NCBI GenBank assembly: GCA_017537515.1
Contig: JAFYKO010000170.1
Span: 1,487-65,486, forward strand
Direction of reading: 5' to 3'
DNA length: 64,000 nt
From: Clostridia bacterium
Lineage (GTDB): Bacteria; Bacillota; Clostridia; Christensenellales; UBA1242
Part shown: piece by piece, positions 1 through 64,000 of the stretch
Position numbering within the stretch: the first letter of the stretch is position 1
Layout of the letters: each line of letters opens with the position of its first letter
Notes under the pieces: generated by a model
Told to the model about the DNA's origin: nothing
Database searches by the model: none
The model's input: only the letters and a program-made list of their open reading frames with translations
Made by a program: the position numbers and the translations under genes

Positions 1-954
1 TGGCAGGTTGTTTTCAAAGTCCTTGCGATACTCAACGGGCACCTGGATAACTCGCCCCTGGTAATCGTCAAGTTCTGCGTCGCTTGTAATAACTTTCGGC
101 TGTTCAATGTCGGACCCGATAAAGACGGGGAACGTCGCCCCGCTATAAATCCCCTTGTGTGCCTGGACTTCCCATATCGCAGGTTCAAAGATTGCCACTT
201 TCGGGTTGTTGCGTTCTGCGTCAATGTGGCTTTCCAAAAACGACGTGGATTCGTTTCGGGAAGACACCACCCACATACGGCAGGGGACTTCGCCACCCTT
301 TGTCATAAAACGGGAGAACATACGACGACGAATGCTGTTATAGTTCTGCACCGCCTGGTCCGCAACTGCATTTTGGAAGTTGGCTTCGTCAATGATTGCC
401 CCTATAACTGCCTTACCCAAAGAGTGACGCATACGGGAACCATAGGCGATACCGACGTGGTGGGGGAACATTTCTTCGTCAATTCGGTCGCCCTTGCCTG
501 GAAGCAACTTGGAGCGGAAATAGGGGGAGCAGCCAATCACGTCAATAAGTTGGTCCGCAAGCACGGCACCCGCCAGGTCCATCGTAGCCGTAATGAGCGT
601 AATCACGATAGGTGTGGTCGGAATTAGTTTGAACTTCTTATGCGGGTCTTTTAGAAGCGTGACCCTGTAAAGGTCATAAAGGACCCCGATAATGGACACC
701 GTGGACTTACCCGCACCGATACACCCCGTAATGCAGACTTCAATGAACGGGCTGTAAAGCGGGTTCGGGAACAACTGCTTCAACTTTTCAAGCCAATAGG
801 GATAGACACGACCCTCGCCATAGATAGCACCGATATAGTGCGGGTCGTTAATGAACGTTTCAATGTCAACAGGAACGGATTCGTAGCCTTCGGCTATCGC
901 AGCAGCCTTATACAAGTCTGCGGTGCTTAATCCCGCAAGTCCATTTTCAGCCAT
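1..954 (-). CDS. terL: terminase large subunit, N-terminal ATPase part (3' end runs off window)
   Basis: Minus-strand ORF open to the window edge (absent from the ORF track). My translation: MAENGLAGLSTADLYKAAAIAEGYESVPVD...CITGCIGAGKSTVS (Walker A)...GAIIDEANF (Walker B-like). ATG at 952-954, preceded by AAAGGAAG. Confidence 0.85.
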   Translation of the reverse strand, partial: MAENGLAGLSTADLYKAAAIAEGYESVPVDIETFINDPHYIGAIYGEGRVYPYWLEKLKQLFPNPLYSPFIEVCITGCIGAGKSTVSIIGVLYDLYRVTLLKDPHKKFKLIPTTPIVITLITATMDLAGAVLADQLIDVIGCSPYFRSKLLPGKGDRIDEEMFPHHVGIAYGSRMRHSLGKAVIGAIIDEANFQNAVADQAVQNYNSIRRRMFSRFMTKGGEVPCRMWVVSSRNESTSFLESHIDAERNNPKVAIFEPAIWEVQAHKGIYSGATFPVFIGSDIEQPKVITSDAELDDYQGRVIQVPVEYRKDFENNLP

Positions 955-1153
955 AGACGTAAACTTCCTTTTACACACAAGGGTAGTTGGTGTTTGCGTG
1001 GCTGTCGCTCTTGTAGGGAAATATAACAAATAATCTGTTGCATCGTCGTTGCCATTTGACTCACGCATACGAATTTCAGTGATAGTCACTTCACGACAAC
1101 CTACAAACCTACCCCACCCACCCTATTCATACTCCGAAGCATTCGTGTAATTC

Positions 1154-1390
1154 GTGGGTGCTTACGCACCCACTCATTCCTACTCACGCTTCACGAGCCA
1201 GGAACTCCCCGACCTTAAAGAAATGTAATCCTACCCTTATAGACAATCACGCCCGTAAGGGCGTGATTAGGCACACAAGCGAGCGTCAGCGAGCGTGTGT
1301 GCCCAAACCTTTTATCCTGGATTTACAGCGTTACCTTTTTATCAACGTATGGGGTTTCCTATATACCTATACGGAGATAAAAAGGTAACG
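1154..1390. other. cluster of four strong hairpins in the 530-nt non-coding gap upstream of terL
   Basis: Hairpins: 1154-1173 (8-bp stem GTGGGTGC/GCACCCAC, loop TTAC); 1245-1268 (10-bp stem, GTAA loop); 1270-1303 (8-bp stem GGCACACA/TGTGTGCC, loop holds the direct repeat AGCGAGCG x2); 1329-1390 (13-bp stem CGTTACCTTTTTA/TAAAAAGGTAACG). Confidence 0.7.
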
Positions 1391-1458
1391 AAATTATAAT
1401 AGATTACCTACTTACTAGACGTGACATTTTTATCAAGGTATGCGTTTCTTGTAAAAAC

Positions 1459-1487
1459 TAAAAAAGCCCGATTTTCGGGCTTTTTAG
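1459..1487. terminator. rho-independent terminator, bidirectional in shape
   Basis: AAAAAAGCCCG-ATTTT-CGGGCTTTTT: 6-bp GC stem flanked by an A-run and a T-run, right after the stop of the 1489..2355 ORF. Confidence 0.75.
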
Positions 1488-1488
1488 G

Positions 1489-2355
1489 CTATTGGAACAA
1501 ATCCTTGTGCTTGAATTTGAATTTACGTTCCGCACTTGTAAGGGGTATTTTAGCAGCCTGTTTTTGCTTGATTTCGTCTATACGGGATTCGGGTTTTCCG
1601 TAAGCGGGCTTTAATAGATTTTCCCTACGCAATCGCAGAATGATAGACTGCTTGATTGTCGCTGACAGGTGGTCAAACTTCGGCATACTTATGAGTTTAT
1701 CAATTAGGGATTCCTGCTGCTTGCGTGTCCGAAGATTACCTATTCCGTGGGATTTAAGCATTTTCCATAGGGTGTTTCTGCATTCGTAATCCGTAGCCCC
1801 ACGTGAAGTTGAATACTTCCTATTTATGTCCCCTATTTCTTCTGCCTTGCTATCTGCCAGGGCATCTATTAAAATCATAGCGGAGAATGCCATAGCGTTT
1901 GAAACACGGGGTATCAAGTTTAGGGGGCAATCCGTAAAATCCTTGATATAGTATAGGATTGTGTCCTTTATGGCTTCCAGGCGAATGCCTACGCCCGCAA
2001 TTTTACTGCAAAGAAGCGTATTCCTTACCATACTCCAAACCACTTTCCATTCAAAGCCCTTGTAGTATTTTATGGGCATTACGTGGATTAGGCGGTCCTT
2101 TGCCTTGTAGTGGATTCCTTGTCGGAGCCATATCATACCCGTTCGGGGTGGCGTTTCTGTTCCTGTGCAAGTGAGCCACTGCTTGTTTGTGTAAGGGATT
2201 CGGGTTATTCCGTCTTTGCAGTATTGGAACTTTGTGGTCGGTTCCGTAGCGTTATCGTGGAAAGCGTCCATCGCTTCTGCGACAAAAAACCATTCTTCTT
2301 CGGGATTGTAAGCCTTGCGGGTGGTGGTTCTTGTCGGGTCCATAGTTTCGGTCAT
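1489..2355 (-). CDS. hypothetical protein (288 aa), immediately upstream of terL in transcription order
   Basis: Long minus-strand ORF with its own TTGCTATATT promoter-like motif upstream. No motif recognised. A small-terminase role is only a positional guess. Confidence 0.65.
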   Translation of the reverse strand: MTETMDPTRTTTRKAYNPEEEWFFVAEAMDAFHDNATEPTTKFQYCKDGITRIPYTNKQWLTCTGTETPPRTGMIWLRQGIHYKAKDRLIHVMPIKYYKGFEWKVVWSMVRNTLLCSKIAGVGIRLEAIKDTILYYIKDFTDCPLNLIPRVSNAMAFSAMILIDALADSKAEEIGDINRKYSTSRGATDYECRNTLWKMLKSHGIGNLRTRKQQESLIDKLISMPKFDHLSATIKQSIILRLRRENLLKPAYGKPESRIDEIKQKQAAKIPLTSAERKFKFKHKDLFQ

Positions 2356-2452
2356 TGCGGTAGTCCTATCAAACTTGAAAGTGTGGGTGTCTGCCGTCCA
2401 CCGCTAGGACTGATGCAACAGACGGCAGCACCCACGAATCACGTGTGATAGT

Positions 2453-2466
2453 AATATAGCAACAAA
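2453..2466 (-). promoter_or_regulatory. extended -10 promoter motif TTTGTTGCTATATT (minus strand)
   Basis: The reverse complement of 2453-2466 reads TTTGTTGCTATATT, the same motif seen upstream of many plus-arm genes. It lies ~100 nt upstream of the ATG at 2355. Confidence 0.45.
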
Positions 2467-2563
2467 ACACCAAACTGCGTATGGGGGTCTAATAGAAATA
2501 TCAAAAGCGGGGTTGTATTTTAAGGATATTTTTGTATATTTATTAGTGAACACGGGTGAAAGT

Positions 2564-3775
2564 ATGTGTGTAATAACTTATAATGCAGAACTCCGATTCA
2601 AGGACAAGGCAGACCTAGACTATTGGTCTAGTCTTCTTGATACGGCTAGAATTGCATATAACGAATGTGCCAACATACTTGATTCCAATAAGATACACCT
2701 GGACTTGAAATCAGTCCACAATGCCGTGTATTACATATTGAGAGAAAATTTCCCAACAATCCCTTCACAGGGTATTATCAAGATATACAAGGAATGTATT
2801 TCTGCATTCCGTTCAATCAACTCCAACGGGCATATAGAACACAAGATACTTGAAAAGAAGAATTGGTCTATGCGGTTGGACAAACGGTTGTATTCTAAAT
2901 TAAGTGTAGATAGTATATTGCTGTGTTCCGAAAAATCCAACCGTAGGGCTGTTGCAGAAATAATTAAGTTTCCAAAACTTGTGGAACTGTTCAAGAAATA
3001 CCCTACACAAGACCCGCTTATCTTCAAGCGTGACGACAAGTTCTACCTATCCATACCGTTCAATGCTCCCGAAATACCTATACAGAGCGAAAACTGCATA
3101 GGTGTGGATTTGGGCGAACGTAGGTTTGCTGTAACGTCCGATGGCATTATGTTCAACGACAAGGAATACAATGCCCGTAGGCGTAAATTACGCTACTTAA
3201 AAAGGTGCTTGCAGAAGAAGGGCACTAAATCCGCTAGAAAGCACAAATTAAAGTTGTCCGTAAAGGAACGGAATCAATCTACGGATATGTGCTACAAGAT
3301 GGCTAACGCCATTATCGGCAGCACCTATGCAAGCATTATTGTTCTTGAAGATTTAAGCAACATTAAGCAGAAAACTTCAAAAACAAAAGAAGGTTTTAAG
3401 AAAAAGAATCATAATCGTAGAATCGGGCAAGTCCCGTTCTACAAGTTCAAGCAAATCTTGTCATACAAGGCACTACTCAATGGAAAAAGAGTAGAAACAG
3501 TTTCTCCGTTTATGACAAGCCAAACTGACTGCACGACAGGCAAGAAGGACGGAACCCGTAAGAACCGCAGATTCTATTGCAAAAACGGGACTGTCCTGGA
3601 TGCCGATTGGAACGGTGCAATCAATATCGCTCAAAAGAGCAAACATCCTTTCTCGTTAAAGATACCCCTTGATGGAGCATTGAGAACCTGGAAGGCAGGG
3701 CGTGAGTCAACCGCCCAATCGTATGTAAGACTTCCTATGGAAACACAGGAAGCATTACAAACTCACTGTCTTTAG
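2564..3775 (+). CDS. tnpB: TnpB-like RNA-guided endonuclease (RuvC-like, OrfB_IS605 type)
   Basis: RuvC triad motifs are present: CIGVDLGERRFAV (D), SIIVLEDLSNIK (E) and VLDADWNGAINIAQKS (D). The Zn-finger position reads TSQTDCTTG...RFYCKNG, i.e. CxxG twice instead of CxxC. The likely start is the ATG at 2564 (MCVITYNAELRF), not the TTG at 2513. Confidence 0.85.
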   Translation: MCVITYNAELRFKDKADLDYWSSLLDTARIAYNECANILDSNKIHLDLKSVHNAVYYILRENFPTIPSQGIIKIYKECISAFRSINSNGHIEHKILEKKNWSMRLDKRLYSKLSVDSILLCSEKSNRRAVAEIIKFPKLVELFKKYPTQDPLIFKRDDKFYLSIPFNAPEIPIQSENCIGVDLGERRFAVTSDGIMFNDKEYNARRRKLRYLKRCLQKKGTKSARKHKLKLSVKERNQSTDMCYKMANAIIGSTYASIIVLEDLSNIKQKTSKTKEGFKKKNHNRRIGQVPFYKFKQILSYKALLNGKRVETVSPFMTSQTDCTTGKKDGTRKNRRFYCKNGTVLDADWNGAINIAQKSKHPFSLKIPLDGALRTWKAGRESTAQSYVRLPMETQEALQTHCL

Positions 3776-3943
3776 GTTGTGGGTAGTTGACAGCGGTCCC
3801 GACTTCAATGCACAGGTCCTTGCTTGTTTCCAAATGGAGCAGGTTTCTGCGACACCCTGTTTTCGTAGTTATAGGTATTGACTATAACAGAAAACCCCCG
3901 CCACGTTCCGTGGCAGGGAACCCCTATGGCTAATTGGGTGAAA
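3650..3943 (+). ncRNA. expected position of the TnpB omega-RNA (reRNA) scaffold and guide; not demonstrated
   Basis: In characterised TnpB systems the guide RNA overlaps the 3' end of tnpB and extends to the right end of the element. Here there is a 168-nt tail with the 3900-3914 hairpin. This call rests on position only. Confidence 0.3.
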
Positions 3944-4279
3944 TCAAGACCGCTTGTTAAATTCTTCAAAGAACTTTTCCAGGCGGGAATTGTTCTTGTC
4001 CCACCTGTCGTAAGCGATTTTGAGTAAGATGGTCCAGGAAGCGTAAATCCCAAGAATAGCGAACGCAACGGTCTGCGTAACGGGTCCGTTCCCGCAGGTG
4101 GCGTATGCCAGGGCTGTCGGGACGGAGAGCCACAGGAACGCTGCGAGAGCCACCGCAGCGATACCGAATACGGAGAGGATTGCCCACTTGACTATCAGCC
4201 CGACGGTCATACTTATAAATTCTGCCATACCTAACACGAAGTCGGTGGCTTTGCAAAGGATTTTGTTGAGAGTTTTCAT
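3944..4279 (-). CDS. small membrane protein (111 aa, about 3 predicted TM segments)
   Basis: Hydrophobic stretches MTVGLIVKWAILSVFGIAAVALAAFLWLSV and VAFAILGIYASWTILL. The other frames here (3966..4394, 4098..4499) look like overlap artefacts. Confidence 0.6.
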   Translation of the reverse strand: MKTLNKILCKATDFVLGMAEFISMTVGLIVKWAILSVFGIAAVALAAFLWLSVPTALAYATCGNGPVTQTVAFAILGIYASWTILLKIAYDRWDKNNSRLEKFFEEFNKRS

Positions 4280-4306
4280 TGTTGCAGTCCTTGTTAAGTG
4301 GGTTCG

Positions 4307-4462
4307 CTATCCTTCGGGAGTTATACCGAGGACTACCGTTATTCGGTACAGCACATACACAATGAGTGCTAATTTGCCAAAAGCCCATAAGCACTCAACT
4401 AGCTCACTGAAAGCCTTTAAAGCGTCATCGGAGTTGGTGTTTCTATTGTTGATGTTTTTCAT
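4307..4462 (-). CDS. small membrane peptide (51 aa), first gene behind a promoter/leader cassette
   Basis: Below the ORF-track size cutoff. My translation: MKNINNRNTNSDDALKAFSELVECLWAFGKLALIVYVLYRITVVLGITPEG. GAGGATA lies 6 nt upstream of the ATG at 4460-4462. Confidence 0.5.
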   Translation of the reverse strand: MKNINNRNTNSDDALKAFSELVECLWAFGKLALIVYVLYRITVVLGITPEG

Positions 4463-4529
4463 ATCGTTATCCTCGTGGTTGTTTACACCTATAATATAAC
4501 AAAATACCTACTGATTGTCAATAGGTATT
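4463..4529 (-). promoter_or_regulatory. hairpin/-35/extended -10/leader cassette (minus-strand copy)
   Basis: Reverse complement: AATACCTA-TTGACAATCAG-TAGGTATT-TTGT-TATATT-ATAGGTGTAAACAACCACGAGGATA. TTGACA at 4516-4521 and TATATT at 4493-4498, spaced 17 nt. The 8-bp stem arms are 4503-4510 and 4522-4529. Confidence 0.7.
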
Positions 4530-4554
4530 ATTAAAATAATTTCTTACGAATATG

Positions 4555-4971
4555 TTATTTTACGATTTCGGCTTCCTGGACGTTGGTCGGGGTTCCACCG
4601 CCACGTTTTAGGATTTCAGCCTTGATACGTTCCGCATCGTCTTCGGAAATCGTGGTCGTGTCAATCTTTTCTGCGGGCTTCTCAACGTCCACGTTGGACG
4701 TATCTACGTTGTGACCCGACAGGGCTTTCATAAAGTCCAAGCGGACCCTAAACGATTCGTTGCGTTGCTTTGACAGGTCTATGAGTTCACGGACAGACGC
4801 ATCGTCCAGGTTTACCTTTTGGGCTATGGCGTTGTCTATATCGTCCATAGAATGCAAAAGGGCTTCCATTCCGTCTATGGAATACTCCGTAATGTTGAGC
4901 ATTTTGCGGTTAAGACGGGCTTTGATAGCGTCTAGTTCATTTTGCGATATGGTGGCGGGCTGATTATCCAT
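4555..4971 (-). CDS. hypothetical acidic protein (138 aa)
   Basis: Minus-arm ORF rich in D/E. The ATG lies 6 nt after a -10-like TAGATT, so the mRNA appears leaderless. Confidence 0.6.
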   Translation of the reverse strand: MDNQPATISQNELDAIKARLNRKMLNITEYSIDGMEALLHSMDDIDNAIAQKVNLDDASVRELIDLSKQRNESFRVRLDFMKALSGHNVDTSNVDVEKPAEKIDTTTISEDDAERIKAEILKRGGGTPTNVQEAEIVK

Positions 4972-5006
4972 ACCTATAATCTAACAAATTATCTGCAATC
5001 GGTCAA
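4972..5006 (-). promoter_or_regulatory. sigma-70-type promoter TTGACC-17-TAGATT abutting the start codon
   Basis: Reverse complement: TTGACC (5001-5006), a 17-nt spacer ending AATTTGT, TAGATT (4978-4983), then ATAGGT and the ATG at 4971. Confidence 0.55.
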
Positions 5007-5064
5007 TAGCAAAAGACACCCGCCCTTGCGGGCGGGAGCCTTACTATGCTTCTCAACAAGAGAA

Positions 5065-7548
5065 TTACTTTTGCTTATACACCTTGACGGTGAAGCACAG
5101 CCCGCCATAACTGTCAAAGTCGTTATCGCTGCTGAAATAGGCTTCTTCGCCTTCGTCGTCCAGGAGGCAATCGGAATACTTTTCCTGGAACTCCGAAAGA
5201 ATGTTCTGTTCGTGTCCGTCCAGGTCTTCACCGTATTCATTACCGAAATTGTAGGCTTCCCAAAGCCACTTCGGAACGATGATTGTGTCAATCAATTCCA
5301 GGCGACCCTCGGATTTCTTGGATTCGGATTTCTTGGATTTCTTGCTTTCGTTGGCGTAGCCGTTTCTGTCTTGACGGGCGATTAGCCTTGCAGTTTCATA
5401 CGGGAGCGATTCGCCCTCAACGTAAGCGTCATTTATGGTGTCGCTGTGTTTGTCGGCTAGTTTGGTTGCCCCGTCTTCGCCATAATGGAATGACACCACA
5501 AGTTCGGAAATAACGTCGCTGCGGTAATTGTCAAGGCTAGACGCTTCGGACAATGCGATTTTTTCCATTTCGGCTTTATTGAACAGGCGTTCGGACGTTT
5601 TCTTCGGCAGCAGTTTGGCTTCTTTGGCTACATAGTTCTTGAAATCGGAATACTCACGCTGCATATAGGCAATAGCGTTTTTCTTGGCTTCGTCTTCGCT
5701 GCCTGCGTAGGTAATGACGTTGGTGAATTGGGGTTCGCCCTCAAATTCAAATTCCACCTTTACCTGCCACGGGCTGTCGGCTCCGTTGGCTTCGGACTTC
5801 TTGGATTCGCCCGCAACCTTTACGATTTTCGGGGGCAATACGCACCTACCTAGATTTTTTACCTTGTCCTTGATAGTAGGCGGGATAGTCCTGGTTCGCT
5901 TTAAGCCAATCTTGTTAAGTTTGGCAGTCAGTTCGTTGCTTGCAGCACCCTCGTTAAGCCACACGTTGTAAATTTCGTCGTAGTCAACGTCAAGCATTTT
6001 CGCAAGTTGGCTAAACAGGCGTTCACGAATAAGGGAGTCGCCTACACCAATGTAGGTGTAAACGTCGTCGCCACGCAGCAAGGTTTGAAGAACGCCCTTG
6101 AACGTTCCGTTGAGCCTGTCGCCCAGGTCGTCGTCCTTGTAAGCACCCATATACCAATCCTTGATAGGTGCGTCAAAGGGTCCGTTGGCTTCGGACTGCT
6201 TGGATTCGTCCTTGTTGTAGCCACAGAACGCTGCGACTTCCTTTGCACCGTCTTCAACGGGTTTTCCCTGGTAGAACATAGCGTCCAACTTTTCCATCCA
6301 ACCGACGTTAAGACGGCAGGTGTCCTTGTCGTTGAAGTCCATACCATACTTGGATTTGAGCAAGGACTTTACGTCCTTGATATACTTGTCAAATTCGTCA
6401 GCGGACTTGCTTTCCTGTTTGCTATACTGCTTCATACGCTTCAAATGCTCCTCTGCGTCTTTCTTCTTTGCGAACGACGCAAGAATGCGGTTGTCTTCGT
6501 GGGAGCGAATGACCCAGGGTGCGTCTTCGCCCTTGGAATTTTTGTGACCTTTTTCGTAGCCCAACTTTTCGTCAGTGGGTCCCTTGGATTCGTCCTTCTT
6601 GCCCGTAATTTCGCCACGGACAAAGAGGACTTTTTCTTTAAGCGACAGTTCCTTGTCGTCAAGAAGTTCCTGCATTTCCTGGGTGTGAGAATCCAGGTAA
6701 TTCTTCACTTCGTCTTCGTCAAGGTCAAACTGCTTCACAAGTTTTTCTTCAAGGGCTTCCAGGAAACCCTTCAAGGACATAGCCTCGTCCTTGTGTGCGG
6801 AAATGCCGAGGGATTCCATCGGGATTTCCGTCTTGTCGTTATCCTTGACACCTACCAATTTAAGGTTTGTAGCACCGTGCTTCTGTGCATCCTCAAGGGT
6901 GCCCTGTGCGTCAACGATGCCGTTGGTAGTCTTGGAACGGTCGTTGCCGTTGAGGGTATAACTTGCGATGAAGAAGTCATACTGCGACGGGTCAAACTTT
7001 GTTTCGTGAAGTTTAATAGTCAGTTTGTGCTGCATACTTTCACCCCTTGAATTAAACATATTGTTTTCTATGAACGACACAAGTGCTGTTGCATCGTCGC
7101 TGTGAAGGTCAAATTCTTCGGACGGTCTGCGTTCAAGCCCATACCCTGGGTAGAACCCGTGTATAACAAAGCCGTCTTCTTCCTCAATGATAGCCAGGAC
7201 ACGGAAAATGAACGCAGCCCTGCGGGGGCAGCGTATCGTTTCTTTGACCCTAACGCAGACACCGTTCGGAAGTTCAAGTGTGCTTCCGTAGCGGAGGCAA
7301 TCTACGTTGTATTCAGCGGATTCGTTCTTGCCCGCCTGCATAGCGTTGAATCGTGCCAACTTGTGAATGTGACGCTTGCCCGCAAAGGACTTAATCCACC
7401 CATTGAGTTCTTTTGTTCGCTTACGCCTTGTCAGTGGATTGTTCCAGGTATGCTCCGCACGGGCAGACTGAATGAAGCCTGTTGCCTTGTGGCTGTCCTT
7501 GAACCTGTCAAGCAGCGATTTCTTTTTTAGGAACGCTTTATGGGGCAT
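5065..7548 (-). CDS. large modular protein (827 aa) with repeated ESKKSEANG linkers and an internal (L/I)KIxLHE tag
   Basis: Continuous ORF. Linker peptides: ESKQSEANG (aa 448-456), ESKKSEANG (aa 581-589) and ESKKSKKSESKKSEG (aa 734-748). An internal SD-like GGGGTGA plus ATG (7033-7035) precedes MQHKLTIKLHE. Confidence 0.7.
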   Translation of the reverse strand: MPHKAFLKKKSLLDRFKDSHKATGFIQSARAEHTWNNPLTRRKRTKELNGWIKSFAGKRHIHKLARFNAMQAGKNESAEYNVDCLRYGSTLELPNGVCVRVKETIRCPRRAAFIFRVLAIIEEEDGFVIHGFYPGYGLERRPSEEFDLHSDDATALVSFIENNMFNSRGESMQHKLTIKLHETKFDPSQYDFFIASYTLNGNDRSKTTNGIVDAQGTLEDAQKHGATNLKLVGVKDNDKTEIPMESLGISAHKDEAMSLKGFLEALEEKLVKQFDLDEDEVKNYLDSHTQEMQELLDDKELSLKEKVLFVRGEITGKKDESKGPTDEKLGYEKGHKNSKGEDAPWVIRSHEDNRILASFAKKKDAEEHLKRMKQYSKQESKSADEFDKYIKDVKSLLKSKYGMDFNDKDTCRLNVGWMEKLDAMFYQGKPVEDGAKEVAAFCGYNKDESKQSEANGPFDAPIKDWYMGAYKDDDLGDRLNGTFKGVLQTLLRGDDVYTYIGVGDSLIRERLFSQLAKMLDVDYDEIYNVWLNEGAASNELTAKLNKIGLKRTRTIPPTIKDKVKNLGRCVLPPKIVKVAGESKKSEANGADSPWQVKVEFEFEGEPQFTNVITYAGSEDEAKKNAIAYMQREYSDFKNYVAKEAKLLPKKTSERLFNKAEMEKIALSEASSLDNYRSDVISELVVSFHYGEDGATKLADKHSDTINDAYVEGESLPYETARLIARQDRNGYANESKKSKKSESKKSEGRLELIDTIIVPKWLWEAYNFGNEYGEDLDGHEQNILSEFQEKYSDCLLDDEGEEAYFSSDNDFDSYGGLCFTVKVYKQK
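5782..5808 (-). repeat. 27-nt intragenic repeat encoding ESKKSEANG (copy 2)
   Basis: TCCGTTGGCTTCGGACTTCTTGGATTC matches 6181-6207 at 26 of 27 positions. Confidence 0.85.
6181..6207 (-). repeat. 27-nt intragenic repeat encoding ESKQSEANG (copy 1)
   Basis: TCCGTTGGCTTCGGACTGCTTGGATTC matches 5782-5808 at 26 of 27 positions. Confidence 0.85.
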
Positions 7549-7555
7549 TGTAGAA

Positions 7556-7753
7556 TTATTCCATTTGGTCGCACTTGTTGTAATATAGATAAATCACCAG
7601 GCGGGCAAATTCTTCGTTGTTCAAACTGCCCGTGTCCGCTACGAAACCGTCCCACCAACCTGCGTCAATGTGTTCTTGAATTTTATCCGCAAGGGCTTTA
7701 ATGTCCTTGTTCTTGATACATTCTTCCCAACGTTCATTTCTTGAAAGATTCAA
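7556..7753 (-). CDS. hypothetical protein (65 aa), TTG start
   Basis: Good coding appearance. There is no in-frame ATG, so the start is uncertain. Confidence 0.45.
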   Translation of the reverse strand: MNLSRNERWEECIKNKDIKALADKIQEHIDAGWWDGFVADTGSLNNEEFARLVIYLYYNKCDQME

Positions 7754-7800
7754 TTTTCTTTTGCATAGAACAGTTGAATTTTTTCATACGTCATTCTCCC

Positions 7801-9159
7801 TTAAAGGTCAGTCATACCCTTCTTTGCGATTTCAATGCCTGCAACGCCCGTCTTCTTAACGCCCGTGTCGGTCTGTGGCATAACAGCACGGCTAGGGGCG
7901 TTCTTAATGGGTTTGTTGGACTTCTTCATCAATCCCGCATTACCGATGATGGCGTTTTCAATGTCGTCCTTGTCAATTTCGGAGTTGTAAAAATCCTGGT
8001 AGGCAGAAACCATACCGTCCTGGATATTCTTTTCAAGGTATTCACGGAGTTGGTCGGACGACCAATCAAACATATTCATACCAGGTGCCACTGTGCTTTG
8101 CGGAACTTCGCCATCGTTGGCGATAGCGATTGCACCCTGGAAGTCACGCAGCATATCTGCGGGGTCCTGGGCGGTATCGCCTGCGGAGTTCTTGAACACA
8201 AGACTGTCAATTTCGCAGTTCGGGTTCAACAGGAACACCTGGGACCACCTGTGGTGCCCGTCCACAATGTAATACGTTCCGTTGTAGTCATAGACTACCA
8301 ACGGCAGGTTCACGGTCACGGGACCGCCATCAAGAATCTGCTTCACCTGTTCGGGGTTCTTACCGCTAACCTGGTAGGAAAGCGACTTGCCCACGTCAAT
8401 TTCGTTTTGAGTCGGGTGAAGGTCCTTCGCCTTGATGTTCATAGTGGTGGTGTCCATCTTTTCAGCGTATTCACCATCACCGAAGCCCTTTTCAAGCAGG
8501 GCAAGTTGTTCGTCCGTCAAGCCATCCAAAGCGTTCACAAGACTGCCCATATCCGACTTGGATTTAAGGTCCTTAACTTCCTTGTCAAATTCCTGGTCGC
8601 CCGTTTCTTCGTAAATGCCGTCCAGGGCTTCGTTGTAGCCCTTCTTGTATGACAGGAACGCTGCACGGTTCGGGAACGATTCCTGGGTCTTCATAGGGGC
8701 GTAGTTGCGTCCGTCACGATTACCCTGGGAGTAATAGGCTTCGCCTTTGGATTCCGTAGGTGCCGACGGCTTGTTGTCAAGAATGCAGGACGTAAGCGTT
8801 TCAAGTTCTGTGTCAGTCGGGAACTCCAACTTCTTGCCGTTGTCAAATTCCATACGGAGCAGGTCTGCATCGGAGTCATACCACATTTTGCCGAAATCTT
8901 TGTATTCCTTGTATATCGGATTGGTAATTTCGCTGATTACAAGTGTCCCGCCAATGCTCCAACCGCAAGAAATAAGGTGTTCGGGGTGGTCATACTTGAA
9001 ATACAACCACACAGGACGGGTAAGGTCGTTGCTGTAAGCAGGGTCCTTGTTCCATATTTCACGTCCGTCCTTGTCCTTTACACGCTTCCCAAGCCACTGC
9101 TTGTCAGCATCAGAAACTGATTCACGCTTCTTGTTATGAAGATTGATTTTGAAACTCAT
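7801..9159 (-). CDS. protein with a C-terminal ParB/Srx-like nuclease domain (452 aa), N-terminal MSFKINLHN tag variant
   Basis: KDLHPTQNEIDV...YYIVDGHHRWSQVF matches the ParB-N/sulfiredoxin-fold signature (DGxHR). Confidence 0.6.
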   Translation of the reverse strand: MSFKINLHNKKRESVSDADKQWLGKRVKDKDGREIWNKDPAYSNDLTRPVWLYFKYDHPEHLISCGWSIGGTLVISEITNPIYKEYKDFGKMWYDSDADLLRMEFDNGKKLEFPTDTELETLTSCILDNKPSAPTESKGEAYYSQGNRDGRNYAPMKTQESFPNRAAFLSYKKGYNEALDGIYEETGDQEFDKEVKDLKSKSDMGSLVNALDGLTDEQLALLEKGFGDGEYAEKMDTTTMNIKAKDLHPTQNEIDVGKSLSYQVSGKNPEQVKQILDGGPVTVNLPLVVYDYNGTYYIVDGHHRWSQVFLLNPNCEIDSLVFKNSAGDTAQDPADMLRDFQGAIAIANDGEVPQSTVAPGMNMFDWSSDQLREYLEKNIQDGMVSAYQDFYNSEIDKDDIENAIIGNAGLMKKSNKPIKNAPSRAVMPQTDTGVKKTGVAGIEIAKKGMTDL

Positions 9160-9176
9160 AATAAAGTCCTTGCTTA

Positions 9177-9581
9177 TTAGTAAACACTCTTGAACTTTGC
9201 CAATGCTTCTTCAACGTCAGCAGCAAACGCAGCGGAGCAATTACCAGGGAGTGCTGCCAACACAATGTCTTTCCAGGAATCAATCGGGCTGTCGTAGTTG
9301 GAACCTATTTCTTCTGCAATAGCACCCAAAGCGTTGTTTGCGTCGTTAAGTTCGTCGCAAATGCCGTTAATGCGGTCCAACTTCTTTAACATTTCTTCTT
9401 TTTCGGGTCCGTCGTTAAGGCGGTCAATGGCTCCTACAATACTGTCGCTTGCGTCTTCGTCAAGAATATCACGAAGACCGCTGTAAGCCATATCTACCTT
9501 TTCGGCAGCGTCTGTGATAATGTCTTCCAGGTAGGAATTTGTGTTGTTCTTTGCTTTGCTAGGTATTAAGTCCCGTATCAT
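9177..9581 (-). CDS. hypothetical acidic protein (134 aa)
   Basis: Minus-arm ORF with AAGGA upstream. Strongly D/E-rich. Confidence 0.6.
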   Translation of the reverse strand: MIRDLIPSKAKNNTNSYLEDIITDAAEKVDMAYSGLRDILDEDASDSIVGAIDRLNDGPEKEEMLKKLDRINGICDELNDANNALGAIAEEIGSNYDSPIDSWKDIVLAALPGNCSAAFAADVEEALAKFKSVY

Positions 9582-9638
9582 AGAAGTAATCCTTATTAAA
9601 TGGTTTTGATTATACTCAATTAAAATAACAATTCCTGT

Positions 9639-10223
9639 TTACACGTGCAACACCAGGTCCAGGTAAATGAGCGATTCTTCGTTCTCTTTCTTGGCGTTCG
9701 GGTTTCGCAAAGTCCTAATGTTCTTGACAAAATACGACAAGTCTTCGTCCCCATAATGCACAAGCAACTTGGAATGTAAAACAATATCACCTGGGCAGTA
9801 GTCCCTATGACCGCTTGTATTTTTGAGCGTGTAAGCCGTGTTTTCTTCGTCCAGGAACATTTCAGTCCCACGGATGACGGGCTGTTCCTGCGGGTCCAGG
9901 AATGCGATACGGGCTATAAAGTCGGGTTCTTCCTTGTAGCGGTATTCGTGGTCCTTTTCGTTATACACACTACCCGTCCTGTCTTCCTGGTTGTAGGCAC
10001 CTTCCAGGGGCATACCACTGTAAATGGAGCGGTCGCCACGGTCCACAATCGGGAAGTTTTCAGTCCCCTCGGAAATGACGGGCAGGTAAACTTCGGCATT
10101 GTAGCCTACGATTGTGATACTATGCTTCAAGGCGACATACACCTGTGTGTCGGCTAGACGGGTAACTACGTTAAGCGAATGCCTGTCTTTCAAAAAGTTT
10201 ATGTCGTCAAGATTTTTAGGCAT
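9639..10223 (-). CDS. hypothetical protein (194 aa)
   Basis: Minus-arm ORF with AAGGAC upstream, packed 3 nt from the upstream gene's stop. Confidence 0.65.
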   Translation of the reverse strand: MPKNLDDINFLKDRHSLNVVTRLADTQVYVALKHSITIVGYNAEVYLPVISEGTENFPIVDRGDRSIYSGMPLEGAYNQEDRTGSVYNEKDHEYRYKEEPDFIARIAFLDPQEQPVIRGTEMFLDEENTAYTLKNTSGHRDYCPGDIVLHSKLLVHYGDEDLSYFVKNIRTLRNPNAKKENEESLIYLDLVLHV

Positions 10224-10226
10224 AGG

Positions 10227-10700
10227 TTAGTCCTTGATTAAGCGTATGTTATAGAATGTAAAATCCCTAACTATATCAAGTTCTGCTGAATTTTTAGTTA
10301 TCACTATGCTGTCGGCATAGTCATCGTCAATTGGTTTTCCACGTAAAAAAGCGACATCCCGTTCTTCTTCCCAATTCACCACTCTATTCCTGTGGGGGTC
10401 AAATGAAGCAAACCCGTGAGGAACGACATTAAACCCATTTTGGTCCTTTAAGGATTTAACGTGTTCTAGTAATTTTTTAATTTCTGTTGAGTCGGGAAGG
10501 TGCCATCCGTTTATAGACTTCACTATTCTATCGGCAGCGTCTAAATTATAGAAATATAAATGGGCATACTGCCTAAATATACCTGCACCCCCATCGTCAA
10601 TTTCAAGATTTTCAGCCATCCACACCTGGTCGCCAATCTTGACGGTCTTGGGGTTGAACGCTTCATTCAATCTTTCGTGAACTCTAATTTTAAGTGCCAT
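10227..10700 (-). CDS. FISUMP (Fibrobacter succinogenes major paralogous) domain protein (157 aa) with N-terminal MALKIRVHE tag
   Basis: TVKIGDQVWMAENL...NGWHLPDSTEIKKLLEHV are the hallmark motifs of TIGR02145. The start is taken at the internal ATG at 10698-10700, not the track start at 10808. Confidence 0.7.
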   Translation of the reverse strand: MALKIRVHERLNEAFNPKTVKIGDQVWMAENLEIDDGGAGIFRQYAHLYFYNLDAADRIVKSINGWHLPDSTEIKKLLEHVKSLKDQNGFNVVPHGFASFDPHRNRVVNWEEERDVAFLRGKPIDDDYADSIVITKNSAELDIVRDFTFYNIRLIKD

Positions 10701-10935
10701 ACGCTGCCTCTTGCTCGTTAGTTCTAATGACTTTGCTTTTCCAGGACGGACCCATTCGTTCTGCCTGTTCCGTGCCCGAACAATAACTGCACACGGGTTT
10801 TCCACCAATGTAGCGGTATGTCTTTCGGGCGTGGCAGATGCAGCAAAGTTCTTTTGTCCCTGCTGTATTACGCTTGCGGTGCAACGGGGCTAGTCCGTCA
10901 ATGGTTATCGGTTTTGGGTAGTCATCAATGTTCAA
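10690..10935 (-). CDS. small zinc-ribbon protein (81 aa), TTG start
   Basis: CCICHARKTYRYIGGKPVCSYC (CxxC...CxxC). Overlaps the next start by 11 nt. Confidence 0.5.
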   Translation of the reverse strand: MNIDDYPKPITIDGLAPLHRKRNTAGTKELCCICHARKTYRYIGGKPVCSYCSGTEQAERMGPSWKSKVIRTNEQEAAYGT

Positions 10936-10938
10936 GGG

Positions 10939-11259
10939 TTATTCCTTACTGTCGCAGTAGCGGTAGAAGATTGATTGTAGTTTCTTGTAAAGGTCAAAGT
11001 CGCAGTCACGCTCAAATTCGGAGTCGGCTTCCCAGGTCCGAACGTTGAACTTGCCACCATTGTAAACCAATTCGTAAGCACAGAAGAAACTGCCGACACC
11101 AGGGACGGACACAACCAACTGCTGCTGTCCGTAATTGGTGCTTTCGCTGCGGGCGTTCAACTTGTAGTTGCTGCCCAGGGCTTGCTTGAACTCCGTCATC
11201 ATAGCGTCCAAGTCAACGGCACCCTTCTTTTCGTGAAGTTTGATTGCTAATCGGCTCAT
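10939..11259 (-). CDS. hypothetical protein (106 aa) with N-terminal MSRLAIKLHE tag
   Basis: The start is placed at the ATG at 11257-11259, which overlaps the upstream stop as ATGA. The track start at 11277 would overlap by 22 nt. Confidence 0.6.
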   Translation of the reverse strand: MSRLAIKLHEKKGAVDLDAMMTEFKQALGSNYKLNARSESTNYGQQQLVVSVPGVGSFFCAYELVYNGGKFNVRTWEADSEFERDCDFDLYKKLQSIFYRYCDSKE

Positions 11260-12239
11260 TCTACCCAATGCCTCCATACGACATTAGCAAGGGTTCCGTC
11301 CTTGTCTTCATAGCACCAAAGAACGGGGTCATAGCCTAACAAATCAAGTTCCGTAGCAATGTCAACATTAGACATACCCTGTTTCTGTAATTCAGCGATT
11401 TTGTCCTTTTTGTCTTCGCCCAAATGAGTAAGCACCCATTCAACGGTTACAATCGCTGTATCGTGCAGATAGTCGTTGACTACTATGGGGTCGTTGGGGT
11501 TATACTTGTTTTCCGTATCGTATTCGTCGTGCATATCTTTGAGCATATCTTTGATAGCCCTTTTATGCAACGGAACATTGTGTATAACCCCGTCGTCGGT
11601 AATCTTTTCGTGAACACGGATTTTCAAAGAAGTCTTTTTAACGGATTCCCACTTTTGAATGTAGTCAATGCTCAAGGGTGCGGTCTTGTCAATCTTGTCC
11701 CCGTTGCCGTTTCTTTCAGCGTAAGCCACCGCCTGCTTCCAAGCGTCGGCTTCGTCTTCGGCACCCGAAATCTTCATAGTGTAGGGCTTTCCATCCTTTG
11801 TCTTGAACCTTACGACCCATTCCGAATAAAGGCGGTTCAAGTTCTTGCGAGCGTCTTCTTTGTCGCCTTCAACGGAGCCGTTCAAAATTGAACGTGCCAT
11901 ACCCGCTGACATTTTAGATTCGTGGACGGTAATCTTCATTTTCTTCATTTTGCTTTCTCCAATGGCATACAGGCTATACAAACGGGAACCCGCAGTGTAA
12001 TACTTTCTGCCCCATACCCTTACGCCCGAACCGACGTAAGTGGAACTGTCATTCAAAACCACAACGCCCTGTTTGGTGTCGTCGTCAATGTCCAAAGCCC
12101 TAATGGGTTTAGTGAACGTAAAGGCTTTCTGCCACGCAGTCATAGGACCAAACGGCTTCTTTGACCACTGCAACTCGCAGGGGTTCTTCGGATTTATCCG
12201 ATAGTGAATGTCGTATTTTGGAACGTAGATTGACTGCAT
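11256..12239 (-). CDS. three-module protein (327 aa) with two internal (L/I)KIxVHE junctions
   Basis: The junctions are KKMKITVHES (aa 101-107) and SLKIRVHEK (aa 205-211). Start and stop overlap the neighbouring genes. Confidence 0.65.
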   Translation of the reverse strand: MQSIYVPKYDIHYRINPKNPCELQWSKKPFGPMTAWQKAFTFTKPIRALDIDDDTKQGVVVLNDSSTYVGSGVRVWGRKYYTAGSRLYSLYAIGESKMKKMKITVHESKMSAGMARSILNGSVEGDKEDARKNLNRLYSEWVVRFKTKDGKPYTMKISGAEDEADAWKQAVAYAERNGNGDKIDKTAPLSIDYIQKWESVKKTSLKIRVHEKITDDGVIHNVPLHKRAIKDMLKDMHDEYDTENKYNPNDPIVVNDYLHDTAIVTVEWVLTHLGEDKKDKIAELQKQGMSNVDIATELDLLGYDPVLWCYEDKDGTLANVVWRHWVE

Positions 12240-12748
12240 TAGAACGTAAACCCTGTATATACTTCTTTATCGCCTTTAAAGCAATAGCTGTCGCCAATGT
12301 CGCTGAATTTAATGGCACAGTAGGTTCTGTCGGACCTGTCGTAGCCGTCAAAGACCCACACCTGGGATTCCTTCGGGTATTCAATCGGTTTAAGGGTAAA
12401 GAACTCGTCCTTCTTCAAGTTCTTAATCTTCTTGACGGTCGGTTCCCACGCAGCGTCTTCGTTCTTGTGTTCAACAATCCCACGCAGTTCATTGGCAATT
12501 TTACCCGTGGCATCCAAGAAAGAAATGTCGTTGTGCGGGAAGAAATCCGAAACGATTTTGTATGCAGGGAACTTGCCACGGGTGTCTTCTACATATATAG
12601 TATCACCATCAACGGTGGTGTTGACAAAAGGACCCCAACCATCTCGAAGGTAGTAATCCTGTTCGGAAGCATCGTCGGGGCTACTGCATTTAACAGCGAT
12701 TACAGGGACTACTAATTCTTTTTCGTGTAGTTTGATTTTAAGAGCCAT
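12239..12748 (-). CDS. hypothetical protein (169 aa) with N-terminal MALKIKLHE tag
   Basis: ORF with a TGTATATT -10 at 12779-12786 (minus strand) and AAAGG upstream. Its stop overlaps the next ATG. Confidence 0.65.
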   Translation of the reverse strand: MALKIKLHEKELVVPVIAVKCSSPDDASEQDYYLRDGWGPFVNTTVDGDTIYVEDTRGKFPAYKIVSDFFPHNDISFLDATGKIANELRGIVEHKNEDAAWEPTVKKIKNLKKDEFFTLKPIEYPKESQVWVFDGYDRSDRTYCAIKFSDIGDSYCFKGDKEVYTGFTF

Positions 12749-12798
12749 AGAAAACCTTTGGTTTGTTATTCAGTGTGAAATATACATTATTCTCACAA

Positions 12799-13008
12799 CT
12801 AACGGAAAAGCCATTCTTCAAATCGGGCGTTGCTTTCGTCTTCAAGCGATTGCAGGATTTCCAGGTCCGCAATACGCAGGGCACCACAGCGGGCATCCAC
12901 CGCTGTCCTGGCGACGGCATAGAGAGTGTTTATGTAGAGTTTCTGCTTGTCTTCGGGCAGCATAGCGAGCATACCCGAAATATCGGTCTGTGGTTCTGTC
13001 ATACCCAT
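12799..13008 (-). CDS. hypothetical protein (69 aa; probably starts at the second ATG at 13002 as a leaderless mRNA)
   Basis: The -10 TATATT (13009-13014, minus strand) abuts the ATG at 13008. The second ATG (13000-13002) sits 6 nt after the -10. Confidence 0.5.
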   Translation of the reverse strand: MGMTEPQTDISGMLAMLPEDKQKLYINTLYAVARTAVDARCGALRIADLEILQSLEDESNARFEEWLFR

Positions 13009-13107
13009 AATATAACAAAATACCTATTGTTTAGCAAGTATGTAAGCAAATTGTAAACAAAAATTTTAATAAGCCCTGTTGACTGCGGGTGGGTATTTAG
13101 TTATATT
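13009..13107. promoter_or_regulatory. back-to-back divergent promoters separating the two transcription arms
   Basis: Minus strand: TTGCTA (13032-13037), 17 nt, TATATT (13009-13014). Plus strand: TTGACT (13079-13084), 17 nt, TATATT (13102-13107), followed by a leader ending CCACCGAGGA. Confidence 0.65.
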
Positions 13108-13144
13108 ATTCTTACGTTCAACCATTCCACCGAGGATTAAGTGT

Positions 13145-13525
13145 ATGGAAAAAGTAATCGCACCGTTCGTCGGGTTCTACCCCGACTTCAAGCACCCGTT
13201 TTCCGTGGCTGAAAGCCACAATACCGCCCTGGGCTACATTATGGAAGCCCGCAAGGAACACGGCTTCATTATCAAGACCCTGCCCGAATGCTACGGGTTC
13301 GTAGTCAAGTCCGTGGACGGCAATTACCGATTTGCCGACCGCAAGGACGCTTACGCTGTCGCAAAGGCAGCGGGGCAGTTCAAAGAAGACTACCCGAACA
13401 CCAACACCCTTGAATCCTATATGATTAACTACGACGGGGCAGAACTATCCCCGCTGTGGAACCTGTCCGAAAAGGTGTGTCGTGCTTTCAGCGGATTAAC
13501 GGTGGACTCCGATATTGAAATTTGA
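13145..13525 (+). CDS. hypothetical protein (126 aa)
   Basis: ATG at 13145, 8 nt after CCGAGGA. First gene of the plus arm. Confidence 0.65.
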   Translation: MEKVIAPFVGFYPDFKHPFSVAESHNTALGYIMEARKEHGFIIKTLPECYGFVVKSVDGNYRFADRKDAYAVAKAAGQFKEDYPNTNTLESYMINYDGAELSPLWNLSEKVCRAFSGLTVDSDIEI

Positions 13526-13542
13526 CGCTACCCGACTATATA
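13522..13542 (+). promoter_or_regulatory. class-II motif TTGACGCTACCCGACTATATA
   Basis: One of at least 10 copies of (TTGA)CGCTA-N4-GACTATATA. It overlaps the TGA stop of the upstream gene. Confidence 0.5.
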
Positions 13543-13567
13543 GGTAGTGTAGGAGTTTACAATCACG

Positions 13568-13822
13568 ATGGACGATTTTGTTGAAAATGCCGAACTGACC
13601 GTAATGGACGTTGAGTGCTACTTGAACAGCACCGACGCACCCACCGAACTTGACGCAGCGAAACAGCAGGTAAGTGACCTGCGGTGTATGCTGCGTTCTA
13701 CGCACCAGGCTTACACGAAAGCCGTGCAGTCTGCCGAAAAATACCAACTTCTCGCCTTTGTATTTGGCTGTATGGTGGTTACAATCGTAATCTGCACAAT
13801 CCTGGAGGGTCTGCTACAATGA
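13568..13822 (+). CDS. hypothetical protein (84 aa) with a C-terminal TM helix
   Basis: The ORF ends in LLAFVFGCMVVTIVICTILEGL. ATGA overlap with the next gene. Confidence 0.55.
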   Translation: MDDFVENAELTVMDVECYLNSTDAPTELDAAKQQVSDLRCMLRSTHQAYTKAVQSAEKYQLLAFVFGCMVVTIVICTILEGLLQ

Positions 13823-14370
13823 CAAAGGTTAGGCTCAAACGGACGAAACCGAAGAAACCCACTAGCGAGCAGTATCTTGCTGCCGAACTGCCGAAGGTCC
13901 TTAACAAGTTCGTGGGGAAGCGATACACGCTGTCCTCCGCTTCTAAAATGGTTAAGGAAATTCAGCAGGTCATTGTCAGTGCCACTTGCATTCAGCCGAC
14001 CTGGGAAAGCCGTGTCCGTGATATGCAGGCTCAACTTAAAGGCAAGGCTTACCACCTTGACAACGGCATTAACAACGGAATTGTTTTCGTGGAAAATGTC
14101 GGAATATATGACAATACCGACCACGATACCTTGTGTATTGACGGTTTATTTGCTAGATTTACCAAAGACGGGAAAATTAGCGATGTCAGCCCCGTAAGGT
14201 TGGCATACCCCTTATGTTCCACCTGTATTCGTGACGGGAAGTTTAGGACCCACCTAGACGGGCACAATTACCAGGCTTACGAAATCCTTAACGACGAAGA
14301 TTTCAAGAACGCCTTGCAGTGTGCAAAGATAGCCCAAACCCGAATTAGCAGGCGGTTGGAAAACTTTTAA
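13819..14370 (+). CDS. hypothetical protein (183 aa)
   Basis: The start is taken at the ATG at 13819 (MTKVRLKRTK), overlapping the upstream stop. The track start at 13684 lies inside the previous gene. Confidence 0.6.
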   Translation: MTKVRLKRTKPKKPTSEQYLAAELPKVLNKFVGKRYTLSSASKMVKEIQQVIVSATCIQPTWESRVRDMQAQLKGKAYHLDNGINNGIVFVENVGIYDNTDHDTLCIDGLFARFTKDGKISDVSPVRLAYPLCSTCIRDGKFRTHLDGHNYQAYEILNDEDFKNALQCAKIAQTRISRRLENF

Positions 14371-14377
14371 GGATTTT

Positions 14378-14446
14378 GCCCCGCCCTATTTCCTAATCCT
14401 CGGTCGTGGTTGTCTAAAGTGCGGGAAATGGGCGGGGCTTTTTATT
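14378..14446 (+). terminator. GC-rich long-loop hairpin plus T-run
   Basis: GCCCCGCCCTATTTCC (14378-14393) pairs with GGGAAATGGGCGGGGC (14423-14438): 9 GC pairs, a 2-nt mismatch, then 5 pairs. TTTTTATTT follows. Confidence 0.6.
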
Positions 14447-14450
14447 TACT

Positions 14451-14738
14451 ATGCGACTTTACCTAGTTAAACTCAATCACGTAGATTACGACACCTACGA
14501 CGCTGCCGTTATAGCCTGTGAATCCAGGCAGAAGTTGGAACAACTCTTGGAAGACAAGGTGTTTGACAGGGAAACCCAGGACGGGGACTACAAGGGCAGA
14601 AGCGAGCGTGTCCAATACGACTACGACTTTGAAATTGGTCGTTGGCAGAAAGTTGAAGAAATCACAGCGGTCGGATATACCGACCTGGAAACCGACAAGG
14701 AAGCAATAGTTATCCTGGGTTCATTCAACGCAGGATAA
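14451..14738 (+). CDS. hypothetical protein (95 aa)
   Basis: Plus-arm ORF. No motif recognised. Confidence 0.55.
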   Translation: MRLYLVKLNHVDYDTYDAAVIACESRQKLEQLLEDKVFDRETQDGDYKGRSERVQYDYDFEIGRWQKVEEITAVGYTDLETDKEAIVILGSFNAG

Positions 14739-14750
14739 AGGAATACCCTT

Positions 14751-14978
14751 ATGAAGACTATCTACAAGATTACTGAAAGCAGCGGTGTTCGTGGAAACAA
14801 CCTGTTCCGTAAGGAATGGTTCTGTTCCACGAAGAAGTTGGCAGAAGCGTTCAAGGCTGAAAAGGAAAAGTCCGAACAGGTCACGGTAGGCAACGTTCCC
14901 AAGGGGAACGGCTACTGCATCACGCCTGTGGAAGTAATGGACAGCGAAGACGACTTTTACAAGAAGGAACTGCGATAA
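14751..14978 (+). CDS. hypothetical protein (75 aa)
   Basis: Plus-arm ORF. Its stop overlaps the next ATG. Confidence 0.5.
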   Translation: MKTIYKITESSGVRGNNLFRKEWFCSTKKLAEAFKAEKEKSEQVTVGNVPKGNGYCITPVEVMDSEDDFYKKELR

Positions 14979-15916
14979 TGCGTGTTTTGCTTACAGCGGA
15001 TTGGCACCTGCGTGGCGATGCCCCCTCGTGCCGTGTTGACCCCGATAATTGGCTTGAAGAACAGCGACAGTCTGTTGAACAACTTTACCCAATCGTAAAA
15101 GAGAACCTTTGCGACGAAGTGTGGGTCCTGGGCGACTTGTTCCACCGTGCCCGCACTTCCACCGAAGCGACCAACCAGGCATTGTCCCTGTTGAGCGGGT
15201 TCGCCCCGACCCCCGTGCGTGTCCTGGTCGGCAACCACGATATGCTGCACCACGCTTATGAAAATGTGAGCAAATCCACTATCGGTGCTATCTTTTCCCT
15301 GGGGAACGTGACGGAATTGAAAACCGATTCGTGGATTGATTTGGTAAACCACGAAAGCGTGAATACCCGATTGCAGGCATACCCGTTCGGGACAGACCCC
15401 GAAAAGATACCCGAATGCGAAATTTGGTGCGTCCACGAACTTGTGTTCCCCGACAACAATGCCCGCCCGCACGACAAGGACGGGAAGCCGATTACTAACA
15501 TTGGCGTGATAGCCGAAGAACTCTTGCAGCGTTCCAATGCCCCGCTGATTATCACGGGCGACTACCACCACGGCTATATCAAGAATTTCAACGACACGTC
15601 TGTTGTGACCTGTGGCTGCTTGAATATCCAGGCTTCGGATATGGAAGACTACAAGCCCCGTTGCTACATTCTTGACACGTCCGATTTGTCCGTGATTGAA
15701 GTCCCGCTCAAAAAGTTTGGCAAGGTCCACCCCGACCCCAAGCGTGAATCCCGCCAGGAACTTGAAACCTACCTGGAAGGCTTGCAGGATTTTGAAGTCC
15801 CGCACCTGGACTTTATCGCCAACGTGCAGGCTGCTCTTGACAAGGAAAAGAACAAGGCTGTGCGTCAAGCGACGCAGGACATTCTTGATTCGTATGTCCC
15901 CGAAGAAAAAAAGTAG
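14978..15916 (+). CDS. SbcD/Mre11-type metallophosphoesterase nuclease
   Basis: Calcineurin-like phosphoesterase motifs appear in order: LLTADWHL, VLGDLFH, VGNHD and a later conserved His. Confidence 0.8.
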   Translation: MRVLLTADWHLRGDAPSCRVDPDNWLEEQRQSVEQLYPIVKENLCDEVWVLGDLFHRARTSTEATNQALSLLSGFAPTPVRVLVGNHDMLHHAYENVSKSTIGAIFSLGNVTELKTDSWIDLVNHESVNTRLQAYPFGTDPEKIPECEIWCVHELVFPDNNARPHDKDGKPITNIGVIAEELLQRSNAPLIITGDYHHGYIKNFNDTSVVTCGCLNIQASDMEDYKPRCYILDTSDLSVIEVPLKKFGKVHPDPKRESRQELETYLEGLQDFEVPHLDFIANVQAALDKEKNKAVRQATQDILDSYVPEEKK

Positions 15917-15960
15917 CCGTAAGACTATATTACAAGTAGAACCAAAAAGGAAAACCGAAA

Positions 15961-16203
15961 ATGGCAAAAGTAGATATTGAAAATGTCAAAGCCCGTATTG
16001 ACCGCCTCAAGAACGAACGTTCCGAAGCCGAGGGCAAGAAAAAGGCTATTGAAGAAACGTGGCAGCGTGACTACAACGTTTCCACTCTTGAAGAAGCCGA
16101 AGAACTCAAAGACAAGATTGAAAAGGAACTAGAAGACAATCGTGCTGCCCAGGAAGAATATCTTGACGCTGCCGACAAACTTCTTACCGAAGCGGGTGTG
16201 TAA
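15961..16203 (+). CDS. coiled-coil protein (80 aa), candidate Rad50/SbcC coiled-coil fragment
   Basis: Heptad-like, E/K-rich sequence. TAATG overlap with the following ATPase C-half. Confidence 0.5.
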   Translation: MAKVDIENVKARIDRLKNERSEAEGKKKAIEETWQRDYNVSTLEEAEELKDKIEKELEDNRAAQEEYLDAADKLLTEAGV

Positions 16204-16784
16204 TGTCGCTTTCCCTGGAAGATTTTCACAAGAAAGTCGTGTCGGGTCGTGCCCAACTTGACATAGCGGAAAAGTCTTTGAAGACCAACCGAAAGAAGTT
16301 GGACGACTTGCAGTCCGACTGCGATAACCAAAAGAAAGCCCTGGCTCTTTTGCAGGACGTTGCGTCCAAGACGCAGGACCAACTTAAAGACGCTGTTCAA
16401 AAGTCCGTGCAGAACTGCCTGGACCTTTTGTTCCCTGGCTACGAATTTACGGTGAACTTTGTCCCGAAGCGTGGCAAGGTGGACGCTGAATTTCGTATCT
16501 GCAAGGGTGTCGCAGAATTGGACCCGTTGGATTCTTCGGGTGGTGGTCTTGTGGATTCCGTGAGTTTCGCCCTGCGTGTCGGTTGTCTGCGTCTTGCAGG
16601 CAAGCGTCCGTTCCTGTTGCTTGACGAACCCTTCGGGCACCTGCGTGATGGCGAAGTCGTCAAGCCCCGCAAGGAACTTGGACAGGTCATTTCCACGCTT
16701 GTGGACAAGATAGGCGTTCAAGTGCTTATGGTGGGCGACGTGGCGGGAACCGATATTAACGCTGACAAAGAGTATTCATTTTAA
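16203..16784 (+). CDS. Rad50/SbcC-like ATPase, C-terminal half only (coiled coil + signature motif + Walker B)
   Basis: DSSGGGLVDSVSFALRV (signature motif, LSGG-like) followed by RPFLLLDEPFGHLRD (Walker B/D-loop). No Walker A in this ORF. Confidence 0.65.
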   Translation: MSLSLEDFHKKVVSGRAQLDIAEKSLKTNRKKLDDLQSDCDNQKKALALLQDVASKTQDQLKDAVQKSVQNCLDLLFPGYEFTVNFVPKRGKVDAEFRICKGVAELDPLDSSGGGLVDSVSFALRVGCLRLAGKRPFLLLDEPFGHLRDGEVVKPRKELGQVISTLVDKIGVQVLMVGDVAGTDINADKEYSF

Positions 16785-16834
16785 CGGCATTTTTGTTATT
16801 TTAGCCATACCACTTTAAGGTAAGGAAAACAGAA

Positions 16835-17038
16835 ATGGAAAACGTAATCAATGAATATAACGTAACCTGGTATGACCGTGAATCCCACGAAAACTTCACT
16901 GCGACGTTCGGGGACTTCAAGGGTGCGTCGGAACACGCAAACTTTATAAAGAAGAACAACCTGGGCGACGACGTGTTTATTACCGAAGTCAAGAAACACT
17001 TGCGGGTTATGCCCGAAAGCGAATGGTTAGATGGCTGA
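16835..17038 (+). CDS. hypothetical protein (67 aa)
   Basis: Plus-arm ORF with AAGGAAAACAGAA upstream. Confidence 0.5.
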   Translation: MENVINEYNVTWYDRESHENFTATFGDFKGASEHANFIKKNNLGDDVFITEVKKHLRVMPESEWLDG

Positions 17039-17291
17039 AATAACTTATGAAAAATCGTTTACAGTAGTTTTACAGGTGTCTGCCGAAAGCAGCACCTTGT
17101 CTAAAACGGAACTGCTGAAACTTGTAAAACCGCAGGTTGACGCAGGACTTGAACAGGACGCAGAAGCGTTTAATTTTGTAGCAGGCTGCTGCACAGAAGA
17201 TGGGCAGACCTACTCTTATAGAGTATCACTTAAACCGAGGAAAAATAATGGCTACCAAAAAACAGAAAACCGCAAAAGACGAAAAGCCTAA
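17031..17291 (+). CDS. hypothetical protein (86 aa)
   Basis: Plus-arm ORF. The 3' end overlaps the next gene by 44 nt, so its end is uncertain. Confidence 0.45.
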   Translation: MAEITYEKSFTVVLQVSAESSTLSKTELLKLVKPQVDAGLEQDAEAFNFVAGCCTEDGQTYSYRVSLKPRKNNGYQKTENRKRRKA

Positions 17292-17889
17292 ATTCAAGTC
17301 TGTCTTTGATAGAATTGCAGAACGTCGCAAGGCTCTTGAAAAGAGCGTGGAGCGTCGCAAGGCTATTGAAGCCAAGGAACCGCCCGCAAAGGAAAAGAAA
17401 GACACGGACCCGTGGGGCTACAAGGTCACGCAGTTGGGCAAGTGTATGCTTGAACGCCTGCGTAATAAGAAGCCCCAGGGCTTGCTTGAAAGTTTGATGG
17501 ATTGCTCCGAAGAACAATTCAACTTCCTGGCAGACTTCGCCCGCAGCCTTACGAAACTTTTGGGTTGCACTGAAAAGGTTGAAAAGAAGAAAACCGCAAC
17601 GAAGTTTACCTATTCCTATAAGAAGACCGCCTTGTGTGTCGTCACTATGTCGGACCGCCCGTTTGTTGCGTTCCCGTGTATGGACGAATACACGACCAAC
17701 CGCCCTGTTGAACGCTATGCGGACAATCCGCTGTTGCCGTTCTTCTGCGGGTTCCTCCAGGTGGACACCCATATCTATGGACCCGCCCAGGGACTTTACC
17801 AGGTTTACTACGCTATGCTGCGGGGCTACCTGGTTAGTCGCTTCCCCGAAACCAGGGAACGCCTCTTGCCCAAGGAACAGGTCAAGTGA
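17248..17889 (+). CDS. hypothetical protein (213 aa), lysine-rich N-terminus
   Basis: ATG at 17248, 8 nt after AACCGAGGA (MATKKQKTAKDEK...). Confidence 0.6.
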   Translation: MATKKQKTAKDEKPKFKSVFDRIAERRKALEKSVERRKAIEAKEPPAKEKKDTDPWGYKVTQLGKCMLERLRNKKPQGLLESLMDCSEEQFNFLADFARSLTKLLGCTEKVEKKKTATKFTYSYKKTALCVVTMSDRPFVAFPCMDEYTTNRPVERYADNPLLPFFCGFLQVDTHIYGPAQGLYQVYYAMLRGYLVSRFPETRERLLPKEQVK

Positions 17890-17975
17890 TTGTCAAGATT
17901 TTGCAGTATGTTCTAGCGTTCATTATAGGGGCAGCAGGAATGCTGTTCCTTTGCATTAACAACCAATGAGGTTCT

Positions 17976-18998
17976 ATGTCTAACGTTCTTGATTACAAGG
18001 GTCTGCCGATTACGGAGTTCATTAGCGACAAGCCCGTGCAGTTTGAAGACCACAAGACTATGCTTGTGTGGAAAGATGCACCGCCTAATGAAGTTCCCGT
18101 CGTCCAATACGTCACAGAAGTCCTGTCGTATGACCCCCGTGTTCCGATTAACCGTGTGCTGACCCGCAGCGGTGCCACTTACGACCATTGTGCCGAAGTC
18201 CCCGTTGAAGACGCAGACAGCATTATGGCGACCTGCAAGCAACTCAAAGAATGGCTGCAACTGCACCCCTACACGGTCGTGATTGGCAGGGCGTTAAAGG
18301 ACGGATTCTTGCAGCCCCGTGCCACGAATGCAGAAGACTACGACCCGCCTGTAAGCGTCCTGGATAAACCCTGTGACGACAACGGGGTTTTCAACGTGTC
18401 GGGCATCGTATTCATCACGGGCAAGGACCGTCCGTTCGCACCGACAGCCAACAATCTTGTCTATGGCGTGGAGGGTGTCTATGAGCCTAGCACCGAACAG
18501 ATTAGGCAGAATGAAAAGGTGTTCGGCACGACCTATTCTATTGTGATTGTGGAACACCAGGCTATTAGCGAAAAGGCTGTCCGCTACGGCTTTGGGAACT
18601 TCGGCAAGAAGTTCTGTGCCGAAAGTATGATTGCTGCAATCATTGAAGTCCTGGGTGGCAGCGAAGACAGCAAGAAGTGTATCTACTCCGTCCCTACCGC
18701 CTGTGTTTCGGATTTCCCCCGTGTGGATTGCCCCGAATGCGTGGACGACGATAAAATCCCCGAATACCTCAAGACCGCCTACTACACGGCACTGCATAGG
18801 GTGTTCCCTAACACAATGGTGAACCCTGCCGAATTTAACAGCAAGTCGGGCGTGACTGCCGAAAAAGTGAACCTGCTGCGTAGCAAGACGGAAAAGGGGC
18901 TTGCAGTGTGCAAGGCTACCCTGGAAAAGTATGACGGGGACTTTGACAAGGCTTACGACGAACTGCGTTATAAGGACTATTCCTGTGCCAAGGGGTGA
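17976..18998 (+). CDS. hypothetical protein (340 aa)
   Basis: Long plus-arm ORF. The C-terminal CKATLEKYDGDFDKAYDELR resembles a UBA/EF-Ts-N-like helix pair (weak). Confidence 0.65.
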   Translation: MSNVLDYKGLPITEFISDKPVQFEDHKTMLVWKDAPPNEVPVVQYVTEVLSYDPRVPINRVLTRSGATYDHCAEVPVEDADSIMATCKQLKEWLQLHPYTVVIGRALKDGFLQPRATNAEDYDPPVSVLDKPCDDNGVFNVSGIVFITGKDRPFAPTANNLVYGVEGVYEPSTEQIRQNEKVFGTTYSIVIVEHQAISEKAVRYGFGNFGKKFCAESMIAAIIEVLGGSEDSKKCIYSVPTACVSDFPRVDCPECVDDDKIPEYLKTAYYTALHRVFPNTMVNPAEFNSKSGVTAEKVNLLRSKTEKGLAVCKATLEKYDGDFDKAYDELRYKDYSCAKG

Positions 18999-19191
18999 TA
19001 CTTTCAAGGAATGTTCCCGCTGCCAAAAAGGGCAGGGTGTTTATACCAACCGAATTGCCTACGGGGGAACCCTAGTGACGCACAACCGTGATAGCGGGGA
19101 AGACCACAAGGAAGCCTTGCAGACGTGGGTTGAAATAACCCTGTGTGAATCCTGTCAGCGGGAACTTCAAGAATTTGTGCAGGGTGCGTAA
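18985..19191 (+). CDS. small zinc-ribbon protein (68 aa), GTG start (uncertain)
   Basis: CSRCQKG...CESCQREL. The frame continues from an ORF that overlaps the previous gene, and GTG at 18985 is the first plausible start. Confidence 0.4.
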   Translation: MPRGDTFKECSRCQKGQGVYTNRIAYGGTLVTHNRDSGEDHKEALQTWVEITLCESCQRELQEFVQGA

Positions 19192-20060
19192 TGATTGAAA
19201 TGCGTCCGTTCTTCACTATCCCGAAGCCCAAGCAGTCGTCGTCAAACTTGCAGAACTGCAAGATACACACTTTGGATTGGGACCAATACTACACGCCCGA
19301 TGACGTGGCTGTGAAGTGCCTACGGGTCATAAAGGACCTGGGGTTGCCCATAACCGAAATGTTTGAAACGTCTGCGGGTATGGGTGCGTTTATCCGTGCG
19401 TCCGCTTCGGTCTTTGCGGGTGTTCCCGTGGAAGCCGTGGATATTGAACCGAAAGCCGACGGGATTAAAAAGGCTGATTTCTTGAACGTCTATATGTCCT
19501 ACAAAAAGGGTAGAATGTTCCTGGGAAATCCCCCGTTCGGTTCCCGTATGTCCCTGGCGACGAAGTTCTTCAAGAAGTGCGTGACGTTCGGGGATTACGT
19601 CGCCTGGATTCTACCCATATCGCAGTTGAACAACAGCCGTTCCCTGTATGAATTTGATTTGGTAGTCAGCCTGGATTTGGGCGAAGTCCTGTTTTCGGAA
19701 CAGAAACCCGTCCGCTGCTGCTTCAATGTCTATAAGCGTCCCGACAGCGGGAACCTTAACCCGCCCCCGACGGACGACTGCAAGTCCGTGAAGTTTATGC
19801 GGTCCGACAACCCCCACTACGCTGCGTTTGATTACGATATTCGTCTTTGCACCTGGGGAGGGTCGTCGGGGAAAATCCTGGAAGACGGGGACGACGACTA
19901 TACGGGGACCTACAAGTTAAAGGTGGTTCCCGAATACCTGGAACGTGTCCTGGAAATCCTGCGGGGCACCGATTGGGAACAGGAACGCCCTAGCGTGTCC
20001 TGCAAGATTATTCCCAAGGGAAATATCGTGGCGGTCCTTAAAAGGAATGGAATACCATAA
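19191..20060 (+). CDS. N6-adenine DNA methyltransferase (gamma-type motif order)
   Basis: ETSAGMGAF (motif I, FxGxG-like) lies upstream of FLGNPPFG (motif IV, NPPF). Confidence 0.7.
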   Translation: MIEMRPFFTIPKPKQSSSNLQNCKIHTLDWDQYYTPDDVAVKCLRVIKDLGLPITEMFETSAGMGAFIRASASVFAGVPVEAVDIEPKADGIKKADFLNVYMSYKKGRMFLGNPPFGSRMSLATKFFKKCVTFGDYVAWILPISQLNNSRSLYEFDLVVSLDLGEVLFSEQKPVRCCFNVYKRPDSGNLNPPPTDDCKSVKFMRSDNPHYAAFDYDIRLCTWGGSSGKILEDGDDDYTGTYKLKVVPEYLERVLEILRGTDWEQERPSVSCKIIPKGNIVAVLKRNGIP

Positions 20061-20254
20061 TGGATGTGCCTGTATGCCACAAGTGTAAGAAGCCTATCCC
20101 GTTCGGGGCTGCGTCCAAGGTTGAAATAACCCTGGACGAAAAGACGACGTTGTGTTATTGGATGTGCAGTTCTTGTTTGCGTAGCGGGTTACGGGGGCAC
20201 GGACAAAACCATAGATTTCAATGCGAGGAACCTTATGACTACTACTTCTTCTAA
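20060..20254 (+). CDS. small zinc-ribbon protein (64 aa)
   Basis: CHKCKKPIPFG...CSSC. Paralogue of the next small ORF. Confidence 0.5.
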   Translation: MDVPVCHKCKKPIPFGAASKVEITLDEKTTLCYWMCSSCLRSGLRGHGQNHRFQCEEPYDYYFF

Positions 20255-20411
20255 AAAGACCAGGTGTTGCGAACAATGTAAGAAACCCGTCCCCGATGGC
20301 TACGGGGTAGCAGCCGAACTGACAGTTGACGGCAAGACCGCCAAAAAGGTCCTTTACTGCGTGGATTGTGCAAGGCAGGTCATTGAATCGCTTGCACAGC
20401 AGCAACAATAA
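20235..20411 (+). CDS. small zinc-ribbon protein (58 aa), paralogue of 20060..20254
   Basis: Below the track cutoff. My translation: MTTTSSKKTRCCEQCKKPVPDGYGVAAELTVDGKTAKKVLYCVDCARQVIESLAQQQQ. GAGGAA lies 5 nt upstream. Confidence 0.5.
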   Translation: MTTTSSKKTRCCEQCKKPVPDGYGVAAELTVDGKTAKKVLYCVDCARQVIESLAQQQQ

Positions 20412-20429
20412 ACGCTATCCGACTATATA
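20412..20429 (+). promoter_or_regulatory. class-II motif ACGCTATCCGACTATATA, 5 nt before a start codon
   Basis: Same core as 13522, 46990 and 48901. The ATG at 20435 follows TATATA after CTATT, with no SD. Confidence 0.5.
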
Positions 20430-20434
20430 CTATT

Positions 20435-21742
20435 ATGATAACGAAGATTAAATTGCATAACTTTCAGTGCCACAAGGACCTGGAATTGGACCTTGGGCGT
20501 TCCACCGTATTGCAGGGTGGTTCCAACCACGGAAAGACAGCCGTCCTACGTGCATTCTATTGGGTCCTGTTCAATGATGCTCCGCACGACTTTGTGTCCT
20601 ATTGGGCACAGAAGAAAACCAAAAAGGGCTTCACTTTCAAGGACGACGAATACACGTCCGTCACTATCGTTGTGGACGGGCACGTTGTAGAACGCAAGCG
20701 TTCCAACACGTTCAACGGCTATATCGTTGACGATACCATTTACGAAGCACTCCGAACAGACGTGCCCGAAGCGGTCACGAAGTTATTCAACCTGGCAGAC
20801 GCTTCGGTGCAGAAGCAGTTTGACGCTCCGTTCCTGCTCGCCACGACACCTGGCGAAGCGTCTAAATACTTGAACGAACTTGCGGGGCTTGAATGCGTGG
20901 ACGGCATTCTAACGCTCGCAAAGCGTAAGGTTGCCGACACGTCCGACCTGGTAAACACGGCAAAGGAAACCGTTGAAAGCCTGGAAAAGTCCGTCGGGTC
21001 TTTCAGTTGGGTAAAGGAAGCCGAAGCCCTGTATGAAAAGGCACAGGCTACGCAGCCGAAGATTGAAGAACTTACCCGTAAGTTGGAAGCACTCAACCGC
21101 ACCATTTCCGACTACAAGGCTATCAAGAACTATCCCGAAATCCCCGATTGGCTTGAAAACGGGGACAAGTCCGCAGTGATTAAGGGCTTGGAAAAGGAAC
21201 TTGAAATCTGCAACAACTACGTGGGCACCTGCCGTGTTCTCTCACGTGTGAACCCCGCCCTGGAAAAGTTGAACGCCCTGGTGTTCCCAAAACCGCCCAA
21301 GCATACCGAAAAGGAACTTGAAGCCCTGTCGGGTTCTATTGAAAAATACGGTAAAGTCGTGTCCAACTATCGCAGGTGCAGGTCCGTATTGAACGCCCTG
21401 GACGACTTGCAGGAACCGAAGCCGTGCAAGTGGGAGGGTCGCTTGCGTCCGCTTGTGCAGTCTATCCGAAACTACGAAGAAGTCACGGAAATCCTGGGTT
21501 CTGCAAGCACCGCCCTTGACAAGATTTCAAAACTCAAGGCTCCGAAGCCGTGCAAGTGGACCGAAAAGGATTTTGAAACCCTGGTCCGCTCCATACGGAA
21601 TTACAGCAGTGCAAAATCCACGATTTCCGACTGCAACGATTACCTGGACGACGCTTACAGCGATTTGGAGGGTGTAGCCTGCCCCGTCTGCGGTCGCCCG
21701 CTTACCCGACGTGACATTTTGCTGTATGTAAGCAAAATATAA
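20435..21742 (+). CDS. Rad50/SbcC-like ATPase, N-terminal half (Walker A + coiled coil + terminal CxxC zinc hook)
   Basis: MITKIKLHNFQCHKDLELDLGRSTVLQGGSNHGKTAVL (SMC/Rad50 N-terminus with P-loop), followed by long helical repeats. The ORF ends in GVACPVCGRPL. Confidence 0.7.
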   Translation: MITKIKLHNFQCHKDLELDLGRSTVLQGGSNHGKTAVLRAFYWVLFNDAPHDFVSYWAQKKTKKGFTFKDDEYTSVTIVVDGHVVERKRSNTFNGYIVDDTIYEALRTDVPEAVTKLFNLADASVQKQFDAPFLLATTPGEASKYLNELAGLECVDGILTLAKRKVADTSDLVNTAKETVESLEKSVGSFSWVKEAEALYEKAQATQPKIEELTRKLEALNRTISDYKAIKNYPEIPDWLENGDKSAVIKGLEKELEICNNYVGTCRVLSRVNPALEKLNALVFPKPPKHTEKELEALSGSIEKYGKVVSNYRRCRSVLNALDDLQEPKPCKWEGRLRPLVQSIRNYEEVTEILGSASTALDKISKLKAPKPCKWTEKDFETLVRSIRNYSSAKSTISDCNDYLDDAYSDLEGVACPVCGRPLTRRDILLYVSKI

Positions 21743-21756
21743 CATATTATTTTAAC

Positions 21757-21837
21757 AATACCTGTTGACAATCGGCAGGTATTTTGTTATATTATAGGTG
21801 TAAAGGAAAGACAACCACCCCAACCGAGGATAGCCAA
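21757..21837 (+). promoter_or_regulatory. hairpin/-35/extended -10/leader cassette
   Basis: AATACCTG (21757-64), loop TTGACAATCGG, CAGGTATT (21776-83). TTGACA at 21765-70, 17 nt, TATATT at 21788-93. Leader: ATAGGTGTAAAGGAAAGACAACCACCCCAACCGAGGATAGCCAA, then ATG. Confidence 0.75.
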
Positions 21838-22170
21838 ATGGAAAAGACCTACACCGAAAAACTCGCAGACCGCTACAACGCTCATTGTGCTGCAAAGAAG
21901 ACCGCCCGCACCGACAGGTTCGTGGTGGTGCCCGTCACTGACGACGGCTTCGGTGGACGTAGCCCCAGGGTTTCTACTTTCGTAAGAGCCACCCCCAACG
22001 GCTGCGAAATCAACCAGGGCGATACCCCGTGTTCCTATGTCATTTCCACCGCCAACGAAATCGTCCGCAACTTGAAGGGTTCTATGGGACTTGATTTCGT
22101 CTGCGTGACGGAAGTTGAATTTCACGATATGGTCCTGGAAATGCTCGCCCCCCGCAAGGCTGCGGTGTAA
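21838..22170 (+). CDS. hypothetical protein (110 aa)
   Basis: The ATG at 21838 follows the cassette's SD. The track start at 21784 reads through the leader. Confidence 0.6.
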   Translation: MEKTYTEKLADRYNAHCAAKKTARTDRFVVVPVTDDGFGGRSPRVSTFVRATPNGCEINQGDTPCSYVISTANEIVRNLKGSMGLDFVCVTEVEFHDMVLEMLAPRKAAV

Positions 22171-22184
22171 AGGAGGTCCCCACT

Positions 22185-22511
22185 ATGGCAAAGAAAACGA
22201 TTCTTAAATACGTCACGAACGGCAAGTTGCTCAAGAAGTGGTATATGCACCCGACGAAGCACAACGCTGCGTTCTACGTCCAGGCTTCCTACAATATCTT
22301 TAAGTTGTGTTGGGAGTTTAGAGCCTGGGCTATCCACAAGAACGGGATTACCGAATGCGACCTGGGCGACTGCACCATTAACGGAACGCCTATCAAGGAT
22401 TTTAGGGAACCCTGCCGTATGGACGACAAGGAAACCCTGTTGGACGACGTGAACCATATCGCCTGGGCGGTCACTACCCAAAGCGATTTCGTCAAGGAAA
22501 ACCACATTTAA
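22185..22511 (+). CDS. hypothetical protein (108 aa)
   Basis: Plus-arm ORF with AAAGGAGG upstream. Confidence 0.6.
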   Translation: MAKKTILKYVTNGKLLKKWYMHPTKHNAAFYVQASYNIFKLCWEFRAWAIHKNGITECDLGDCTINGTPIKDFREPCRMDDKETLLDDVNHIAWAVTTQSDFVKENHI

Positions 22512-22525
22512 CCGAGGATATTCAA

Positions 22526-22837
22526 ATGAAGATTACACCCGAAATCGCTGAAATCACTAAAAAGATTGTCGCTCCGTTTTGCGACGTGAACAAGCCCATT
22601 ATCCTGTTCGTAGCAGACCTTATGCAGACGATGGGGTGGAAGCCCGAACGTTGGACCGAACAGACCGAAGTGGGCGAACTCACCCATTGGAACTTCTACT
22701 TCACTAGAAGCCCCATTCTTCTGCTTCACGTCGGCAACGGCAACCGCCACACTACCGTGACCCTGGAGGGCTACAATTACGCCTACCAGGTCAAGTTGGT
22801 CACGGACGCTATGGCAGAAGTGGGTCTGTTTGAATAG
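22526..22837 (+). CDS. hypothetical protein (103 aa)
   Basis: ATG after AACCGAGGATATTCAA. Confidence 0.6.
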   Translation: MKITPEIAEITKKIVAPFCDVNKPIILFVADLMQTMGWKPERWTEQTEVGELTHWNFYFTRSPILLLHVGNGNRHTTVTLEGYNYAYQVKLVTDAMAEVGLFE

Positions 22838-22846
22838 GGGGCGGTA

Positions 22847-23044
22847 GTGAAATACTTTACTTATGTCCTCATTGATTGCCACAAGTTAGCAGCCACGCAG
22901 AACCGCCCTGCAAGCGTAAAGCGTGAAGCCTACACGGTGGAATGTATGGCTGAAAACAGGGCTAAACTCTTTGAAAAGATTTTCCAACAGCGTGACGTTG
23001 AACGCATTGAATCCATTACGATTATCAATGAAGAAGACGCTTAA
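22847..23044 (+). CDS. hypothetical protein (65 aa), GTG start
   Basis: Plus-arm ORF with GGGGGCGG upstream. Confidence 0.45.
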   Translation: MKYFTYVLIDCHKLAATQNRPASVKREAYTVECMAENRAKLFEKIFQQRDVERIESITIINEEDA

Positions 23045-23055
23045 AGGGGGTCACT

Positions 23056-23496
23056 ATGTCTATACCGAAAGATTTTGCAGAAGCCCTGGACACCCACCTG
23101 GAACTTGCAGGCAAACTGCTAGACCAGGCATCCGTGTTTAAGGAACGAATTGACGACCTGGAACGCCAACAGGAAAAGGTCAACTTTGAACACAAGATGG
23201 GGAAGTTCGCTGTCCGTGACCGCTACGCCAACGCTATGTTCTGTCTGTCGCAGTCGCAGAATAACAACGAATATGTTAAGAACATTCGCCACACCATTAA
23301 CGGAATACCTGTCCCCAATGACTCCAAGGCAATGTGCGTGGTGCATACGCCTATGGAATGGTGTGTCATTTGGCATCGGGTCTATATTAAGGTCCACCAA
23401 TACCTTAAAAAGATTCGCCTGCAATACTATTACGGGCGAAACCCCGCCCAAATCACGACAAGCCGTCAGCCCACAATCATTGTAAACAAGGACTAG
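23056..23496 (+). CDS. hypothetical protein (146 aa)
   Basis: Plus-arm ORF with AAAGGGGG upstream. Confidence 0.6.
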   Translation: MSIPKDFAEALDTHLELAGKLLDQASVFKERIDDLERQQEKVNFEHKMGKFAVRDRYANAMFCLSQSQNNNEYVKNIRHTINGIPVPNDSKAMCVVHTPMEWCVIWHRVYIKVHQYLKKIRLQYYYGRNPAQITTSRQPTIIVNKD

Positions 23497-23499
23497 CCT

Positions 23500-23712
23500 A
23501 TGTTCGGAGTTTGGCATAAGTTTAAGGACGTTCGCCCTAGTGAATTGGACCCGAAGCCGTTATCCTACCTGGTAATCATTGAGGGCTGCTCCGAACCCTG
23601 CACGGGCTATTTTGATTTTTTCACAAAACGTTTCAGCGTCTTCGCCCCGCATATCGGGAAGTGCATCCAAGTTCCCGTTAAGTGGTGGTTCGCTGTCCCG
23701 TATCACGATTAA
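23500..23712 (+). CDS. hypothetical protein (70 aa)
   Basis: Plus-arm ORF, tightly packed. Confidence 0.5.
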   Translation: MFGVWHKFKDVRPSELDPKPLSYLVIIEGCSEPCTGYFDFFTKRFSVFAPHIGKCIQVPVKWWFAVPYHD

Positions 23713-23729
23713 CGCTAAACTGCTATATT
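23711..23729 (+). promoter_or_regulatory. class-II/extended -10 motif AACGCTAAACTGCTATATT, 6 nt before a start codon
   Basis: TGCTATATT (23721-29), then TATAGT, then the ATG at 23736. No SD. Confidence 0.5.
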
Positions 23730-23735
23730 TATAGT

Positions 23736-24584
23736 ATGGACCTAAACCGAATTTACAATATGGATTGCCTGGAGGGTATGAAAGAAATCCCCGACGGCAG
23801 CATTGACGCTATCATTTGTGACTTGCCCTATGAAGTTCTGCACAAGGATAACCCGAACGCCCAATGGGACAGGATTATCCCCTTTGAACCTTTGTGGGAA
23901 CAATATGAACGCATAATCAAGGACAACGGGGCTATCCTGTTGTTCTGCCAGGGAATGTTTACCGCCAAACTTATGTTGAGCAACGAAAAGTTGTGGCGAT
24001 ATAACCTGGTTTGGGACAAGTGCAGGGTCACGGGCTTTCTTAACGCCAACCGAATGCCTATGCGTTGCCACGAAGATATTGCCGTGTTCTACAAGACCTT
24101 GCCGACCTACAATCCGCAGTATGAAGATGGTCCGCTCAATCATTCCCGTGGAAGCGGTCCCCACAAGCAGACGAATAATTGCTACGGGGCACATTTGAAT
24201 TTGAGCGAACCGCCCAAAAAGGATTTCGGTCGTGATTACGTGGGCAGAACCTACGACAGCGTTAAGCGTGTGGAAGCGACGGTTCCCGAAGGCAAGAAAC
24301 TTCCACGCAGCATTATCGCTATTCAGCGTGAACACGAATCCACCGTCCTGCACCCGACGCAGAAGCCCGTGGAACTGCTCCGCTACCTAATCCGCACGTT
24401 CACTAACCCTGGCGATGTGGTCCTGGATAATTGTATGGGCAGTGGCACCACCGCTGTCGCAGCCGTCCAGGAAAAACGAAAGTTTATCGGATTTGAAAAA
24501 GACCCGAAGTATTTTGAAGTCGCAAATGCCCGACTGAAAAAACTCACGGGACCATTCTACATTTATGGAAACATTGGAGTGTAA
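23736..24584 (+). CDS. DNA methyltransferase, beta-class N6A/N4C (ParB-less N6_N4_Mtase type)
   Basis: MDLNRIYNMDCLEGM...DAIICDLPY (motif IV)...HPTQKP...VVLDNCMGSGTTAVAA (motif I). Confidence 0.85.
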   Translation: MDLNRIYNMDCLEGMKEIPDGSIDAIICDLPYEVLHKDNPNAQWDRIIPFEPLWEQYERIIKDNGAILLFCQGMFTAKLMLSNEKLWRYNLVWDKCRVTGFLNANRMPMRCHEDIAVFYKTLPTYNPQYEDGPLNHSRGSGPHKQTNNCYGAHLNLSEPPKKDFGRDYVGRTYDSVKRVEATVPEGKKLPRSIIAIQREHESTVLHPTQKPVELLRYLIRTFTNPGDVVLDNCMGSGTTAVAAVQEKRKFIGFEKDPKYFEVANARLKKLTGPFYIYGNIGV

Positions 24585-24588
24585 GCCT

Positions 24589-25803
24589 ATGCTCATTACT
24601 AAAAAAGAATCCAAGCAGTTGCGTTATTTCGCCCGTGCCAACTATAAGGCAGATGTCAAGGGCACCACTGCCGAAGACGGCAGCAAGGTAAAGCACAGGG
24701 ATTTCCCTGTCTTCGGGCTTTCCTATGACGAAAAGAAAGCCGACAAGGGTATGGTTGAAATTACCAATATCCAGGTCCTTTACAAGCCTTTTACGGGCAC
24801 CACGTTCGCAGAACTTATGGAAGCCTTGAACGATGTCCTCGGCTCCGACGACGTGGGCGAAAAGGTTGAAGCGGTGGAACAGCATTATGAGCCTTGCCTG
24901 CTTCACGGTCCCGACTGCACCCAGGAACCCTTACCGCCAGGTCCACCGATTGTGCAGCCGATAGCCAAACCGCAGGAAGAACCCGAACACCTGTTTGGTC
25001 CTATGTCGCATCGTGGCGTGGTCGGGGATGCCTTGGACTTCTTTAAGAATGTCAAGTTGGTGGACAAACCACAGGCTGCTGAAAACCCGCCAAAGGAATC
25101 CGCAAGTGTCGCAGACATTCCCGAAGAAGTCAAGGAAAGCGTCCTGGAAGTGGCAGAAACCGTAACCACCCTGGTTCACCCCGAAATGCAGGTTGTCAGC
25201 AAGGAAATCAAGGACCTGTCCGACGACGGGACGCTTACGGTTGACGTTAAGGCGGTAGCCAACAACCCCGTGGATAGCGTGGACGTGCATATTGACGTGA
25301 ACAAGTTGAAAGAAAAGAACGCCCAGGAAGATACCGTGGACGCTTCGGAATCCGCAAAGTTCGTGGAAGAACACGAGGCACCCGTTCTTGAAGTAAATGC
25401 CCAAGACGCAGAAATCCCCGTGGTGGAAAACCTGGAAGAAGCGAAGCAGGTTGCCGAAGAAACGGGCACACCCGTAATCACTGCGGAACAGAAGCCTGCC
25501 GTCCACCTTGACGCTGCTGCGGACGGGACGAATGACGTGACTATGGTCGTTGAAGCCCCGAAGCCGAAGAAACTTTCCCGTGCGGAACTTTACGACCTGC
25601 AAATGAAGTGCGGGGTTATGCGGTTGGCTACCCTTTATGGCGAAGACCCCGACACAGGACTAGACGTGCTTATGAAACTTTATCCCGACGCTGCTACCCG
25701 ACTCAATGAAGTGTATGCTGCTGACGGGATTAAGACATACACGATTACCGAAGAAGCAATCAAGAAAGCCTACCCCGACGAATACGCAGCACTCCGCAAA
25801 TAA
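24589..25803 (+). CDS. hypothetical acidic protein (404 aa)
   Basis: The start is taken at the ATG at 24589, after GGAGTG. The protein has a long E/D/P/V-rich middle region. Confidence 0.6.
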   Translation: MLITKKESKQLRYFARANYKADVKGTTAEDGSKVKHRDFPVFGLSYDEKKADKGMVEITNIQVLYKPFTGTTFAELMEALNDVLGSDDVGEKVEAVEQHYEPCLLHGPDCTQEPLPPGPPIVQPIAKPQEEPEHLFGPMSHRGVVGDALDFFKNVKLVDKPQAAENPPKESASVADIPEEVKESVLEVAETVTTLVHPEMQVVSKEIKDLSDDGTLTVDVKAVANNPVDSVDVHIDVNKLKEKNAQEDTVDASESAKFVEEHEAPVLEVNAQDAEIPVVENLEEAKQVAEETGTPVITAEQKPAVHLDAAADGTNDVTMVVEAPKPKKLSRAELYDLQMKCGVMRLATLYGEDPDTGLDVLMKLYPDAATRLNEVYAADGIKTYTITEEAIKKAYPDEYAALRK

Positions 25804-25820
25804 AAATTAAAAATTTTTCA

Positions 25821-25902
25821 AATTACCTATTGACAGTCAGTAGGTAATTTGTTATATTATAGGCGTAAAGAGAAGACAACCACTTCAACCGAGGATAGCA
25901 AA
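25821..25902 (+). promoter_or_regulatory. hairpin/-35/extended -10/leader cassette
   Basis: AATTACCTA (25821-29), loop TTGACAGTCAG, TAGGTAATT (25841-49). TTGACA at 25830-35, 17 nt, TATATT at 25853-58. Leader: ATAGGCGTAAAGAGAAGACAACCACTTCAACCGAGGATAGCAAA, then ATG. Confidence 0.75.
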
Positions 25903-26175
25903 ATGAATAGAGCCGAATTTAACGATTGGTTTTACAAGAATATCGTGATGACGAAATGCGACAATGACAACGGCATTTTTGAGTTCACGATTGATGGCAG
26001 AACGTTCACGACAAAAAAGGGTAAAGCAGGTATTACTTGCCTCTACTACGTTTCTGTTTATGAAACCACGTCGGGTAAAAAGTGCGTTGCTACCCGTATC
26101 TTGGGCGAAAACACTGCTGTTCAAGGAACGATTTACGCTGTCCTGTATAAGCAAATGGTGGTGGCTAATGGCTAA
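25903..26175 (+). CDS. hypothetical protein (90 aa)
   Basis: The ATG at 25903 follows the cassette's SD. Confidence 0.6.
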   Translation: MNRAEFNDWFYKNIVMTKCDNDNGIFEFTIDGRTFTTKKGKAGITCLYYVSVYETTSGKKCVATRILGENTAVQGTIYAVLYKQMVVANG

Positions 26176-26455
26176 ATCCCGTAAGAAAGTTTGGGAGCCG
26201 ATTGAAACGGCTCCCGCCCATAAGGAAATTGTGGTTCTCACCGATATGGGGGAACCCTTTATCGCTGTCCGTCACAAGAAGACGAAGTTCTTTGACGTGA
26301 AGACCATTTCGCCTAGCGGGGGATATGATTTCATTCCGAAGTATTTGCACGAACGGAACTGCACTTATTGGTGGGATATTCCGAACCTTACCAAAAAGCA
26401 GTTCGCAGCGAAGTATGAGATGCACCCCGCCTGGAACAAAATGTTTGAACGCTAA
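26168..26455 (+). CDS. hypothetical protein (95 aa)
   Basis: ATG at 26168 (MAKSRKKVWEPIETAP...), overlapping the previous stop. Confidence 0.55.
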   Translation: MAKSRKKVWEPIETAPAHKEIVVLTDMGEPFIAVRHKKTKFFDVKTISPSGGYDFIPKYLHERNCTYWWDIPNLTKKQFAAKYEMHPAWNKMFER

Positions 26456-26467
26456 ACCGAGGACCCT

Positions 26468-27130
26468 ATGGATAAACACGAACGTAAAGATTATATGGGC
26501 TTGATTTCCTGGAACCGTATTGAATGCGGTGCCCCTATCCCGATGTTCGGCTCCGAAATCAAGACCGACTCCCCCGTATGTATTCGTATCTGTAAGGCTT
26601 ATATATCCGAATACAGCACCCCCACGAATTTCCGTGTAAGCGGGGAACACCCTAGTTACATTGAAATTGAAATGACCCCGATTCAGTGGGCAGAATTTCT
26701 CACGGCAGGTCACGTTGACGATGGGGTTCCCTGCACGATTACCCGCATTGACGGCAAGAGAACGTCGCCCGTGGAAATGCGTAATATCGCTGCCGAATAC
26801 AACGTCCACGTCCAGGAAAAGTTTGACAACTTCCAGGGTGGTATCAAGGACCTGGAAAAGACCGTCCAGGAAGCCCTGGATTCGGGCAAGCCTATGTCCA
26901 AGTCCCAAATGAAAGAATTGCTGCGAGCGATGCAGTTTGTCCGCAGCAGGACCGTGGGCGACATTGAATACGCCTATGAGCGTTTCAAGGAAGATATGGC
27001 TAACGTTGTCGTCAAGTCCAAGGCAGAAGTCAACGCCTACGCAGAACTCCGATTGAGAGGTTTGGGCGTAAAGTGCCTTATGAATGACGCAGCCGACGAA
27101 CCGCCCGCCCTGGAGGACAAGAATGTATAA
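26468..27130 (+). CDS. hypothetical protein (220 aa)
   Basis: ATG after AACCGAGGACCCT. Confidence 0.65.
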   Translation: MDKHERKDYMGLISWNRIECGAPIPMFGSEIKTDSPVCIRICKAYISEYSTPTNFRVSGEHPSYIEIEMTPIQWAEFLTAGHVDDGVPCTITRIDGKRTSPVEMRNIAAEYNVHVQEKFDNFQGGIKDLEKTVQEALDSGKPMSKSQMKELLRAMQFVRSRTVGDIEYAYERFKEDMANVVVKSKAEVNAYAELRLRGLGVKCLMNDAADEPPALEDKNV

Positions 27131-27692
27131 GTATCTTCTTACCGACCCGACGGGTCTTCACGTCACCTACAAGGATTTCGTCAAGTGGTGCAACGACCGC
27201 CTGGAAGATAACCTGTGGCTATCCCACGAAGCGTTGTATTGTTCCGCTGCCCGATGTGCCGTCCGCAAGAAATGGTTCTTCAAGGAACGCTATTGGCAGA
27301 CGCACTTTGAGAACGAAATCATTTGCAAGGTTATCTATCCCTTTGAATTTCGTATGAAAGAACAACAAAAACGCAAGGAAACCGCTATGGGACTTATTAA
27401 CTTTAAGGATATGGGGCTTGACCGCTACGAGGTCCTGTGTGCCCTTTACAACTGCTCGCACCCGCTTGGAATGGGGTTCCTGCATTTCACGCCTGGTCCG
27501 CTTACTCTTGAAGAAGCACACGAACACCTGGACGGCTACGACTATGCCGATTACGTCAAGGGTCGTGTAATCAAGACGAAGTTGCCCCAGGACGCTGAAT
27601 CGTTTGACCCCCGCCTTTACGACCGTGACAACGGGGAGGGTGCAGCCCTGGAAGCACTCAAAAAGTATGTTAAGGAAAAGGAAGGTAAATAA
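27123..27692 (+). CDS. hypothetical protein (189 aa)
   Basis: ATG at 27123 (MYKYLLTDP), overlapping the previous gene's end. Confidence 0.6.
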   Translation: MYKYLLTDPTGLHVTYKDFVKWCNDRLEDNLWLSHEALYCSAARCAVRKKWFFKERYWQTHFENEIICKVIYPFEFRMKEQQKRKETAMGLINFKDMGLDRYEVLCALYNCSHPLGMGFLHFTPGPLTLEEAHEHLDGYDYADYVKGRVIKTKLPQDAESFDPRLYDRDNGEGAALEALKKYVKEKEGK

Positions 27693-27973
27693 TGGCATAC
27701 GACAAGAAAAGTTGGTCGGAATTTCGTGAAACGGGTCTGTTCCATTTCGTGAACTCTTTTCTGCACCTGTTCGGTTGGGCTATCGTTCTTTCCGAAGACG
27801 ACGACGGCAACACGGAAGTATTCCCCGCCCGAACTGACTATCGTGGGTTCCCGCAGGAATCCAACGACAGGGCTTACAGCCGTGTGACCGAATTTATGCG
27901 TAAGGAATTTCAGTCGGCTCCCGCAGAAGCGAAGACTGAATCCAAGGCAAAGAAATTCAAGGGCAAGAAATGA
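27692..27973 (+). CDS. hypothetical protein (93 aa)
   Basis: TAATG overlap with the upstream gene. Confidence 0.55.
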   Translation: MAYDKKSWSEFRETGLFHFVNSFLHLFGWAIVLSEDDDGNTEVFPARTDYRGFPQESNDRAYSRVTEFMRKEFQSAPAEAKTESKAKKFKGKK

Positions 27974-28308
27974 AATTAGTCCAAAAACACACCTGGGACA
28001 CCCATTACCCTGTCCACTGCCGTAAGTGCCTGTGGACGGGTTCTAGTCAGTTCGTATGGGGCGACGACGATGGTCCATTTTATTGCCCTTACTGCCGAAC
28101 GTCCGACCCGACAGATTGGGACCTGGACGTTTACGCTATGTCCGATTGGCACCCGTCCTATTGGAAAGAACGCCTGCGTTATATCGCCTGGAGGACCCTA
28201 TCGCTTATTACGCACCCGTGGCGTTGGGTAATGAAGCAGATATGGGACTACAAGTTTTTCAAGTGGGTGGAAGAAAGCGAAAAGGAATGGGACAAGTATG
28301 AACTTTGA
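27970..28308 (+). CDS. zinc-ribbon protein (112 aa)
   Basis: CRKCLW...YCPYCRT. ATGA overlap with the upstream gene. Confidence 0.55.
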   Translation: MKLVQKHTWDTHYPVHCRKCLWTGSSQFVWGDDDGPFYCPYCRTSDPTDWDLDVYAMSDWHPSYWKERLRYIAWRTLSLITHPWRWVMKQIWDYKFFKWVEESEKEWDKYEL

Positions 28309-28603
28309 AGAATTTTTGAATTGTATGGGCGAATGCGGGTATTGCCCTGGTCTGTCGTTTCCGCAGGTAGTTGACCTGTTGGAACGCACGGGAATGAACA
28401 CCCGCCTGGTTGAAGTGGACGTTAAGAACGGGGAATACTACGCAAAGAACGTTTACTTTATCCGACACATTGACAAGGCTACCGCTATCCGATGCCTCAA
28501 GAGCCACTTGAAGCATTTCGGTGGCTTGTGTGCAGCCGATGTGTTCCCTGTCTTCAAAGCGTTGTTGAACGGCAAGACGGCAAAGGTCATAAAATGTCAA
28601 TGA
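28298..28603 (+). CDS. hypothetical protein (101 aa)
   Basis: Plus-arm ORF that overlaps both neighbours slightly. Confidence 0.5.
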   Translation: MNFEEFLNCMGECGYCPGLSFPQVVDLLERTGMNTRLVEVDVKNGEYYAKNVYFIRHIDKATAIRCLKSHLKHFGGLCAADVFPVFKALLNGKTAKVIKCQ

Positions 28604-29355
28604 TGATGCCCATAGACGAATTTAAGCAGGCATTCAATAGTTATAAACCTAACGTGATAGACAAGAGGTTCATTTTGCACCATTTTACCGAAGTAGAACT
28701 TTGCGACAAGATTAAGAAAGCAAACCTGTTCCCGAACTATACGCTTCACGAAGAAGTGGGCATTTCGGGGGTGTCCTGCGATATGGTCTATGAAAACGGC
28801 AAGCGGGTATTCACGGTTGAAGCGAAGACCGAATTGAACTACAAGGTGTTCGCCCAGGCAAGCCGTTGGCGTAATGTCGCCACAGCGTCATTCGTAGCCG
28901 TCCCGACCTATGCACTGAAAGATTGGTATTACTCCCCCAAGAAAGTAATCCTGGAAGAATTGGGCTTGGGTCTAATCGTCGTTGACGAAGACGGTGCCCG
29001 ATTTGGCAGGTGCTACAATCCTTTTGACAAGGACCTTTACGGGGGTTCCGACGACGGGATTTACCTGTTCCCTGCGGACCTTGACTATTGGAAAGATTGC
29101 TTTGAGCGTATCGGGGAAAACCAGGCACCTGCGGGCAGCAAAATCGGTAAGCGTTCAACTACGTTTTCCCGAACTATTGACGCTCTCAAACTTGAAGCAC
29201 AGAAGCACCCCGATTACACGCTCCAACAACTTTTACTAGCCGTGCCGACCCATTATAGCAATATCACGTCTGCGGAGCAGGCTATCAAGCGTTATGCACA
29301 GCACGGCATTATTGACAAATTTTGGCAGGATAAACCAAAGGTAAACCCGATATGA
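28594..29355 (+). CDS. possible PD-(D/E)xK-fold nuclease (253 aa)
   Basis: The start is taken at the ATG at 28594. The motif is CDMVYENGKRVFTVEAK (D-x13-ExK). This is a weak, motif-only call. Confidence 0.4.
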   Translation: MSMMMPIDEFKQAFNSYKPNVIDKRFILHHFTEVELCDKIKKANLFPNYTLHEEVGISGVSCDMVYENGKRVFTVEAKTELNYKVFAQASRWRNVATASFVAVPTYALKDWYYSPKKVILEELGLGLIVVDEDGARFGRCYNPFDKDLYGGSDDGIYLFPADLDYWKDCFERIGENQAPAGSKIGKRSTTFSRTIDALKLEAQKHPDYTLQQLLLAVPTHYSNITSAEQAIKRYAQHGIIDKFWQDKPKVNPI

Positions 29356-29762
29356 TTGACGAAGAACTTAAAGAAAATTGGAAAGCAGCCTACGACCAAC
29401 TCAAAGAATCCTTGCTTAACGACAAGACTTTGAAAGAACTCACGCTGACCCCCGTAATCAAGTCCCTGGCAGAAAAGACGCACGACTTGTCCGACTGCTT
29501 CAATGAACTTGTAGAAACCCGCAGGGAAGACGGGAACCTGGTTCCCGTAATCGTGGGCTACTTTATGGCTGAAAATGTCGCCCATAAACTGATGGGTGCC
29601 CTTACTGCGGGAGCCGTCGGGAATATGTCCCCAGGGGCTATGACCTGTATGGTTAAATCCATCCTGTATAACGACCTGGCTTCCCAATTCGCTATGACCC
29701 TGTGGGAAAATGCCCAAAAAGGTTGGATTGACGACTTTTTGAAAGATACTGAAAGCACCTAG
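29352..29762 (+). CDS. hypothetical protein (136 aa)
   Basis: ATGA overlap with the upstream gene. There is a short hydrophobic stretch in the middle. Not a convincing holin. Confidence 0.55.
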   Translation: MIDEELKENWKAAYDQLKESLLNDKTLKELTLTPVIKSLAEKTHDLSDCFNELVETRREDGNLVPVIVGYFMAENVAHKLMGALTAGAVGNMSPGAMTCMVKSILYNDLASQFAMTLWENAQKGWIDDFLKDTEST

Positions 29763-29790
29763 TTTTCTACAAATAATGTATATTTAAGGT

Positions 29791-30624
29791 ATGGCTGTAA
29801 GCAAACCGTCCATATCGTCCATACACAAGTTATGGTCCAACATTACAAGGTGGGGCAGGAATGCTCCCGCCTATATCGTCATTCATTTCACTTCGGGATT
29901 TTCCCAAAATAGCGACAGCACCGCAGGTATGCTTTCCGCTTGGAAATCGTATGCCGAACGTGGCTCCAATGCCCACTATCTTGTAGGCAAGTCCGCTATA
30001 TGGGAAATGGTAAACCCCAAGACCCATTTCTGCACGTATAGTTGTGGGTCCCGTGTGGGTAAGAAGAACGTCTGCGAAGTCCCAGGTTGGGGACCTGCTG
30101 CTTATAAGGGTCCGCTCTCTATGAGCCACGCAGGTGTGGCGGGACACGCCAACACGATTAACGTGGAAATCTGTTCCTGCAAGACAGGACGTAAGAAGTG
30201 CGACCCTATGGACGACGGGTGGTATTTCAGCGACGAAACCTATATGAATGCGGTGCAGTTGGTGGCGTGGCTTTGCGACGAATTTGGTATCAAGGTCACG
30301 AATATCATTATGCACAATCAAATAACGGGAAAACTTTGTCCCGCTATGTGGTGCAATAAACCAGGTGCAGAAGCGGGCTTTGAAACGTTCAAACAGAACG
30401 TTGCCACGCTCTTGAACGAAATTGAAGAAGACACCCCCGTGAAGTCGCCTAGCCCAATGCCCGAAGGCGGTATGGTGAACGTAGCAGCCGATAGTTTCTT
30501 TTATAGCAAGCCGTCCACGGATGCCCCTATCGTGGCACAATCCCAGGCTGCAACTATTCTGCCCTACACCGTGTCAAAGAACGGATTTTATTATACGGAC
30601 AGCGGTTGGGTGCAGTCCGCTTAA
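29791..30624 (+). CDS. endolysin: N-acetylmuramoyl-L-alanine amidase (Amidase_2/PGRP fold) with an SH3b-like C-terminal domain
   Basis: YIVIHFTSG, SNAHYLVG, NTINVEICS and HNQITGKLCP match the amidase_2 Zn-site pattern. The C-terminal ~60 aa look SH3-like. Confidence 0.75.
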   Translation: MAVSKPSISSIHKLWSNITRWGRNAPAYIVIHFTSGFSQNSDSTAGMLSAWKSYAERGSNAHYLVGKSAIWEMVNPKTHFCTYSCGSRVGKKNVCEVPGWGPAAYKGPLSMSHAGVAGHANTINVEICSCKTGRKKCDPMDDGWYFSDETYMNAVQLVAWLCDEFGIKVTNIIMHNQITGKLCPAMWCNKPGAEAGFETFKQNVATLLNEIEEDTPVKSPSPMPEGGMVNVAADSFFYSKPSTDAPIVAQSQAATILPYTVSKNGFYYTDSGWVQSA

Positions 30625-30642
30625 ACTACCGAGGTATGAAAA

Positions 30643-31080
30643 ATGGTTACGCTCAAAAATCTAGCAGACAACTATTCCAAGGTGTTTTCCCCCAAGGTCA
30701 CGCCAAAGGTTCGCCATAGTTCCGCAAAGCACAACGGACACTACGTCCTGCTCAAAGGCACCGCTACGGGTTCCAACGGATTATACACTATGGAAGTGGA
30801 ACTGCAAAAGGACGAAGCAGGCAAGGTCAGTTTCCAAAGCCCCGTGTCCTACATTATCTGTTCCTGCCCCGCATTCCAATACTACGTGCAGGACCCGCTC
30901 GCAAAAATCGGGTCCACCTATCCTGGAACGGGTCACGTGAACAAGAAGATTAACAACCCGAAGCAGGTTGCTGCCCCGTGCAAGCACTTGCTTGCCTACA
31001 TTAACTATCTTATGGCAAAGGGTGTCTTGAACCGTGTCAATATGACCGCACCTGCACTTCCCGAAACGAAAAAGAAATAG
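30643..31080 (+). CDS. SWIM zinc-finger protein (145 aa)
   Basis: CSCPAFQYY...CKHLLAY fits the CxC-xn-CxH SWIM signature. Confidence 0.6.
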   Translation: MVTLKNLADNYSKVFSPKVTPKVRHSSAKHNGHYVLLKGTATGSNGLYTMEVELQKDEAGKVSFQSPVSYIICSCPAFQYYVQDPLAKIGSTYPGTGHVNKKINNPKQVAAPCKHLLAYINYLMAKGVLNRVNMTAPALPETKKK

Positions 31081-31083
31081 TCT

Positions 31084-34020
31084 ATGTCCTTATTTTCCAA
31101 GATAGGTTCCTTATTCAAGGAAAAACCCTCCGACTCCATTATGGACGATAACGTAGCGGTTGCTGCCGACGACAACAACCCGTATGTTGCGTCTGTAGTC
31201 CTGGGTGCCCGTAATGCGTATGACACGCTTCATATGCTAATGGCTCCAATGATTAGGGGTAAGAAGTCTTCATTGAAGCAGATTGACAAGTGGTTGAACG
31301 ATTGGCTTGACCGATTGAAGCAGATTGAAGATATGTATTCCGAACTGCTTGGAAAGATTAACGACCTGGGTGACGATTTTACGGGGACGTTTACCCTGGA
31401 CTTCGCAAAGGAAGCCTGGGAAATCGTCCAGGACACGCCTATCCTGCGTCGCTATATGGGCGAAGCAAACTATTGGGCACTCTATGACGCTATGGGCATT
31501 CTAGCCACGCAGACAGGAAGTCTTGCGGGCGACTTGCTTGCAGGTGTAAAGGCGACAATCAAGCAGACAATCCTGGCTCTTATTTCTATGACCGACGGGT
31601 TGCTTTGCCTGGAATCCTACCTTGGAATGATACAGCAGTATTGGGGTGCCCTGTATTTCAAGATTACACCGCTCCCGCTGCTTGATAGCATTGTCCCTAA
31701 CGTGACGACGGCTTATTGGTATAAGATGCCCATTCCGTCCCAAAGCAACGGAGTGGAACACCAAATCACGCTTTACAACAATCCTCCTCCGACCCAGGTC
31801 ACGAACCCCCCAGGAAGAGGGTTTACCCCGCTACCGCTGCCTATCCCCGACCCTATAATGGTCACACGGCAAGCGTCGTATATTGGCAAGTTTGACTATC
31901 AAAACCCCGACACCTGGTATCTTAACGGGACCCCGTATTACCTGCCCAATACAATGTATATGCTTGAACGTGCGTTGCAGTATTGGGGCAGTTCCTACAC
32001 GAACGAATATATCCCGATTCTCAATTCTTTCTACCCCAGGCGACCGTATGGCGAAGGCTCCGCAAAGCCCCTGCGTGTGGGTCACACGTTCGCACAACTT
32101 GACACGGACAAAATGTCGCTCAATGGCACCAACGTGGACGTTTCGGACGGGGACAGCGACAAGCCTAGCGTGACAGAAATCTTTGCCCCGATTTTCACTG
32201 AAAAGTTCGTGGCTTTAATGGACGAATGGCAGCAACTTTATGAATCTGCCTATAACTTGATACTCAACTATGTCCTGGAGGGTTTCCAGGCTTTTGGCGT
32301 AGAACCGTCCACCATTACTGCATTTTGGGTGTTGCAGCAGGACCCTACCAATGTCCACCCCAAGGGCAACTACGAACGTTGGCGTTTGGATAGCGGTTTG
32401 GCGAGCATTGTTGAAAACCAAATGACTACCGTTTGGCGACAAATGGTAATTGAGTTTGCAACCAATAACCCTGTTGAACCTGGCGAAGACCCGTTTGAAA
32501 AAATGTATGACGCTGTTATGGCAGCGTTCGGGGAAGCAGCCCACACCATTAGCGGTAGGGACGGCAGTTTGAGCGAAGACGAAGTGTATATGGCTGCTCC
32601 GTCCTTTAACCCTGTAAATGGCGTGAGCGACGACTTGAACCGTAATTATGGTGTCCCGTTTGTCGCTTATAAGGTAAACAAGAAGAAGGGACAGGTAATT
32701 CAAACTTCTTCGGGAGGGCAGACCGTTGCCGAGGGCGATACCGTGAATGTGGCTTATTCCGTTGACGACGTTGGATTTGTTATGTTCCCGTCTAACGATT
32801 CTACGAATTACCAGGTCCGAAACCGCAGTATTGAGTTCAACTGCGTGGCGGGGTATATTCTTGCCACTATGCAGAATGTCACGGCAGGGTTGAATGTGGC
32901 AACACCTGTTAAAGATGAACCTCAAAGGAACGAACAAGGCGAATACGTTAGGGAACCGCAGACCATAGGCTACCAGGGCGGGGACGCTGTTAATGACGAC
33001 GCTACCTTGATTGAGCAGTATATGAGCGTGGATGCTGCGATTGCACAGCCGAAAGAATTGGGTCCTGTGTCCGAATCCCTGCACAAGCACAAGTCCGCTC
33101 AACTTAATCTTGCAAAGGTCCTGGTTAAGAATGAAAGCATTTACCTGGGCAACATTTTCTTCCCCGACGGTAAGGTTCCCGCTTCTGCCGAAGAAGCCCA
33201 GGCACCCTTGACGTTCGTGACCTACTACCGCTCGTTTAACGAATCGGCTACTAGCGTAAACGAAGAACTCGCAGACATTATCGGGTATTCCATAGACCAC
33301 GGGCGTGAAACAAAGTTCCCGTGCTTTGGTGTCTATGGCGAATTGCTCTCTATGCAGTCCTGGCACTACAAGGAAATGCCCTACCTGGAATTTGCAGCCA
33401 AATACGCAAAGGTCAAGTCGGGTTCTAGCCTGTATTACGAACGTGCCAACCCTGGGCATATCGTGTATTACCATTCTAGTTATGTGTCGCAGACCCGTTC
33501 TATGCAAATGGCGATTATCCACGAATCGTTGGAAAGCACGACGAAATCCTACGGCTCCAAGGACTCTTACACGTTCTATGTCTTCCCTTGCGAAAGCATA
33601 TCTGTTTCCAAGTTGTCGGATAGTCCTAGCCTGGGTTCGTTCTTGTCCGTTGACGCTGTAAGCCCTAGCGGGGACGAATACCATTACATAACTATGCGTA
33701 ATCCGATACCGAAGTGTGCCAAATACGTGGACCCCGAAAAATGGTCGCTGATGGATATTATCCACGAATTGTATCTTTTGGCTTACAATCTTGCGGGTCT
33801 TTGCGGGGACAACGGGGAACGATTGAAGAACTTGCAGGACGACCTGTCGGAGTTCCATATTTCCACCCCGAAGTTCATTGGGCAGTTGCCCGAAAACAAC
33901 GGGCAGTATTCCCCGTTCCGATTTGAAATCTTCAAGGACTATTCCGACAAGATTGAAAAGTTCGTGAACTCCGTTTACGATTTTAGGGCTAAAATTATCG
34001 CTGCGACCGAAGCATTGTAG
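31084..34020 (+). CDS. large hypothetical protein (978 aa), possibly virion-associated
   Basis: Longest ORF in the window. No catalytic motif recognised. The guess about its role rests only on its position next to the fibre-like gene. Confidence 0.7.
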   Translation: MSLFSKIGSLFKEKPSDSIMDDNVAVAADDNNPYVASVVLGARNAYDTLHMLMAPMIRGKKSSLKQIDKWLNDWLDRLKQIEDMYSELLGKINDLGDDFTGTFTLDFAKEAWEIVQDTPILRRYMGEANYWALYDAMGILATQTGSLAGDLLAGVKATIKQTILALISMTDGLLCLESYLGMIQQYWGALYFKITPLPLLDSIVPNVTTAYWYKMPIPSQSNGVEHQITLYNNPPPTQVTNPPGRGFTPLPLPIPDPIMVTRQASYIGKFDYQNPDTWYLNGTPYYLPNTMYMLERALQYWGSSYTNEYIPILNSFYPRRPYGEGSAKPLRVGHTFAQLDTDKMSLNGTNVDVSDGDSDKPSVTEIFAPIFTEKFVALMDEWQQLYESAYNLILNYVLEGFQAFGVEPSTITAFWVLQQDPTNVHPKGNYERWRLDSGLASIVENQMTTVWRQMVIEFATNNPVEPGEDPFEKMYDAVMAAFGEAAHTISGRDGSLSEDEVYMAAPSFNPVNGVSDDLNRNYGVPFVAYKVNKKKGQVIQTSSGGQTVAEGDTVNVAYSVDDVGFVMFPSNDSTNYQVRNRSIEFNCVAGYILATMQNVTAGLNVATPVKDEPQRNEQGEYVREPQTIGYQGGDAVNDDATLIEQYMSVDAAIAQPKELGPVSESLHKHKSAQLNLAKVLVKNESIYLGNIFFPDGKVPASAEEAQAPLTFVTYYRSFNESATSVNEELADIIGYSIDHGRETKFPCFGVYGELLSMQSWHYKEMPYLEFAAKYAKVKSGSSLYYERANPGHIVYYHSSYVSQTRSMQMAIIHESLESTTKSYGSKDSYTFYVFPCESISVSKLSDSPSLGSFLSVDAVSPSGDEYHYITMRNPIPKCAKYVDPEKWSLMDIIHELYLLAYNLAGLCGDNGERLKNLQDDLSEFHISTPKFIGQLPENNGQYSPFRFEIFKDYSDKIEKFVNSVYDFRAKIIAATEAL

Positions 34021-34058
34021 GGATAAAAAGTTATTTTTAAGTAAAAGAGGTTGTCTTT

Positions 34059-35654
34059 ATGAAGAATAATCCGAACCAAGAAATCCATACCGACTATCGG
34101 GCAAACGACATTTTCAAGCCCATTAACGCTAACAGGTTGGCAGAATCCATCCATTATGATTTTGTCATTACCCAGGAAATGCTTGACAAGTTTATGGAAC
34201 AGAATCCTGGGTACACTACAATAGGTATTGGCGTTCTGCTTAACAGCAATTCTGATGGGACAAAAAATGATACCTACGCTACCCTGGCGAAAGCACCTGT
34301 AAGCGTATTTATTGCTGCGAAAACTCCATCTAACATTGTTTATGATTTTACGGATTCTTTTATAGCTACTTCAAGTAGCATTTTGGACATTTCGGATTTT
34401 ATGGAGAACGGTCAATACACTGTCACTAAAACAGATGGTGTTGTGGATGTCTATTCGGAATATCCGTATAGTGCAAACATCACAGGTGGTGTGAATTTCC
34501 ATAGCACCCCCAAGGCACCCTTGACAGTCGGTGTAGTTCAATATAATGGCGTTATTCGTATCGGTGCTTACAAGACCACAGGTAGTTCGCCTATTAACGT
34601 ATTCCGAAACGGTGACATAAAGGTCATTACACAGGAACTTGTCAGTGGTTATGGATTTTCGGATGTGCTGACAAGTGCCTCACAAAACCCTAGCCTGTTC
34701 GTAGCTGATTGGATGGGTGGCGGTAGCAGCGGTGACTTGGGATATGTCATTAGTGATACAGATACAGAAGTCTTTGGGTTATATGGTCGTTTCGTTGAAT
34801 CCGATAAATTAGGTACACGTGCTAACTTGTTAGTTAGTTCTTACTACGGTATATCCACATATTACAGGAGTCAAGCTAATGCACTTGGTTTGATTTTCAG
34901 TAATGCTATGGATGGGGTAAATATCACAGTTCACACTGATGGAACAATAACAAAGAGTAGTACACATAACAACGGGGCTATAGATAAAGTAATATTAGTG
35001 GATATGCATAAACCCGCTATCCCTGGGTTAGTGAGTACTGCTACAACTATAGCACAATGCATATCCGAATATAGAAGTGGAACTTTAAGTAAACTAGATA
35101 GTATGTACACTGCCTCAAATAGCTTTGACTTTAAGGGGGCAACTATTTTAGATTGGTACACTTGGGAAACTATTGCAAAAGAGGGTTACAACGAGTTTGT
35201 ATCTAACGATAATGATGAATTATATATAAACGCTGATTCATTGTCGGAGGGTATTGTATATGAAGTTAATGTTCATCTTATGAACATAGATAGCAGGAGG
35301 GGCGGTGATTCGGTAGTTACATCCACATCAACCGAAATAAAGCCTGTGACCCCCAATGAACCTATGGATGTTGTGACAAGCGTTTCTAGAGAAACATTTG
35401 ACACTACCCATCGAGACAAGTGGGCTATGTTGTTTTGTAACAATTACGGAGTAGTTCAACCATTAAAAGGGTGGGCACCACCTTCCGAAAGTGTTGACGC
35501 ATCGCCTAGCACCAAGGTGTATATAAAATTTAGTTCTTTCACTAGGTATGGTGGTTTTGACGTGGGTAATCGTTTAAGGATAAACCACGATGCTGCCATA
35601 GGTAAGGTTTTATTTTTTAAATTAAACGGTTACATATATGTGCTAGGTTATTAA
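34059..35654 (+). CDS. fibre / receptor-binding-like protein (531 aa), AT-rich
   Basis: S/T/G/N/Y-rich sequence with beta-rich character. Composition drops abruptly in GC relative to the flanks (by eye). AAAGAGG SD upstream. Confidence 0.6.
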   Translation: MKNNPNQEIHTDYRANDIFKPINANRLAESIHYDFVITQEMLDKFMEQNPGYTTIGIGVLLNSNSDGTKNDTYATLAKAPVSVFIAAKTPSNIVYDFTDSFIATSSSILDISDFMENGQYTVTKTDGVVDVYSEYPYSANITGGVNFHSTPKAPLTVGVVQYNGVIRIGAYKTTGSSPINVFRNGDIKVITQELVSGYGFSDVLTSASQNPSLFVADWMGGGSSGDLGYVISDTDTEVFGLYGRFVESDKLGTRANLLVSSYYGISTYYRSQANALGLIFSNAMDGVNITVHTDGTITKSSTHNNGAIDKVILVDMHKPAIPGLVSTATTIAQCISEYRSGTLSKLDSMYTASNSFDFKGATILDWYTWETIAKEGYNEFVSNDNDELYINADSLSEGIVYEVNVHLMNIDSRRGGDSVVTSTSTEIKPVTPNEPMDVVTSVSRETFDTTHRDKWAMLFCNNYGVVQPLKGWAPPSESVDASPSTKVYIKFSSFTRYGGFDVGNRLRINHDAAIGKVLFFKLNGYIYVLGY

Positions 35655-36370
35655 TGTTGCTACGTGTAATTCTGTCCCACAACCAAACGGAAAATATCCG
35701 AAAGTTTCCGCACGACCAACAGACCGTGTTCGTGTTTGACGCTCCGACATCCGAAGACATTAAGGAATGTGAAGCCCTGGGCTGTCGCTACGTCCTTATG
35801 CCGTCGGCAGGCCACAGGGGTATGAACAGAAACACGGGCTTGCAGTATATCTTACAGACGTTCTCCCCGAACTACGACGACTACGTTGAGTTCTTTGACG
35901 GGGACCGCTACCCGACGGACTACAACCCCGAAAAGGTCCAAAAGATTATGCAGGACAGTCACATTGATTGTATGCTTTATTCTTGCGAACACGATGCCCG
36001 TCATAAAAAGATTTTCGTTCCGTTGAGCGGTGCCACGTTGGTAGATACGGGGACACTTTGCAACCCGTTCTATGCCTGCGGGTTCTGTATGCGTGTGGGT
36101 GCTATCCAGGATATTATGGCATACAACCACGGCTTTCTGTTTGAGCCACGCTTTGACAAGTGGGGCAGCGAAGACCAATTCCTTGGGCTTGAATGCGAAC
36201 ACCTGCATTTCCGTGTAGCTATGACGAACGAAACGCTACTTAACGGCAGCGTAGGTGGCGACTCCGACCAACACCAGGACTATCGGGAATCCTTGCAGAC
36301 CTACGTTGACTTGATACGTGAACACGACTTCCCGATACGGAACAAGCCCCGTGATTTTGTAGTAGTGTAA
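35654..36370 (+). CDS. GT-A fold (family 2-like) glycosyltransferase
   Basis: VFVFDAPTSED...NRNTG...FFDGDRYP (DxD)...WGSEDQFLGLE (ED motif), in the canonical order. Confidence 0.5.
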   Translation: MLLRVILSHNQTENIRKFPHDQQTVFVFDAPTSEDIKECEALGCRYVLMPSAGHRGMNRNTGLQYILQTFSPNYDDYVEFFDGDRYPTDYNPEKVQKIMQDSHIDCMLYSCEHDARHKKIFVPLSGATLVDTGTLCNPFYACGFCMRVGAIQDIMAYNHGFLFEPRFDKWGSEDQFLGLECEHLHFRVAMTNETLLNGSVGGDSDQHQDYRESLQTYVDLIREHDFPIRNKPRDFVVV

Positions 36371-36395
36371 ACTAAATTTAACATACTATTTTAAC

Positions 36396-36477
36396 AATAC
36401 CTGTTGACAATAAGCAGGTATTTTGTTATATTTAGGGTGTAAAAGAAAGACAACCACCACAAGCGAGGATAATCCCA
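36396..36477 (+). promoter_or_regulatory. hairpin/-35/extended -10/leader cassette
   Basis: AATACCTG (36396-403), loop TTGACAATAAG, CAGGTATT (36415-22). TTGACA at 36404-09, 17 nt, TATATT at 36427-32. Leader: TAGGGTGTAAAAGAAAGACAACCACCACAAGCGAGGATAATCCCA, then ATG. The upstream ~20 nt (TAACATACTATTTTAAC) also match the 21730 copy. Confidence 0.75.
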
Positions 36478-36786
36478 ATGATTAAGACCGACTACCAAAC
36501 CGTAAAGAACTGCCCGTTCTCCTTGGACGTTCGCTACAATATCAATAATGCTTCCAAGGTCGGACGTATCGCAAAGAAGTTCGCAGATACGAAAATGACA
36601 TTTGGCGGTTTCTATTGCTACGATGCTGTTTACGGCTTCAATTCCAAGGAAAAGGCTGACGCTTGCAAGGCTGCTCTTGAAGAAGCATTCAAGGGCGTGG
36701 ATAGCGTAGGTGTCGGAACCGTCACGGACACCTATATGGAAAAGGTGGAAGCGGAAATCTACTTTATGGAACACGAAAAGGTTTAA
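36478..36786 (+). CDS. hypothetical protein (102 aa)
   Basis: ATG after the cassette's SD. Confidence 0.6.
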   Translation: MIKTDYQTVKNCPFSLDVRYNINNASKVGRIAKKFADTKMTFGGFYCYDAVYGFNSKEKADACKAALEEAFKGVDSVGVGTVTDTYMEKVEAEIYFMEHEKV

Positions 36787-36803
36787 TCACGAGGGCAATC
36801 ACT

Positions 36804-36989
36804 ATGAACAACAATTTCTCTATTAACGAATACGTTCCGAACGGCTATTCTTCCTGGACCGCATACAACCGCCACCAGGCACGTATGGAAAAGGTCAAGT
36901 ATTGGGCACAGGGCATCGCAGGTGCGATTGTCCTCTTGGGTGCCTACGCATTCAATGGATTCGTAGATACGGTCCTTTTCCCGATGTAG
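36804..36989 (+). CDS. small membrane protein (61 aa)
   Basis: C-terminal WAQGIAGAIVLLGAYAFNGFV TM segment. Confidence 0.5.
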   Translation: MNNNFSINEYVPNGYSSWTAYNRHQARMEKVKYWAQGIAGAIVLLGAYAFNGFVDTVLFPM

Positions 36990-36998
36990 GGGGTTACT

Positions 36999-37565
36999 AT
37001 GGATATTGAAGCAAGAGTTAAATTACCGCCCTCGGACATTCCGAACCGAAACGGCAAGGTCTATCCGAGGGACGCTATTCTAAAAGCCTGCGAAGAAAAG
37101 GGTATTACTGTCCACGACGAAATGCAGGTAAAGGTTCCTGCGGGAGCCTTGGAACAGACACACACGATTACGTCCGTGAAGTTCTCCAAGGATTTCGGGC
37201 ATATCAGCCACCGCAACAACACGATTATCCTGGATGATGTTCTTGCCGATTTCTTGGCAAAGGACGAACAGCTGCGTGTGGTTACGCTCGGCTTCCCCAA
37301 GCCTACCGACCCGTATATGCCCGACACCGAAGAAGAACTTTTGCACAAGGCAGGCGTGGGCACAATCAGCACTATCAAGAACGTGGGCGGGGAGTATATT
37401 GCTTCTGTGACGATTGACCCCAAGATGCCCTGTGGTGATACCCTGCTCAAAATTCTTTCAAGCAATGTCAAGTTGGGCTTTGCTTTCGGTGGATTCGGTG
37501 AACAGGTCGGTGATAACCAATACCAATTTACGGAAATCACTAGCGTAGCCCTGCTACCCGAATAA
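36999..37565 (+). CDS. hypothetical protein (188 aa)
   Basis: Plus-arm ORF with GGGGG upstream. No firm motif. Confidence 0.6.
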   Translation: MDIEARVKLPPSDIPNRNGKVYPRDAILKACEEKGITVHDEMQVKVPAGALEQTHTITSVKFSKDFGHISHRNNTIILDDVLADFLAKDEQLRVVTLGFPKPTDPYMPDTEEELLHKAGVGTISTIKNVGGEYIASVTIDPKMPCGDTLLKILSSNVKLGFAFGGFGEQVGDNQYQFTEITSVALLPE

Positions 37566-37587
37566 ACCGATTATGTAGAGGTTTACT

Positions 37588-38235
37588 ATGAATCGTGAAG
37601 AAATCAAGAACCGCCTGTATTTCGTTGCCGACACCATTAGAATGAACGCTGACAAGTTCGCTGCGGGCGAAACCCTTGAAAATGAAGATTGGGTCAAGGC
37701 TGCAAAGGAATTTACGTCCTGCTTGAATTACCTAATGCAGTCGCAGCGGGACTTTGAAGAAGTCCGTGCAGAAGAAGAACCGCACGAAACCCCGTCGTTA
37801 CGAAACGTTATTCGCATTGACGTTCCCGTGAACTTTGAGCATAATGGTCTTAGGTATCGGATTGCCGAAAGTGAAATTAACAGGTTTATGAGTTTACCTG
37901 CAAAGTTCCGTCCTGCGTCTATGGGCACGGAAAACGAAGAACACAGCCCGTCCGTCAACGGGGACGTTCCCCGAAAAGTTGGCGAAGTGGCTGCTATCAA
38001 TTTGGACCCTGTTCACGGGCTTGTCGCCCAAATTGACGTGGATTCGCACCAATACAAATTCGGGCAAATCCTCAAGACGCTCATTCAAGGGGGATATGCC
38101 CCCAAGTTTACGCTGTGCGGTGAACTTGAAGAAGACTTTGACCAGGTAATGAAAGTCGTGAAACTCACGCATATTTCCATAGACGTTCCACCCGCATTCG
38201 GAGCGTCCCGACCCAAGGAGGCTGACAATGGTTGA
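37588..38235 (+). CDS. hypothetical protein (215 aa)
   Basis: Plus-arm ORF with GAGG upstream. Confidence 0.6.
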   Translation: MNREEIKNRLYFVADTIRMNADKFAAGETLENEDWVKAAKEFTSCLNYLMQSQRDFEEVRAEEEPHETPSLRNVIRIDVPVNFEHNGLRYRIAESEINRFMSLPAKFRPASMGTENEEHSPSVNGDVPRKVGEVAAINLDPVHGLVAQIDVDSHQYKFGQILKTLIQGGYAPKFTLCGELEEDFDQVMKVVKLTHISIDVPPAFGASRPKEADNG

Positions 38236-38470
38236 AAATTCTGTAATCTTTAGCGACCTTGACATTAACAATCCGAACCCCCGAAAAGTCAAGTGCATTC
38301 GCAACGACCGAAATTCGGGCTATTGGGGCGACGACAAGCACGAACTGACCGTTGGCGAAATCTACGACCTAGAACGTGTGGAAGTCTATGATTGGTATTC
38401 CCACGTTTATATCAAGGGCATAGACCACCCGTTCAATTCCGTGCTGTTTGACGAAGTGGGGGAAGAATGA
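38228..38470 (+). CDS. hypothetical protein (80 aa)
   Basis: Overlaps the upstream gene by 8 nt. AAGGAGG upstream. Confidence 0.55.
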   Translation: MVENSVIFSDLDINNPNPRKVKCIRNDRNSGYWGDDKHELTVGEIYDLERVEVYDWYSHVYIKGIDHPFNSVLFDEVGEE

Positions 38471-38958
38471 ACTTCAAGGACTTCCACGACTACGCAAAGC
38501 GTATGAAGCCCGTCATAAAGCAGGCTGACAGGTTGGAGTGCAGAAAGTTTCTTGATGACCTTATTGCAGCACACCCCGAATATGCCGAAAAACTTAAAGT
38601 GGTCCAAACCTGCTTTTTAAGTTTCCAGGTAATCCATTCGCACCTGTTTGACCTTGCGAACGACGCTATGCAGATTGAGCGGAACTATCGTGCCAGGGTT
38701 GACGCAGGAAGCAATCCCCTGGGGCTGAAACTGACCGACAAGGCAAAGGCTATGATACCAAACAAGTGCCCGCACTGCAACTGCGGTCTGCTTGAAGTGG
38801 GTGTCGGTGGCGAAGACTTCGGGGACGACAGCACGTTCCAGGTAGTCCGTGAAAGCGAAAAGGGCTATGTCCTTAAAGCGTCGCCCCTCAACGAAGACTT
38901 GCAGATTTCTAGCGATAGTATCTTGTTCTGCCCCATTTGCGGGAGGGAATTGCAGTGA
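38467..38958 (+). CDS. zinc-ribbon protein (163 aa)
   Basis: CPHCNCG...CPICGREL. ATGA overlap with the upstream gene. Confidence 0.55.
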   Translation: MNFKDFHDYAKRMKPVIKQADRLECRKFLDDLIAAHPEYAEKLKVVQTCFLSFQVIHSHLFDLANDAMQIERNYRARVDAGSNPLGLKLTDKAKAMIPNKCPHCNCGLLEVGVGGEDFGDDSTFQVVRESEKGYVLKASPLNEDLQISSDSILFCPICGRELQ

Positions 38959-39110
38959 TTAAGTTTTTGGTTATTTGCACTTTCGTGAACCCTGCATACA
39001 AGCCGAAGTATCGCCTGTTTTCCACGGAATCCAAGGCACAGGCTTTTATCGCTATGCAGCCACCTACGACTACGGCAACTCTTGAAATGCTGCGTGAAGA
39101 CGAAGAATAG
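38955..39110 (+). CDS. small hypothetical protein (51 aa), GTG start
   Basis: GTGA overlap with the upstream stop. GGGAGGG lies 7 nt upstream. Below the track cutoff. Confidence 0.35.
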   Translation: MIKFLVICTFVNPAYKPKYRLFSTESKAQAFIAMQPPTTTATLEMLREDEE

Positions 39111-39281
39111 AAGGATTGTTGCTATATAGGTATTGACGAATGTTTTGGCGTGGGCTTCGGGCGTTAGGGACCATATCTTTTGTAGTCGTGTGTATCTTAA
39201 TCACGATGATAGCAATATCCGTATTCGCCCTGTATGCCATAACAATGATTAACGAACTTTTTTATAAATGAGAGGTGTTAT

Positions 39282-39581
39282 ATGATTACTCCCTACAAGA
39301 ATTGGACGGACAAGCAGATTGAAGCCGTCAAGAACAACAAAATCCCGAAGGGCAAGACCTACGCCCAATGTGCCTACTTTGCCCGTGCCCACCTGCACAG
39401 GGGCTTCCGTCCCGTAAAGGGCAAGATTACCGAAGACCGTGACCTGCGTGGCAAGAAGTATTGGGAACTGCACAACAGCGGTATGTCCTATTCGCAGATT
39501 GCCGTCCAGGAAGGCGTTTCCCGTCAGCGTGTCCACGCTATCATTCAGCAGTATCTTGACAGCATTAAGGTTGACGTTTAA
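39282..39581 (+). CDS. helix-turn-helix DNA-binding protein (99 aa; sigma region-4-like HTH)
   Basis: C-terminal GMSYSQIAVQEGVSRQRVHAIIQQ is a classic HTH. GAGG upstream. Confidence 0.55.
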   Translation: MITPYKNWTDKQIEAVKNNKIPKGKTYAQCAYFARAHLHRGFRPVKGKITEDRDLRGKKYWELHNSGMSYSQIAVQEGVSRQRVHAIIQQYLDSIKVDV

Positions 39582-39690
39582 ACTTCGGTAATTACTAGAA
39601 TGTTGCGGTATTGCTATATTAAAAATAGCCCCTCCGATTTGATGCATCGTCGGGGCGTAAATAACCCCAACAAATTGGAGGTGGCTTTTT

Positions 39691-40329
39691 ATGTTTAGCA
39701 AGAGGCAGGCGGTAGCTTACTGTTGCGAACCTATTGATACTATTCAAGGGTTTAAAGAAGCTACTGCATCTTTAGAAAAATACCATATTCACCATAGGTT
39801 TGAAGATATGGGTTTATCCCGTAAGGACCTTATGGAATTAGGGTTACTCTATAACAGACCTGCGTGTGAGTTGGTATTTATAAACGGGCTGGAGCATAAC
39901 CGAACGCACTCTACGAGAGATTTATCCGATAAGTATAAACAAACCTTATGGGGGAAAGGGCACGTCCCCGAATTTACGGTAGAACACCGACAGCACATTA
40001 GCGACGCAAAGACAGGCGTAAAGCAATCGCCCGAACATACCCTGCACGTTAAAGAAGCCTGTGCAGCTATACGGGCTACAAAAGAGTTCCATAGTAAGCT
40101 ACATAATGCACAAGAACGGATATGGACTGTTGAAAAGCGTGAGGGACACGCAGAAGTTATTAAGCGTCTGTGGGGAACTAATACGGAATACCGTAAAGCT
40201 ATGACTAAAAAAGCAACCGCAAGTATTCACAGGGATTTAGAAGCCTATAAGCAATATAAAGCTAATGGGGGTGAATTAAGTTGGAAGCCGTTTAGGTCGT
40301 TGCTTGCTCAACAAAGGAAAGCACAATGA
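39691..40329 (+). CDS. HNH homing endonuclease with NUMOD3-like repeats, AT-rich
   Basis: YHIHHRFED...N...LEHNRTH (HNH-like), then FTVEHRQHISDAKTGVKQSPEHTLHVKEA (NUMOD3-like). Own TGCTATATT promoter at 39612-20. The stop overlaps the primase ATG. Confidence 0.6.
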   Translation: MFSKRQAVAYCCEPIDTIQGFKEATASLEKYHIHHRFEDMGLSRKDLMELGLLYNRPACELVFINGLEHNRTHSTRDLSDKYKQTLWGKGHVPEFTVEHRQHISDAKTGVKQSPEHTLHVKEACAAIRATKEFHSKLHNAQERIWTVEKREGHAEVIKRLWGTNTEYRKAMTKKATASIHRDLEAYKQYKANGGELSWKPFRSLLAQQRKAQ

Positions 40330-41258
40330 TTGATTGGAAAAGTTTATTCACTGACCTTAATGTGCCGTATTGGGATAACGGTAAAAATTGCTCACCTGGC
40401 AGGATTAACATACAGTGCCCCTTTTGTTCGGACCATAGTAATCACGGTTCTTTTGGTATAACTAAAGGGGATTATCAATGTTGGCGTTGTAAAGGCGGGC
40501 ACCCCGTAAAGGCTGTGTCGCTCGCTGCCCATATCCCTATGGACACCGCACGGCAACTAATACAGAAGTATTCAAAGGGCTTCAACCCGTTCCTGCAAGC
40601 GGAACAAACTCACAAGTCTAGCGTAAAGAGTATCACGCTTCCAGGGGAACCGCTTAAAGATTGCCACCGACGCTATTTGAGCGAAGTCCGAAAGTTTGAC
40701 CCCGAAGAATTGGAATTTTATCACGGGATATTAGGCACCACCGACGTGGGCTATTGGCAGGGCATTGACTTTCGCTATCGTGTCATAATCCCCATTTATG
40801 ACGTATGGGGGAACCTTTGCACGTTCCAGGGGCGTGACTACACGCAGCAACAGGAACTACGCTACAAGTGCTGCCCTGTGGACAAGGCTGTGGTTCACCA
40901 CAAGCACCTTTTGTATGGTGCGGAACTAGCCCGAAACAAGGACCGAATCGTGGTCGTGGAAGGCGTGTTTGACCAATGGCGTATGGGTCCAGGTTCCGTC
41001 GCAACGTTCGGGACTTCGCTTACCCGTGAGCAGGTCAACCTTATATCTATGTGGAAAGAAGTAATCTTTCTGTTTGACCCCGAACCCGAAGCCCAGGAAC
41101 ACGCCCGTGAATATGCCAGGGATATTTCAGCCTGCGGGTGCAGTGTTGAAGTATGTGCTGCCGAATTTGGTTATGACGCAAAGGGCAATCCCAGGGACCC
41201 TGGCGACCTTACTCCCGACGAAGCCCGTGGCGTTATGAAAGAACTAGGAATGGTGTAA
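40326..41258 (+). CDS. DNA primase (zinc finger + TOPRIM)
   Basis: CPFCSDHSNHGSFGI...CWRCKG zinc finger. RIVVVEGVFDQW and IFLFDPEPEAQEH are TOPRIM acidic motifs. Confidence 0.7.
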   Translation: MIDWKSLFTDLNVPYWDNGKNCSPGRINIQCPFCSDHSNHGSFGITKGDYQCWRCKGGHPVKAVSLAAHIPMDTARQLIQKYSKGFNPFLQAEQTHKSSVKSITLPGEPLKDCHRRYLSEVRKFDPEELEFYHGILGTTDVGYWQGIDFRYRVIIPIYDVWGNLCTFQGRDYTQQQELRYKCCPVDKAVVHHKHLLYGAELARNKDRIVVVEGVFDQWRMGPGSVATFGTSLTREQVNLISMWKEVIFLFDPEPEAQEHAREYARDISACGCSVEVCAAEFGYDAKGNPRDPGDLTPDEARGVMKELGMV

Positions 41259-41260
41259 GT

Positions 41261-41512
41261 ATGGAAGTTGCAGAATTTATTGAAACTTGCAAAGCGGTAT
41301 TCCCCGACTGCGAAATCACGGGTTCAAGGAATAAGAAGAACCCCTGTCTTAAAGCGTTCGCCTACAAGACCCGTGGTCCGTATATCGCACACTTGTGGAA
41401 GGGTGGTTGCTGTTCTTGGGAAAAGCACGAAGATGTTTCGCAAGGGAATATCAAGTCCCCCGAAGAACTCAAACTGAAACTTGAAAAAGTAAAATTATCG
41501 TATGGGCTGTAA
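41261..41512 (+). CDS. hypothetical protein (83 aa)
   Basis: Tightly packed plus-arm ORF. Confidence 0.5.
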   Translation: MEVAEFIETCKAVFPDCEITGSRNKKNPCLKAFAYKTRGPYIAHLWKGGCCSWEKHEDVSQGNIKSPEELKLKLEKVKLSYGL

Positions 41513-41514
41513 GT

Positions 41515-42621
41515 ATGGCGTTTAATCTTGCTCTAAAATCCAAAACTGCCGAAGCGTCGTTTAGCATTTCCCGTGACTTGCTCGCACGTTTCGTGTCTGC
41601 CGTGAACTGCATTGTCCCGAAGAAGACGACAGTCCCTATCTTGAAGTTCGTCCGAATTTACTACAAGAACGGGGACGGGTTTATCCGTGTGTCCGACACC
41701 AACTGCTATGCCGAATTGTCCTTGAAAGAAGCACGTGGGAGCGGGGAAATTGACCTGGCTGTGGAATACGGCTCCCTGGAAAATATGCTCTCCAAGGCAC
41801 CCCGCAGCAGCGGTGTGTTCCTGGTAGAACGTGAGGGCACCGCCCTGGTGTTCAAGGACAACTGCGTGACCTGCGGAAAACTTGCAGGCGTTCCTGGTGC
41901 TGACTGCCCGTCGCTCATTATCCCGATTGACACGGACGAGGGTTGGGTTGACTTGTCGGAACGTGACACGCAGTTTATCCATAAATACGTTTCGCCCCTG
42001 TGCATTGAAGACGCTCAATATACCGCCTTGAACAGCATTCTGTTTGAAGAAAACGACCTTACGTTTGGCTTTGCTGCGACCGACCGTCACGCCTTAATCT
42101 TCACGAAGTTCATTGAAGAACCGACGTTCCGTCGTGCGTTACCGTGTAGGGCGTTTAAGGCTATGACCCTGTTCGGGACTGACAGCAGGCTTATGCTCCA
42201 TACAGGGCACTACCGATTTGAAAGCAAGCAGTTTTCCGTCTATGGTCCGTTCGTTGGCGGGACCTATCCCGACTTCCACAAACTTGTAGATACCGACGGG
42301 TTTACCCAGGTTCTCAAAGTGAACGTGAAGACGCTCCGTGAAGAATTGAACCGACTTTCTATGATTGTCCCGCACACTTCCAAGGGCTACTGCCCCGTAA
42401 TGCTGACCTATGGTCCCGAATACCTGGGTGTGCAGGAAGTCCCGCAGGATTACGTTTTTGAAGACAACAAAGGTATCAAAATGGATGCCTTGAAGTTGCT
42501 TGAACTAATGGAACGCTTTGACGACAATTCCCCCGTGACTTTCAAGGCTACGGGGAACGTCACGCACCCGACGGTGTGGAAAGACAGCAGGGCAACCACC
42601 CTGTTTATGCCTATGGTATAA
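41515..42621 (+). CDS. DnaN-like sliding clamp (beta-clamp paralogue 1, 368 aa)
   Basis: Length and N-terminal pattern fit a beta clamp: SISRDLLARFVSAVNCIVPKKTTVPILKFVRIYYKNGDGFIRVSDTNCYAEL resembles the L..v..iv.kr...PiL..v.l...l.l.atD consensus. Confidence 0.55.
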   Translation: MAFNLALKSKTAEASFSISRDLLARFVSAVNCIVPKKTTVPILKFVRIYYKNGDGFIRVSDTNCYAELSLKEARGSGEIDLAVEYGSLENMLSKAPRSSGVFLVEREGTALVFKDNCVTCGKLAGVPGADCPSLIIPIDTDEGWVDLSERDTQFIHKYVSPLCIEDAQYTALNSILFEENDLTFGFAATDRHALIFTKFIEEPTFRRALPCRAFKAMTLFGTDSRLMLHTGHYRFESKQFSVYGPFVGGTYPDFHKLVDTDGFTQVLKVNVKTLREELNRLSMIVPHTSKGYCPVMLTYGPEYLGVQEVPQDYVFEDNKGIKMDALKLLELMERFDDNSPVTFKATGNVTHPTVWKDSRATTLFMPMV

Positions 42622-42646
42622 TAACCCTAAAACCGAGGATAACACA

Positions 42647-43087
42647 ATGACAGAACCGATTATCGTCCCGCAGGAAATCTTGGAAACCTACGGGGGGAAG
42701 TTCCCCAAGAAAATCTATATCAAGTTCAAGGGCAAGTCCGACCTTGTAGTTAAGGATTGGACCCCGATTACGCCCGATGCCCTGCTGCTCAATTTGCAGG
42801 TCAAGAACACGGACCCGAACGGGGTGCAACCGTCCTGGCAGATTGACAAGGCTGCGAAGAAAACGCAGATGTTGGCTATCAAGGAATGGCTTGAAGAAGG
42901 GCACACGATTACCCCGCTTGAAGCCCTGGAAATGTTCGGCTGCTTCCGTTTGAGTGCCCAAATTTTCAATTTGAAGAAGTTGGGCTTGAAGATTGACTGC
43001 AAGACCGACAAGGACCCACGAACGGGCAAACGCTACGGGACGTATTGGCTCCTGGAAGGTGTCAAGAAACCCGAAGCCAACCATTAG
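42647..43087 (+). CDS. putative winged-helix/HTH DNA-binding protein (146 aa)
   Basis: ITPLEALEMFGCFRLSAQIFNLKKLGLKI resembles HTH_39-type phage DNA-binding domains. AACCGAGGATAACACA upstream. Confidence 0.45.
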   Translation: MTEPIIVPQEILETYGGKFPKKIYIKFKGKSDLVVKDWTPITPDALLLNLQVKNTDPNGVQPSWQIDKAAKKTQMLAIKEWLEEGHTITPLEALEMFGCFRLSAQIFNLKKLGLKIDCKTDKDPRTGKRYGTYWLLEGVKKPEANH

Positions 43088-43128
43088 TGCAATTTTGGCA
43101 GTATGTTGCTATATATGTATTAGTGGCT

Positions 43129-43443
43129 ATGAAAGACATAACGAACACGACCGACATTAGAACCTGGGTAATTGATTGGCTTGAAAACCGCTTTTCCATT
43201 ACCCGTGAGTGCATTGAATCCTCCGAAAAACTTGCCGACGTTTGTTGCTATGACGACGTTGACAGGTTTTTCCTGGAATACGACGCTGAATCCGATTTCG
43301 GCATTCCTGTTCCCGATGGAGCCTTTGACGAATGCGAATCGTTGAATGACCTGGTTTGTAAAATTAAAGAAATAAAAGACAAGGACGCAAAATGCAACTT
43401 TGGCACCCCAACCTGTTACCCGAACTTCCCGACAGACTGCTGA
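43129..43443 (+). CDS. hypothetical acidic protein (104 aa)
   Basis: ATG at 43129, downstream of TTGCTATATAT (43107-15). Confidence 0.5.
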   Translation: MKDITNTTDIRTWVIDWLENRFSITRECIESSEKLADVCCYDDVDRFFLEYDAESDFGIPVPDGAFDECESLNDLVCKIKEIKDKDAKCNFGTPTCYPNFPTDC

Positions 43444-43772
43444 CCGCCCTGCATAGGGATATTTGTAAAATCCGTTCTTCCCAATGGCGTAGCCCGACTA
43501 ACGTGAGGACCTGGTTCTACGCTCTCCCGTGGGGGTCCTTGATTTGGTATCACGGCAAGGTTATTCGTGAAATGCAGCGTCGCAAGTGGAAGCCGTCCGC
43601 TGTGTGGTTTGACCCGCTGTATCGTGGTAAAATGCTGCCTATGGCTTCCACGCTTACCGAAGCGGACCTGTCACGAAAGAAATTGGGCGACATTTTCCTT
43701 AAAACCTGCCCTATTCCCCAGGACAAGTTTGAACAAATGTTGCAGAAGTGGAAATCCGCAAAGGGTGTATAA
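43392..43772 (+). CDS. pyrimidine-dimer DNA glycosylase-like protein (Pyr_excise/TIGR02328-like)
   Basis: MQLWHPNLLPELPDRLLTALHRDICKIR matches the MRLWH..LIP.LP...LL..HRE N-terminal signature of that family. Confidence 0.5.
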   Translation: MQLWHPNLLPELPDRLLTALHRDICKIRSSQWRSPTNVRTWFYALPWGSLIWYHGKVIREMQRRKWKPSAVWFDPLYRGKMLPMASTLTEADLSRKKLGDIFLKTCPIPQDKFEQMLQKWKSAKGV

Positions 43773-44827
43773 TGGCTGACAACGCTAACACCCTTTTACC
43801 CAAGTTGAACGAATGGCTGAAAGACGTGGGCGTATCTGCCCGTGTCGTCGTTCGTGGTAAGGACCTGCTTGAAATCCGCTTGGAAACCCAAGACCTGTTC
43901 ACGGAGCAATTCGCTGCTCCCAGGCGTTTGCCTGTTGTCCGAACTCACGCAACCGTGCGTGAGAACCGCCCGAAGCCCGCACCGAAGCCCAAGGTGGAAG
44001 AACCCAAGCGTGGCTTCAATCTGCACCTGGTCGCCCACAAGGATAGTATGTCCGATGCCGATTTAAGCAGGCTTCACGAACTCACGCAGTCCTATTCGTT
44101 CTTGTCCGCTACGAAGTTGAACAGCAAGGTATGGGAAACTACCTGCCGTGAAGTCGTTTGGCTCGCAACGGGTTTCTTTGTGGATTCGCATAAGTGGGAC
44201 AAGAAGTGGATGGCGAAGACGGAACAAAAGGGTGGTGGTCCCGCTCTCTTAAAGGGCAGGTTTACCGACATTCCGTCTGCGATAGACACCATTGAAAAAT
44301 GCCTGGACTATGTGGAAAACGCTCACAGGACTAGCGGGTATTGGTTCCCGCCCCTGGAAAACGGAAAGATACCCCGCAAGTCGCTTGCGTCCTTTATCTG
44401 TTCGCAGACAAAGGCGGGCACTGAATGGAGTCCGTTTTGCGAGGTCCTGTGGGAAATGAACAAGGACACCGCCATTAAATCATCGCTCCCGAAATTGGCT
44501 ATCAATGCTGCGGAACTCGCCATAAAGGATTCGGAATACCTGCGGGGTATGCCGTCGTCTTCTATGGCGAACTATTGGAATGGCGTTAAGAAATTCGTGG
44601 ATTGGTATTATGCCAATCGTGATATGCTTATGTCTGTCGTGGATAACAGGGTCCGTCTAGCCGACGTTGGTATGGCTGTGACGCTTGTCAAGGAATGGAA
44701 CGCTTCTGCAAACGGCAAGGTGCTTCCCGTGTCCTTTATCTACCCTGGCAGCGACAGGTGGTTCCGTTTTGTGCAGTGGTGCAAGACGAACAGAAATGTG
44801 ACAATCCCCGATTATAGGAATGGTTGA
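43772..44827 (+). CDS. hypothetical protein (351 aa)
   Basis: The ATG at 43772 overlaps the upstream TAA by 1 nt. No motif recognised. Confidence 0.6.
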   Translation: MADNANTLLPKLNEWLKDVGVSARVVVRGKDLLEIRLETQDLFTEQFAAPRRLPVVRTHATVRENRPKPAPKPKVEEPKRGFNLHLVAHKDSMSDADLSRLHELTQSYSFLSATKLNSKVWETTCREVVWLATGFFVDSHKWDKKWMAKTEQKGGGPALLKGRFTDIPSAIDTIEKCLDYVENAHRTSGYWFPPLENGKIPRKSLASFICSQTKAGTEWSPFCEVLWEMNKDTAIKSSLPKLAINAAELAIKDSEYLRGMPSSSMANYWNGVKKFVDWYYANRDMLMSVVDNRVRLADVGMAVTLVKEWNASANGKVLPVSFIYPGSDRWFRFVQWCKTNRNVTIPDYRNG

Positions 44828-46995
44828 GTATGAGTTATGACCTTATGGGTATGATGAACAGAATGGGTCGTGCCCCTACGCCCATTGAGCCGATTGCAGG
44901 CGTTAAATACGTCGCTGAATTTACAAAAGTTGACAAGACGGTTGTAGCCCTTACCTGGTTTACACATAACAAGGATGCCTGGAAAGCCATTCTTGAAGCC
45001 GTCCGAAAACTCCCCGAACGTTCCTACAACGCTGCCACAAAAAAGTGGGAAGTTCCCTGGACGGGTAAAACGAAGACCTGGATGGAAGCGTCGGGTTGGA
45101 AAGACCCCCCGAAAGAAAAGGACCCGAACGAAAAGCGGGAAGACCCCCGTATCAAGCAAAAGGCTAAAATTGACGCTACGAAGTTGGACCCCGAAGGCAC
45201 CCTTATTCCTGGGCTGCGTCCGTATCAAATTGATTTCTTGAAGTTCGCCCAAATCCGTCACGGCAGGCTTGCCCTCGGTGACGAAATGGGCTGTGTCTGT
45301 GGCGATATGACGGTGCAGGTCCGTAAGGACGGCAAGGAACGTAAAATCAGCCTGGAAACCTTGTATCGGGAATTTTCCAAGAGCAAGGAAACAGCCGATT
45401 GGAGTATTCTTTGCTACTGCCCCGACTATATGTTGGATATGCCCTATGGCGAAGTCGTTGACGTTATCCAAAGCGGTATCAAGCGTTGCGTTCACGCAAC
45501 CCTTGAAGACGACACCTACCTTATTGCCACGCCCGACCACAAGGTTCTTACTGACAACGGGTGGACCGAACTCAAAGATACCTTGAACGCCTACATTGAA
45601 GTTGAGAAGAACGGCAGGACCTCTATGGAACGTGTCGTGTCTATCACGTCCGCAGGTATGCGTATGACCTACGACGTAAAGGTGCTGAATTACGGGAACT
45701 TTATTGCGAACCACGTAATCGTCCATAACTGCGGTAAGACGGTGGAAGCCTTGTCCTGGATGGTCTATGCGAACGCCTATCCCGCACTTTACGTCGTGAA
45801 CGCCCCGACCAAACTTCAATGGCAGGGTGCCTACCGCAAGTGGGTGGGAGCCACAAAGAAGCATTACCCCGACGTGGACGTGTTGGGCGGTCGTAAACCT
45901 TACAGGCTGACCCGTGACAAGAGTTATATCATAAATTGGGATATTCTAGCGGATTGGAAGGACGAACTCGCAAAGGTCGGGTTCCGTCTGCTTGTAGGCG
46001 ACGAAGTGCAGGCTATCGGCAACCCCGAATCCCAAAGGGCTGCTGCATTCAAGGAACTCTCCGAAATTATCCCGCACGTTATCGGTATGAGCGGAACCCC
46101 CGCTATGTCAAAGCCGTTGCAGTTTTGGACCCTGCTTTCTATCGTTGAGCCGTCCAAGTTCAAGAACTACTACGTGTATAGGAACCGCTACTGCGACCCG
46201 CAGCAGGACGCTTACGGCACGAAATACAATGGTGCGTCCAACGTGGAAGAACTTCACGAACTGCTAGTTAATTGTATGCTCCGCAGAACAAAGAGCGAAG
46301 TTATGAAGGACCTGCCCCCGAAAGTTATGGAAGTGGTCCCGCTTGAAGTGGACGCTGCGGGCTTGGACGATTACTACGAAGAAGAACGCTCCGCATTCTC
46401 CGAAGATACCGTCAAGGGCGAAAAGGAAAGTGCCCGCAACAAGGTTGCCCACCTGCTCCGAACCGCCTACGCTCTCAAAGAGAAGTCTATGCTGCTGTGG
46501 ATTGAAGACTTCCTGGAATCGGGTAAGAAGTTGCTGCTTTTCGCTTGGCACCGCTCCGTCGTGGAAGTCCTTTACGATACGCTCAAAGAATACCACCCTG
46601 CCATTATCTATGGCGGTATGACGACGAACGAACGTGAAGAAGCCCGTAAGAAGTTCATTGAAGACCCGAAATGCCGTGTAATCGTCGCCAACATACAGGC
46701 GGGCGGTGTAGGTATTGACGGCTTCCAGGAAGTCTGCTCCGACGTGGCTTTTGCCGAATTTTCGCACACCCCGAACTACCACAGGCAGGCAGAAGACCGC
46801 CTGCACCGCAGCGGGCAGAAAACGTCGGTCACTTCTTACTATCTTGTAGCACCTGGAACGGTGGATATGGACGCTATTGAAGTCCTGGACGCTAGGGCGA
46901 AAATGCTTGATGGCGTGTTGGACGGCAAGGAAACCGCTACGACTGACTTGCTTACGGAACTCTTGGAACGCAGGGGTGCCAGGTTTGGTCGCTAA
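44824..46995 (+). CDS. SNF2/Rad54-family ATPase (helicase-like), interrupted by a mini-intein in motif I
   Basis: LRPYQIDFL, DEMG|intein|CGKT (motif I), LLVGDEVQAIGN (II), MSGTPAMSKP (III), ANIQAGGVGIDG (V), HRQAEDRLHRSGQ (VI). Confidence 0.9.
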   Translation: MSMSYDLMGMMNRMGRAPTPIEPIAGVKYVAEFTKVDKTVVALTWFTHNKDAWKAILEAVRKLPERSYNAATKKWEVPWTGKTKTWMEASGWKDPPKEKDPNEKREDPRIKQKAKIDATKLDPEGTLIPGLRPYQIDFLKFAQIRHGRLALGDEMGCVCGDMTVQVRKDGKERKISLETLYREFSKSKETADWSILCYCPDYMLDMPYGEVVDVIQSGIKRCVHATLEDDTYLIATPDHKVLTDNGWTELKDTLNAYIEVEKNGRTSMERVVSITSAGMRMTYDVKVLNYGNFIANHVIVHNCGKTVEALSWMVYANAYPALYVVNAPTKLQWQGAYRKWVGATKKHYPDVDVLGGRKPYRLTRDKSYIINWDILADWKDELAKVGFRLLVGDEVQAIGNPESQRAAAFKELSEIIPHVIGMSGTPAMSKPLQFWTLLSIVEPSKFKNYYVYRNRYCDPQQDAYGTKYNGASNVEELHELLVNCMLRRTKSEVMKDLPPKVMEVVPLEVDAAGLDDYYEEERSAFSEDTVKGEKESARNKVAHLLRTAYALKEKSMLLWIEDFLESGKKLLLFAWHRSVVEVLYDTLKEYHPAIIYGGMTTNEREEARKKFIEDPKCRVIVANIQAGGVGIDGFQEVCSDVAFAEFSHTPNYHRQAEDRLHRSGQKTSVTSYYLVAPGTVDMDAIEVLDARAKMLDGVLDGKETATTDLLTELLERRGARFGR
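45292..45729 (+). mobile_element. mini-intein (146 aa, no endonuclease domain) in the P-loop of the SNF2 ATPase
   Basis: Begins CVCGDMTVQV (block A Cys1). Has IATPDHKVLT (block B TxxH). Ends NFIANHVIVHN followed by Cys+1. Removing it restores LGDEMG-CGKTVEAL. Confidence 0.85.
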
Positions 46996-47006
46996 CCGAC
47001 TATATA
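46990..47006 (+). promoter_or_regulatory. class-II motif CGCTAACCGACTATATA
   Basis: Overlaps the TAA stop of the SNF2 gene. Followed by a leader with ACGAGGATAAG and the ATG at 47027. Confidence 0.5.
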
Positions 47007-47026
47007 TCTAACGAGGATAAGTTTTA

Positions 47027-48508
47027 ATGCTCCAACGTGTAAAAGTAGATATTAGTGAAGAACGTAGGCTTTTGGCAAATATGATTATGTCCACGCCCCT
47101 TTTGGCTAAATGCCGAAAGTCGTGTGACCCAATCCTGTTTGAAAGCAATATGGGGAAAATTGTTTCGTCGTGGGTCTTGACTTTCTATGACCGCTATGGC
47201 GAAGCCCCCAAAGAAGCAATTAGCGATATTTTTGCAAATAGGGTGTCGGAACTGAAAGAAGCCGACGGGGATATGGTCAAGGCGTTCCTTGACACTGCGT
47301 CCGACGAATGGATGCCGACAAACGAATCCCTGGCTACCGACAACGCTATCAAGTATTTCCAAAAACGTTCGCTTGCCCTGCTTACCGAAAAGTTGAACCG
47401 CTCCGTCCAAAGCGGTGACGTGTCTAGCGGGTATCACGCTATTGCGGACTTTACGAAACCCGACGTGCGACAGGCACAGGTAGTGAACTTGTTTAGGGAC
47501 GCTTCCATTATCGCCAACGCATTTGAGAACGACGAAGAAGAAATCTTCACGATGCCAGGTGTCCTGGGTAGCGTAATCGGTCCGTTTATCCAGGAAGATT
47601 TCGTTGCCGTTATCGGTCCCCCGAAAAGCGGTAAAACCTGGTGGCTTATGACGATTGCGGTCCAGGCTGCTTTGCAGGGTAAGCACGTCCTTTACGTGTC
47701 CCTGGAAATGTCCGAAAAGCAGGTTGTCCGTCGTTTTTGGCAAATGCTTACGGGTTCGTCCCGCTATGGCGAAGAACTGCATTACCCCGTTATGGTCTAT
47801 GACGACGAGGGCAACGCTCAACTTGCAGACGTTAGCGAGCCGTCGCATAGAGTGGACGCAAGCCTAGAGGGTATTGAAAAGGCTCAAAGGGCATTCCGCA
47901 AGATTACCCGCAACGACAAGTTTGAACTGCGAACGTTCCCGACGGGAACCCTGTCTGTAAAGGGTCTTGAAGCCGAACTGAAAGATATGGAAGTTTACAG
48001 CGGGTGGGCACCCGAAGTAATTTGCGTTGACTATGCCGACATTATGGACCTGGGACCTGGCAGCGACGAACGTGAAAAGATTAACCGCTGTTGGAAAGCC
48101 CTACGTGGTCTTGCAAGCACCCGAAAGTGTATGGTCGCTACCGTGTCACAGACGGGTCGTGCAACCGTCGGTGGCGAGCAGGACGCAGCCGAAAACCAGG
48201 TGTCCGAAGATATTCGTAAGGTCGCCCACGTGACGAAGATGATTACGATTAACCACACGCCTGCGGAAAAGAAGCGTGGCATTACCCGCCTAGCCTGCAA
48301 CACCACCCGTGATGGTGCCCCCGTCCAGGATTCTGTTGTCTGCACAACCTGTCTTGCAATCGGCAGACCTTATATGGAATGCGAATTGCTGTCACGTGTG
48401 GATATGAGCCAGGAAGAACAATGGGACGGCAGCGAAGACGACGAAAACAATATGCCCGCCAAACGGTCGGGCAGAAGAACAGGGAGCCGTGGACGTTCCC
48501 GTAGGTAA
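47027..48508 (+). CDS. DnaB-like replicative helicase
   Basis: VIGPPKSGKTWWLM (Walker A), VLYVSLEMSEKQVVRRF (DnaB H1a/SLEM motif), CVDYADIM (Walker B). Basic C-terminal tail. Confidence 0.8.
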   Translation: MLQRVKVDISEERRLLANMIMSTPLLAKCRKSCDPILFESNMGKIVSSWVLTFYDRYGEAPKEAISDIFANRVSELKEADGDMVKAFLDTASDEWMPTNESLATDNAIKYFQKRSLALLTEKLNRSVQSGDVSSGYHAIADFTKPDVRQAQVVNLFRDASIIANAFENDEEEIFTMPGVLGSVIGPFIQEDFVAVIGPPKSGKTWWLMTIAVQAALQGKHVLYVSLEMSEKQVVRRFWQMLTGSSRYGEELHYPVMVYDDEGNAQLADVSEPSHRVDASLEGIEKAQRAFRKITRNDKFELRTFPTGTLSVKGLEAELKDMEVYSGWAPEVICVDYADIMDLGPGSDEREKINRCWKALRGLASTRKCMVATVSQTGRATVGGEQDAAENQVSEDIRKVAHVTKMITINHTPAEKKRGITRLACNTTRDGAPVQDSVVCTTCLAIGRPYMECELLSRVDMSQEEQWDGSEDDENNMPAKRSGRRTGSRGRSRR

Positions 48509-48519
48509 AGGACTGACCT

Positions 48520-48789
48520 ATGATTATTAACGGATTTGATTTTAGAGAAACTTGCGGGGCGTGTCCCGAACAATATGACGTGTTTGATTTCAAGGGGAAC
48601 CAGGTAGCCTATATCCGTCTGCGTTGGGGGACGCTGCAAGTAAGTGCCCCCGATTGGAACGGGGACACTATCTATGAGCATTCCTATAGTGACGGGTGGT
48701 TAGGTTCGTTCACCAGCGACGAAGAACGTACGAATAAACTTAACCTTATTGCAAACATATTAAATGCCCGTGTTTACGGGGAAGGGTAA
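48520..48789 (+). CDS. hypothetical protein (89 aa)
   Basis: Plus-arm ORF with AAAGGAC upstream. Confidence 0.5.
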   Translation: MIINGFDFRETCGACPEQYDVFDFKGNQVAYIRLRWGTLQVSAPDWNGDTIYEHSYSDGWLGSFTSDEERTNKLNLIANILNARVYGEG

Positions 48790-48900
48790 ATTTATGCTAG
48801 ACCAAAACACAACCTACAATCTTGATGATAGCGGTCCTATCGTAAAGGAACGCTTTGACGTGGACGACGACAGGTGGGAAGCATTCAAGAAAGCGTGTGA

Positions 48901-48921
48901 TTGACGCTATGTGACTATATA
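48901..48921 (+). promoter_or_regulatory. class-II motif TTGACGCTATGTGACTATATA
   Basis: TTGACG, 9 nt, TATATA. Followed by a leader with AAAGGAAAC and the ATG at 48958. Confidence 0.5.
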
Positions 48922-48957
48922 ACAATCGTGAACACAACAACATAAAGGAAACCTACA

Positions 48958-50055
48958 ATGGCAATCCAAATTGAAAAAGCAAAACTCATTGAATCCCTCA
49001 AAAAAGTAATGCCTGGTGTTGAAACGGGCAATACCGTGATTGACGGCACCGACCTTCTTCTTTTCACGGGGGCGTCTGTCAGTTCCTACAACAGCGAAAT
49101 CGCTGTGTCTGCCCCGTGCGACACGCAGAATGTTTCGTTCTCCGTCAAGGGTGCGGACTTCTTCAACCTTGTGTCCCGTATGTCCGACGTGATGGTGTCG
49201 CTTGAAATCGTGGATAACAAGGTGAAACTCAAAGCGGGTCGCACAAAGGCTTCTATGGCCCTGGAAGATTCGTCCAAGGTTATGAACCTTATTCGTGACC
49301 TTAACGTGGCTTCCTTGAAGTATGAGGCTATCCCCGAAGCGTTCATTGACGCTGTGAACATTTGTAATCTTTCGGGCAACGCTGAAAATATCCGTGGCGT
49401 GGCTGTGAATGATTATGAAGACGGCTCCGCTGTCTATGAAACCGACTCCACCCGTGTCTGCATTAACAAGTTGTCCGAACGTATGGTCCCGTTTTGGGTT
49501 GACGACACCACGTTCAACAACGCTTTCAAGGTCGGCACCCCGACGGGCTACTGCGTCAGCGACGCTTGGCTGCACCTCAAGTATGCCGACGGCACCGTGT
49601 TCTCCGCAAAGCGTAAGGACCACACCGCCTATCCGTTTGAAGCCCTGGCTTCTTTCCCGAAGGCTTTTGAAAATGCAAAGGTTATCGTCAAGGGTCGCCT
49701 GCCGAACAACATTGCCGAAGCCGTGTCCCGTGTGGCTATCCTGGCTTCGGGCGTTGACAAGAAGAACGCCCGCCTGGTGCGTATGACGTTCCGTAAGGAC
49801 GAACTTGAACTTTACGCAGAAAAGATGGGTGGCGAAGCGTCCGAAACTATCCCGTGGGAAACTGCTCTTGAAGAAGACCCGCAGAATATGGAAGTTTGGG
49901 TCAACACGTCGTTCTTGCTTGAAGCGTCCAACAAGGTTATGGACTTCACGCTTTGCTATATGGATATGGACCCGACGGCTCCCCCGTCCCTGTCCCTTGT
50001 CTTCCAATCGGGCGAATTTATGCAGTTAGTCCAGGGTGCGACCAATTCCAAGTAG
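48958..50055 (+). CDS. DnaN-like sliding clamp (beta-clamp paralogue 2, 365 aa)
   Basis: MAIQIEKAKLIESLKKVMPGVETGNTVIDGTDLLLFTGASVSSYNSEIAVSAP follows the DnaN N-terminal pattern. Length is typical of beta clamps. Confidence 0.55.
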   Translation: MAIQIEKAKLIESLKKVMPGVETGNTVIDGTDLLLFTGASVSSYNSEIAVSAPCDTQNVSFSVKGADFFNLVSRMSDVMVSLEIVDNKVKLKAGRTKASMALEDSSKVMNLIRDLNVASLKYEAIPEAFIDAVNICNLSGNAENIRGVAVNDYEDGSAVYETDSTRVCINKLSERMVPFWVDDTTFNNAFKVGTPTGYCVSDAWLHLKYADGTVFSAKRKDHTAYPFEALASFPKAFENAKVIVKGRLPNNIAEAVSRVAILASGVDKKNARLVRMTFRKDELELYAEKMGGEASETIPWETALEEDPQNMEVWVNTSFLLEASNKVMDFTLCYMDMDPTAPPSLSLVFQSGEFMQLVQGATNSK

Positions 50056-50080
50056 TTTGTTGTGTCCTCGTTAAAAAGGA

Positions 50081-50110
50081 ATGCCGAGGCTTAACCGCTT
50101 CGGCATTTCT
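50081..50110 (+). terminator. hairpin terminator after clamp paralogue 2
   Basis: ATGCCGAGG (50081-89) pairs with CTTCGGCAT (50098-106), including one G-U pair. T-rich tail. Confidence 0.5.
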
Positions 50111-50116
50111 ATCTTT

Positions 50117-50137
50117 TTGACGCTCTTGTGCTATATC
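50117..50137 (+). promoter_or_regulatory. class-II motif TTGACGCTCTTGTGCTATATC
   Basis: TTGACG, 9 nt, TATATC with a TG extended -10. Upstream of the polymerase gene. Confidence 0.5.
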
Positions 50138-50175
50138 TATATTACAGAAGTTTAACGTTTACGGAATAAGAATTT

Positions 50176-52869
50176 ATGGGCTTTTTCAAGATACCCGCTG
50201 CCATTCAAGCGATGTCAGCGAAGCCGAAACTGACAGGCTGTCTAGCCTGTGGATTGGACCAATCGGGCAAGGAATTACCCTTTGCAGGGGACGGTAAGGA
50301 CAAGGTTTTAATTCTGTGCGACCACCCCCGTGGAACGGAAGGCAACGACCACGACACCGTGTTCCTGCACAAGATGTATGATTATCTTTGGGACTTGCAG
50401 GGCAAGCGTGGACTGCCCAGGGACTTTTTGGAGTCTGCCTGGATTGGCTACGTTATCCCGTGCCCCTGCAACAAGGAAAACGGCAAGGACCCCAAGCCCG
50501 ACTGCTGCAAGGAACGCTTGGATAGACTCATTAACGAATTGAAGCCGTCCGTTATCATTCCTATGGGTCCCGCTGCTATCCAGGCTCTTATTTGGGACCG
50601 AATGAGCGGGCGTATCGGAAACACGAAGCCGTCTGACCTTTACGGCAAACGCATTCCCGACCGCCACTATAATTGTTGGATTTGCCCGACATACTCCCCC
50701 GAATTTTTGACGTGGCAGAAAGACGACGACAAGTGCCCGTATATGTATTTTTCGCAGCATATTCGTCTTGCCTATCAAATCAAAGATACCCCGCTGCCGA
50801 AAATCCCGACGGACGTTCGCACCACGGGCGACGCTGAAACTGCTGCCGATTGGATTGAAGAAATTATTGAATGGGCTGAAACGGACCAACTTGACAAGGC
50901 TCCCGAAGGCTATCACGACGTTGCGATTGACTACGAAACCACAGGTCTTAAACCACACCGTGAGGGTCATTCTATCAAGGCTGCGTCTGTGGGCTACCGC
51001 AAGGACGGGGAATACCACGCTATCGGTATTTGGTGGGACGGGGACAACGAACGCCTGGTAAACGCCTGGTATAAACTCACGCACCACGATAAAATCGGTA
51101 TGGTCGCACACAAGGCTGACTACGAAGCCTGTTGGACCAGGTTTAGAGCGGGTCTGCATAACACCCGCACCGATTGGATTGATAATTGGTCCTGGGACAC
51201 TTGCCTGGGTGCCCACGTCCTTGACAACTCCCAAAAGGTCGGATTGAAGTTCCACACCTATTGCGAATTGGGTGTTATCGGCTACGACAATAAAGCAGAC
51301 CATTTCATTACGACCCTTATGGACGGGGAAGACCCCAAGAGTTGCAACGCCTTTAACCTGCTCAAAAAGGGTATGGGTGTTCCCAAGGGCGACATTATCT
51401 ACTATTGCGGGCTAGACTCCATTTATACGATTGCCCTGCGTGACATTCAGTCCGCACAAATGATTGGGCTTGAAAAGCCGTTCCGCTTCTTTATGCAGGG
51501 TATGGACGCACTCGCCCGTGTGCAGTCCGAGGGTCTGCCGATTGATTACGGCAGGATTAACGACTTGCAGAATGAACTTGAAACCAAATACAAGGAATCC
51601 GAAGAAGCCGTCAAGAACACGGACGAAGCGAAGCAGTGGTGCCGTCAGCACCCAGGCGAAACGTTCAACCCGCTCTCTAACAAACAGATTGCCGAAGTGC
51701 TTTACAAGATTTGCGGATTGAAACCGCCATCGGGTAAAGAAGACGCAACGGGCGACACCCTGGAAAAGTTGGGCACCCCGTTCTGTAAGGCTATCCTGGG
51801 TATGCGACGTTGGGCGAAGATTATGGACTTCCTGGACGGCTACAAGCGTGAAGCCGTGTGGGACGAAGAAAAGCAGGCATATCTTATTCGCCCGTTCTTC
51901 AACCTGTCAACGGGTGCGGGCGGTGATGCCGATGCGGGTCCCCGAACCTATCGTAGTTCGGCTGACAGCCCCAACTTCCAAAATATCCCGAAGCGGGATA
52001 AAGAAATGAAGAAAATCCTGCGAACCTTGTTTGTCGCTCCAAAGGGCTACCGCTTTATGGAAATGGACTACAAGAGCCTGGAAGTTATGGTGTCCGCAAG
52101 TTATCATCACGACCCGCAAATGATACATTACTTGCAGAATCCCGCTTCGGATATGCACCGTGACACTGCCTGCGATATGTATATCCGAAAGCCCGAAGAA
52201 CTGACAAAGGAAGAACGTTCCACCATTAAGGCGGGCTATGTGTTTTCGTCCTTCTATGGTGCGTCCTACAAGTCGTGTGCCCGAAATATGTGGAACAATA
52301 TGCCAAAATATACAAAGGAACACTTGGCAAAGGACCACAGGATTACCACTTACGAAAAGTGGGAAGCACACGTCAAAAAAGGCGATGATATTTTTTGGAA
52401 CCAACGCTTTAAGGTTTACAACGCTTGGCGTAGAACTGAATGGGACAGTTATCAAAAAATGGGCTACGTGCAGTCCTACACGGGTTTCCGCTGCCTGGGA
52501 CCTATGGGCTACACGCAGGCTACGAACTGCTGCATTCAAGGTTCCGCATTCCATATCCTGTTGAAAGCCCTTACCTATGACTTGAAAGATTTCAAGGCAC
52601 AAGGCTTGCAGTCTTGCATTATCGGGCAGATTCACGACGCTATCATTTCGCTTGTCAAGGAAGGCGAAGAAGACAAGGTGGCAAAGATTATCTATGGTAA
52701 TGGCGTGAAGCGTGTCAGCAAGGAATTTCCGTGGATTTGCGTTCCGCTTGTGATTGAAGCCGACGCTTCTGCCGTGGATGGGTCCTGGGCTAAAATGACC
52801 GAAGTGGGTGCCCTGTGTGACGAGGGTATGCCAGAAAATTGGCAGGCAAAGTTTGAGGAAGCCCATTGA
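50176..52869 (+). CDS. polA: family-A DNA polymerase with 3'-5' exonuclease and an N-terminal UDG-superfamily (family-4-like) domain
   Basis: UDG-like segment (aa ~35-140): GDGKDKVLILCDHPRGTEG...VIPCPCN...KPSVIIPMGPAAIQAL. Exo I: VAIDYETTGL. Pol motif A: MEMDYKSLEVMV. Motif B: RSTIKAGYVFSSFYGAS. Motif C: IGQIHDAI. Confidence 0.9.
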   Translation: MGFFKIPAAIQAMSAKPKLTGCLACGLDQSGKELPFAGDGKDKVLILCDHPRGTEGNDHDTVFLHKMYDYLWDLQGKRGLPRDFLESAWIGYVIPCPCNKENGKDPKPDCCKERLDRLINELKPSVIIPMGPAAIQALIWDRMSGRIGNTKPSDLYGKRIPDRHYNCWICPTYSPEFLTWQKDDDKCPYMYFSQHIRLAYQIKDTPLPKIPTDVRTTGDAETAADWIEEIIEWAETDQLDKAPEGYHDVAIDYETTGLKPHREGHSIKAASVGYRKDGEYHAIGIWWDGDNERLVNAWYKLTHHDKIGMVAHKADYEACWTRFRAGLHNTRTDWIDNWSWDTCLGAHVLDNSQKVGLKFHTYCELGVIGYDNKADHFITTLMDGEDPKSCNAFNLLKKGMGVPKGDIIYYCGLDSIYTIALRDIQSAQMIGLEKPFRFFMQGMDALARVQSEGLPIDYGRINDLQNELETKYKESEEAVKNTDEAKQWCRQHPGETFNPLSNKQIAEVLYKICGLKPPSGKEDATGDTLEKLGTPFCKAILGMRRWAKIMDFLDGYKREAVWDEEKQAYLIRPFFNLSTGAGGDADAGPRTYRSSADSPNFQNIPKRDKEMKKILRTLFVAPKGYRFMEMDYKSLEVMVSASYHHDPQMIHYLQNPASDMHRDTACDMYIRKPEELTKEERSTIKAGYVFSSFYGASYKSCARNMWNNMPKYTKEHLAKDHRITTYEKWEAHVKKGDDIFWNQRFKVYNAWRRTEWDSYQKMGYVQSYTGFRCLGPMGYTQATNCCIQGSAFHILLKALTYDLKDFKAQGLQSCIIGQIHDAIISLVKEGEEDKVAKIIYGNGVKRVSKEFPWICVPLVIEADASAVDGSWAKMTEVGALCDEGMPENWQAKFEEAH

Positions 52870-52870
52870 T

Positions 52871-53512
52871 ATGGATTTGAAAGATACAGTCAATTATGAA
52901 AATGGGGTTATTTGTGATTTGTATAACCAAGGTTATACGTTACGGCACATAGGCGAAAAATTAAATAGGGACCACCATTATGTTAAACGAAGATTGCTTG
53001 AAAATAACATACCGATTGTAAGCAGAAAAACAAAGAAACCTTATACAGAGGAACATCGCAGAAAAATATCGTTGACTAGTAAAGGCAGGGTTCCGTGGTC
53101 TAGGGGTAAACATATGTCCCGTGAGTGTAATCTAAAAAATATGCTTACACATTTAAGGTATTCTGTTGACTATGAATGGCTTAATTCATTTGAAGATATA
53201 GAAAAATTAAAGTTTCTTAATAGGGCTATATCTAGGAAAAGGGACTGCATAGGGTTCACTACCGAAGATTATAAAGCATTTATAGCAAAATTTTACAACG
53301 ACCCTAAATTTAATGAATTATATGCTAAATGGCTAAAAACAAAAGATAAATGGATTAAGCCATCGTTAGACCATATAATTGCAAAATCCGACGGTGGTAG
53401 CCTAACTATTGAGAATTTACGATTCATTAGTTGGTTTGAAAACCGTGCAAAAGAGTCTATATCTTGTGAGAAATGGGAGCAAATGAAGAAAAACATTAAA
53501 TACTACCTATGA
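52871..53512 (+). CDS. HNH homing endonuclease (N-terminal HTH + NUMOD3-like + C-terminal HNH), AT-rich
   Basis: YTEEHRRKISLTSKGRVPW (NUMOD3-like). PSLDHIIAKSDGGSLTIENLRFISWFENRAK (HNH). The ATG is 2 nt after the polymerase stop. Confidence 0.75.
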   Translation: MDLKDTVNYENGVICDLYNQGYTLRHIGEKLNRDHHYVKRRLLENNIPIVSRKTKKPYTEEHRRKISLTSKGRVPWSRGKHMSRECNLKNMLTHLRYSVDYEWLNSFEDIEKLKFLNRAISRKRDCIGFTTEDYKAFIAKFYNDPKFNELYAKWLKTKDKWIKPSLDHIIAKSDGGSLTIENLRFISWFENRAKESISCEKWEQMKKNIKYYL

Positions 53513-53542
53513 TGTAGTGTAATAATTAGCCATTATTCAAGT

Positions 53543-53563
53543 TTGACACTATACGACTATATA
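53543..53563 (+). promoter_or_regulatory. class-II motif TTGACACTATACGACTATATA
   Basis: TTGACA, 9 nt, TATATA. Followed by a leader with AAGGAAC and the ATG at 53583. Confidence 0.5.
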
Positions 53564-53582
53564 ACAATTAAGGAACACAACT

Positions 53583-53912
53583 ATGTCTAATTTTCAAGTT
53601 GCTAAAAAATCCCTTCAAGCCATTCAAGCGGTAGTCACCGAAGCCCTTGATAATCTTGACAGGCTCCCGCCCGAAGAAGTCGTTCCTGTGGATAGGGCTA
53701 TCAATGCCGTCCACGAATGTGCCCAGGGCTACGAAGACCACATTAACAATTTGTCCGTGGAATCGTGCTGCTACATTCTGCTTAACAAGTATCTTGAACG
53801 CACCCCGACCCATACGGAAGTCACTACGTTCAAGTCTGTTATGGAACTTACGCTGCACAACAATTTCGGTGTTCCCACGGAAAAGTTTGAAACACCTAAA
53901 ACCGAGGAATAA
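53583..53912 (+). CDS. hypothetical protein (109 aa)
   Basis: Plus-arm ORF downstream of a class-II motif. Confidence 0.55.
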   Translation: MSNFQVAKKSLQAIQAVVTEALDNLDRLPPEEVVPVDRAINAVHECAQGYEDHINNLSVESCCYILLNKYLERTPTHTEVTTFKSVMELTLHNNFGVPTEKFETPKTEE

Positions 53913-53915
53913 CCT

Positions 53916-54278
53916 ATGATTGATAACAACACGGACGAAGTTTCCGAAAAACTGAAAGAAGCACGGGAAGCACTTTCCGAAGAAACCATTGACAAAATCA
54001 AGGAAGCCGAAGAAGCGTTCAATGAATGCGTCGCCAGGTATGAATCCGAAATTGAAGACCTTCAAGGCATTATTGACGATAGGGACTCCGAAATTGCGGA
54101 ACTGAATGACAAGATTGAAGAAATGCAAAGCACAACAGGCGACCTTGAAGACTACGCTGCAAAAATGCTTCAAGCGTTCACTGGTCACGAACCGTCTATG
54201 GGCGAAGTGCTTTCACTCAAAGAAGACCTTGAAAAACTCTTAACCACCAAACACAACATTCCCCTGGGGTACTTGTAA
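53916..54278 (+). CDS. hypothetical acidic coiled-coil protein (120 aa)
   Basis: ATG after AACCGAGGAATAACCT. E/D-rich. Confidence 0.55.
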   Translation: MIDNNTDEVSEKLKEAREALSEETIDKIKEAEEAFNECVARYESEIEDLQGIIDDRDSEIAELNDKIEEMQSTTGDLEDYAAKMLQAFTGHEPSMGEVLSLKEDLEKLLTTKHNIPLGYL

Positions 54279-54279
54279 T

Positions 54280-55224
54280 ATGTCACTTTACAACGTATAT
54301 CGTCCGAAGACGTTTGCCGAAATGCTCGGAAATACCGAAGTCATCAACGCAGTCCAAACCCATTTCGCACAGGACCCGAAGCGTGTGTCCCACTGCCATA
54401 TCTTCTATGGTCCTAGCGGGACGGGTAAGACTACAATCGCCCGCATTATCGCTACGGAACTGCTTCACGCTGACCCCGATTTCAGCATTCACGAAATCAA
54501 TACGTCCGACAACCGTGGTATTGATACCGTCCGTGAAATCCGTGAACAGATGCGTGGTTTGCCCCTTAAAGGCAAGGCTGTTGTGTATATCATTGACGAA
54601 GCCCACGGAATGACCGCAGACGCTAAACGTGCATTCTTGAAGCCGACCGAGGATATGCCGTCCCACGTCTATTTCTTCTTCTGCACCACGAACCTTACGC
54701 AGTTGCTCAAAGGCGACGAAGGCAAGGCTCTTGGAACCCGCAGCACTCAATGGAAGTTGGAACCGCTCAACGCTCGTCAGTTGGGCAAGTTGGTGCTTCG
54801 CACTGCCGAAGTTGAAAAGTTCAATGTGGACGACAGGGTGCTTACTAAAATCATTGAGTTTGCGGACGGCTCGCCCCGTTCTGCCTTGAAAGCCCTTGAA
54901 AAAGTAATGTCTAGCCCCGACGACATTGAAGCACAGTTGAAGACCCTGGAGGGCGGTCTTGAAGACGACCCGAACACCTTGGAGTTCTGCCGTGCCGTTT
55001 GTGCGGGTAAGCCGAATTGGAAAGAAATCAATGCAATCTTGCGTGAAATGAAGGGCAAGGTGGACGCTGAAACCGTCCGTCGTGGTGTCCTGGGCTACTG
55101 CACTGCCATTATGCTCAAAAATGGCAGCGAGCGTATCTGCCGTGTTATGGAGGAATTTGCTATCCCGACCTATGACACGGGCTTCCCTGGTCTTGTCCTG
55201 GCTGCTTACAGGTCTATGAAGTAA
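54280..55224 (+). CDS. AAA+ clamp-loader subunit (DnaX/RFC-like)
   Basis: YRPKTFAEMLGN...IFYGPSGTGKTTIARIIA (Walker A)...VYIIDEAHGMT (Walker B)...GSPRSAL (sensor-2 region). Confidence 0.75.
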   Translation: MSLYNVYRPKTFAEMLGNTEVINAVQTHFAQDPKRVSHCHIFYGPSGTGKTTIARIIATELLHADPDFSIHEINTSDNRGIDTVREIREQMRGLPLKGKAVVYIIDEAHGMTADAKRAFLKPTEDMPSHVYFFFCTTNLTQLLKGDEGKALGTRSTQWKLEPLNARQLGKLVLRTAEVEKFNVDDRVLTKIIEFADGSPRSALKALEKVMSSPDDIEAQLKTLEGGLEDDPNTLEFCRAVCAGKPNWKEINAILREMKGKVDAETVRRGVLGYCTAIMLKNGSERICRVMEEFAIPTYDTGFPGLVLAAYRSMK

Positions 55225-55232
55225 ATATGGTC

Positions 55233-55305
55233 GGACGTGTAGCACAATGGTTGGTGCGACGGACTCATAACCCGTTGGTTGCAGGTTCAAGTCCTGTCAC
55301 GTCCA
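55233..55305 (+). tRNA. tRNA with CAU anticodon (elongator Met or lysidine-modified Ile2 type)
   Basis: Hand fold, 73 nt. Acceptor GGACGTG/CACGTCC, T8. D arm GCAC-AATGGTTG-GTGC. Anticodon arm ACGGA-CTCATAA-CCCGT with an A31-C39 mismatch. Variable loop TGGTT. T arm GCAGG-TTCAAGT-CCTGT. Discriminator A. No encoded CCA. The G1-C72 pair argues against an initiator. Confidence 0.85.
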
Positions 55306-55339
55306 TTATTTGATTAACCCTTAAACAAAAGGAACCCTT

Positions 55340-55828
55340 ATGAACGGGAACTATAACTTTTCCATAAATACGATTGACCCCGACTTGGAAATTGACTTTA
55401 TGGATTTGCAGCCCGCAGTGGCTATGCAGTCGTCCCTGTATGCCTATTACAGTGACCTGGCGGTGGATGCCCTTGCGGAGCGTGACGAAGCAGCGGACAC
55501 CCTCAAACGAATGGAGGGCGAAGTTGAACTTGAAATCCGCAAGAACGCAGAAGCCAATAAGCAAAAACTGACAATCCCCGAAGTCACAGCTCTGGTTGCG
55601 TCCGACTCCCGCCTGGTAGAACAGCGTAGGGTAATCGTTGAAAAGACAAAGGAATTTAAGAAGTTGGACGGCAAGGTAAAGGCTTTGGACCAAAAGAAGT
55701 CTATGATTGAATGTGCCGTCCGAATGATGCTTTCCAAGTCTAACGTGTTGAGCAGCAAGGGCGTAGCCGACGATTGGGCTGCGGATGAATCGCAGAACGC
55801 TATCCGCAGACGCTTGAATGGCAGGTAA
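55340..55828 (+). CDS. hypothetical protein (162 aa)
   Basis: Plus-arm ORF with AAGGAAC upstream. Helical, charged. Confidence 0.6.
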   Translation: MNGNYNFSINTIDPDLEIDFMDLQPAVAMQSSLYAYYSDLAVDALAERDEAADTLKRMEGEVELEIRKNAEANKQKLTIPEVTALVASDSRLVEQRRVIVEKTKEFKKLDGKVKALDQKKSMIECAVRMMLSKSNVLSSKGVADDWAADESQNAIRRRLNGR

Positions 55829-55859
55829 TTCAAAGTTTTCAGTAGGGCATATAGCAATT

Positions 55860-55979
55860 TTGACGCTATGTTGCTATATTGAATTAACGCCCCTGTGGGA
55901 TTCTCCGTCCCTATGGGGCAAGTGAACAGTGAACAGAAATAAACAGCAAACAGCAAACTAAAACAAATAGGAGTCCAAT
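55860..55979 (+). promoter_or_regulatory. class-II promoter motif plus a long structured/CA-rich 5' leader of the SSB-like gene
   Basis: TTGACGCTATGTTGCTATATT (55860-80). Then hairpin GCCCC-TGT-GGGA...TCCC-TAT-GGGGC. Then GTGAACA x2 and AAACAGC x2 repeats. Then AATAGGAG before the ATG. Confidence 0.5.
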
Positions 55980-57401
55980 ATGGCAGGATATGACCGCAGC
56001 CGTATGTCCCTGGGTCGTCGCACCCAACAGCAAACAGATACCCGTGAATCCAACGGTGGCTTGTCCCGCCAGGGATTTATGAACTACGCCACTTGCAAGT
56101 TGAAATTCTTCAAGATGGGCGACCCTGGCACGTATCACGACATTAACATTCTTCCCTGGAAGATTTCTTCCAAGAACCACCCCGAAGTCATTCGCACAAA
56201 GGACGAACCCGAATTTCTCCGTAATGGCGAACCGAACCCCGCAAAGGTTATGGTGGGCGACCTTGACTACGTGCTTGACGTGATGGTTCATACCCGCATT
56301 GGACCCAACAATGGCGATTACCTGTGCTTGAAGAAGAACTTTGGTAAGCCGTGCCCGATTTGCGAACGTGCCGAAGAACTCAACAAGGACAACCGCACGA
56401 AAGAAGAAGCAAAGAAACTCTTTGCAAAGCGTAAGTGCGTTTACGTCGTCCAGGAACTTGACGACCAATTCTATGACAAGGGCGAAGACCCGAAGATTTT
56501 TGAAGTGTCCCACCCTGTCTTCTCCAAGGATTTGCAGGACCGTGCTACCGCCTGTATGCGTGGCAAGGGCATTGTGAACTTTTCCGACACTTCCATTGAA
56601 GAGGGTCGTGTCGTGTCGTTCAACGTGAACGAAGAATCTATGGGTAATGGCAAGAAGTTCAAGAAGGCTGCGAACTTTGAGTTCAACGAACGCAAGGAAG
56701 AAATTGACCCTGCCGTTCTCGCAAAGTGCCCGTCGCTTGACTCTATGATGGTTATCAAGACCTACGACCAACTCAAATCCGCTCTCTATGGCGACCCCGA
56801 TGACGTTGAAGCCGATTTTGACAATCAGCCCGACGAAGCCGAAGAATCCACGCCTGCACGTTTCCGTGATAACGCCCCGTCGGATTATGGTGACGAACAG
56901 CCGAACAGCCGTCGTCGTCCCGCACAGGACGAAGTTGAAGCCGACGAACCTGTGAACACTCCCCGTCGTCGTGCTGCCGAAGAACCGCAGGATGAAGCCC
57001 CTGCCCGTCGTCAGCGTCCCGCCCAGGACGAAGCCCCTGCCCGTTTCAGTGACAACGAACCGAAGGACAAGGGACCGCTTGACGAAGCCGACTTTGACAG
57101 CGACCCTTACACCGCTGCCCGTCGCAACTCTCGCAAGACTGCCGTGGACCAGGACACTTCCAAGGAAACGACTACCCGTGCTGAAACTCCCGCACCGACT
57201 ATGCCGTTTGACGACGATGAACAGCCCGAAGAAAAGCAGCCTGCGAAGACTACACCGAAGCGTGAAGTTGCCGATGGCGAATGCCCGAATGGTTATGAGT
57301 TCGGGACCGACTGCGAAAACCAACCGTTGTGCAGCAAGTGTCCCGATGCCATTTGGTCCAAGTGCGACAAGTGCAAACGCTTGATGGCTCGCAAGAAGTA
57401 A
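55980..57401 (+). CDS. putative ssDNA-binding protein (gp32-like Zn-containing N-terminal part, disordered acidic/Arg repeat tail, C-terminal Cys cluster)
   Basis: The call rests on position between the clamp loader and the recombinase, plus the motif HTRIGPNNGDYLCLKKNFGKPCPICE. The tail has repeats RRRPAQDE / RRQRPAQDEAPAR. The protein ends CSKCPDAIWSKCDKCK. Confidence 0.4.
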   Translation: MAGYDRSRMSLGRRTQQQTDTRESNGGLSRQGFMNYATCKLKFFKMGDPGTYHDINILPWKISSKNHPEVIRTKDEPEFLRNGEPNPAKVMVGDLDYVLDVMVHTRIGPNNGDYLCLKKNFGKPCPICERAEELNKDNRTKEEAKKLFAKRKCVYVVQELDDQFYDKGEDPKIFEVSHPVFSKDLQDRATACMRGKGIVNFSDTSIEEGRVVSFNVNEESMGNGKKFKKAANFEFNERKEEIDPAVLAKCPSLDSMMVIKTYDQLKSALYGDPDDVEADFDNQPDEAEESTPARFRDNAPSDYGDEQPNSRRRPAQDEVEADEPVNTPRRRAAEEPQDEAPARRQRPAQDEAPARFSDNEPKDKGPLDEADFDSDPYTAARRNSRKTAVDQDTSKETTTRAETPAPTMPFDDDEQPEEKQPAKTTPKREVADGECPNGYEFGTDCENQPLCSKCPDAIWSKCDKCKRLMARKK

Positions 57402-57420
57402 TTAAACCCGTAAACATAGA

Positions 57421-57453
57421 GGGGGCGTTGGCTCACGCTAACGCCCCTTTTTA
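57421..57453 (+). terminator. rho-independent terminator
   Basis: GGGGCGTT (57422-29) pairs with AACGCCCC (57440-47). TTTTT follows. Confidence 0.75.
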
Positions 57454-57468
57454 ACCCAGGATATTACT

Positions 57469-58797
57469 ATGGCAAAAAAGAAAGAAAACGTGGTTGTGGA
57501 AGAACCCCGTGTTAGAATGGGCAGCGATTTGCTTGACTTGCTCATTGGTGGCGACAAGAACGTTTATGGATTGCCGTTCGGTGCTATCATCCAAATTTGG
57601 GGCGATAGTTCTGCGGGCAAGACCTTTATCAAGAACGAAATGATTGCCTCTACCTATTGGGCTATGGGCGGTCCGAAAGCGAAGTTGGTATGGGAATCCG
57701 ACGACAGCGAAACGGGCGATACGTTCAAGACCGAACGCCTGTATGGTGTGAATATCCACCCCGAAGTCCGTAAGATTGGTCCGCTCAAATTTGAAGACTC
57801 CGAAACCGTTGAAGAAATGGACGGCAAACTTACGAATATGCTGAATTGGATGCCCGAAGATATGTATGGTATCTATGCCGTGGACTCCCTTGACGGCTTG
57901 GCTGACAAGACCAAAAAGGAAAAGGAAGCCAAACGTGCAAAGCAGCAGGCAAAGGGTGAAGAAGTCAAGGACGATGGCGACTATGGTGCCCAAATCGCAA
58001 AGTTCTTGTCCCAGGACTTTTTCCGAAACAAGCACAAGGCTCTTGAACGCAAGAAACTTACGCTTATTATCGTGTCGCAGACCCGCTGCAACTTCGGTGC
58101 CGTCGGTGCGTTCGCCCCGAAGAAAAAGACAGGCAACGGTGACGCTATGGAGTTCTACTGCCATACACGCTTGAAGTTGTCCAGGCTCGCCTTTATTGAG
58201 CGTGAGGGCACAAAGGTAGGCGTGGTCGTAAAGGCTGTCACTACGAAATCCAAGACTCCCCGTCCGTTCCGTGAAATTGTCTATACCGCCTACTTTGATT
58301 ACGGTATTGACAATATCGGCTCCAACATTGACTACCTGTTTGACTTGCGTGGCGACGATGGTAAATTAGGTAAGGCTGCTAACGCTATTGCGTGGAGTGC
58401 CAACGCTAAAAAGAAGTCGCTCACGAATCTCAAGGATTGGCTCAAAAAGATGGATTGGGAACGTGACTGCAAAGCGGACCTTAAAGCAGCCTGCGACGGC
58501 AAGAGCAATCTTTCCGTGGATTGGATTATCGGTTGGGCTACCGAGGACCCCGAACGTAAGATTGCGTTTGACGAAGAATTTGGCGAGGAATTTACCCGTG
58601 ACGAACTTATTAAGTTGTGCGAGGACAATCCCGAAATGGCGAAAGAACTCACAGAACGTGTAAGGGCTAAATGGGAAGAACACGAAGACGCTGTGGCAAC
58701 AAAGCGTCCCGCCAAATACGGCAATAACTATGCGGTCCAGGCTGCGAACGAACCTACGGACGAACCTACCGAAGAACCCGCAGAAGCAACAGCCTAA
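57469..58797 (+). CDS. RecA-superfamily recombinase (UvsX/RecA-like)
   Basis: GLPFGAIIQIWGDSSAGKTFI (Walker A), IYAVDSLDGL (Walker B), LTLIIVSQTR. Confidence 0.7.
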   Translation: MAKKKENVVVEEPRVRMGSDLLDLLIGGDKNVYGLPFGAIIQIWGDSSAGKTFIKNEMIASTYWAMGGPKAKLVWESDDSETGDTFKTERLYGVNIHPEVRKIGPLKFEDSETVEEMDGKLTNMLNWMPEDMYGIYAVDSLDGLADKTKKEKEAKRAKQQAKGEEVKDDGDYGAQIAKFLSQDFFRNKHKALERKKLTLIIVSQTRCNFGAVGAFAPKKKTGNGDAMEFYCHTRLKLSRLAFIEREGTKVGVVVKAVTTKSKTPRPFREIVYTAYFDYGIDNIGSNIDYLFDLRGDDGKLGKAANAIAWSANAKKKSLTNLKDWLKKMDWERDCKADLKAACDGKSNLSVDWIIGWATEDPERKIAFDEEFGEEFTRDELIKLCEDNPEMAKELTERVRAKWEEHEDAVATKRPAKYGNNYAVQAANEPTDEPTEEPAEATA

Positions 58798-58823
58798 AAA
58801 GCCGTTATCTACCTATATTTGTA

Positions 58824-58857
58824 GTAGTGGGGTGTGGTGCCCCGCTACTTTTATTTT
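58824..58857 (+). terminator. rho-independent terminator
   Basis: GTAGTGGGG (58824-32) pairs with CCCCGCTAC (58840-48), including one G-U pair. TTTTATTTT follows. Confidence 0.75.
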
Positions 58858-58865
58858 AAGGATTT

Positions 58866-59075
58866 ATGGATATTCTACAATTTTGGAAAAAACTGAACGC
58901 TATCGTGAAAACACGCACCCCTATGGATTCTGCACGTAAAATGGTTGAGTCGGGCGAAATCACGAAAGAAGAAGTGTCCTGGGCACTTGCAGCGTTGGCT
59001 ACCTTACCGATTACTATGCTTGAAACTTTGAGCGACAAGGAAAAGTATAAACGTGGAATTGAACAAACTCTATAA
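58866..59075 (+). CDS. hypothetical protein (69 aa)
   Basis: Plus-arm ORF. Overlaps the methyltransferase GTG start by 23 nt. Confidence 0.45.
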   Translation: MDILQFWKKLNAIVKTRTPMDSARKMVESGEITKEEVSWALAALATLPITMLETLSDKEKYKRGIEQTL

Positions 59076-59737
59076 TATGGATTGCCTGGAATATATGTCC
59101 AGGCTTGAAGACAACTGCGTGGATTTGGTTCTTACAGATATTCCGTATGACGAATGTTCCGATAGGGAAGAGGGCGGGCTGCGTCACATTAACAAGGACA
59201 CTGCCGACGTGCTTACGTTCCCCTTGGGAAAATTTATGGACGAAGTAATCCGTATCTGTAAGGGAAGTATTTATATTTTTTTGCGGAACCGAACAGGTTT
59301 CTACGCTGCGTAAAGCGGGCGTTGACAAGGGTCTTTCTACCCGCCTTTGCATTTGGGAAAAGACTAACCCATCGCCAATGAACGGGCAACACCTGTGGCT
59401 GTCTTCGGTGGAATGCTGCGTGTTTATGCGTAAGTCTAACGCCACGTTCAATGAGTTCTGCCAATCCCCCGTGTGGCGACTCCCCTGTGGGTCTAGTAAG
59501 CGACACCCCACTGAAAAGCCCCTGGAATTGTTTAGACGGCTTGTAAGGGCTAGTTCCAATCACGGGGACATTGTGTTTGACCCTTGCATTGGAAGCGGAA
59601 CCACCGCAGAAGCAGCCGTGTTGGAAGGACGAAAGTTTATCGGGACCGAATTGTGTAAAGAATACTACGACGTTGCCAACAAACGTCTGCGACACCTTAC
59701 GGGTCCGTTCTATCTGTTCGGCAACATTGGAGTATAA
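59053..59737 (+). pseudogene. beta-class DNA methyltransferase paralogue, frameshifted at a T7 run (59276-59282)
   Basis: Frame A: VELNKLYNMDCLEYM...LVLTDIPY...GSIYIF, then a stop at 59311-13. Frame B continues CGTEQVSTLRKAGVDKGLSTRLCIWEKTNPSPMNGQ...HPTEKP...FDPCIGSGTT...LTGPFYLFGNIGV. Removing one T joins the two frames. Both ends align with the 23736..24584 methyltransferase. Confidence 0.8.
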
Positions 59738-59739
59738 CA

Positions 59740-60045
59740 ATGAAAGACGAAACCAAAAAAGTAATTGCCCTTTTGAAAGATGCGTGTCTTGACGTAGAAG
59801 ACGCTGAAACGTTCCTGGGCGACTGCGTGACGGACGAAACCCGTGACGATATTGTGGTCTATTACTTTGACGATTGCGACAGTATGACGTTCTATTACTA
59901 CCTGCACCCCGTCGGGGACGGCAAGTGGGAAGCAAAGAACGGGACTGCCGACGTTGACAACAACGTGATAGCCGAAGCAGACCTGGTGGCGTTCGCACGT
60001 GAACAGCAAGAGGACTATGACGCATACCATAACACGCTGACATAG
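59740..60045 (+). CDS. hypothetical acidic protein (101 aa)
   Basis: The ATG is 2 nt after the methyltransferase stop. Confidence 0.55.
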   Translation: MKDETKKVIALLKDACLDVEDAETFLGDCVTDETRDDIVVYYFDDCDSMTFYYYLHPVGDGKWEAKNGTADVDNNVIAEADLVAFAREQQEDYDAYHNTLT

Positions 60046-60064
60046 CCCCAGGCTACTTTCAAGT

Positions 60065-60085
60065 TTGACGCTATCTTTCTATATT
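60065..60085 (+). promoter_or_regulatory. class-II motif TTGACGCTATCTTTCTATATT driving a non-coding transcript
   Basis: TTGACG, 9 nt, TATATT. No ORF follows for ~260 nt. Confidence 0.5.
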
Positions 60086-60092
60086 ATAATTA

Positions 60093-60278
60093 CGGCACCT
60101 GGGTGGATAGGCGGGTAGGGTGGTTGCAAACGTCCTGCTTGCCGATAAGGGTGGACCTTCGCCATAAATGACAAGCCTTTTGCAAAAGGATTGTGCTGTC
60201 CGAAATTGGTAATAGATTCCGAAGCCCGTAGTAGGAAGTTCCCTTTTTCGGCTACTAGGTCGGTTCTAGCGGGTGCTG
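60093..60278 (+). ncRNA. candidate structured RNA 'element A' (~186 nt), family unknown
   Basis: Starts ~7 nt after the -10. Terminal helix CGGCACC (60093-99) pairs with GGTGCTG (60272-78). Internal hairpins: CCTTT-TGCA-AAAGG and TAGTAG...CTACTA. A U-rich tail follows. Shares four collinear blocks with element B. Confidence 0.4.
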
Positions 60279-60344
60279 TTATTTCTCAAATCTACGTGAG
60301 GTGCGATTACAATCTTTGCTATATTTATAGTAGCGAGGTATGCT

Positions 60345-61217
60345 ATGTATGAGTGCATTTATTGTAAGCAGCCATTTTCATCCGCAAGAGAAAAAGGCTA
60401 TCATCAGCGGTATTGTAAATTATCACCCTATTATGAAAAGCGTAAACTTGCGTTTCAATTAGCGGGTAAGAAAACTTCCGAAAACAATAAAGGTAAACAT
60501 TGGGTGCCTAGAACTCTTTATACGTTTACTTGTGAAAAATGTGGGATGTCTTTTAGTAAAGAATTAACAGACACACAGCGACGTAAAATGACACATTTCT
60601 TTTGTTCCAGGAAGTGTGCAAATAGTCGGAATAAGTCGGAATCAACTAAAAATAAAGTAAGTATGACCTTAAAGATTAGGGCATTTTTGAAAAAGACGGG
60701 TGAATCCGTATTTACAGGGTTCCATCCATTAAATACTTGTCGTAATTGCGGGGTTGAAATAAGCCGACGGGCTACATATTGTATTAAATGTTTCAAAAAA
60801 TGTATGGAATATACAGATAGCACAAGACTAAAATTGAGAGCAGCAGGGCTAAAGGCTGCTATGGCGAATGCTGAAAGTAAAAGGTCACTTAATGAAATAG
60901 AGTTCTGTAAAAAGTGTGAAACTACGTTCAAGTCAGTAAAGCATAATGAAGCATTGTTTAATGGATGGGACGCAGATATTATTATAGAAGACTATAAACT
61001 TGCTATCTTGTGGAATGGGGCGTGGCATTACAAGAAAATAAAGGAAAACCAATCCCTTTCTCAAATTCAAAATAGAGATAGCATAAAATTAAAAGAAATA
61101 CAGGCGTGTGGATATATTCCTTATGTAATAAAAGATATGGGTAAGGCTAATAAAGATAAAGTGGAAAGAGAGTTTGATGAACTATTAAATTTCATAAAAA
61201 GGCTTGATAGTAAATAA
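60345..61217 (+). CDS. AT-rich Cys-rich protein with a C-terminal endonuclease-like (PD-(D/E)xK / Vsr-DUF559-like) region; probable free-standing homing endonuclease
   Basis: Multiple CxxC pairs (CIYC, CEKC, CRNC, CIKC, CKKC). C-terminus reads GWDADIIIEDYKLAILWNGAWHYKK. Own promoter TGCTATATT (60317-25) and a GAGG SD. Composition is unlike the flanks. Confidence 0.4.
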   Translation: MYECIYCKQPFSSAREKGYHQRYCKLSPYYEKRKLAFQLAGKKTSENNKGKHWVPRTLYTFTCEKCGMSFSKELTDTQRRKMTHFFCSRKCANSRNKSESTKNKVSMTLKIRAFLKKTGESVFTGFHPLNTCRNCGVEISRRATYCIKCFKKCMEYTDSTRLKLRAAGLKAAMANAESKRSLNEIEFCKKCETTFKSVKHNEALFNGWDADIIIEDYKLAILWNGAWHYKKIKENQSLSQIQNRDSIKLKEIQACGYIPYVIKDMGKANKDKVEREFDELLNFIKRLDSK

Positions 61218-61257
61218 GTAATTACTAATTTTACGTTTGTAAAACGCCACAGGTGGC

Positions 61258-61464
61258 GAAACGAACCTGGGAGGTTGTGCGGTTTCCTAATTAAAAACGC
61301 TCCGATAAGGCTCCCGTCGGACCCAGGGGCTTCACGGGAACCGCAACCGTGGCTAATGGCAAGTGACCTGTAGGACTCTTGCGGGGGAAGTTCCCCACGG
61401 GACGTTGCACTAGATTGAAGTGCAGAATAGCCCCAACGAAAAGAGTAGGGTCGCTTTTGTGGTA
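61258..61464 (+). ncRNA. candidate structured RNA 'element B' (~200 nt), related to element A
   Basis: GC-rich with no ORF. Interleaved helices CCTGGG (61266-71)/CCCAGG (61322-27) and GGTTGTGCGGTTTCC (61273-87)/GGGAACCGCAACC (61336-48) form a pseudoknot-like arrangement. Also CCGTGG/CCACGG and the GGGGA-AGT-TCCCC hairpin. Confidence 0.4.
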
Positions 61465-61504
61465 GGGCAGGTTGATTGCAACGACCTGCCCGCTTTCATT
61501 TTAT
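61465..61504 (+). terminator. rho-independent terminator closing the endonuclease/ncRNA unit
   Basis: GGGCAGGT (61465-72) pairs with ACCTGCCC (61484-91). GCTTTCATTTT follows. Confidence 0.7.
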
Positions 61505-61525
61505 TAAAAATTTTTACTTTTCCTA

Positions 61526-61601
61526 TTGACAGACGCTAGATAATTAGTTATATTTATGGTGTAAAGAGAACAACCACTCACTACAACCGAGGTATAACTC
61601 T
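61526..61601 (+). promoter_or_regulatory. promoter/leader cassette (hairpin arms degenerate in this copy)
   Basis: TTGACA (61526-31), 17 nt, TATATT (61549-54). Leader: TATGGTGTAAAGAGAACAACCACTCACTACAACCGAGGTATAACTCT, then ATG. Confidence 0.65.
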
Positions 61602-62018
61602 ATGGCAGATACAGCCTTTGTCTTTAAGCAAGCAATCGTCACGTTCTATCGCAAGTCTAACAAGCAGAACACACCCCCCGAAGATATGTGGTGTAAGGTT
61701 TGCGACAATGAAACGTCGCTGTCCACTGTGTTGGAAATGGAAATAGGCGAATACCTTGACAAGATTTCAGCAGCCAAGAGTGAAATTATGAAACTTATTA
61801 CGGGTGGCTTGAACCTGTTTAGCCCCTCTCCCGCAGGCGTATCGGGGATGCACTATCAAAACCAATCCATTACGGTAAGTTGCGGGTATAGCGTGGAATT
61901 GAAGTATTGGCGAACCCTTAACGGGGTCATTATCCGAATTAACCGAACTGACGGGGATGCCGATGTGAACTATTTGACTATCCTTGTAAAGTCCATCTAC
62001 GAAAAAAAGGAAGACTAA
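61602..62018 (+). CDS. hypothetical protein (138 aa)
   Basis: ATG after the cassette's SD. Confidence 0.6.
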   Translation: MADTAFVFKQAIVTFYRKSNKQNTPPEDMWCKVCDNETSLSTVLEMEIGEYLDKISAAKSEIMKLITGGLNLFSPSPAGVSGMHYQNQSITVSCGYSVELKYWRTLNGVIIRINRTDGDADVNYLTILVKSIYEKKED

Positions 62019-62227
62019 TGCCTACTCCCGCTTTCAAAATCACGATTACCCGCATTCCTAACGGGTCCACCGAACCCCGCACCACGGAAGACATTTACCC
62101 CGTGGACGACTTTGACACGACTATCCAGGCTGCTTACCGCAGGGCTATCGCCAGGTGGCACCATATTCATAACGTTATCGCCAATCGTGGCGATACGCTT
62201 GTCAGAGGGACTTTCAGTCGCATTTAA
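62018..62227 (+). CDS. hypothetical protein (69 aa)
   Basis: TAATG overlap with the upstream gene. Confidence 0.5.
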   Translation: MPTPAFKITITRIPNGSTEPRTTEDIYPVDDFDTTIQAAYRRAIARWHHIHNVIANRGDTLVRGTFSRI

Positions 62228-62236
62228 GGAACTCTT

Positions 62237-62686
62237 ATGGCTACTCCCGATAAAGCAACCATCTATAATCTACACGACACCCTTTTCAACCATTACAACG
62301 TCCTGGACGTGTTGGCTACCTATATAGCCCACAAGGAAGACGTTAAAAATATGTTCTGCGACCACTCCATAGATATTATGGATATTCGCCTGGAACCTAA
62401 CCTGGATTGCGTAGTCGTCCATTACACGCTTGTATCGGACGGCAGGGTTCGTTATAGGACTATCTACCCGATGCAGTGGGAATTGTTCCTGGAACTCACG
62501 AAAGACCCCGTAAAGCAGGGGCACAACCCCTGGACCTTGCAGGACTACGGGAACGACTGCCGACCGTTCCGTGGAATGCGTAAAATCAGCGGACCGCCTG
62601 TCCGTGTCGTCACGCCCGACGAAGCATACAGAATCCTGCGTGAGCAGGCTGCTGCGTTTAACGACGAAGATACGGAAAGTAAATAA
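62237..62686 (+). CDS. hypothetical protein (149 aa)
   Basis: Plus-arm ORF with AAGGAAC upstream. Confidence 0.6.
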   Translation: MATPDKATIYNLHDTLFNHYNVLDVLATYIAHKEDVKNMFCDHSIDIMDIRLEPNLDCVVVHYTLVSDGRVRYRTIYPMQWELFLELTKDPVKQGHNPWTLQDYGNDCRPFRGMRKISGPPVRVVTPDEAYRILREQAAAFNDEDTESK

Positions 62687-62704
62687 TTTTATGCCATAAA
62701 TCTG

Positions 62705-62733
62705 TTGCCAAAATGTTGGTAATTTGTTAGATT
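62705..62733 (+). promoter_or_regulatory. sigma-70-type promoter TTGCCA-17-TAGATT upstream of the sigma-like gene
   Basis: The spacer ends AATTTGT, as in the 4972..5006 promoter. The leader carries AAACCGAGGAA. Confidence 0.5.
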
Positions 62734-62782
62734 TATACTACAACCTAGAAACCGAACCTGTTAAACCGAGGAACCCCGACCC

Positions 62783-63745
62783 TTGAAACCGACCGAAGAA
62801 CTGTATTTCCAATATGCAGGGGTAATCACTAGCGTAGTCAACAAATACGCCTACCAATGCCCCGACCTGGCTGACGATTTATTGCTCCAAGCACAGTTGC
62901 TTTTTTGTCAAGCCTGTGTGACCTACGACCCCGACCACCCTAGCAAGGCTTCATTTGAAACCTGGCTGCGTAATAAACTCCAAGACATTTCCGCTCTTGT
63001 GAAAAAGGCTACCAGGGGTCCGTGCCTTATTAAAACGGAAAAGCCGAAGAAGACCGAAACTGCCGTCAAGCGTAAGCGTGTGTGGGCGAGAAAATCCGTG
63101 AAACCGCAGTGTTCCGAAGACAACACAGCGACGAACATTATGCTGTTGCAGGAAATTGCGGATAACGTGAAGCGTGAACCCGACGATGACCCGATTGAAC
63201 TTTCCGACGTGACCTGCGGGTATATCCTGGAAGATTACAGCAAGAAACTTTCCGACGGGACAGCAGACGGGCACGACTACCCCAAGGCTATGTTGCCCTA
63301 TATCCGTGCCCTGCGTGGCGATTCCTTGCAGGTGTTCAAGGATTTCTGTGAGGGTCGCCTTGAACGTGAACCCCGTAAGAACCTGTCGTTCGCAAAGCAG
63401 AAAGCCCGTGGAATACTTTCCCCGTCCTATATCTACAACAAGTTCTACAAGGAAAAGGGTTGGTCCCGCTCCCGTGTAGAAAACGCCTGGAGGGGTCTGC
63501 GTGGAATGTTGAAGAACTACGTGGACGGCAAGATGCCTACAATCATTAACAATCCGTCCTTGCGTAAGAACAAGGTCCACAGGGGCGAAAGCAGTTTTGA
63601 AAAGGCAAGCAGGCTTTTTGAAGAACGTCACAGCCTGTCGTTCAACACCTATCGGGTCCTGTGCAAAAAGGGCATTCTGCATAAAGAGAATGTTGCCGAA
63701 AACGAAGACCTGTCCAAATACCTTTTACACACGTTCGCTTACTAG
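62783..63745 (+). CDS. sigma-70-family (ECF-like region 2) transcription factor, TTG start
   Basis: VVNKYAYQCPDLADDLLLQAQLLFCQACVTYDPDHPSKASFETWLRNKLQD fits the sigma region 2.1-2.4 pattern (DL.Q...L......yD......F..WL). Region 4 is not clearly recognisable. Confidence 0.5.
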   Translation: MKPTEELYFQYAGVITSVVNKYAYQCPDLADDLLLQAQLLFCQACVTYDPDHPSKASFETWLRNKLQDISALVKKATRGPCLIKTEKPKKTETAVKRKRVWARKSVKPQCSEDNTATNIMLLQEIADNVKREPDDDPIELSDVTCGYILEDYSKKLSDGTADGHDYPKAMLPYIRALRGDSLQVFKDFCEGRLEREPRKNLSFAKQKARGILSPSYIYNKFYKEKGWSRSRVENAWRGLRGMLKNYVDGKMPTIINNPSLRKNKVHRGESSFEKASRLFEERHSLSFNTYRVLCKKGILHKENVAENEDLSKYLLHTFAY

Positions 63746-63868
63746 ACTATGGTGTATAAAAGTTTATTAAAATCTACTTGTATTTCTTGAAAGGTTTATG
63801 TATATTTATGGCAGGAAATTACGGTTCCGACAATACAGTTGAGTTTCAAAAATACCCGCAAGGGTGTT

Positions 63869-63908
63869 ATCCTGTCGTTACCGTAATTAGCGACAGGATT
63901 TTTGTTTT
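63869..63908 (+). promoter_or_regulatory. 9-bp hairpin plus U-run in the 5' leader of the second tnpB (IS200/IS605 left-end-like structure / attenuator)
   Basis: ATCCTGTCG (63869-77) pairs with CGACAGGAT (63891-99). TTTTGTTTT follows. It lies between a TGTATATT promoter (63799-806) and the ATG at 63909. Confidence 0.5.
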
Positions 63909-64000
63909 ATGGTAGTTACAAAAGGCATAGAGTTAAGACTAAACCCTACGAAGGCACAAAAAGTGTTCTTTAATAAGTGCATCGGTGCTGAACGTGTAGC
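63909..64000 (+). CDS. tnpB: second TnpB-like protein, N-terminal 30 aa only (runs off window)
   Basis: My translation MVVTKGIELRLNPTKAQKVFFNKCIGAERV matches the canonical TnpB N-terminus (K.y.fRl.Pt.eQ...l.k.fG..Rf.yN). Confidence 0.55.
   Translation, partial: MVVTKGIELRLNPTKAQKVFFNKCIGAERV

Follow-up and report, generated by a model that had tools for sequence, protein, structure and literature searches.

A left-end-truncated tnpB element of a jumbo phage with a predicted guide matching the uninterrupted allele of sister phages

Introduction

TnpB proteins of phages, TnpB branches without a zinc finger and TnpB-driven homing have each been known or proposed separately. The C4 zinc finger is typical of TnpB but not obligatory, and large branches without it have already been reported (PMC10691335); the donor-joint/TAM model and a TnpB-driven spread without TnpA are likewise established (10.1101/2023.03.14.532601, PMC13565253). 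The window analysed here, a stretch of 64,000 nucleotides, contains a tnpB gene carried by a jumbo phage, and the question raised by this locus is what such a gene may do for its carrier after the surrounding element has lost one of its ends. The locus adds a natural example in which the ends, the TAM (TTCAC), the TEM (TTGAC), a covarying omega-RNA, its guide and the corresponding target can all be read from sequence.

Results

The tnpB gene and its product

As stated in a first-pass annotation of this DNA, tnpB is the sole plus-strand gene within a minus-strand arm, and the element is indeed richer in AT than the window (40.6% compared with 48.3% GC).

2564-3775, plus strand: tnpB open reading frame, 403 aa (ORF call, family models, PDB alignments)

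As judged from its motifs, family score and predicted fold, the product should be regarded as a genuine, catalytically intact TnpB. The motifs GVDLG, VLEDL and DADWNGAINIA named in the first pass are present and align with the catalytic residues of ISDra2 TnpB, the RuvC triad D182/E262/D348 corresponding to D191/E278/D361 in the PDB alignments; D182 and E262 are invariant and D348 nearly so among 74 aligned homologues. The family model NF040570 (guided_TnpB) reaches 152.4 bits over residues 20-358 (cut-off 100) and PF07282 62 bits (cut-off 26.3, E=5.9e-17), while PF01385 stays slightly below its cut-off (29.4 versus 30.5 bits). An AF2 model built from a 74-sequence alignment (pLDDT 90.5, pTM 0.77) adopts the Cas12f/TnpB fold, with the Cas12f structure 8dzj_A as the best Foldseek match (E=3.6e-16, TM 0.66) and the TnpB structures 8iaz_A and 8h1j_A at a TM of about 0.6. 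An earlier model from a shallow alignment of 17 sequences sharing at least 63% identity was discarded, its pLDDT being 57 and its RuvC half disordered. Among 50,697 GenBank phages, megablast of window positions 1-8000 gave no match, and tblastn of the protein gave distant matches only (identity at most 31.5%).

The C4 zinc finger expected between RuvC-II and RuvC-III is absent, and the TNB region (about residues 314-346) contains no zinc-binding set of Cys or His residues. The described replacement of CxxC by CxxG is seen in the alignment as well, in which the second Cys of both pairs is gone, with a one-residue deletion in each. The two leftover Cys are variable (C/S/Y/H and C/S/T/A/G) in a large clade that mainly comprises TnpBs of gut and rumen phages. 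About 75 full-length representatives of this clade lack the zinc finger and retain the triad, and its dN/dS values of 0.05-0.16 indicate purifying selection. The loss has therefore to be seen as a trait of the whole clade and not as damage or decay, so that the term "degenerate", used as if it were peculiar to the window copy, does not apply. A search of the literature found no biochemical test of any zinc-finger-less member of this clade. The RIIIr-4 branch, which is also zinc-finger-less and enriched in viruses, was considered and rejected as an assignment for the window TnpB because the latter keeps the canonical RuvC-III Asp.

Element ends and insertion history

A unit of about 1.4 kb has been inserted independently in several places with unrelated flanks. 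It contains tnpB as its sole gene, and no tnpA, that is, no Y1 (HUH) TnpA, is encoded within it. The comparison with insertion-free relatives that the first-pass annotation had suggested yielded the TAM and the target in sister phages, and the end of the element was obtained from its independent copies.

2480-2563, plus strand: residual, 5'-truncated left end (LE), from alignments with full-length copies

The right end (RE) lies at 3791, 16 nt past the tnpB stop codon (a boundary derived from seven copies), and its TEM is TTGAC. At the left junction, TTCAC is present in 8 of 11 close copies, with TCAC, TTTAC and ATAC in three others, and in the eleventh close copy compared the left end is unrecognisable; TTCAC left junctions are also found in copies of the wider clade. 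Insertion 3' of the TAM, without target duplication, thus characterises the family and the history of the window copy, and the LE and RE hairpins of full copies resemble each other.

In the window copy, the first ~80 nt of the LE are missing, including the TAM TTCAC, AAAAGAGTGGGCAGGAAGAT and the hairpin GCCACCCTTTAGGGTGGC, and about 1.2 kb of neighbouring phage DNA is gone as well. The homology to the sister-phage backbone ends at 2465, and the left flank does not continue the target gene. The RE hairpin is present in a weakened form, leaving the copy without an intact pair of ends with subterminal hairpins. An orthologue in a second phage (L014) shows the identical truncation with an unchanged junction. 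Lacking the TAM, the LE terminus and the LE hairpin, the window copy should be regarded as immobilised, incapable of excision or transposition, and is by its sequence a derivative of an IS200/IS605-type element carrying tnpB alone, not a functional member of that group. The truncation of the LE had been overlooked in the first pass.

Promoter-like motif and neighbouring terminator

2513-2518 and 2535-2540, plus strand: promoter-like motif in the residual LE (TTGTAT, 16-nt spacer, TATATT)
3895-3919, minus strand: intrinsic terminator outside the element (11-bp GC-rich stem, then TTTTCTGTT)

The residual LE contains this motif and an SD-like GGGTGA (2554-2559). A phage-type promoter had been proposed to drive tnpB, but the motif belongs to the element's own LE, because it occupies the homologous position in paralogous copies of unrelated phages. 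It differs from the main promoter class of the phage, TTGACA-N17-TATATT with a TACCTG/CAGGTA palindrome. It agrees with 8 of 12 consensus positions and is not listed in a sigma-70 scan. The claim of a shared promoter type holds in so far as TGTATATT is found not only at 2533-2540 but also at the positions given for the endolysin promoter, the 12779-86 promoter and the second tnpB. The full arrangement of TTGTAT, spacer and TGTATATT recurs in the second tnpB only; six matches to TGTATATT compare with 1.5 expected, and six were reached by one of 100 shuffles.

The hairpin at 3900-3914, earlier taken as a subterminal part of an omega-RNA, is the stem of a minus-strand terminator with a T-run, and the minus-strand gene 3944-4279 has its stop codon 24 nt upstream of it. 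A bidirectional role of this hairpin was ruled out because no T-run follows it on the plus strand.

Predicted omega-RNA scaffold

3647-3791, plus strand: minimum extent of the predicted omega-RNA scaffold, which overlaps the end of the tnpB ORF (RNAalifold on 28 copies)
3647-3652 with 3690-3695, plus strand: helix H1 of the scaffold
3706-3711 (GTCAAC) with 3786-3791 (GTTGAC), plus strand: closing helix H2 of the scaffold
3731-3735 with 3748-3752, plus strand: hairpin A of the scaffold
3761-3769 with 3775-3784, plus strand: hairpin B, the RE subterminal hairpin, with the stop codon beside its loop

A structured omega-RNA is predicted within the last part of the ORF and the RE, followed by a guide outside the element, and not in the 168-nt tail behind the gene, where both had been expected. 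Compensatory changes are seen in 20 of 27 pairs with 92% paired, a value which none of 500 shuffles attained and which compares with 31-43% in slid controls, and the conserved structure stops exactly at the right-end boundary of 3791. The alignment was relied on because an MFE fold of 3640-3791 as a single sequence (z = -2.4), although giving hairpin A, misses the covariation-supported closing helix. An Rfam scan of 2000-4600 (E<=1) found no family.

H1, H2 and hairpin A are all intact in the window copy. In hairpin B, whose family consensus is CACCGCC/GGCGGTG, a U.U mismatch and two G.U pairs weaken the inner stem (-6.0 versus -18.7 kcal/mol in the copy L007), and such a change next to the guide could impair the function of the omega-RNA. 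The covariation of hairpin B may also stem from the binding of TnpA to DNA instead of from RNA structure.

Guide, target and disrupted gene

3792-3807, plus strand: guide segment AGCGGTCCCGACTTCA, 16 nt, abutting the right end and possibly extending to about 20 nt
3789-3845, minus strand: orphan fragment of the interrupted target gene, corresponding to residues 239-257 of its 283-aa product in sister phages

The predicted guide starts at 3792, precisely where the flanks of all element copies diverge. In the sister phages L001-L003, the uninterrupted site reads gTTTCAC followed by AGCGGTCCCGACTTCc; it matches the guide in 15 of 16 nt next to the TAM TTCAC, with mismatches at position 16 and, in an extended guide, at positions 19-20. 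This empty site is located in an intact ORF coding for a 283-aa protein of PHROG 30451 (function unknown), in a variable cassette region. The segment 3789-3845, previously included in the RNA-coding tail of an element that in fact ends at 3791, is a remnant of the same gene, as indicated by 86% identity over 59 nt (blastn) and by the tblastn alignment of NLLHLETSKDLCIEVGTAV to NLLRWDTSKDLEMEVGTAV.

The sister-phage gene contains the only TAM-adjacent match to the guide. A second match within the window has five mismatches and no TAM, an IMG/VR scan revealed no occupied site and three empty ones, all of them in these sister phages, and a 19-mer scan of JGI metagenomes gave the same two phages and, by chance, seven GC-rich contigs that are unrelated. 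Evidence for host or plasmid targeting, which had also been envisaged, was found in neither case.

Discussion

Taken together, the locus probably represents an immobilised tnpB of the IS200/IS605 type with an intact nuclease, RNA and guide, which is aimed at the empty allele of sister phages. A tnpB-only element would have been inserted 3' of TTCAC into the jumbo-phage gene for the 283-aa protein and would later have lost its left ~80 nt with TAM and LE hairpin, along with ~1.2 kb of adjacent phage DNA. Its own LE promoter presumably transcribes tnpB through the right end, and by analogy with ISDra2, TnpB may bind the 3' part of the transcript as omega-RNA. The complex would then recognise TTCAC followed by AGCGGTCCCGACTTC, which in silico corresponds to the uninterrupted sister-phage allele, and should spare the carrier genome because the same sequence is preceded there by TTGAC. 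During co-infection, a cut may either destroy the competitor or, upon repair from the tnpB-bearing genome, spread the cassette. Since sister phages carry the uninterrupted gene that the guide matches, the nuclease probably cuts or converts competing phages, and RNA-guided homing or competitor exclusion during co-infection would be its most likely role; of the functions suggested in the first pass, homing and inter-phage competition are those best supported by the match of guide and target. That the jumbo-phage lineage has retained this zinc-finger-less TnpB as a dedicated homing or exclusion nuclease against the sister-phage allele is a further step, which we propose tentatively.

Alternatively, the element may be a neutral, decaying relic, stranded by the LE deletion, of no benefit to the phage and with an ORF still intact for lack of time. 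The loss of LE and TAM, the weakened hairpin B and a target gene wrecked on either side agree with such a fate, and decay does occur in the family, because some paralogues are disrupted by a frameshift (L010/L011) or an in-frame stop (L027). However, the lineages of the window and L014 share the truncation, and their tnpB genes differ by 35 substitutions without a single stop or frameshift, and the 21.5 synonymous and 13.5 nonsynonymous changes since their split correspond to a dN/dS of 0.157. Moreover, tnpB diverges by 2.9% compared with 8% over the surrounding 5 kb, an identical TnpB protein is encoded at the same locus in 16 contigs from several samples, and the helices H1, H2 and A are preserved. 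A tract of 389 nt (3530-3918) is free of substitutions, though the two phages differ by 8% overall, which could reflect ordinary mosaic recombination. The relic is unlikely on these grounds; as far as the alignments go, tnpB, the predicted scaffold and the guide are intact and conserved despite the immobilisation.

It is very unlikely that the element serves as an exapted regulator or defence tool against the host, plasmids or the phage's own genes, either as a TldR-like repressor or as an anti-host nuclease. Exapted TnpBs are reported to be immobilised yet conserved, like the window copy (PMC10691335), and the window tnpB is oriented against the flanking transcription, but the RuvC triad is intact, unlike that of inactivated regulators, and the guide has its sole TAM-adjacent match in the sister-phage gene, the other matches being the TAM-less one in the window and those to the same phages or to GC-rich contigs by chance. 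Even more remote is a still-mobile insertion sequence supplied with TnpA in trans, whose TnpB would act in classical restorative homing after excision only. The paralogous copies have precise ends and TTCAC junctions and lie in contexts unrelated to one another, which indicates that the family is or was mobile, and their LE and RE hairpins are alike, as in TnpA substrates; the window copy, however, has no TAM, LE cleavage site or LE hairpin, its left flank is not a continuation of the target gene, the 1.4-kb unit is devoid of tnpA, and the orthologue L014, although diverged, shows the same junction.

As the copy is immobile and yet under purifying selection, the hypothesis of an inheritance bias or competitor exclusion exerted by TnpB alone becomes directly testable. 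If the tentative reading of a TnpB retained as a dedicated nuclease against sister phages is true, co-infecting viruses would offer a natural example of "non-restorative" TnpB homing, possibly representing a step from a selfish transposon nuclease to a phage weapon. The clade would then also be a source of nucleases that are compact (403 aa) and independent of zinc and whose TAM (TTCAC) and scaffold are defined, and this phage-enriched group of small TnpBs could be screened for genome editors.

Compared with ISDra2 TnpB of the IS200/IS605 family (PDB 8bf8, 8exa, 8h1j), the window TnpB shares the aligned D-E-D triad and the overall fold at about 20% identity, and lacks the C4 zinc finger. In ISDra2 and, as predicted, in the window element, the guide RNA is formed by the last part of tnpB and the RE with the guide directly outside, and an upstream segment closes the scaffold by pairing with the 6 nt that precede the guide. 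ISDra2 and the family of the window element also share a left-junction TAM of 5 nt, but it is TTCAC instead of TTGAT, and the window element resides in a jumbo phage, has no tnpA and has lost its left end. The zinc-finger-less branches of Altae-Tran et al. (2023; PMC10691335), such as RIIIr-4, show the same loss of C4 and include viral members, whereas the RuvC-III Asp, replaced by His in RIIIr-4, is kept in the window TnpB (DADWN, D348). As in the Geobacillus ISGst TnpB/IscB systems (Meers et al., 10.1101/2023.03.14.532601), the guide is directed at the TAM plus the right-end flank, that is, the empty site, and the right-end TEM (here TTGAC) is similar but not identical to the TAM (TTCAC), in line with the TAM/TEM model. 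The ISGst target is, however, created by TnpA excision in the same cell, whereas excision is impossible here and the only known targets lie in other phage genomes.

The proposed role resembles that of the free-standing homing endonucleases SegF, SegB and Mob of T-even phages, which, as reviewed in PMC13565253, mediate intronless homing and localized marker exclusion: they cut the homologous locus of a co-infecting relative, and flanking DNA is co-converted or the competitor excluded. Recognition would be RNA-guided in the window TnpB, as predicted, and is protein-based in the T-even enzymes, and self would be told from non-self by the presence or absence of the insertion (TEM versus TAM) in the former and is told by site substitutions in the latter. 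Both the window tnpB and the T-even homing endonuclease genes are located in variable cassettes.

The TnpB protein and its missing zinc finger

The open reading frame singled out as tnpB in the first-pass annotation is a genuine member of this family.

2564-3775, plus strand: tnpB, 403 aa

Its product matches NCBIfam guided_TnpB with 152 bits (curated cut-off 100), Pfam Cas12f1-like_TNB and PHROG family 506, "transposase". As judged from a phmmer alignment with ISDra2 TnpB among the PDB sequences, the catalytic residues D191, E278 and D361 of the latter correspond to D182 (GVDLG), E262 (VLEDL) and D348 (DADWN), and by sequence the nuclease is intact. An AlphaFold2 model built from a 74-sequence alignment reaches a pLDDT of 90.5, the former zinc-finger region included, and its full-length Foldseek matches are Cas12f and TnpB structures. 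The identity and anatomy given here for the element are very probably correct.

The alignment with ISDra2 shows that the second cysteine of each zinc-finger CxxC is gone via a one-residue deletion. A word-indexed search yielded 1,243 homologues. Its 120 best clusters share at least 64% identity with the query and measure 394-413 aa, except three of 344-379 aa. When 1.84 billion representatives were searched exhaustively, 106 clusters passed E<=1e-30. In the alignment of all full-length matches, both CxxC motifs are missing in about 75 representatives that share 30-52% identity with the query, and canonical CxxC...CxxC pairs are present in homologues below about 30% identity. The two leftover cysteines of the query vary within the clade (C/S/Y/H and C/S/T/A/G). 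Because the loss is common to these representatives and the RuvC triad is retained across the whole zinc-finger-less clade, the finger is absent by descent; both CxxC motifs are indeed incomplete, as had been reported, but "degenerate" is the wrong term for a loss that is clade-wide rather than confined to the window copy. Some large TnpB branches are already known to have lost their zinc fingers, one of them being RIIIr-4, which is enriched in viruses (Altae-Tran et al., PMC10691335); the window TnpB differs from it in lacking the His that replaces the RuvC-III Asp as the defining feature of that branch.

Ends and mobility of the element family

Seven further tnpB copies were fetched from viral contigs for boundary mapping. 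A unit of about 1.4 kb is all that the paralogous copies L007, L008, L009 and L010 have in common, with unrelated flanks on both sides; each thus represents an independent insertion of a mobile element with tnpB as its only gene. The 3' alignment of all copies holds to ...GGGTAGTTGAC and breaks at the next base, setting the right end at 3791 in the window, 16 nt past the tnpB stop codon. In full copies the left end precedes the ATG by about 166 nt. TTCAC, the target-adjacent motif (TAM), stands at the left junction in 8 of the 11 close copies compared and leads into AAAAGAGTGGGCAGGAAGAT and then the hairpin GCCACCCTTTAGGGTGGC; three other close copies have TCAC, TTTAC or ATAC, and among the 11 no recognisable left end was found in L024. 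The TAM-hairpin arrangement is seen again in more distant clade members. Decay does occur within the family, since a 10-bp tandem duplication (TACGATAACT) at about 5990-6010 frameshifts the N-terminus of the paralogue in L010/L011, and that in L027 (1501-2709) has one in-frame stop.

The guide RNA scaffold

The omega-RNA and its guide had been expected in the 168-nt tail behind the gene. An alignment of the last 180 nt of 28 copies, each ending at the right end and encoding proteins 37-86% identical to the query, places the scaffold elsewhere.

Predicted helices of the scaffold
3647-3652 with 3690-3695, plus strand: helix H1 (RNAalifold, 28 copies)
3706-3711 (GTCAAC) with 3786-3791 (terminal GTTGAC), plus strand: closing helix (RNAalifold, 28 copies)
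3731-3735 with 3748-3752, plus strand: hairpin A (covariation within the close family; added by hand)
3761-3784, plus strand: hairpin B, next to the stop codon (RNAalifold, 28 copies)

Over 27 pairs in the 28 copies, pairing is realised in 92% of cells and compensatory changes are seen at 20 pairs; in 500 shuffles no observed pairing measure was attained even once, and sliding the partners by 1-3 columns lowers pairing to 31-43%. Because these covarying helices end at the right end, the predicted scaffold lies within the 3' end of the tnpB reading frame, as in ISDra2, and the guide would begin at 3792. The inner stem of hairpin B is weak in the window copy (TGTC/GGTT, with a U.U mismatch and two G.U pairs) and folds with -6.0 kcal/mol, versus -18.7 in L007. 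Hairpin B doubles as the right-end hairpin to which a TnpA would bind, so its weakness may reflect relaxed selection after immobilisation; alternatively, the RNA may be impaired.

Composition of the 168-nt tail
Up to 3791: right end, 16 nt
3792-3845: target-gene remnant past the right end, 54 nt
Between remnant and hairpin: unassigned stretch of about 50 nt
3895-3919, minus strand: hairpin, 11-bp GC-rich stem, then T-run

The tail hairpin, previously taken for a part of the omega-RNA, is the terminator of the minus-strand gene 3944-4279, because its GC-rich stem and minus-strand T-run lie 24 nt downstream of the stop of that gene.

Target site and truncated left end

The sister phages L001-L003 share the 288-aa flanking gene with the window (84% identity) and lack the tnpB. 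Their homology to the window ends at 2465, returns for 59 nt at 3787-3845 and resumes from 4471; in place of the element they hold genes of 107, 295, 283 and 191 aa. The 59-nt island sits within the 283-aa reading frame and reads gTTTCAC followed by AGCGGTCCCGACTTCc, whereas the right-end junction of the window reads ...GTTGAC followed by AGCGGTCCCGACTTCa, and the guide (3792-3807) therefore matches the sister site in 15 of 16 nt directly after TTCAC. The carrier genome itself has TTGAC, not TTCAC, upstream of the guide-matching sequence.

3789-3845, minus strand: remnant of the 283-aa protein, 19 residues, still encoded in the window

This comparison of empty and occupied sites bears the mark of an IS200/IS605-type element inserted 3' of its TAM, with the right-end flank serving as putative guide against the empty site, the donor-joint logic that experiments have demonstrated for other TnpBs (10.1101/2023.03.14.532601).

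Comparison with full copies revealed neither TTCAC nor the left-end hairpin in the window copy, a truncation that the first-pass annotation had overlooked, and the sequence to its left (residual end at 2480) does not continue the 283-aa gene. The copy has lost some 80 nt of its left end along with roughly 1.2 kb of phage DNA, and a TnpA can no longer excise it. The deletion is old, because the orthologous copy in the diverged relative L014 (TnpB 97% identical) has the same truncation.

Between the genes for 288 and 138 aa (window 2356-4554) lies a variable cassette locus, as seen in L001-L006, L014 and L015: relatives carry the four genes of 107, 295, 283 and 191 aa, or else two genes, one gene or no gene, and the window lineage carries tnpB with genes of 111 and 51 aa. 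A long near-perfect hairpin at 2383-2436 (GTGGGTGtCTGCCGTC...GACGGCAGcACCCAC) belongs to the phage backbone, where it lies upstream of the 288-aa gene, and is kept in sister phages without the element.

Promoter and phage context

As noted previously, tnpB is by the gene calls the sole plus-strand gene within a run of minus-strand genes, and the element is richer in AT than the DNA around it (40.6% GC versus 48.3% for the window), as are paralogous copies relative to their own flanks. Phage-type genes of the window encode a DNA polymerase, a helicase, an endolysin and a ParB-like protein, and the related IMG/VR contigs are 213-308 kb long; the window is, by its sequence, phage DNA.

The phage-type promoter ascribed to tnpB does not hold up. 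TGTATATT occurs six times in the window (1.5 expected), four times directly upstream of genes, and the longer TTGTAT-N-TGTATATT is common only to the tnpB at 2564-3775 and the second tnpB at the window end; TTGTGT-N17-TATATT directly precedes the third tnpB, just outside the window (L015). At the homologous position, paralogous copies from unrelated phages have TTGCAT-N17-TAAACT or similar, and across the wider clade the left end typically has a GTATATTTAT-like -10 region. The recurrent promoter of the phage itself (TACCTnTTGACAAT...CAGGTATTTTGTTATATT; TTGAC-N16-19-TATAT, 8 matches versus 0.37 expected in the window) has the -10 hexamer alone in common with the tnpB motif, which is best read as belonging to the element.

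Phage promoter-like modules (TACCTnTTGACAATnnGCAGGTATTTTGTTATATT, with a palindrome around the -35 box)
4494-4521, minus strand
13079-13106, 21765-21792 and 25830-25857, plus strand
36404-36431, 50117-50142 and 61526-61553, plus strand

The module is often followed, just before the start codon, by a conserved leader with AACCGAGGATA at its end.

Selection, distribution and possible function

The dN/dS of tnpB is 0.05-0.13 against paralogues and 0.157 against the orthologue with the truncated left end (21.5 synonymous, 13.5 nonsynonymous changes), and the identical protein is found at the same locus on 16 contigs. The window phage and L014 diverge by 8% over 5 kb, but by just 2.9% in tnpB, with zero substitutions over the 389 nt of 3530-3918, which span RuvC-III, omega-RNA, guide, remnant and terminator; directly beyond, the 111-aa protein is only 64% identical. 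This pattern fits constraint plus recent conversion of the tract; ordinary mosaic recombination may also have produced it. Where the tract ends, right beside the element, lies a sharp mosaic boundary.

In 185,579 species-representative genomes the clade turns up at no more than about seven loci, each on a contig from a Bacteroidales MAG of gut or rumen origin; IMG/VR has about 37 loci, mostly on phage contigs of 100-420 kb.

On the model of established TnpB biology (PMC8612924, 10.1101/2023.03.14.532601, PMC10278001), transcription would run through the right end, the transcript would be processed into an omega-RNA and TnpB would cleave in a TAM-dependent manner. By analogy to phage homing endonucleases and the proposed "non-restorative homing" (PMC13565253), the nuclease might cut empty-site genomes during co-infection, either excluding the competitor or converting its cassette. 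This functional reading is tentative and leans to the doubtful side. Overall, the core of the first-pass annotation stands, but not its omega-RNA placement, hairpin meaning and promoter origin, and it had missed the left-end truncation. What makes the element worth attention is that every part of this natural case is specified and can be tested: a TnpB that would act between phages without a transposase.

Other observations

A tRNA-Met (CAT) at 55233-55305 (plus strand) is the sole tRNA of the window. Within 63778-64000 (plus strand), a second, unrelated tnpB starts at 63911 (MVVTKGIELRLNPTKAQKVFFNKCIGAERV...) and continues beyond the window end; a promoter-like TTGTATTTCTTGAAAGGTTTATGTATATT lies at 63778-63806, and a hairpin with a T-run at about 63875-63905 stands between this motif and the ATG. 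The third tnpB (L015, same phage, 3334-4530, minus strand), about 0.9 kb outside the left edge of the window, encodes 398 aa with an HTH_OrfB_IS605 domain and is replaced in L014 by a different tnpB of 431 aa (2225-3520, minus strand). Several TnpB elements are present in these phages.

Follow-up and report, generated by a model that had tools for sequence, protein, structure and literature searches.

The window, that is, the whole 64,000-nucleotide stretch analysed here, raises the question of why a run of otherwise unrelated proteins should share one short peptide, which stands at the N-termini of some and inside the chains of others. The original prediction had listed seven copies and interpreted them as a candidate capsid-targeting and protease-cleavage tag of the T4 type. 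All seven are present where it had placed them, as matches to I-x-[LV]-H-[EN] on the minus strand between 7003 and 12736, four N-terminal and three internal, and all lie in the coding frames of real ORFs. The features of the window that bear on the question are as follows.

12239..12748, minus strand: 169-aa gene, N-terminal tag MALKIKLHEK (12719-12748)
11256..12239, minus strand: 327-aa three-module ORF, a conserved N-module (residues 1-95) with cargo modules B and C; junction tags MKKMKITVHE(S) at 11919-11948 and (S)LKIRVHE(K), which has no Met, at 11607-11627
10939..11259, minus strand: 106-aa gene, N-terminal tag MSRLAIKLHEK (11230-11259), overlapping the upstream stop as ATGA
10227..10700, minus strand: 157-aa gene, N-terminal tag MALKIRVHER (10674-10700), FISUMP-like domain from residue 20
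9639-10223, minus strand: untagged 194-aa gene, no tag by relaxed patterns
9177-9581, minus strand: untagged 134-aa gene, no tag by relaxed patterns
7801..9159, minus strand: 452-aa gene, variant tag MSFKINLHNK (9133-9159) with Asn replacing Glu; ParB-like nuclease domain at about residues 236-336
7734..7787, minus strand: orphan 17-codon mini-ORF, MKKFNCSMQKKIESFKK and a stop, a copy of a second shared peptide (class B)
7556-7753, minus strand: untagged 65-aa gene
5065..7548, minus strand: 827-aa fusion ORF, N-part (residues 1 to about 180), internal tag MQHKLTIKLHET (7003-7035) and 645-aa cargo
1..1089, minus strand: large terminase gene (647 aa), 5' portion only, as it runs off the window start; coordinates mapped from L008:11267-13210
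20435..21742, plus strand: SbcC/Rad50-type ATPase, N-terminus MITKIKLHNF, with Pfam AAA_23 and AAA_15 matches starting at residues 1-4

In six-frame translation, KI-x-[LV]-H-[EN] occurs six times, against a mean of 0.06 in 200 shuffles (maximum 2), and I-x-[LV]-H-[EN] nine times against 2.0 expected, with seven of the nine inside a 5.7 kb cluster. The tagged run is real, although the six proteins described as consecutive are not strictly so, since three untagged genes are interspersed among them. The ATG at 11259 and its ATGA overlap were confirmed with the call of the 106-aa gene. Both proposed domain assignments proved weak: the 157-aa protein scores 32.2 bits against Fib_succ_major (cut-off 33.9), and the 452-aa protein matches ParBc_2 at E 7.5e-4 and the ParB-like phrog_1033 at E 3e-6. 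The cluster does lie upstream of terL, as had been claimed, the terminase gene being downstream of it on the same strand; by tblastn against annotated large terminases, it gave 37% identity over 87% query coverage (E 5e-104). A pattern search of the replication part of the window, about 51 kb, found no real tag. The N-terminus of the ATPase at 20435 was rejected as a copy: it forms the usual opening strand of an AAA_23 (SbcC/Rad50-type) domain, in which MITKIKLHNFQCH is kept in relatives as part of the ATPase domain, and the likeness is due to chance.

The source is an uncultured phage of about 215-225 kb with T4-type head genes, namely a gp23-family capsid protein and a gp21-family serine protease. 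Across related contigs of about 213-225 kb, the tag has the consensus M-S-K-[LM]-K-I-[KR]-[VLI]-H-E, typically MSKMKIKVHE, ten residues. The logo of 140 distinct contexts extends this only by [SKA], and conservation ends abruptly after the Glu. The residue pairs following I-x-[VLI] are HE (80), RE (13), KE (8) and SE (3), so that Glu is the constant residue; in distant relatives (46-53% protease identity) hydrophobic-x-E is retained and the His is lost. A DNA pattern scan across IMG/VR recovered the tag repeatedly on contigs of the window's phage family, while matches on other contigs look like chance. Sequence comparison indicates that the tag is conserved, and under selection, at the peptide level.

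The tag is portable across unrelated proteins. Single-linkage BLASTP of 64 tagged bodies from the phage family gave 32 families, in agreement with the claim that the sequences after the tag are unrelated. Orthologues with a shortened or swapped tag were found, as were homologues without one. The 169-aa protein, in which a variable ferredoxin-like domain and then a conserved 65-aa C-terminal domain follow the tag, has untagged homologues (P0174-P0177). Orthologues of the 106-aa gene begin MNRMTIKLHEK, MTNMKIRVHEK or MSSMKIKVHNI. The H-N variant of the 452-aa ParB-like protein is kept in its orthologues, and the L016 orthologue has MGLTIKIKEN fused straight to the YYS...GN region. The cargo of the 827-aa ORF is a separate gene in relatives, starting MDMPFTIKVHESRFDPSQYDY (L007/L016), MALKIKIKETKFDPSQYDF (L010) or MAKITERFDPSQYDY (L011).

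The head module lies outside the window and was read in close relatives and same-strain contigs. Its order is gp21-family prohead protease, tagged small genes, gp23-family capsid protein. In six contigs (L072, L073, L046, L054, L067 and L087), a protease of 345-355 aa is directly followed by two to four tagged small genes and then by a scaffold-like gene and the 549-aa capsid gene, with further tagged genes just past these. The protease matches phrog_207 (E 1e-20) and Pfam S77 (E 1.5e-4; one protease matched, at 21.8 bits, below the gathering threshold of 27); many homologues carry precomputed PF03420, and tblastn to gp21 of RB43 and RB16 gave about E 1e-4. With a His/Ser/Asp triad invariant relative to RB43 gp21, the protease is assigned by sequence to the T4 gp21 / Peptidase_S77 family, triad intact. 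The prohead protease that the original prediction proposed to look for is thus present, beside tagged genes. I-A-E occurs at residue 5 of the protease, and its I-S-E-S aligns with I-T-E-S of RB43. The capsid protein scores 42 bits against Pfam Gp23 (cut-off 24.4) and has a conserved [FY]-V-x-E-N, with x variable, at about residue 66; the propeptide removed from T4 gp23 is 65 residues long. By NCBI locus tags, a protease (P0001) and the 327-aa and 169-aa proteins of the window belong to the same MAG (IKT27_03805, IKT27_05520 and IKT27_05525), the longest contig of each being 224,454 bp, and both gene sets occur in sample ERZ28019117. The window cluster and the head module are about 55 kb apart, and the tag is confined to this module and to the clusters near terL.

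We consider it fairly probable that the tag is a portable propeptide that directs proteins to the prohead, and that it corresponds in function to the ten-residue capsid-targeting sequence (CTS) found on T4 internal proteins. The T4-like tag first proposed has gained strong and independent, though circumstantial, support from the gp21-family protease, the head-module context and the absence of a common fold. From the gene context and the analogy with T4 we infer targeting, cleavage after the Glu, presence in the virion, ejection and an effector function for the tagged proteins. They would be expressed late, from the head module and from a leftward unit that continues into terL, and the amphipathic K-I-K-V stretch would dock them on the assembling scaffold or core. 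Once the shell had assembled, the gp21-like protease would cut after the Glu of [VLI]-x-E and free the mature cargo in the head, to be delivered into the host later, together with the DNA. The same cut would fall at the junction tags of multi-module ORFs, or the downstream module would also be translated alone from the retained ribosome-binding site and ATG.

Several observations count against the CTS reading: the P2 His is conserved far above the needs of a T4-type L/I-x-E site, the commonest P3 is Val rather than Leu or Ile, and the ParB-like protein has its conserved H-N. The same holds for the dissimilarity to the T4 CTS sequence, the second shared peptide, the translation starts kept at internal tags, the distance of about 55 kb between cluster and head module, and the sub-threshold S77 score. 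In T4, Asp replacing the Glu blocks processing, and targeting without cleavage has been reported.

The T4 CTS reads MKTYQEFIAE, to which the phage tag has no sequence similarity. Of its ten residues, those at positions 8 and 10 determine processing; the internal proteins that carry it are otherwise diverse, and known gp21 sites include ITE-6, LTE-619 and LIE-9 (PMC9026906, PMC3012670, PMC5694885). Positions 8 and 10 of the common form of the phage tag are likewise hydrophobic and Glu, respectively. As with the gp21-removed CTS of IPI, IPII, IPIII and Alt, an N-terminal peptide of about ten residues stands on unrelated, fast-evolving proteins, and tagged loci show rapid gene turnover between relatives (PMC9026906, PMC3012670). 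The phage also resembles T4 in its gp21-family protease and gp23-family capsid protein, and in that tagged genes adjoin protease and core genes. Nevertheless, there are clear differences. In the phage tag, P2 is almost always His and P3 most often Val. The repertoire far exceeds that of T4, with at least 32 body families and at least 11 tagged genes within 55 kb of a single genome. Tags are found within ORFs too, at junctions behind the conserved 95-aa N-module, and there is a second, interchangeable peptide (CSMQKKIES). Beyond its head genes the phage is not a T-even relative, its terL resembling those of Rhizobium RHph_TM30-like and Thermus phiLo-like phages.

In the giant phages phiKZ, SPN3US and 201phi2-1, gp21-related S80 proteases remove long N-terminal propeptides from head and ejection proteins. 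Processing after Glu affects many internal head proteins, at several sites per protein; paralogues have identical N-terminal residues, and the propeptides have been proposed to direct proteins to the prohead (PMC5694885, PMC10052503). The 95-aa N-module with its tag resembles such a long propeptide ending in a cleavage site. However, the giant-phage motif is A/S/G-x-E, whereas the present tag, like T4 sites, has V, L or I at P3; the giant-phage propeptides are mostly at least 100 residues long and not one common decapeptide; and the present protease is closer to the T4-type S77.

The second peptide, CSMQKK(I/K)ES, heads head-module genes and takes the place of the class A tag at the N-module junction of P0121, P0128, P0130, P0134 and P0135. 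It occupies the same positions as the class A tag but its P3 is not hydrophobic, which implies either a broader protease specificity or a different action of class B. The class B mini-ORF at 7734..7787 is out of frame (+1) with the 65-aa ORF.

Could the tag serve only as a processing site, at which the prohead protease, or another one, cuts polyproteins and removes leaders while packaging depends on other features? No residue is more conserved than the Glu, and hydrophobic-x-E survives the loss of the His. Among 80 N-module homologues, in which a tag at about residues 100-107 and variable cargo follow the N-module, about 60 have junction tags, some without Met, and ESKKSEA-type linkers likewise mark junctions; in the 827-aa ORF cargo, ESK(K/Q)SEA linkers lie at 6187-6207, 5788-5808 and 5305-5349. 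Yet 9-10 residues are conserved, far beyond a three-residue site, and most copies are N-terminal, where removing ten residues would have little evident point unless the leader acted first. The H-N variant, probably uncuttable, is conserved as well, and we regard processing as the sole role as unlikely. Nor is junction cleavage needed to explain the internal tags, because they keep a ribosome-binding site and ATG: the first-junction tags retain an in-frame Shine-Dalgarno-like site and ATG in 7/7 cases, so that nested translation starts are possible. At one junction, GGAGAAAGCAAA-ATG encodes I-G-E-S-K-M, and in the 827-aa ORF AGGGGTGA lies upstream of the internal tag. Nested starts are therefore a live alternative to processing of the multi-module ORFs, while the internal copies without Met favour a function within the chain. 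T4 gp21 itself has an internal start at Met45 (gp21s) (PMC9026906). Like the nested head-assembly genes lambda C/Nu3 and T4 gp21/gp21s, these ORFs carry an in-frame ribosome-binding site and ATG inside a longer gene; unlike them, the nested product would open with a common tag, the downstream module is hypervariable and some internal tags have no Met.

A tag that stays on the mature protein as an uncleaved amphipathic beta-strand could instead dock to a common partner, for example the scaffold, the portal, the inner capsid surface, a chaperone or the ejection apparatus. The alternating hydrophobic and basic residues of [LM]-K-I-K-V are typical of an edge strand, the tag is predicted to be disordered in isolation, H-N, R-E and K-E variants are tolerated, and a similar sequence is a strand in the SbcC-like ATPase. 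We nonetheless consider an uncleaved docking strand improbable: the near-invariant Glu closes the conserved block exactly, a gp21-family protease gene adjoins tagged genes, and T4-type sites are conserved at the termini of the capsid protein and protease.

A third possibility places the function in the nucleic acid, as an A-rich translation-start leader, a DNA cassette boundary for module swapping or both; internal copies would then be fossil or nested starts. Shine-Dalgarno-like sites precede 61/66 tagged starts as well as the first-junction copies, and the Lys codons of the tag favour AAA, whereas the genome prefers AAG. Modules are gained or lost exactly at tags: in L014 and P0138-P0144, module B forms a gene of its own with an N-terminal tag, L004 lacks it, and relatives have the modules as separate genes. 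CAC-GAA encodes His-Glu in 36/40 copies against about 0.65 expected from codon usage, a mild excess among copies that are not independent. The claim that codons differ between copies therefore holds for the third positions but has to allow for this slight over-use. Against such a role, the codons for I, K, V and L differ freely at their third positions without a change of residue, the window's replication genes, which equally need efficient translation, have no tag, some internal copies have no Met, and the restriction to protease-linked head-module and terL-proximal clusters is left unexplained. Recombination at tags may also be a consequence and not the function. We judge this explanation very unlikely.

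Finally, AlphaFold2 bears on whether the heptapeptide simply opens a fold common to all these proteins, which the original prediction had named as a possible refutation of its own reading. In the 169-aa model, the pLDDT of residues 1-9 is below 50, and the folded part begins at residue 14; in the 327-aa model, both junction tags lie in linkers with pLDDT below 50. None of these tags has secondary structure, and the adjacent domains score 80-92. Because the tag is predicted to be disordered and some homologues of the same domains lack it, it is not the first strand of a shared fold. A common first strand or chance resemblance, which the KIKLHN strand opening the ATPase might suggest, is already contradicted by these models, the 32 body families, the untagged homologues and the shuffling result, and is scarcely credible.

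The prohead-targeting propeptide is thus the reading that we prefer. If these proteins are indeed packaged, the cluster at 5065-12748 would be a fast-evolving set of packaged effectors.

Nine ORFs lie on the minus strand between 5065 and 12748, upstream of the large terminase gene (terL), and the motif I-x-[LV]-H-[EN] occurs among them seven times, each time in the frame of a real ORF, so that the shared peptide of the original prediction (hereafter the tag; commonest form MSKMKIKVHE) is real. Four copies stand within the first 11 residues of the 169-, 106-, 157- and 452-aa genes; the 327-aa ORF has two further copies and the 827-aa ORF one, all of them internal. When the 64 kb window was translated in six frames, the tighter pattern KI-x-[LV]-H-[EN] was observed six times compared with 0.06 in shuffles, and the one copy that lies elsewhere than in the cluster is at the head of the ORF at 20435. 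The gene starts proposed at the outset coincide with independent gene calls on the source contig, a 163-kb ENA metagenome contig in which the window takes up 93259-157258, but the description of six consecutive tagged proteins was inexact, as the 194-, 134- and 65-aa genes of the run carry no tag. In the 452-aa protein the residue at P1 of the tag, the position before the putative cut, is Asn instead of Glu. The cluster is transcribed opposite to the plus-strand replication module and into the terminase gene at the window start.

The original prediction had allowed that the peptide might simply be the first strand of a common fold. This does not hold, since the tags are unstructured in AlphaFold2 models, the bodies that follow are unrelated and homologues without a tag exist. 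In the model of the 169-aa protein (19-sequence alignment, mean pLDDT of 81), residues 1-9 have pLDDT below 50 and no secondary structure, and the fold begins at residue 14 with an N-terminal domain of ferredoxin-like fold. In that of the 327-aa protein (54 sequences), a beta-rich N-module (residues 1-80, pLDDT 82-92) and a module B (residues 110-195, pLDDT ~78-88) are predicted, and both tags fall in linkers with pLDDT below 50. Foldseek returned no match in the PDB at E <= 0.001 for either model; the N-module showed a weak likeness to oligomerising two-blade beta-propeller fragments (6r5x, E 0.06). The copy at 20435 belongs to an SbcC/Rad50-type ATPase, of which it is the ordinary first strand, because Pfam AAA_23 and AAA_15 align from residues 1-4 of that ORF; an SMC/Rad50/SbcC-type domain (a strand followed by Walker A, AAA_23) was found there only and in none of the tagged proteins. 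Chance can be excluded as an explanation of the tag, and so can a shared fold.

Tag contexts were gathered from loci of related phages, reached by a DNA pattern scan and by searches with terL, the capsid protein and the 169-aa protein; the counts in relatives cover pieces of ~25-50 kb of these large genomes. The logo of 140 distinct contexts reads M-S-K-[LM]-K-I-[KR]-[VLI]-H-E-[S/K/A]; it ends at residue 10, with no conservation beyond. Behind it, 64 distinct tagged bodies fall into 32 unrelated BLASTP families. Pfam and PHROGs gave only weak FISUMP and ParB-like matches for the cargos. The same cargo is found under differing heads. The 827-aa ORF contains a 645-aa cargo that is elsewhere a separate gene, starting with MDMPFTIKVHESRFDPSQYDY in locus L007, MALKIKIKETKFDPSQYDF in L010 and MAKITERFDPSQYDY in L011, and in the ParB-like protein of locus L016 the head MGLTIKIKEN is joined ~150 residues further in. 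The 169-aa protein ends in a domain that is found elsewhere in tagged proteins with different middles and in proteins that have no tag. This domain (65 aa, residues ~102-169, minus strand 12239-12445) reads KKIKDLKKDEFFTLKPIEYPKESQVW...GDKEVYTGFTF and also occurs in two Microviridae records from pig samples, in proteins annotated as hypothetical; tblastn with the 169-aa protein matched only this domain, in those two records.

The codons for I, K, V and L differ in their third positions among tag copies, and selection therefore acts on the peptide. A nucleotide-level or RNA motif is ruled out by the same variation; only CAC-GAA, present in 36 of 40 copies against ~0.65 expected, is mildly over-used, and these copies are not independent. 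A degenerate DNA pattern scan across IMG/VR returned 38 stretches, of which 15 lie on contigs of this phage family, several with 2-4 copies. An occurrence of the tag beyond this family was considered and rejected: the other 23 stretches are mostly short or internal ORFs and are about the chance number, roughly 27 by our own estimate.

The internal copies were examined in 80 homologues of the 327-aa protein, taken as 90%-identity clusters, which have the following module in common.

11955-12239, minus strand: N-module of the 327-aa ORF (residues 1-95), beta-rich and highly conserved, pLDDT 82-92

The N-module always comes first and ends ...Y-A-I-G-E. In ~60 of the 80 homologues a tag follows at residues 100-107, and then cargo of unrelated sequence and length; ~20 of the 80 have a second, later tag. 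Modules B and C, which complete the 327-aa protein, occur elsewhere as separate genes with N-terminal tags, and locus L004 lacks module B through a gap running exactly from tag to tag; the tags thus bound exchangeable cassettes. The junction DNA GGAGAAAGCAAA-ATG encodes I-G-E-S-K-M and holds an in-frame Shine-Dalgarno-like site and start, a combination present at all seven first-junction tags seen at the DNA level and at 61 of 66 N-terminal tags. The downstream module may accordingly be translated alone as well, from a nested start. None of the 80 homologues has a stop codon after the N-module, and Met is absent from about half of the second-junction tags, including that at 11607-11627 in the window, which argues that the tag also functions within the chain, where it would most simply be a cleavage site.

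A second peptide, (M-x-x-K)-C-S-M-Q-K-K-(I/K)-E-S-(L/F)-x-K-K, is found at the start of several genes that otherwise have nothing in common, most of them lying between the protease and capsid genes of related loci.

L016 2908-3378: gene headed by the second peptide
L016 3391-3969: gene headed by the second peptide
L072 7300-9135: gene headed by the second peptide
L072 12978-14312: gene headed by the second peptide
L087 12016-13089: gene headed by the second peptide
Window 7734-7787, minus strand: 17-codon mini-ORF encoding the second peptide, out of frame (+1) with the 65-aa ORF 7556-7753

In five homologues (P0121, P0128, P0130, P0134 and P0135), this peptide takes the place of the main tag at the N-module junction. 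The mini-ORF may be a frameshifted gene. A further short sequence, E-S-K-(K/Q)-S-E-A, marks three module boundaries of the 827-aa ORF and directly follows many tags of the head module, the protease and capsid gene region (...VHE-x-KKSEA); it may serve either as another processing site or as a flexible linker.

Window 5305-5349, minus strand: ESK(K/Q)SEA at a module boundary
Window 5788-5808, minus strand: ESK(K/Q)SEA at a module boundary
Window 6187-6207, minus strand: ESK(K/Q)SEA at a module boundary
L087 11057-11353: ESK(K/Q)SEA
L087 17221-18798: ESK(K/Q)SEA
L087 18866-19747: ESK(K/Q)SEA

The plus-strand part of the window is a replication module, which besides the first two genes listed below holds a DnaB-like helicase, two clamp-like proteins, a UvsX-like recombinase, a gp32-like protein, SbcCD-like genes and TnpB. 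Several TnpB/IS605-family OrfB genes (Cas12f1-like_TNB domain) are dispersed over the phage genome, and one separates the capsid gene from the next tagged genes.

50176-52869, plus strand: family A DNA polymerase with an N-terminal uracil-DNA-glycosylase-superfamily domain (residues 41-188)
44824-46995, plus strand: SNF2-family helicase with an intein (Pfam Intein_splicing, residues 259-302, just before the SNF2 domain)
2513-3775, plus strand: TnpB/IS605-family OrfB gene
L008 13263-14459: TnpB/IS605-family OrfB gene
L087 15733-16920: TnpB/IS605-family OrfB gene
L059 2780-3982, minus strand: TnpB/IS605-family OrfB gene
L016 20558-21682: possible terL-region oddity
L019 8708-11695: possible terL-region oddity
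L023 10001-12550: possible terL-region oddity

The first of these terL-region features is possibly a terL-like paralogue, ~9 kb downstream of terL, whose N-terminus (...VDIETFIKDPEYLG) resembles VDIETFINDP of terL. In some relatives the terL ORF is far longer (995 aa in L019), which could reflect an intein or other insertion, and in L008, on the source contig, a collagen-like fibre gene (GAT/GDT repeats; 16096-17131), downstream of terL, is broken by a run of N (an assembly gap). Strong Shine-Dalgarno-like sites (AGGAG, GGAGA, GAGG) stand 7-12 nt upstream of most starts in the window and in loci L004-L087. A Bacteroidota host, suspected from a few weak start regions, was dropped, as such sites precede 61 of 66 tagged starts. 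Of the MAG bins into which these phage contigs fall, one bears the name Clostridia and another Bacteroidaceae, and because these names conflict the host assignment is unreliable. The IMG/VR relatives are contigs of 185-216 kb; no close cultured phage was found, and megablast of window positions 5000-13000 against GenBank phages gave no match.

Head genes were sought directly downstream of terL, where an exonuclease, fibres, a glycosyltransferase and replication-type genes were found instead. The pattern scan located two more tag clusters ~55-66 kb beyond terL in 213- and 215-kb genomes. The head module of close relatives starts with a protease of 345-355 aa and continues with two to four small tagged genes (e.g. 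MAKMKIKVHESS, MPKLKIMVHEAK and MALRINIHESKK), genes headed by CSMQKK(I/K)ES, a scaffold-like gene of 165-189 aa, a 549-aa capsid gene, further tagged genes and the tail sheath. The prohead protease that the original prediction expected elsewhere in the genome is thus present, outside the window, as a member of the gp21 family (gp21 being the prohead protease of T4). It matches phrog_207 (head maturation protease) at E 1e-20 and, by tblastn, gp21 of RB43, RB16 and relatives over ~70% of its length. Pfam Peptidase_S77 (PF03420) is precomputed on 14 homologues; of two proteases scanned, one matched it (E 1.5e-4, 21.8 bits, below the cut-off of 27). The catalytic triad is invariant with respect to RB43 gp21 (H88, S143/S144 and D171 in RB43 numbering; motifs GH, VSSR and D-x-V), and a sequence search of the PDB with the protease gave no meaningful match. 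The capsid protein matches Pfam Gp23 above threshold.

We assign the protease to the window's genome because one such protein (P0001, 99% identical to the protease of locus L072) and the 327- and 169-aa proteins of the window bear locus tags of one NCBI MAG (IKT27_*; longest contig 224,454 bp each), and because one ENA sample holds both the protease/head gene set and the window gene set. In that sample the head module runs from the protease through MAKMKICVHEEKKSEA, MALRINLHES, two CSMQKKKES genes, the scaffold-like gene and the capsid gene to TnpB, MSNKKFKIAVKESKKSEA and MTMKINVHENKKSEA.

The capsid-targeting sequence (CTS) of T4 internal proteins is MKTYQEFIAE. Compared with the tag, M1-S-K-M-K-I-K-V8-H-E10, it has the same length and the same layout of positions 8 and 10, with no resemblance by eye beyond this; judged by sequence, the tag is an analogue and not a homologue of the CTS. 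As is asked of a T4-type CTS, a short N-terminal peptide stands on otherwise unrelated proteins (the 140-context logo and 32 families). In T4, the first 10 residues of IPIII form its CTS, in which residues 4 and 7 matter most for targeting and residues 8 and 10 for processing, and Asp at position 10 blocks cutting while targeting is kept; the T-even internal proteins are diverse except for the CTS (PMC9026906, PMC3012670, PMC5694885). Known gp21 sites include ITE-6, LTE-619 and LIE-9 (PMC9026906, PMC3012670, PMC5694885). The end of the tag, [VLI]-[H/R/K]-E, fits such a site (hydrophobic P3, any P2, Glu P1), with Glu in 96% of strict copies, although Val is commonest at P3 in the tag compared with the ITE, LTE and LIE of T4 (PMC5694885, PMC9026906). 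The giant-phage motif (A/S/G)-x-E (phiKZ/SPN3US) does not describe the tag, of which every strict copy has V, L or I at P3.

Following I-x-[VLI] in the relaxed N-terminal pattern are HE (80 counts), RE (13), KE (8), HN (8, four of which are the SbcC-like gene) and SE (3), and near the protease, phages with 46-53% protease identity carry MAMKIRVRES, MTMKIKVNEE, MALIKVREMK and MLRIKLIEKK. What stays constant is therefore Glu together with the hydrophobic P3, and His is lineage-specific. The capsid protein has a conserved [FY]-V-x-E-N at about residue 66 (x = N, A, S or Q) and R-[LIQ]-V-E-[SA] at residue 19; the protease begins M-Q-I-A-E, and its catalytic domain ends in I-S-E-S, aligned with I-T-E-S of RB43. 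These putative sites agree with a T4-like specificity without proving it.

By analogy with T4, the tag probably serves first as the protein's address and is then removed by cleavage after Glu. Among the readings weighed this explains the most, as it covers why the conserved block is so long and stops abruptly at Glu, its N-terminal placement and disorder, the adjacency of a gp21-family protease and gp23-family capsid protein, the variants and the turnover of cassettes. That the tag is a cleavage site only, or a docking element only, is less likely. A role in expression or recombination would leave selection at the peptide level, the copies without Met and the confinement to head and terL-proximal regions unaccounted for.

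Building on addressing followed by cutting, we tentatively propose that two interchangeable address peptides of 10-12 residues (MSKMKIKVHE and CSMQKKIES) might load dozens of unrelated, rapidly shuffled modules, including polyproteins cut or separately initiated at each tag, into the capsid of ~215-225 kb uncultured phages for delivery to the host. To our knowledge, hardly any rule at the sequence level tells which phage proteins are packed in the head and injected, except in T4 and its near relatives. The tag would supply such a packaging rule for an entire family of large uncultured phages; if the proposal is true, sequence alone would suffice to read a phage's full repertoire of injected proteins, and outside the T-even phages the tag would be a ready protein-packaging handle, testable with foreign proteins. 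More than 30 protein families whose functions are not known, including the ParB-like nuclease-domain protein and the 827-aa multi-module protein, would be flagged as candidate injected effectors, where anti-defence proteins are expected. The logic of the T4 CTS (10 residues, hydrophobic residue 8, Glu 10) would have been re-invented, or have diverged past recognition, beside a gp21-family protease, and the tag and protease together would inform how protease specificity and cargo addressing co-evolve. Should the tag have no part in targeting, it would still be a clear portable peptide module at the cassette boundaries of a hypervariable phage locus.

Follow-up and report, generated by a model that had tools for sequence, protein, structure and literature searches.

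A dispersed cassette in an uncultured jumbo phage is probably a PeSL-type early-gene expression module

We report that a cassette of about 110 bases, present in nine copies on a fragment of an uncultured jumbo phage, is probably an early-gene expression module of the promoter-early stem-loop (PeSL) type, a reading to which we assign a probability of roughly 0.7. The fragment, hereafter the window, is a stretch of 64,000 nucleotides. The layout of the copies is an A/T-rich upstream tract, TTGACA, a 17-nt spacer ending in TGT, TATATT and a leader. About 40% of the copies have, just 5' of the -35 box, a stretch that can pair with the spacer motif AGGTAWTT. Related viral contigs hold at least 84 distinct copies, at a density of about 20 per ~215-kb genome or contig.

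Results

Searching the window for TTGAC-N16-GTTATATT with up to two mismatches gave 13 matches where 1.6 were expected, and none of 100 shuffles reached 13; nine of the matches are members of the cassette family. A profile search returned the same nine copies and no others, with the first T of the -35 box at 4521(-), 5006(-), 13037(-), 13079(+), 21765(+), 25830(+), 36404(+), 61526(+) and 62705(+). The original prediction had named six copies, all of which lie where it placed them; its total has to be raised to nine, the copies at 5006(-), 13037(-) and 62705(+) having been missed. All nine lie between genes and point toward the gene downstream, whose open reading frame starts 0-49 nt from the -10 box in every case. 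Tandem cassettes bracket single ORFs: the copies at 5006(-) and 4521(-) stand 485 nt apart, and L003 carries three in a row. A cassette scan of GTDB genome contigs for a host or prophage gave no match, and an Rfam 15 scan of the window gave none at any cassette or leader, nor a family for the non-coding stretch at 61.2-61.5 kb. The sole match at Rfam gathering score in the window is a tRNA at 55233-55305.

Four of the nine copies fold into hairpins of -13 to -17.4 kcal/mol (z -3.2 to -5.7). The first full cassette (21724..21840, plus strand) runs from an upstream stop and A/T tract through hairpin, promoter and leader to the ATG at 21838 of an ORFan (21838-22170). Its hairpin at 21757-21783, AATACCTGTTGA CAA TCGGCAGGTATT, has -16.0 kcal/mol and z -4.3; the -35 box is at 21765-21770, and the -10 box, with its TG, at 21788-21793. 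In the second (25792..25905, plus strand), a hairpin of 15 bp with a 3-nt loop (25819-25851; -17.4 kcal/mol, z -5.7) overlaps the -35 box at 25830-25835 and is followed by the -10 box at 25853-25858 and the ATG at 25903 of an ORFan (25903-26175). The third (36363..36480, plus strand) has 10 bp and a 7-nt loop (36396-36422; -15.5 kcal/mol, z -3.3), a -35 box at 36404-36409, a -10 box at 36427-36432 and the ATG at 36478 of an ORFan (36478-36786). The fourth lies on the minus strand (4460..4560), with a hairpin at 4529-4503 (-13.0 kcal/mol, z -3.2), boxes at 4521-4516 and 4498-4493, and the ATG at 4462 of a 51-aa ORF (4462-4307); its leader is shortened by a 14-nt deletion relative to the other copies.

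The promoter is the most constant part of the cassette. Across the 84 copies the spacing between the two boxes is fixed at 17 nt, and TTG of the -35 box, TTA of GTTA and the A, T and T of the -10 box are invariant; the most conserved columns coincide exactly with the sigma70 contact elements. Upstream of the 5' arm lies an A/T tract with the consensus ATTTTAAnAATA, for example AAAAATTTTTAAA. In a consensus scan, the four best copies each rank first among the sigma70-type matches of their own regions, with 11 of 12 positions plus TG, and the predicted TTGACA / 17 nt / TATATT with upstream TG holds for these four; 61526 and 13079 have AG in place of TG. A Bacteroidota-type promoter (TAnnTTTG) was considered and rejected: TAWTTTG in the spacer falls short of it by one base, and strong GAGGA Shine-Dalgarno sequences are in use in this phage.

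The other five copies keep this promoter in plainer surroundings. At 4969..5040 on the minus strand, a promoter-only copy (TTGACC / 17 nt / TAGATT, with TG) drives the ORF 4971-4555, if the prediction is right, from a start 6 nt after the -10 box. A divergent pair follows at 13 kb. Its minus-strand half (13000..13037; TTGCTA / 17 nt / TATATT) is promoter-only, without a hairpin (z +0.2), and precedes an ORF running from 13008 or 13002 to 12799, 0-6 nt after the -10 box; the plus-strand half (13038..13147; TTGACT / 17 nt / TATATT) leads to an ATG at 13145, its hairpin not being significant (z +0.7). The copy at 61465..61604(+) has boxes at 61526-61531 and 61549-61554, an ATG at 61602 and no built-in hairpin (z +0.7). 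The last, at 62685..62785(+), is degenerate (TTGCCA / 17 nt / TAGATT, with TG) and folds an alternative, out-of-register hairpin (-11.9 kcal/mol, z -2.5) before a 320-aa ORFan with the start codon TTG at 62783. The ORFs behind 5006(-) and 13037(-) are candidates for leaderless mRNAs: these two copies are independent, and in each an ATG coincides with the predicted transcription start, 6 nt past the -10 box, which fits such messages. Taken together, these features lead us to infer that the cassette core is a very strong sigma70-type phage early promoter, with activity, start site and early timing predicted from the sequence on the assumption that the host recognises promoters of the TTGACA/TATAAT type.

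We then consider the hairpin, which the original prediction had described as an 8-9-bp stem with an 11-nt loop that contains the -35 box. A hairpin is present, but its stem is longer and its loop smaller, and the -35 box lies partly within the stem. In 21765, 25830 and 4521(-), the stem takes in TTGA of the -35 box, which pairs with spacer bases 2-5, so that 12-15 contiguous pairs enclose a 3-nt loop. Where complementary bases stand 5' of the -35 box, the predicted RNA hairpin has 12-16 bp and -13 to -17 kcal/mol and is followed by TTTTGTTATATT. The inner stem opposite TTGA is complementary in a minority of copies only, often via G·U pairs, and the loop has no conserved sequence. Stem length varies widely, with at least eight contiguous pairs in 30 of 84 copies and a length of 0-1 in 28, and in the related phage UViG_3300031998_000006 promoter and spacer motif are kept while the complementary 5' arm is missing throughout. 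Because the promoter persists in copies and in a phage without the stem, we regard it as the core element and the terminator as an optional add-on.

The predicted covariation of the stem is borne out on the 84 distinct copies. The pairing covaries at every position of the 3' arm at which variation is possible. Pairs form in 68.8% of cells, whereas slid registers give 32-45%, and the covariation score of 0.169 compares with 0.132±0.007 for shuffled data, none of 500 shuffles scoring as high. Pair 1 occurs as A-T (53 copies), G-C (12) and G-T (4), with Fisher p=7e-7, and pair 7 as A-T (35) and T-A (19), with p=6e-4; descent relates the copies and inflates covariation and context statistics alike, so that these values weaken to 4e-5 and 0.016 once related copies are clustered. 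L040 carries the doubly compensated variant ATGCCTA/TAGGCAT. Conservation of the arms is asymmetric, above 90% in the 3' arm and 55-83% in the 5' arm, and the spacer motif AGGTAWTTTGT (-24 to -14) is nearly invariant even where no hairpin forms.

These data bear on the possibility that the cassette is a promoter only, its inverted repeat being either a by-product of concerted evolution and duplication of a palindrome, or an operator for a dimeric phage or host protein that covers the -35 box and spacer and so shuts off or modulates the early promoters jointly. The near-invariance of AGGTAWTTTGT in copies without a 5' arm does point to a sequence role independent of pairing, possibly a protein contact, and the related copies are not independent. 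However, a homodimer operator predicts equal half-sites without covariation, whereas we see asymmetric arms and compensatory changes from A-T to G-C and from A-T to T-A. The inner half-site opposite TTGA is moreover matched only in the minority noted above, and G·U pairs exist only in sense-strand RNA. We consider the promoter-only account unlikely.

Far less probable still is a DNA hairpin promoter for a virion-delivered phage RNA polymerase, as in N4-like phages. The 3-nt loop of the best copies would suit it, and so would an uncharacterised jumbo phage that encodes many large unannotated proteins. Yet about a third of the copies and one whole related phage have no hairpin while TTGACA / 17 nt / TATATT stays invariant, the hairpin is centred at about -31, away from the start site, and the stems are long and A/T-rich and enclose variable loops. 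The window also yielded no protein resembling an RNA polymerase.

The genomic context points to a role of the hairpin in termination. The consensus scan finds 4529-4503(-), 21757-21783, 25819-25851 and 36396-36422 to be terminator-like, with 10-15 pairs, of which 3-4 are G-C, and a TTGTTATATT tail; the scan thus independently calls the same sites top promoters and terminator-like, which supports a composite reading. The T-tract is confined to the sense strand. We assigned the strand of upstream genes by a codon-usage score. For the 47 copies that have a co-directional gene ending no more than 70 nt away, the medians are 8 of 8 pairs and -10.6 kcal/mol, whereas the hairpin is weak in all six divergent contexts (near co-directional versus the rest, p=0.006, with the inflation by descent described above). 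Additionally, a separate GC-rich terminator lies upstream of 10 of 37 hairpin-less copies, against 1 of 34 hairpin-bearing ones (p=0.007, subject to the same inflation). In the window, the hairpin-less copies with such a terminator are 5006(-), where it occupies 5036-5019 on the minus strand, and 61526(+), where it occupies 61465-61491 on the plus strand.

A shut-off operator would not predict that the hairpin depends on upstream orientation and on other terminators. In favor of the promoter-only account, many co-directional copies have no terminator of any kind: 27 of the 37 co-directional hairpin-less copies also have no detectable separate terminator, so that termination seems dispensable at many sites. 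With no more than 3-4 G-C pairs, the A/U-rich cassette stems are weaker than the stand-alone terminators of the same phage; the efficiency of the hairpin is probably partial, giving attenuation and not full termination. From the covariation, the enrichment behind co-directional genes, the absence at divergent promoters and the exchange with GC-rich terminators, we infer that selection maintains the hairpin for terminator function. The predicted composite of promoter and terminator-like hairpin with selected pairing therefore finds agreement in covariation, folding, consensus scan, context and separate terminators, but the hairpin is not the constant feature it had been taken for.

The leader is short, unstructured, A/C-rich and G-poor, with a strong Shine-Dalgarno sequence: in seven window copies GAGGA and then ATG follow 30-49 nt past the -10 box, the other two being the leaderless candidates. 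Leaders are less structured than their shuffles (mean z +0.58). The conserved leader had been proposed to be functional in itself, for example as an operator, a processing site or a regulator-binding site. Its 3' half, AACCGAGGA, is not specific to cassettes and turns out to be the generic ribosome-binding context of the clade: of 82 genes with a GAGGA Shine-Dalgarno sequence but no cassette, 31 have it upstream. Generic sequence and lack of structure lend the regulatory proposal little support. Only AACCAC, also carried by the 61526(+) leader, is enriched in cassettes, occurring in 29 of 39 cassette leaders versus 11 of 82 controls; its distance from the Shine-Dalgarno sequence that follows is constant at 7-8 nt. 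A 5' leader stem (GGUG/CACC) was dropped from consideration, as it is not kept across copies, and the complementarity of leader ACAACC to the 61.2-kb non-coding region extends over 6 nt, within chance expectation.

The promoter-terminator model has no need of AGGTAWTTTGT and AACCAC. One may speculate, at long odds, that they are sites for phage factors that switch the early regulon: a modulator could bind the spacer and act on host RNA polymerase at transcription, while AACCAC could serve a RegA- or RegB-like early shut-off at translation or mRNA decay. If so, the cassette would control expression in three layers, in a jumbo-phage clade that is so far uncharacterised.

The proteins encoded downstream are mutually unrelated, as predicted (best pairwise E-value 0.6), and the nine ORFs gave no significant Pfam or PHROG match save one weak PHROG match of unknown function. 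The 320-aa ORF behind 62705 had looked by eye like a sigma factor, an assignment that we dropped when sequence searches of Pfam, PHROGs and PDB gave no support. Megablast of 20 kb of the phage against annotated phages gave no match. Its DNA polymerase belongs to family A, carries a UDG domain and has its best match in an annotated phage at below 25% identity. T4-type phages have a family B DNA polymerase, and the phage is thus not T4-type.

Homology to relatives stops at the 3' edge of cassettes at 4471/4484, 21841-21850, 25905 and 36461. Overall, 18 of 212 breakpoints fall at cassettes versus 2.1% expected, an enrichment that drops to 6 of 134 (p=0.067) once near-identical loci are merged. 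Such synteny breakpoints, together with the many dispersed copies (the ~20 in ~215-kb contigs) and the speculation of the PeSL authors on a protein that targets the stem-loop (PMC2839356), would fit a mobile or recombinogenic element, either MITE-like or a target of a recombinase or homing enzyme, with the promoter incidental or secondary. We judge this improbable. All nine window copies follow the orientation of the downstream gene, whereas MITEs insert both ways; the cassette ends show no terminal inverted repeats and no target-site duplications, the palindrome being internal; the sigma70 contact columns are the most conserved ones; and no transposase or recombinase was found in association with cassettes. 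The sole junction inspected base by base, at L025, is a deletion at a microhomology that lies 13 nt inside the ORF and outside the cassette, which rules out cassette-cassette recombination as the origin of this indel.

Discussion

In the PeSL-type module that we favor, RNA polymerase with the primary sigma factor of the host would read the UP-like tract, the consensus -35 box, the 17-nt spacer and the extended -10 (TGT-TATATT). Transcription would start about 7 nt downstream of the -10 box and yield a short leader, or none in two copies. Close behind the end of a co-directional gene, the 5' arm may have evolved to complement AGGTAWTTTGT, and the stem would often be extended by the first spacer bases, which pair with TTGA in the -35 box. 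A transcript that enters from the preceding gene could then fold into a 12-16-bp hairpin followed by the U-rich TTTTGTTATATT, an intrinsic terminator or attenuator that would insulate each small ORFan unit and shield the promoter from read-through. The cassettes may additionally act as homology patches, and as portable expression signals, for the gain, loss and replacement of ORFans.

The PeSL architecture is already known from T4-type phages, a precedent that the original prediction had not recognised, and the new element is its occurrence in an unrelated phage group. The finding opens no long-standing question. It adds an unrelated clade of uncultured phages, with genomes of ~215 kb, to the range of PeSL-type cassettes and offers a ready map of about 20 putative early transcription units per genome for the annotation of these metagenomic phages. 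The cassette set would also define a regulon of presumed host-takeover ORFans and could serve as a parts collection of promoters predicted to be very strong and insulated.

Several known elements share parts of this design. Correia elements of Neisseria are short dispersed repeats with promoter and terminator-like signals that alter the expression of neighbouring genes. The cassette is likewise a dispersed short repeat with such signals, but it has no terminal inverted repeats or target-site duplication and keeps a single orientation to the downstream gene. With intrinsic (Rho-independent) terminators it shares a hairpin that leads straight into a U-rich tract confined to the sense strand, and the built-in hairpin is complementary in its distribution to the canonical GC-rich terminators of the phage; it departs from them in its few G-C pairs (3-4), its interrupted U-tract (UUUUGUUAUAUU) and the 7-nt loop of 36404. 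The T4 early promoters, described as 'über UP/-35/TGn/-10' promoters (PMC2988021), likewise combine all four recognition elements of RNA polymerase with extra conserved positions and precede small prereplicative genes. Their -35 box is GTTTAC-like, in contrast to TTGACA here; the AGGTAWTT spacer motif is specific to the present clade, for which the early timing is a prediction.

The closest counterpart is the PeSL, found in the T4-type phages RB49/phi1, T4/PST and KVP40/nt-1, for which promoter and terminator activity (lacZ fusions) and cassette-bounded mini-circles were shown experimentally, and of which five subclasses include one with a stem-loop overlapping the -35 box (PMC2839356, PMC4122927). 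Mentions of PeSLs, as far as the accessible portions of the literature go, mainly concern T4-type phages. Both kinds of cassette have an A/T-rich tract, a near-consensus sigma70 promoter (TTGACA / N17 / TATAAT type), a Shine-Dalgarno sequence and a stem-loop that can overlap the -35 box. Both precede small ORFans in variable regions, in tandem series with one cassette per ORF, and in both indels and replacements adjoin the cassettes and degraded or 'half' copies occur (here 28 of 84 are almost stemless). A second, middle-type promoter family stands alongside, comparable to the PmSLs of nt-1. The differences lie in the phage, which is outside the T4 type (the described range of PeSLs and not a mechanistic requirement), in the evidence, experimental for PeSLs and drawn from sequence here, in the AACCAC conserved in the leader, and in the stem, AATACCTR/YAGGTATT instead of Gn-loop-Cn or A3-4G3-loop-C3T3-4. 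Most characteristic is that promoter and putative terminator share bases, with the 3' arm serving as the promoter spacer motif and the U-tract as the extended -10, which makes the design compact. That such cassettes occur outside the T4-type phages suggests that large lytic phages in general, and probably by convergence, have come to use portable expression modules for the turnover of ORFans.

Results and Discussion

The repeated regulatory cassette is real and well supported. A motif search of the window with TTGAC-N16-GTTATATT, allowing up to two mismatches, gave 13 matches where 1.6 were expected, and nine of these 13 are family members. Exactly the same nine cassettes were recovered with a profile made from 84 distinct copies of related viral contigs. 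Named after the first T of the -35 box, they are 4521(-), 5006(-), 13037(-), 13079(+), 21765(+), 25830(+), 36404(+), 61526(+) and 62705(+). The four near-identical and two degenerate cassettes of the original prediction are all present at their proposed places. All nine are intergenic and oriented toward the ORF downstream, with 13037(-) and 13079(+) forming a divergent pair. The downstream proteins had been described as unrelated, and indeed the nine driven ORFs showed no mutual relationship. Searches of these ORFs against Pfam and PHROG furnished no significant match, the sole exception being one weak PHROG match of unknown function.

The source of the window is a phage. Among its genes are those for a family A DNA polymerase that carries a UDG domain, for two helicases, one of them DnaB-like, and for an SbcC-like exonuclease. 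A single tRNA gene (55233-55305, +; Rfam RF00005, 67 bits) sits inside the replication-gene region. Megablast against annotated phages gave zero matches, and the polymerase shows less than 25% identity to any annotated phage. T4-type phages use a family B DNA polymerase, so the window phage, with its family A enzyme, is not T4-type. Public viral contigs were scanned twice, with the promoter core as the first anchor and the -10 box plus leader as the second. About 20 contigs from both scans carry the cassette, three of them 213-216 kb in size, and the fetched parts of two of these three hold at least 19-20 distinct cassettes each. A scan of 185,579 GTDB species genomes gave zero cassette copies.

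Among the 84 copies, the (nearly) invariant columns are the -35 TTGAC, G-T-A and T-G in the spacer, and TTA-ATT of G-TTATATT. The -35 and -10 boxes are 17 nt apart in every copy, most copies have TG before the -10 box, and an A/T-rich tract lies upstream, e.g. AAAAATTTTTAAA. The proposed promoter arrangement, TTGACA and TATATT at 17 nt with the additional TG, was confirmed with an independent scanner: judged by a sigma70-type consensus, the four best copies rank first as promoter matches within their regions (11/12 plus TG). This 'UP/-35/TGn/-10' layout is shared with the T4 early promoters, which have additional conserved positions (PMC2988021). At 5006(-) and 13037(-), the ORF ATG falls exactly on the predicted transcription start, 6 nt past the -10 box, which indirectly backs this start site. 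The driven ORFs 4971-4555 (-) and 13008/13002-12799 (-) have their first codon 0-6 nt after the -10 hexamer. The early start is kept in relatives, for example in locus L022 as TAGATT-aagggt-ATG. This arrangement suggests that the mRNAs of both units are candidates for leaderless transcripts.

For the count of the leader motif AACCAC, we used only copies that had not been ascertained via their leader, with 82 non-cassette ribosome-binding sites as the control. Of 39 such cassettes, 29 have AACCAC no more than 50 nt from the -10 box; of the 82 control sites, 11 have it upstream. Its distance to GAGG is fixed at 7-8 nt and that to the -10 box ranges from 8 to 20 nt, so its position follows the ribosome-binding site and not the promoter. 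Unlike AACCAC, the AACCGAGGA segment, present at 31/82 control sites, is the general Shine-Dalgarno context of this clade. Rich in A and C (A 44%, C 25%, G 19%, T 12%), the leaders lack G entirely between -15 and -4, counted from the Shine-Dalgarno. They fold worse than shuffles (mean -3.0 kcal/mol, mean z +0.58) and gave no match in an Rfam search. Most simply, the leader can be read as an open, efficient translation-initiation region carried along with the cassette. A specific role of AACCAC, as a putative enhancer or operator, is possible.

The predicted stem-loop exists at the four best copies, but its stem is longer than had been claimed. At 21765, 25830 and 4521(-), the -35 TTGA pairs with spacer bases 2-5, so that 12-15 contiguous pairs enclose a 3-nt loop; the loop at 36404 has 7 nt. 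The folding energies are -16.0 kcal/mol at 21765 (z -4.3), -17.4 at 25830 (z -5.7), -15.5 at 36404 (z -3.3) and -13.0 at 4521(-) (z -3.2). Copies 61526, 13079 and 13037(-) fold no better than shuffles. Since the stem leads directly into TTGTTATATT, the same consensus scanner rated the four copies as terminator-like. In the 84-copy alignment, standard pairs fill 68.8% of the stem cells; sliding the 3' partner by 1-3 columns lowers this to 32-45%. Covariation scores 0.169 versus 0.132±0.007 in shuffles (0/500 as high), and 36 cells are changed on both sides versus 19.4±3.3. The covariation noted originally therefore holds in the larger set: both variable 3'-arm positions covary with their partners, namely pair 1 (A-T 53, G-C 12, G-T 4; p=7e-7, or 4e-5 once copies are clustered by flank similarity) and pair 7 (A-T 35, T-A 19; p=6e-4, or 0.016 after this clustering). 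In the L040 copy, both partners of an otherwise invariant pair are changed (ATGCCTA/TAGGCAT). Conservation of the arms is asymmetric, with a nearly fixed 3' arm AGGTAWTT and a drifting 5' arm; 28/84 copies have 0-1 contiguous pairs and 30/84 have at least 8. One related 215-kb phage retains the spacer motif (as TAGRTAAAGTGT) and has no complementary 5' arm. From these alignments we conclude that the spacer motif is under a constraint of its own, and that the 5' arm evolves to fit it where pairing is useful.

Three natural experiments (orientation, context and an either/or pattern) indicate that the hairpin is probably a terminator. Only on the sense strand is the hairpin followed by the T-tract. 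With the strand of the upstream gene assigned by codon-usage score, copies with a co-directional gene end within 70 nt (n=47) have a median of 8/8 stem pairs and -10.6 kcal/mol, those with such an end farther off (n=22) 6/8 and -5.85 kcal/mol, and those behind a divergent gene (n=6) 3/8, all weak at -2.4 to -7.6 kcal/mol. The near co-directional context differs from the rest with p=0.006, for copies that are not phylogenetically independent. Among co-directional copies, a distinct GC-rich terminator lies in the 140 nt upstream of 10/37 that lack the hairpin versus 1/34 that bear it (p=0.007, again for phylogenetically non-independent copies). For example, 5006(-) is preceded by a predicted terminator CCCGCCC-GCAA-GGGCGGG-TGTCTTTT at 5036-5019, and 61526 by a 10-bp hairpin with 7 GC at 61465-61491. 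Because 27 of the 37 copies without a built-in hairpin have no separate terminator either, termination is optional.

Upstream of the latter hairpin, between the gene end at 61217 and the terminator, lies a GC-rich stretch of ~240 nt (61225-61465, +) with no convincing ORF. Together with the terminator it folds at -100 kcal/mol (z -2.0); even at E≤1, Rfam gave nothing for the stretch, which may encode a non-coding RNA of the phage.

The window contains a second promoter-like family, TTGACRCT-N6-CTATAT, with 10 copies versus 0.55 expected. They lie at 13522, 20409, 23709, 43095, 46986, 48901, 50117, 53543, 55860 and 60065, all on the + strand, with a probable further copy at ~2470-2447 (-). Several precede replication-type genes (exonuclease 20435, DnaB-like helicase 47027, DNA polymerase 50176). 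The distance from TTGACG to TATAT(N) is just 9 nt, which rules out a standard sigma70 promoter. We regard the family as candidate middle-class promoters, comparable to the MotA-box and PmSL types, whose use would depend on a phage factor.

Alignments to relatives repeatedly end at the 3' edge of cassettes: at 4471 (L003, L017, L031), 4484 (L007, L022, L040), 21841-21850 (L005, L027, L049, L025), 25905 (L001, L025, L049) and 36461 (L008). On its other side, the 2466-4470 replacement ends at a minus-strand motif of the second promoter family. Within this segment, replaced in L003, L017 and L031, a 420-aa ORF (2513-3775, +) stands amid minus-strand genes and may be mobile or recently acquired. 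Overall, 18/212 alignment ends fall in cassettes versus 2.1% expected (p=8e-7). As only 6/134 remain after collapsing redundant loci (p=0.067), the enrichment is suggestive rather than proven. A crossover between cassettes at L025 was rejected: this junction, the one read base by base, falls on an AAAGA microhomology 13 nt into the ORF.

In the ORF 34059-35654 (+), nucleotide homology to the relatives L021 (96% identity), L004 and L034, all otherwise collinear, breaks off at 34745 and resumes at 35663, so that a replaced or hypervariable module makes up the C-terminal ~300 residues (34746-35662) of the encoded 531-aa protein of unknown function. A 188-aa ORF (36999-37565, +) is missing from the near-identical L021 and from L004, a single-ORF indel with no bounding cassette. 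Two direct-repeat pairs (24431-24490/59584-59643 and 23737-23780/59054-59097; 44-60 nt, 75-78% identity) connect genes at about 23.7-24.6 and 59.0-59.7 kb, which suggests two paralogous genes; from a common GGAxCACCGC segment we guess that they are methyltransferases.

Finally, the cassette can be compared with the promoter-early stem-loops (PeSLs) of T4-type phages. These intergenic repeats combine a promoter close to the sigma70 consensus with A/T-rich DNA upstream, a Shine-Dalgarno and a stem-loop, whose position defines five subclasses and can overlap the -35 box. They precede ORFans of hyperplastic regions and mediate modular exchange there, and both their promoter and terminator activities were demonstrated by lacZ fusions (PMC2839356, PMC4122927). 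Our cassette shows all the sequence-level features of PeSLs and lies outside their T4-type range; in the literature library searched, the term PeSL is mentioned mainly in T4-type phage papers. The cassette differs from PeSLs in that its stem is A/T-rich, its 3' arm and U-tract double as promoter elements, and its leader has a conserved motif. We put the probability of the composite promoter-terminator model at roughly 70%, and the best explanation of the cassette is an early promoter of the PeSL-like kind that optionally carries its own terminator, belonging to an uncharacterised jumbo-phage clade.
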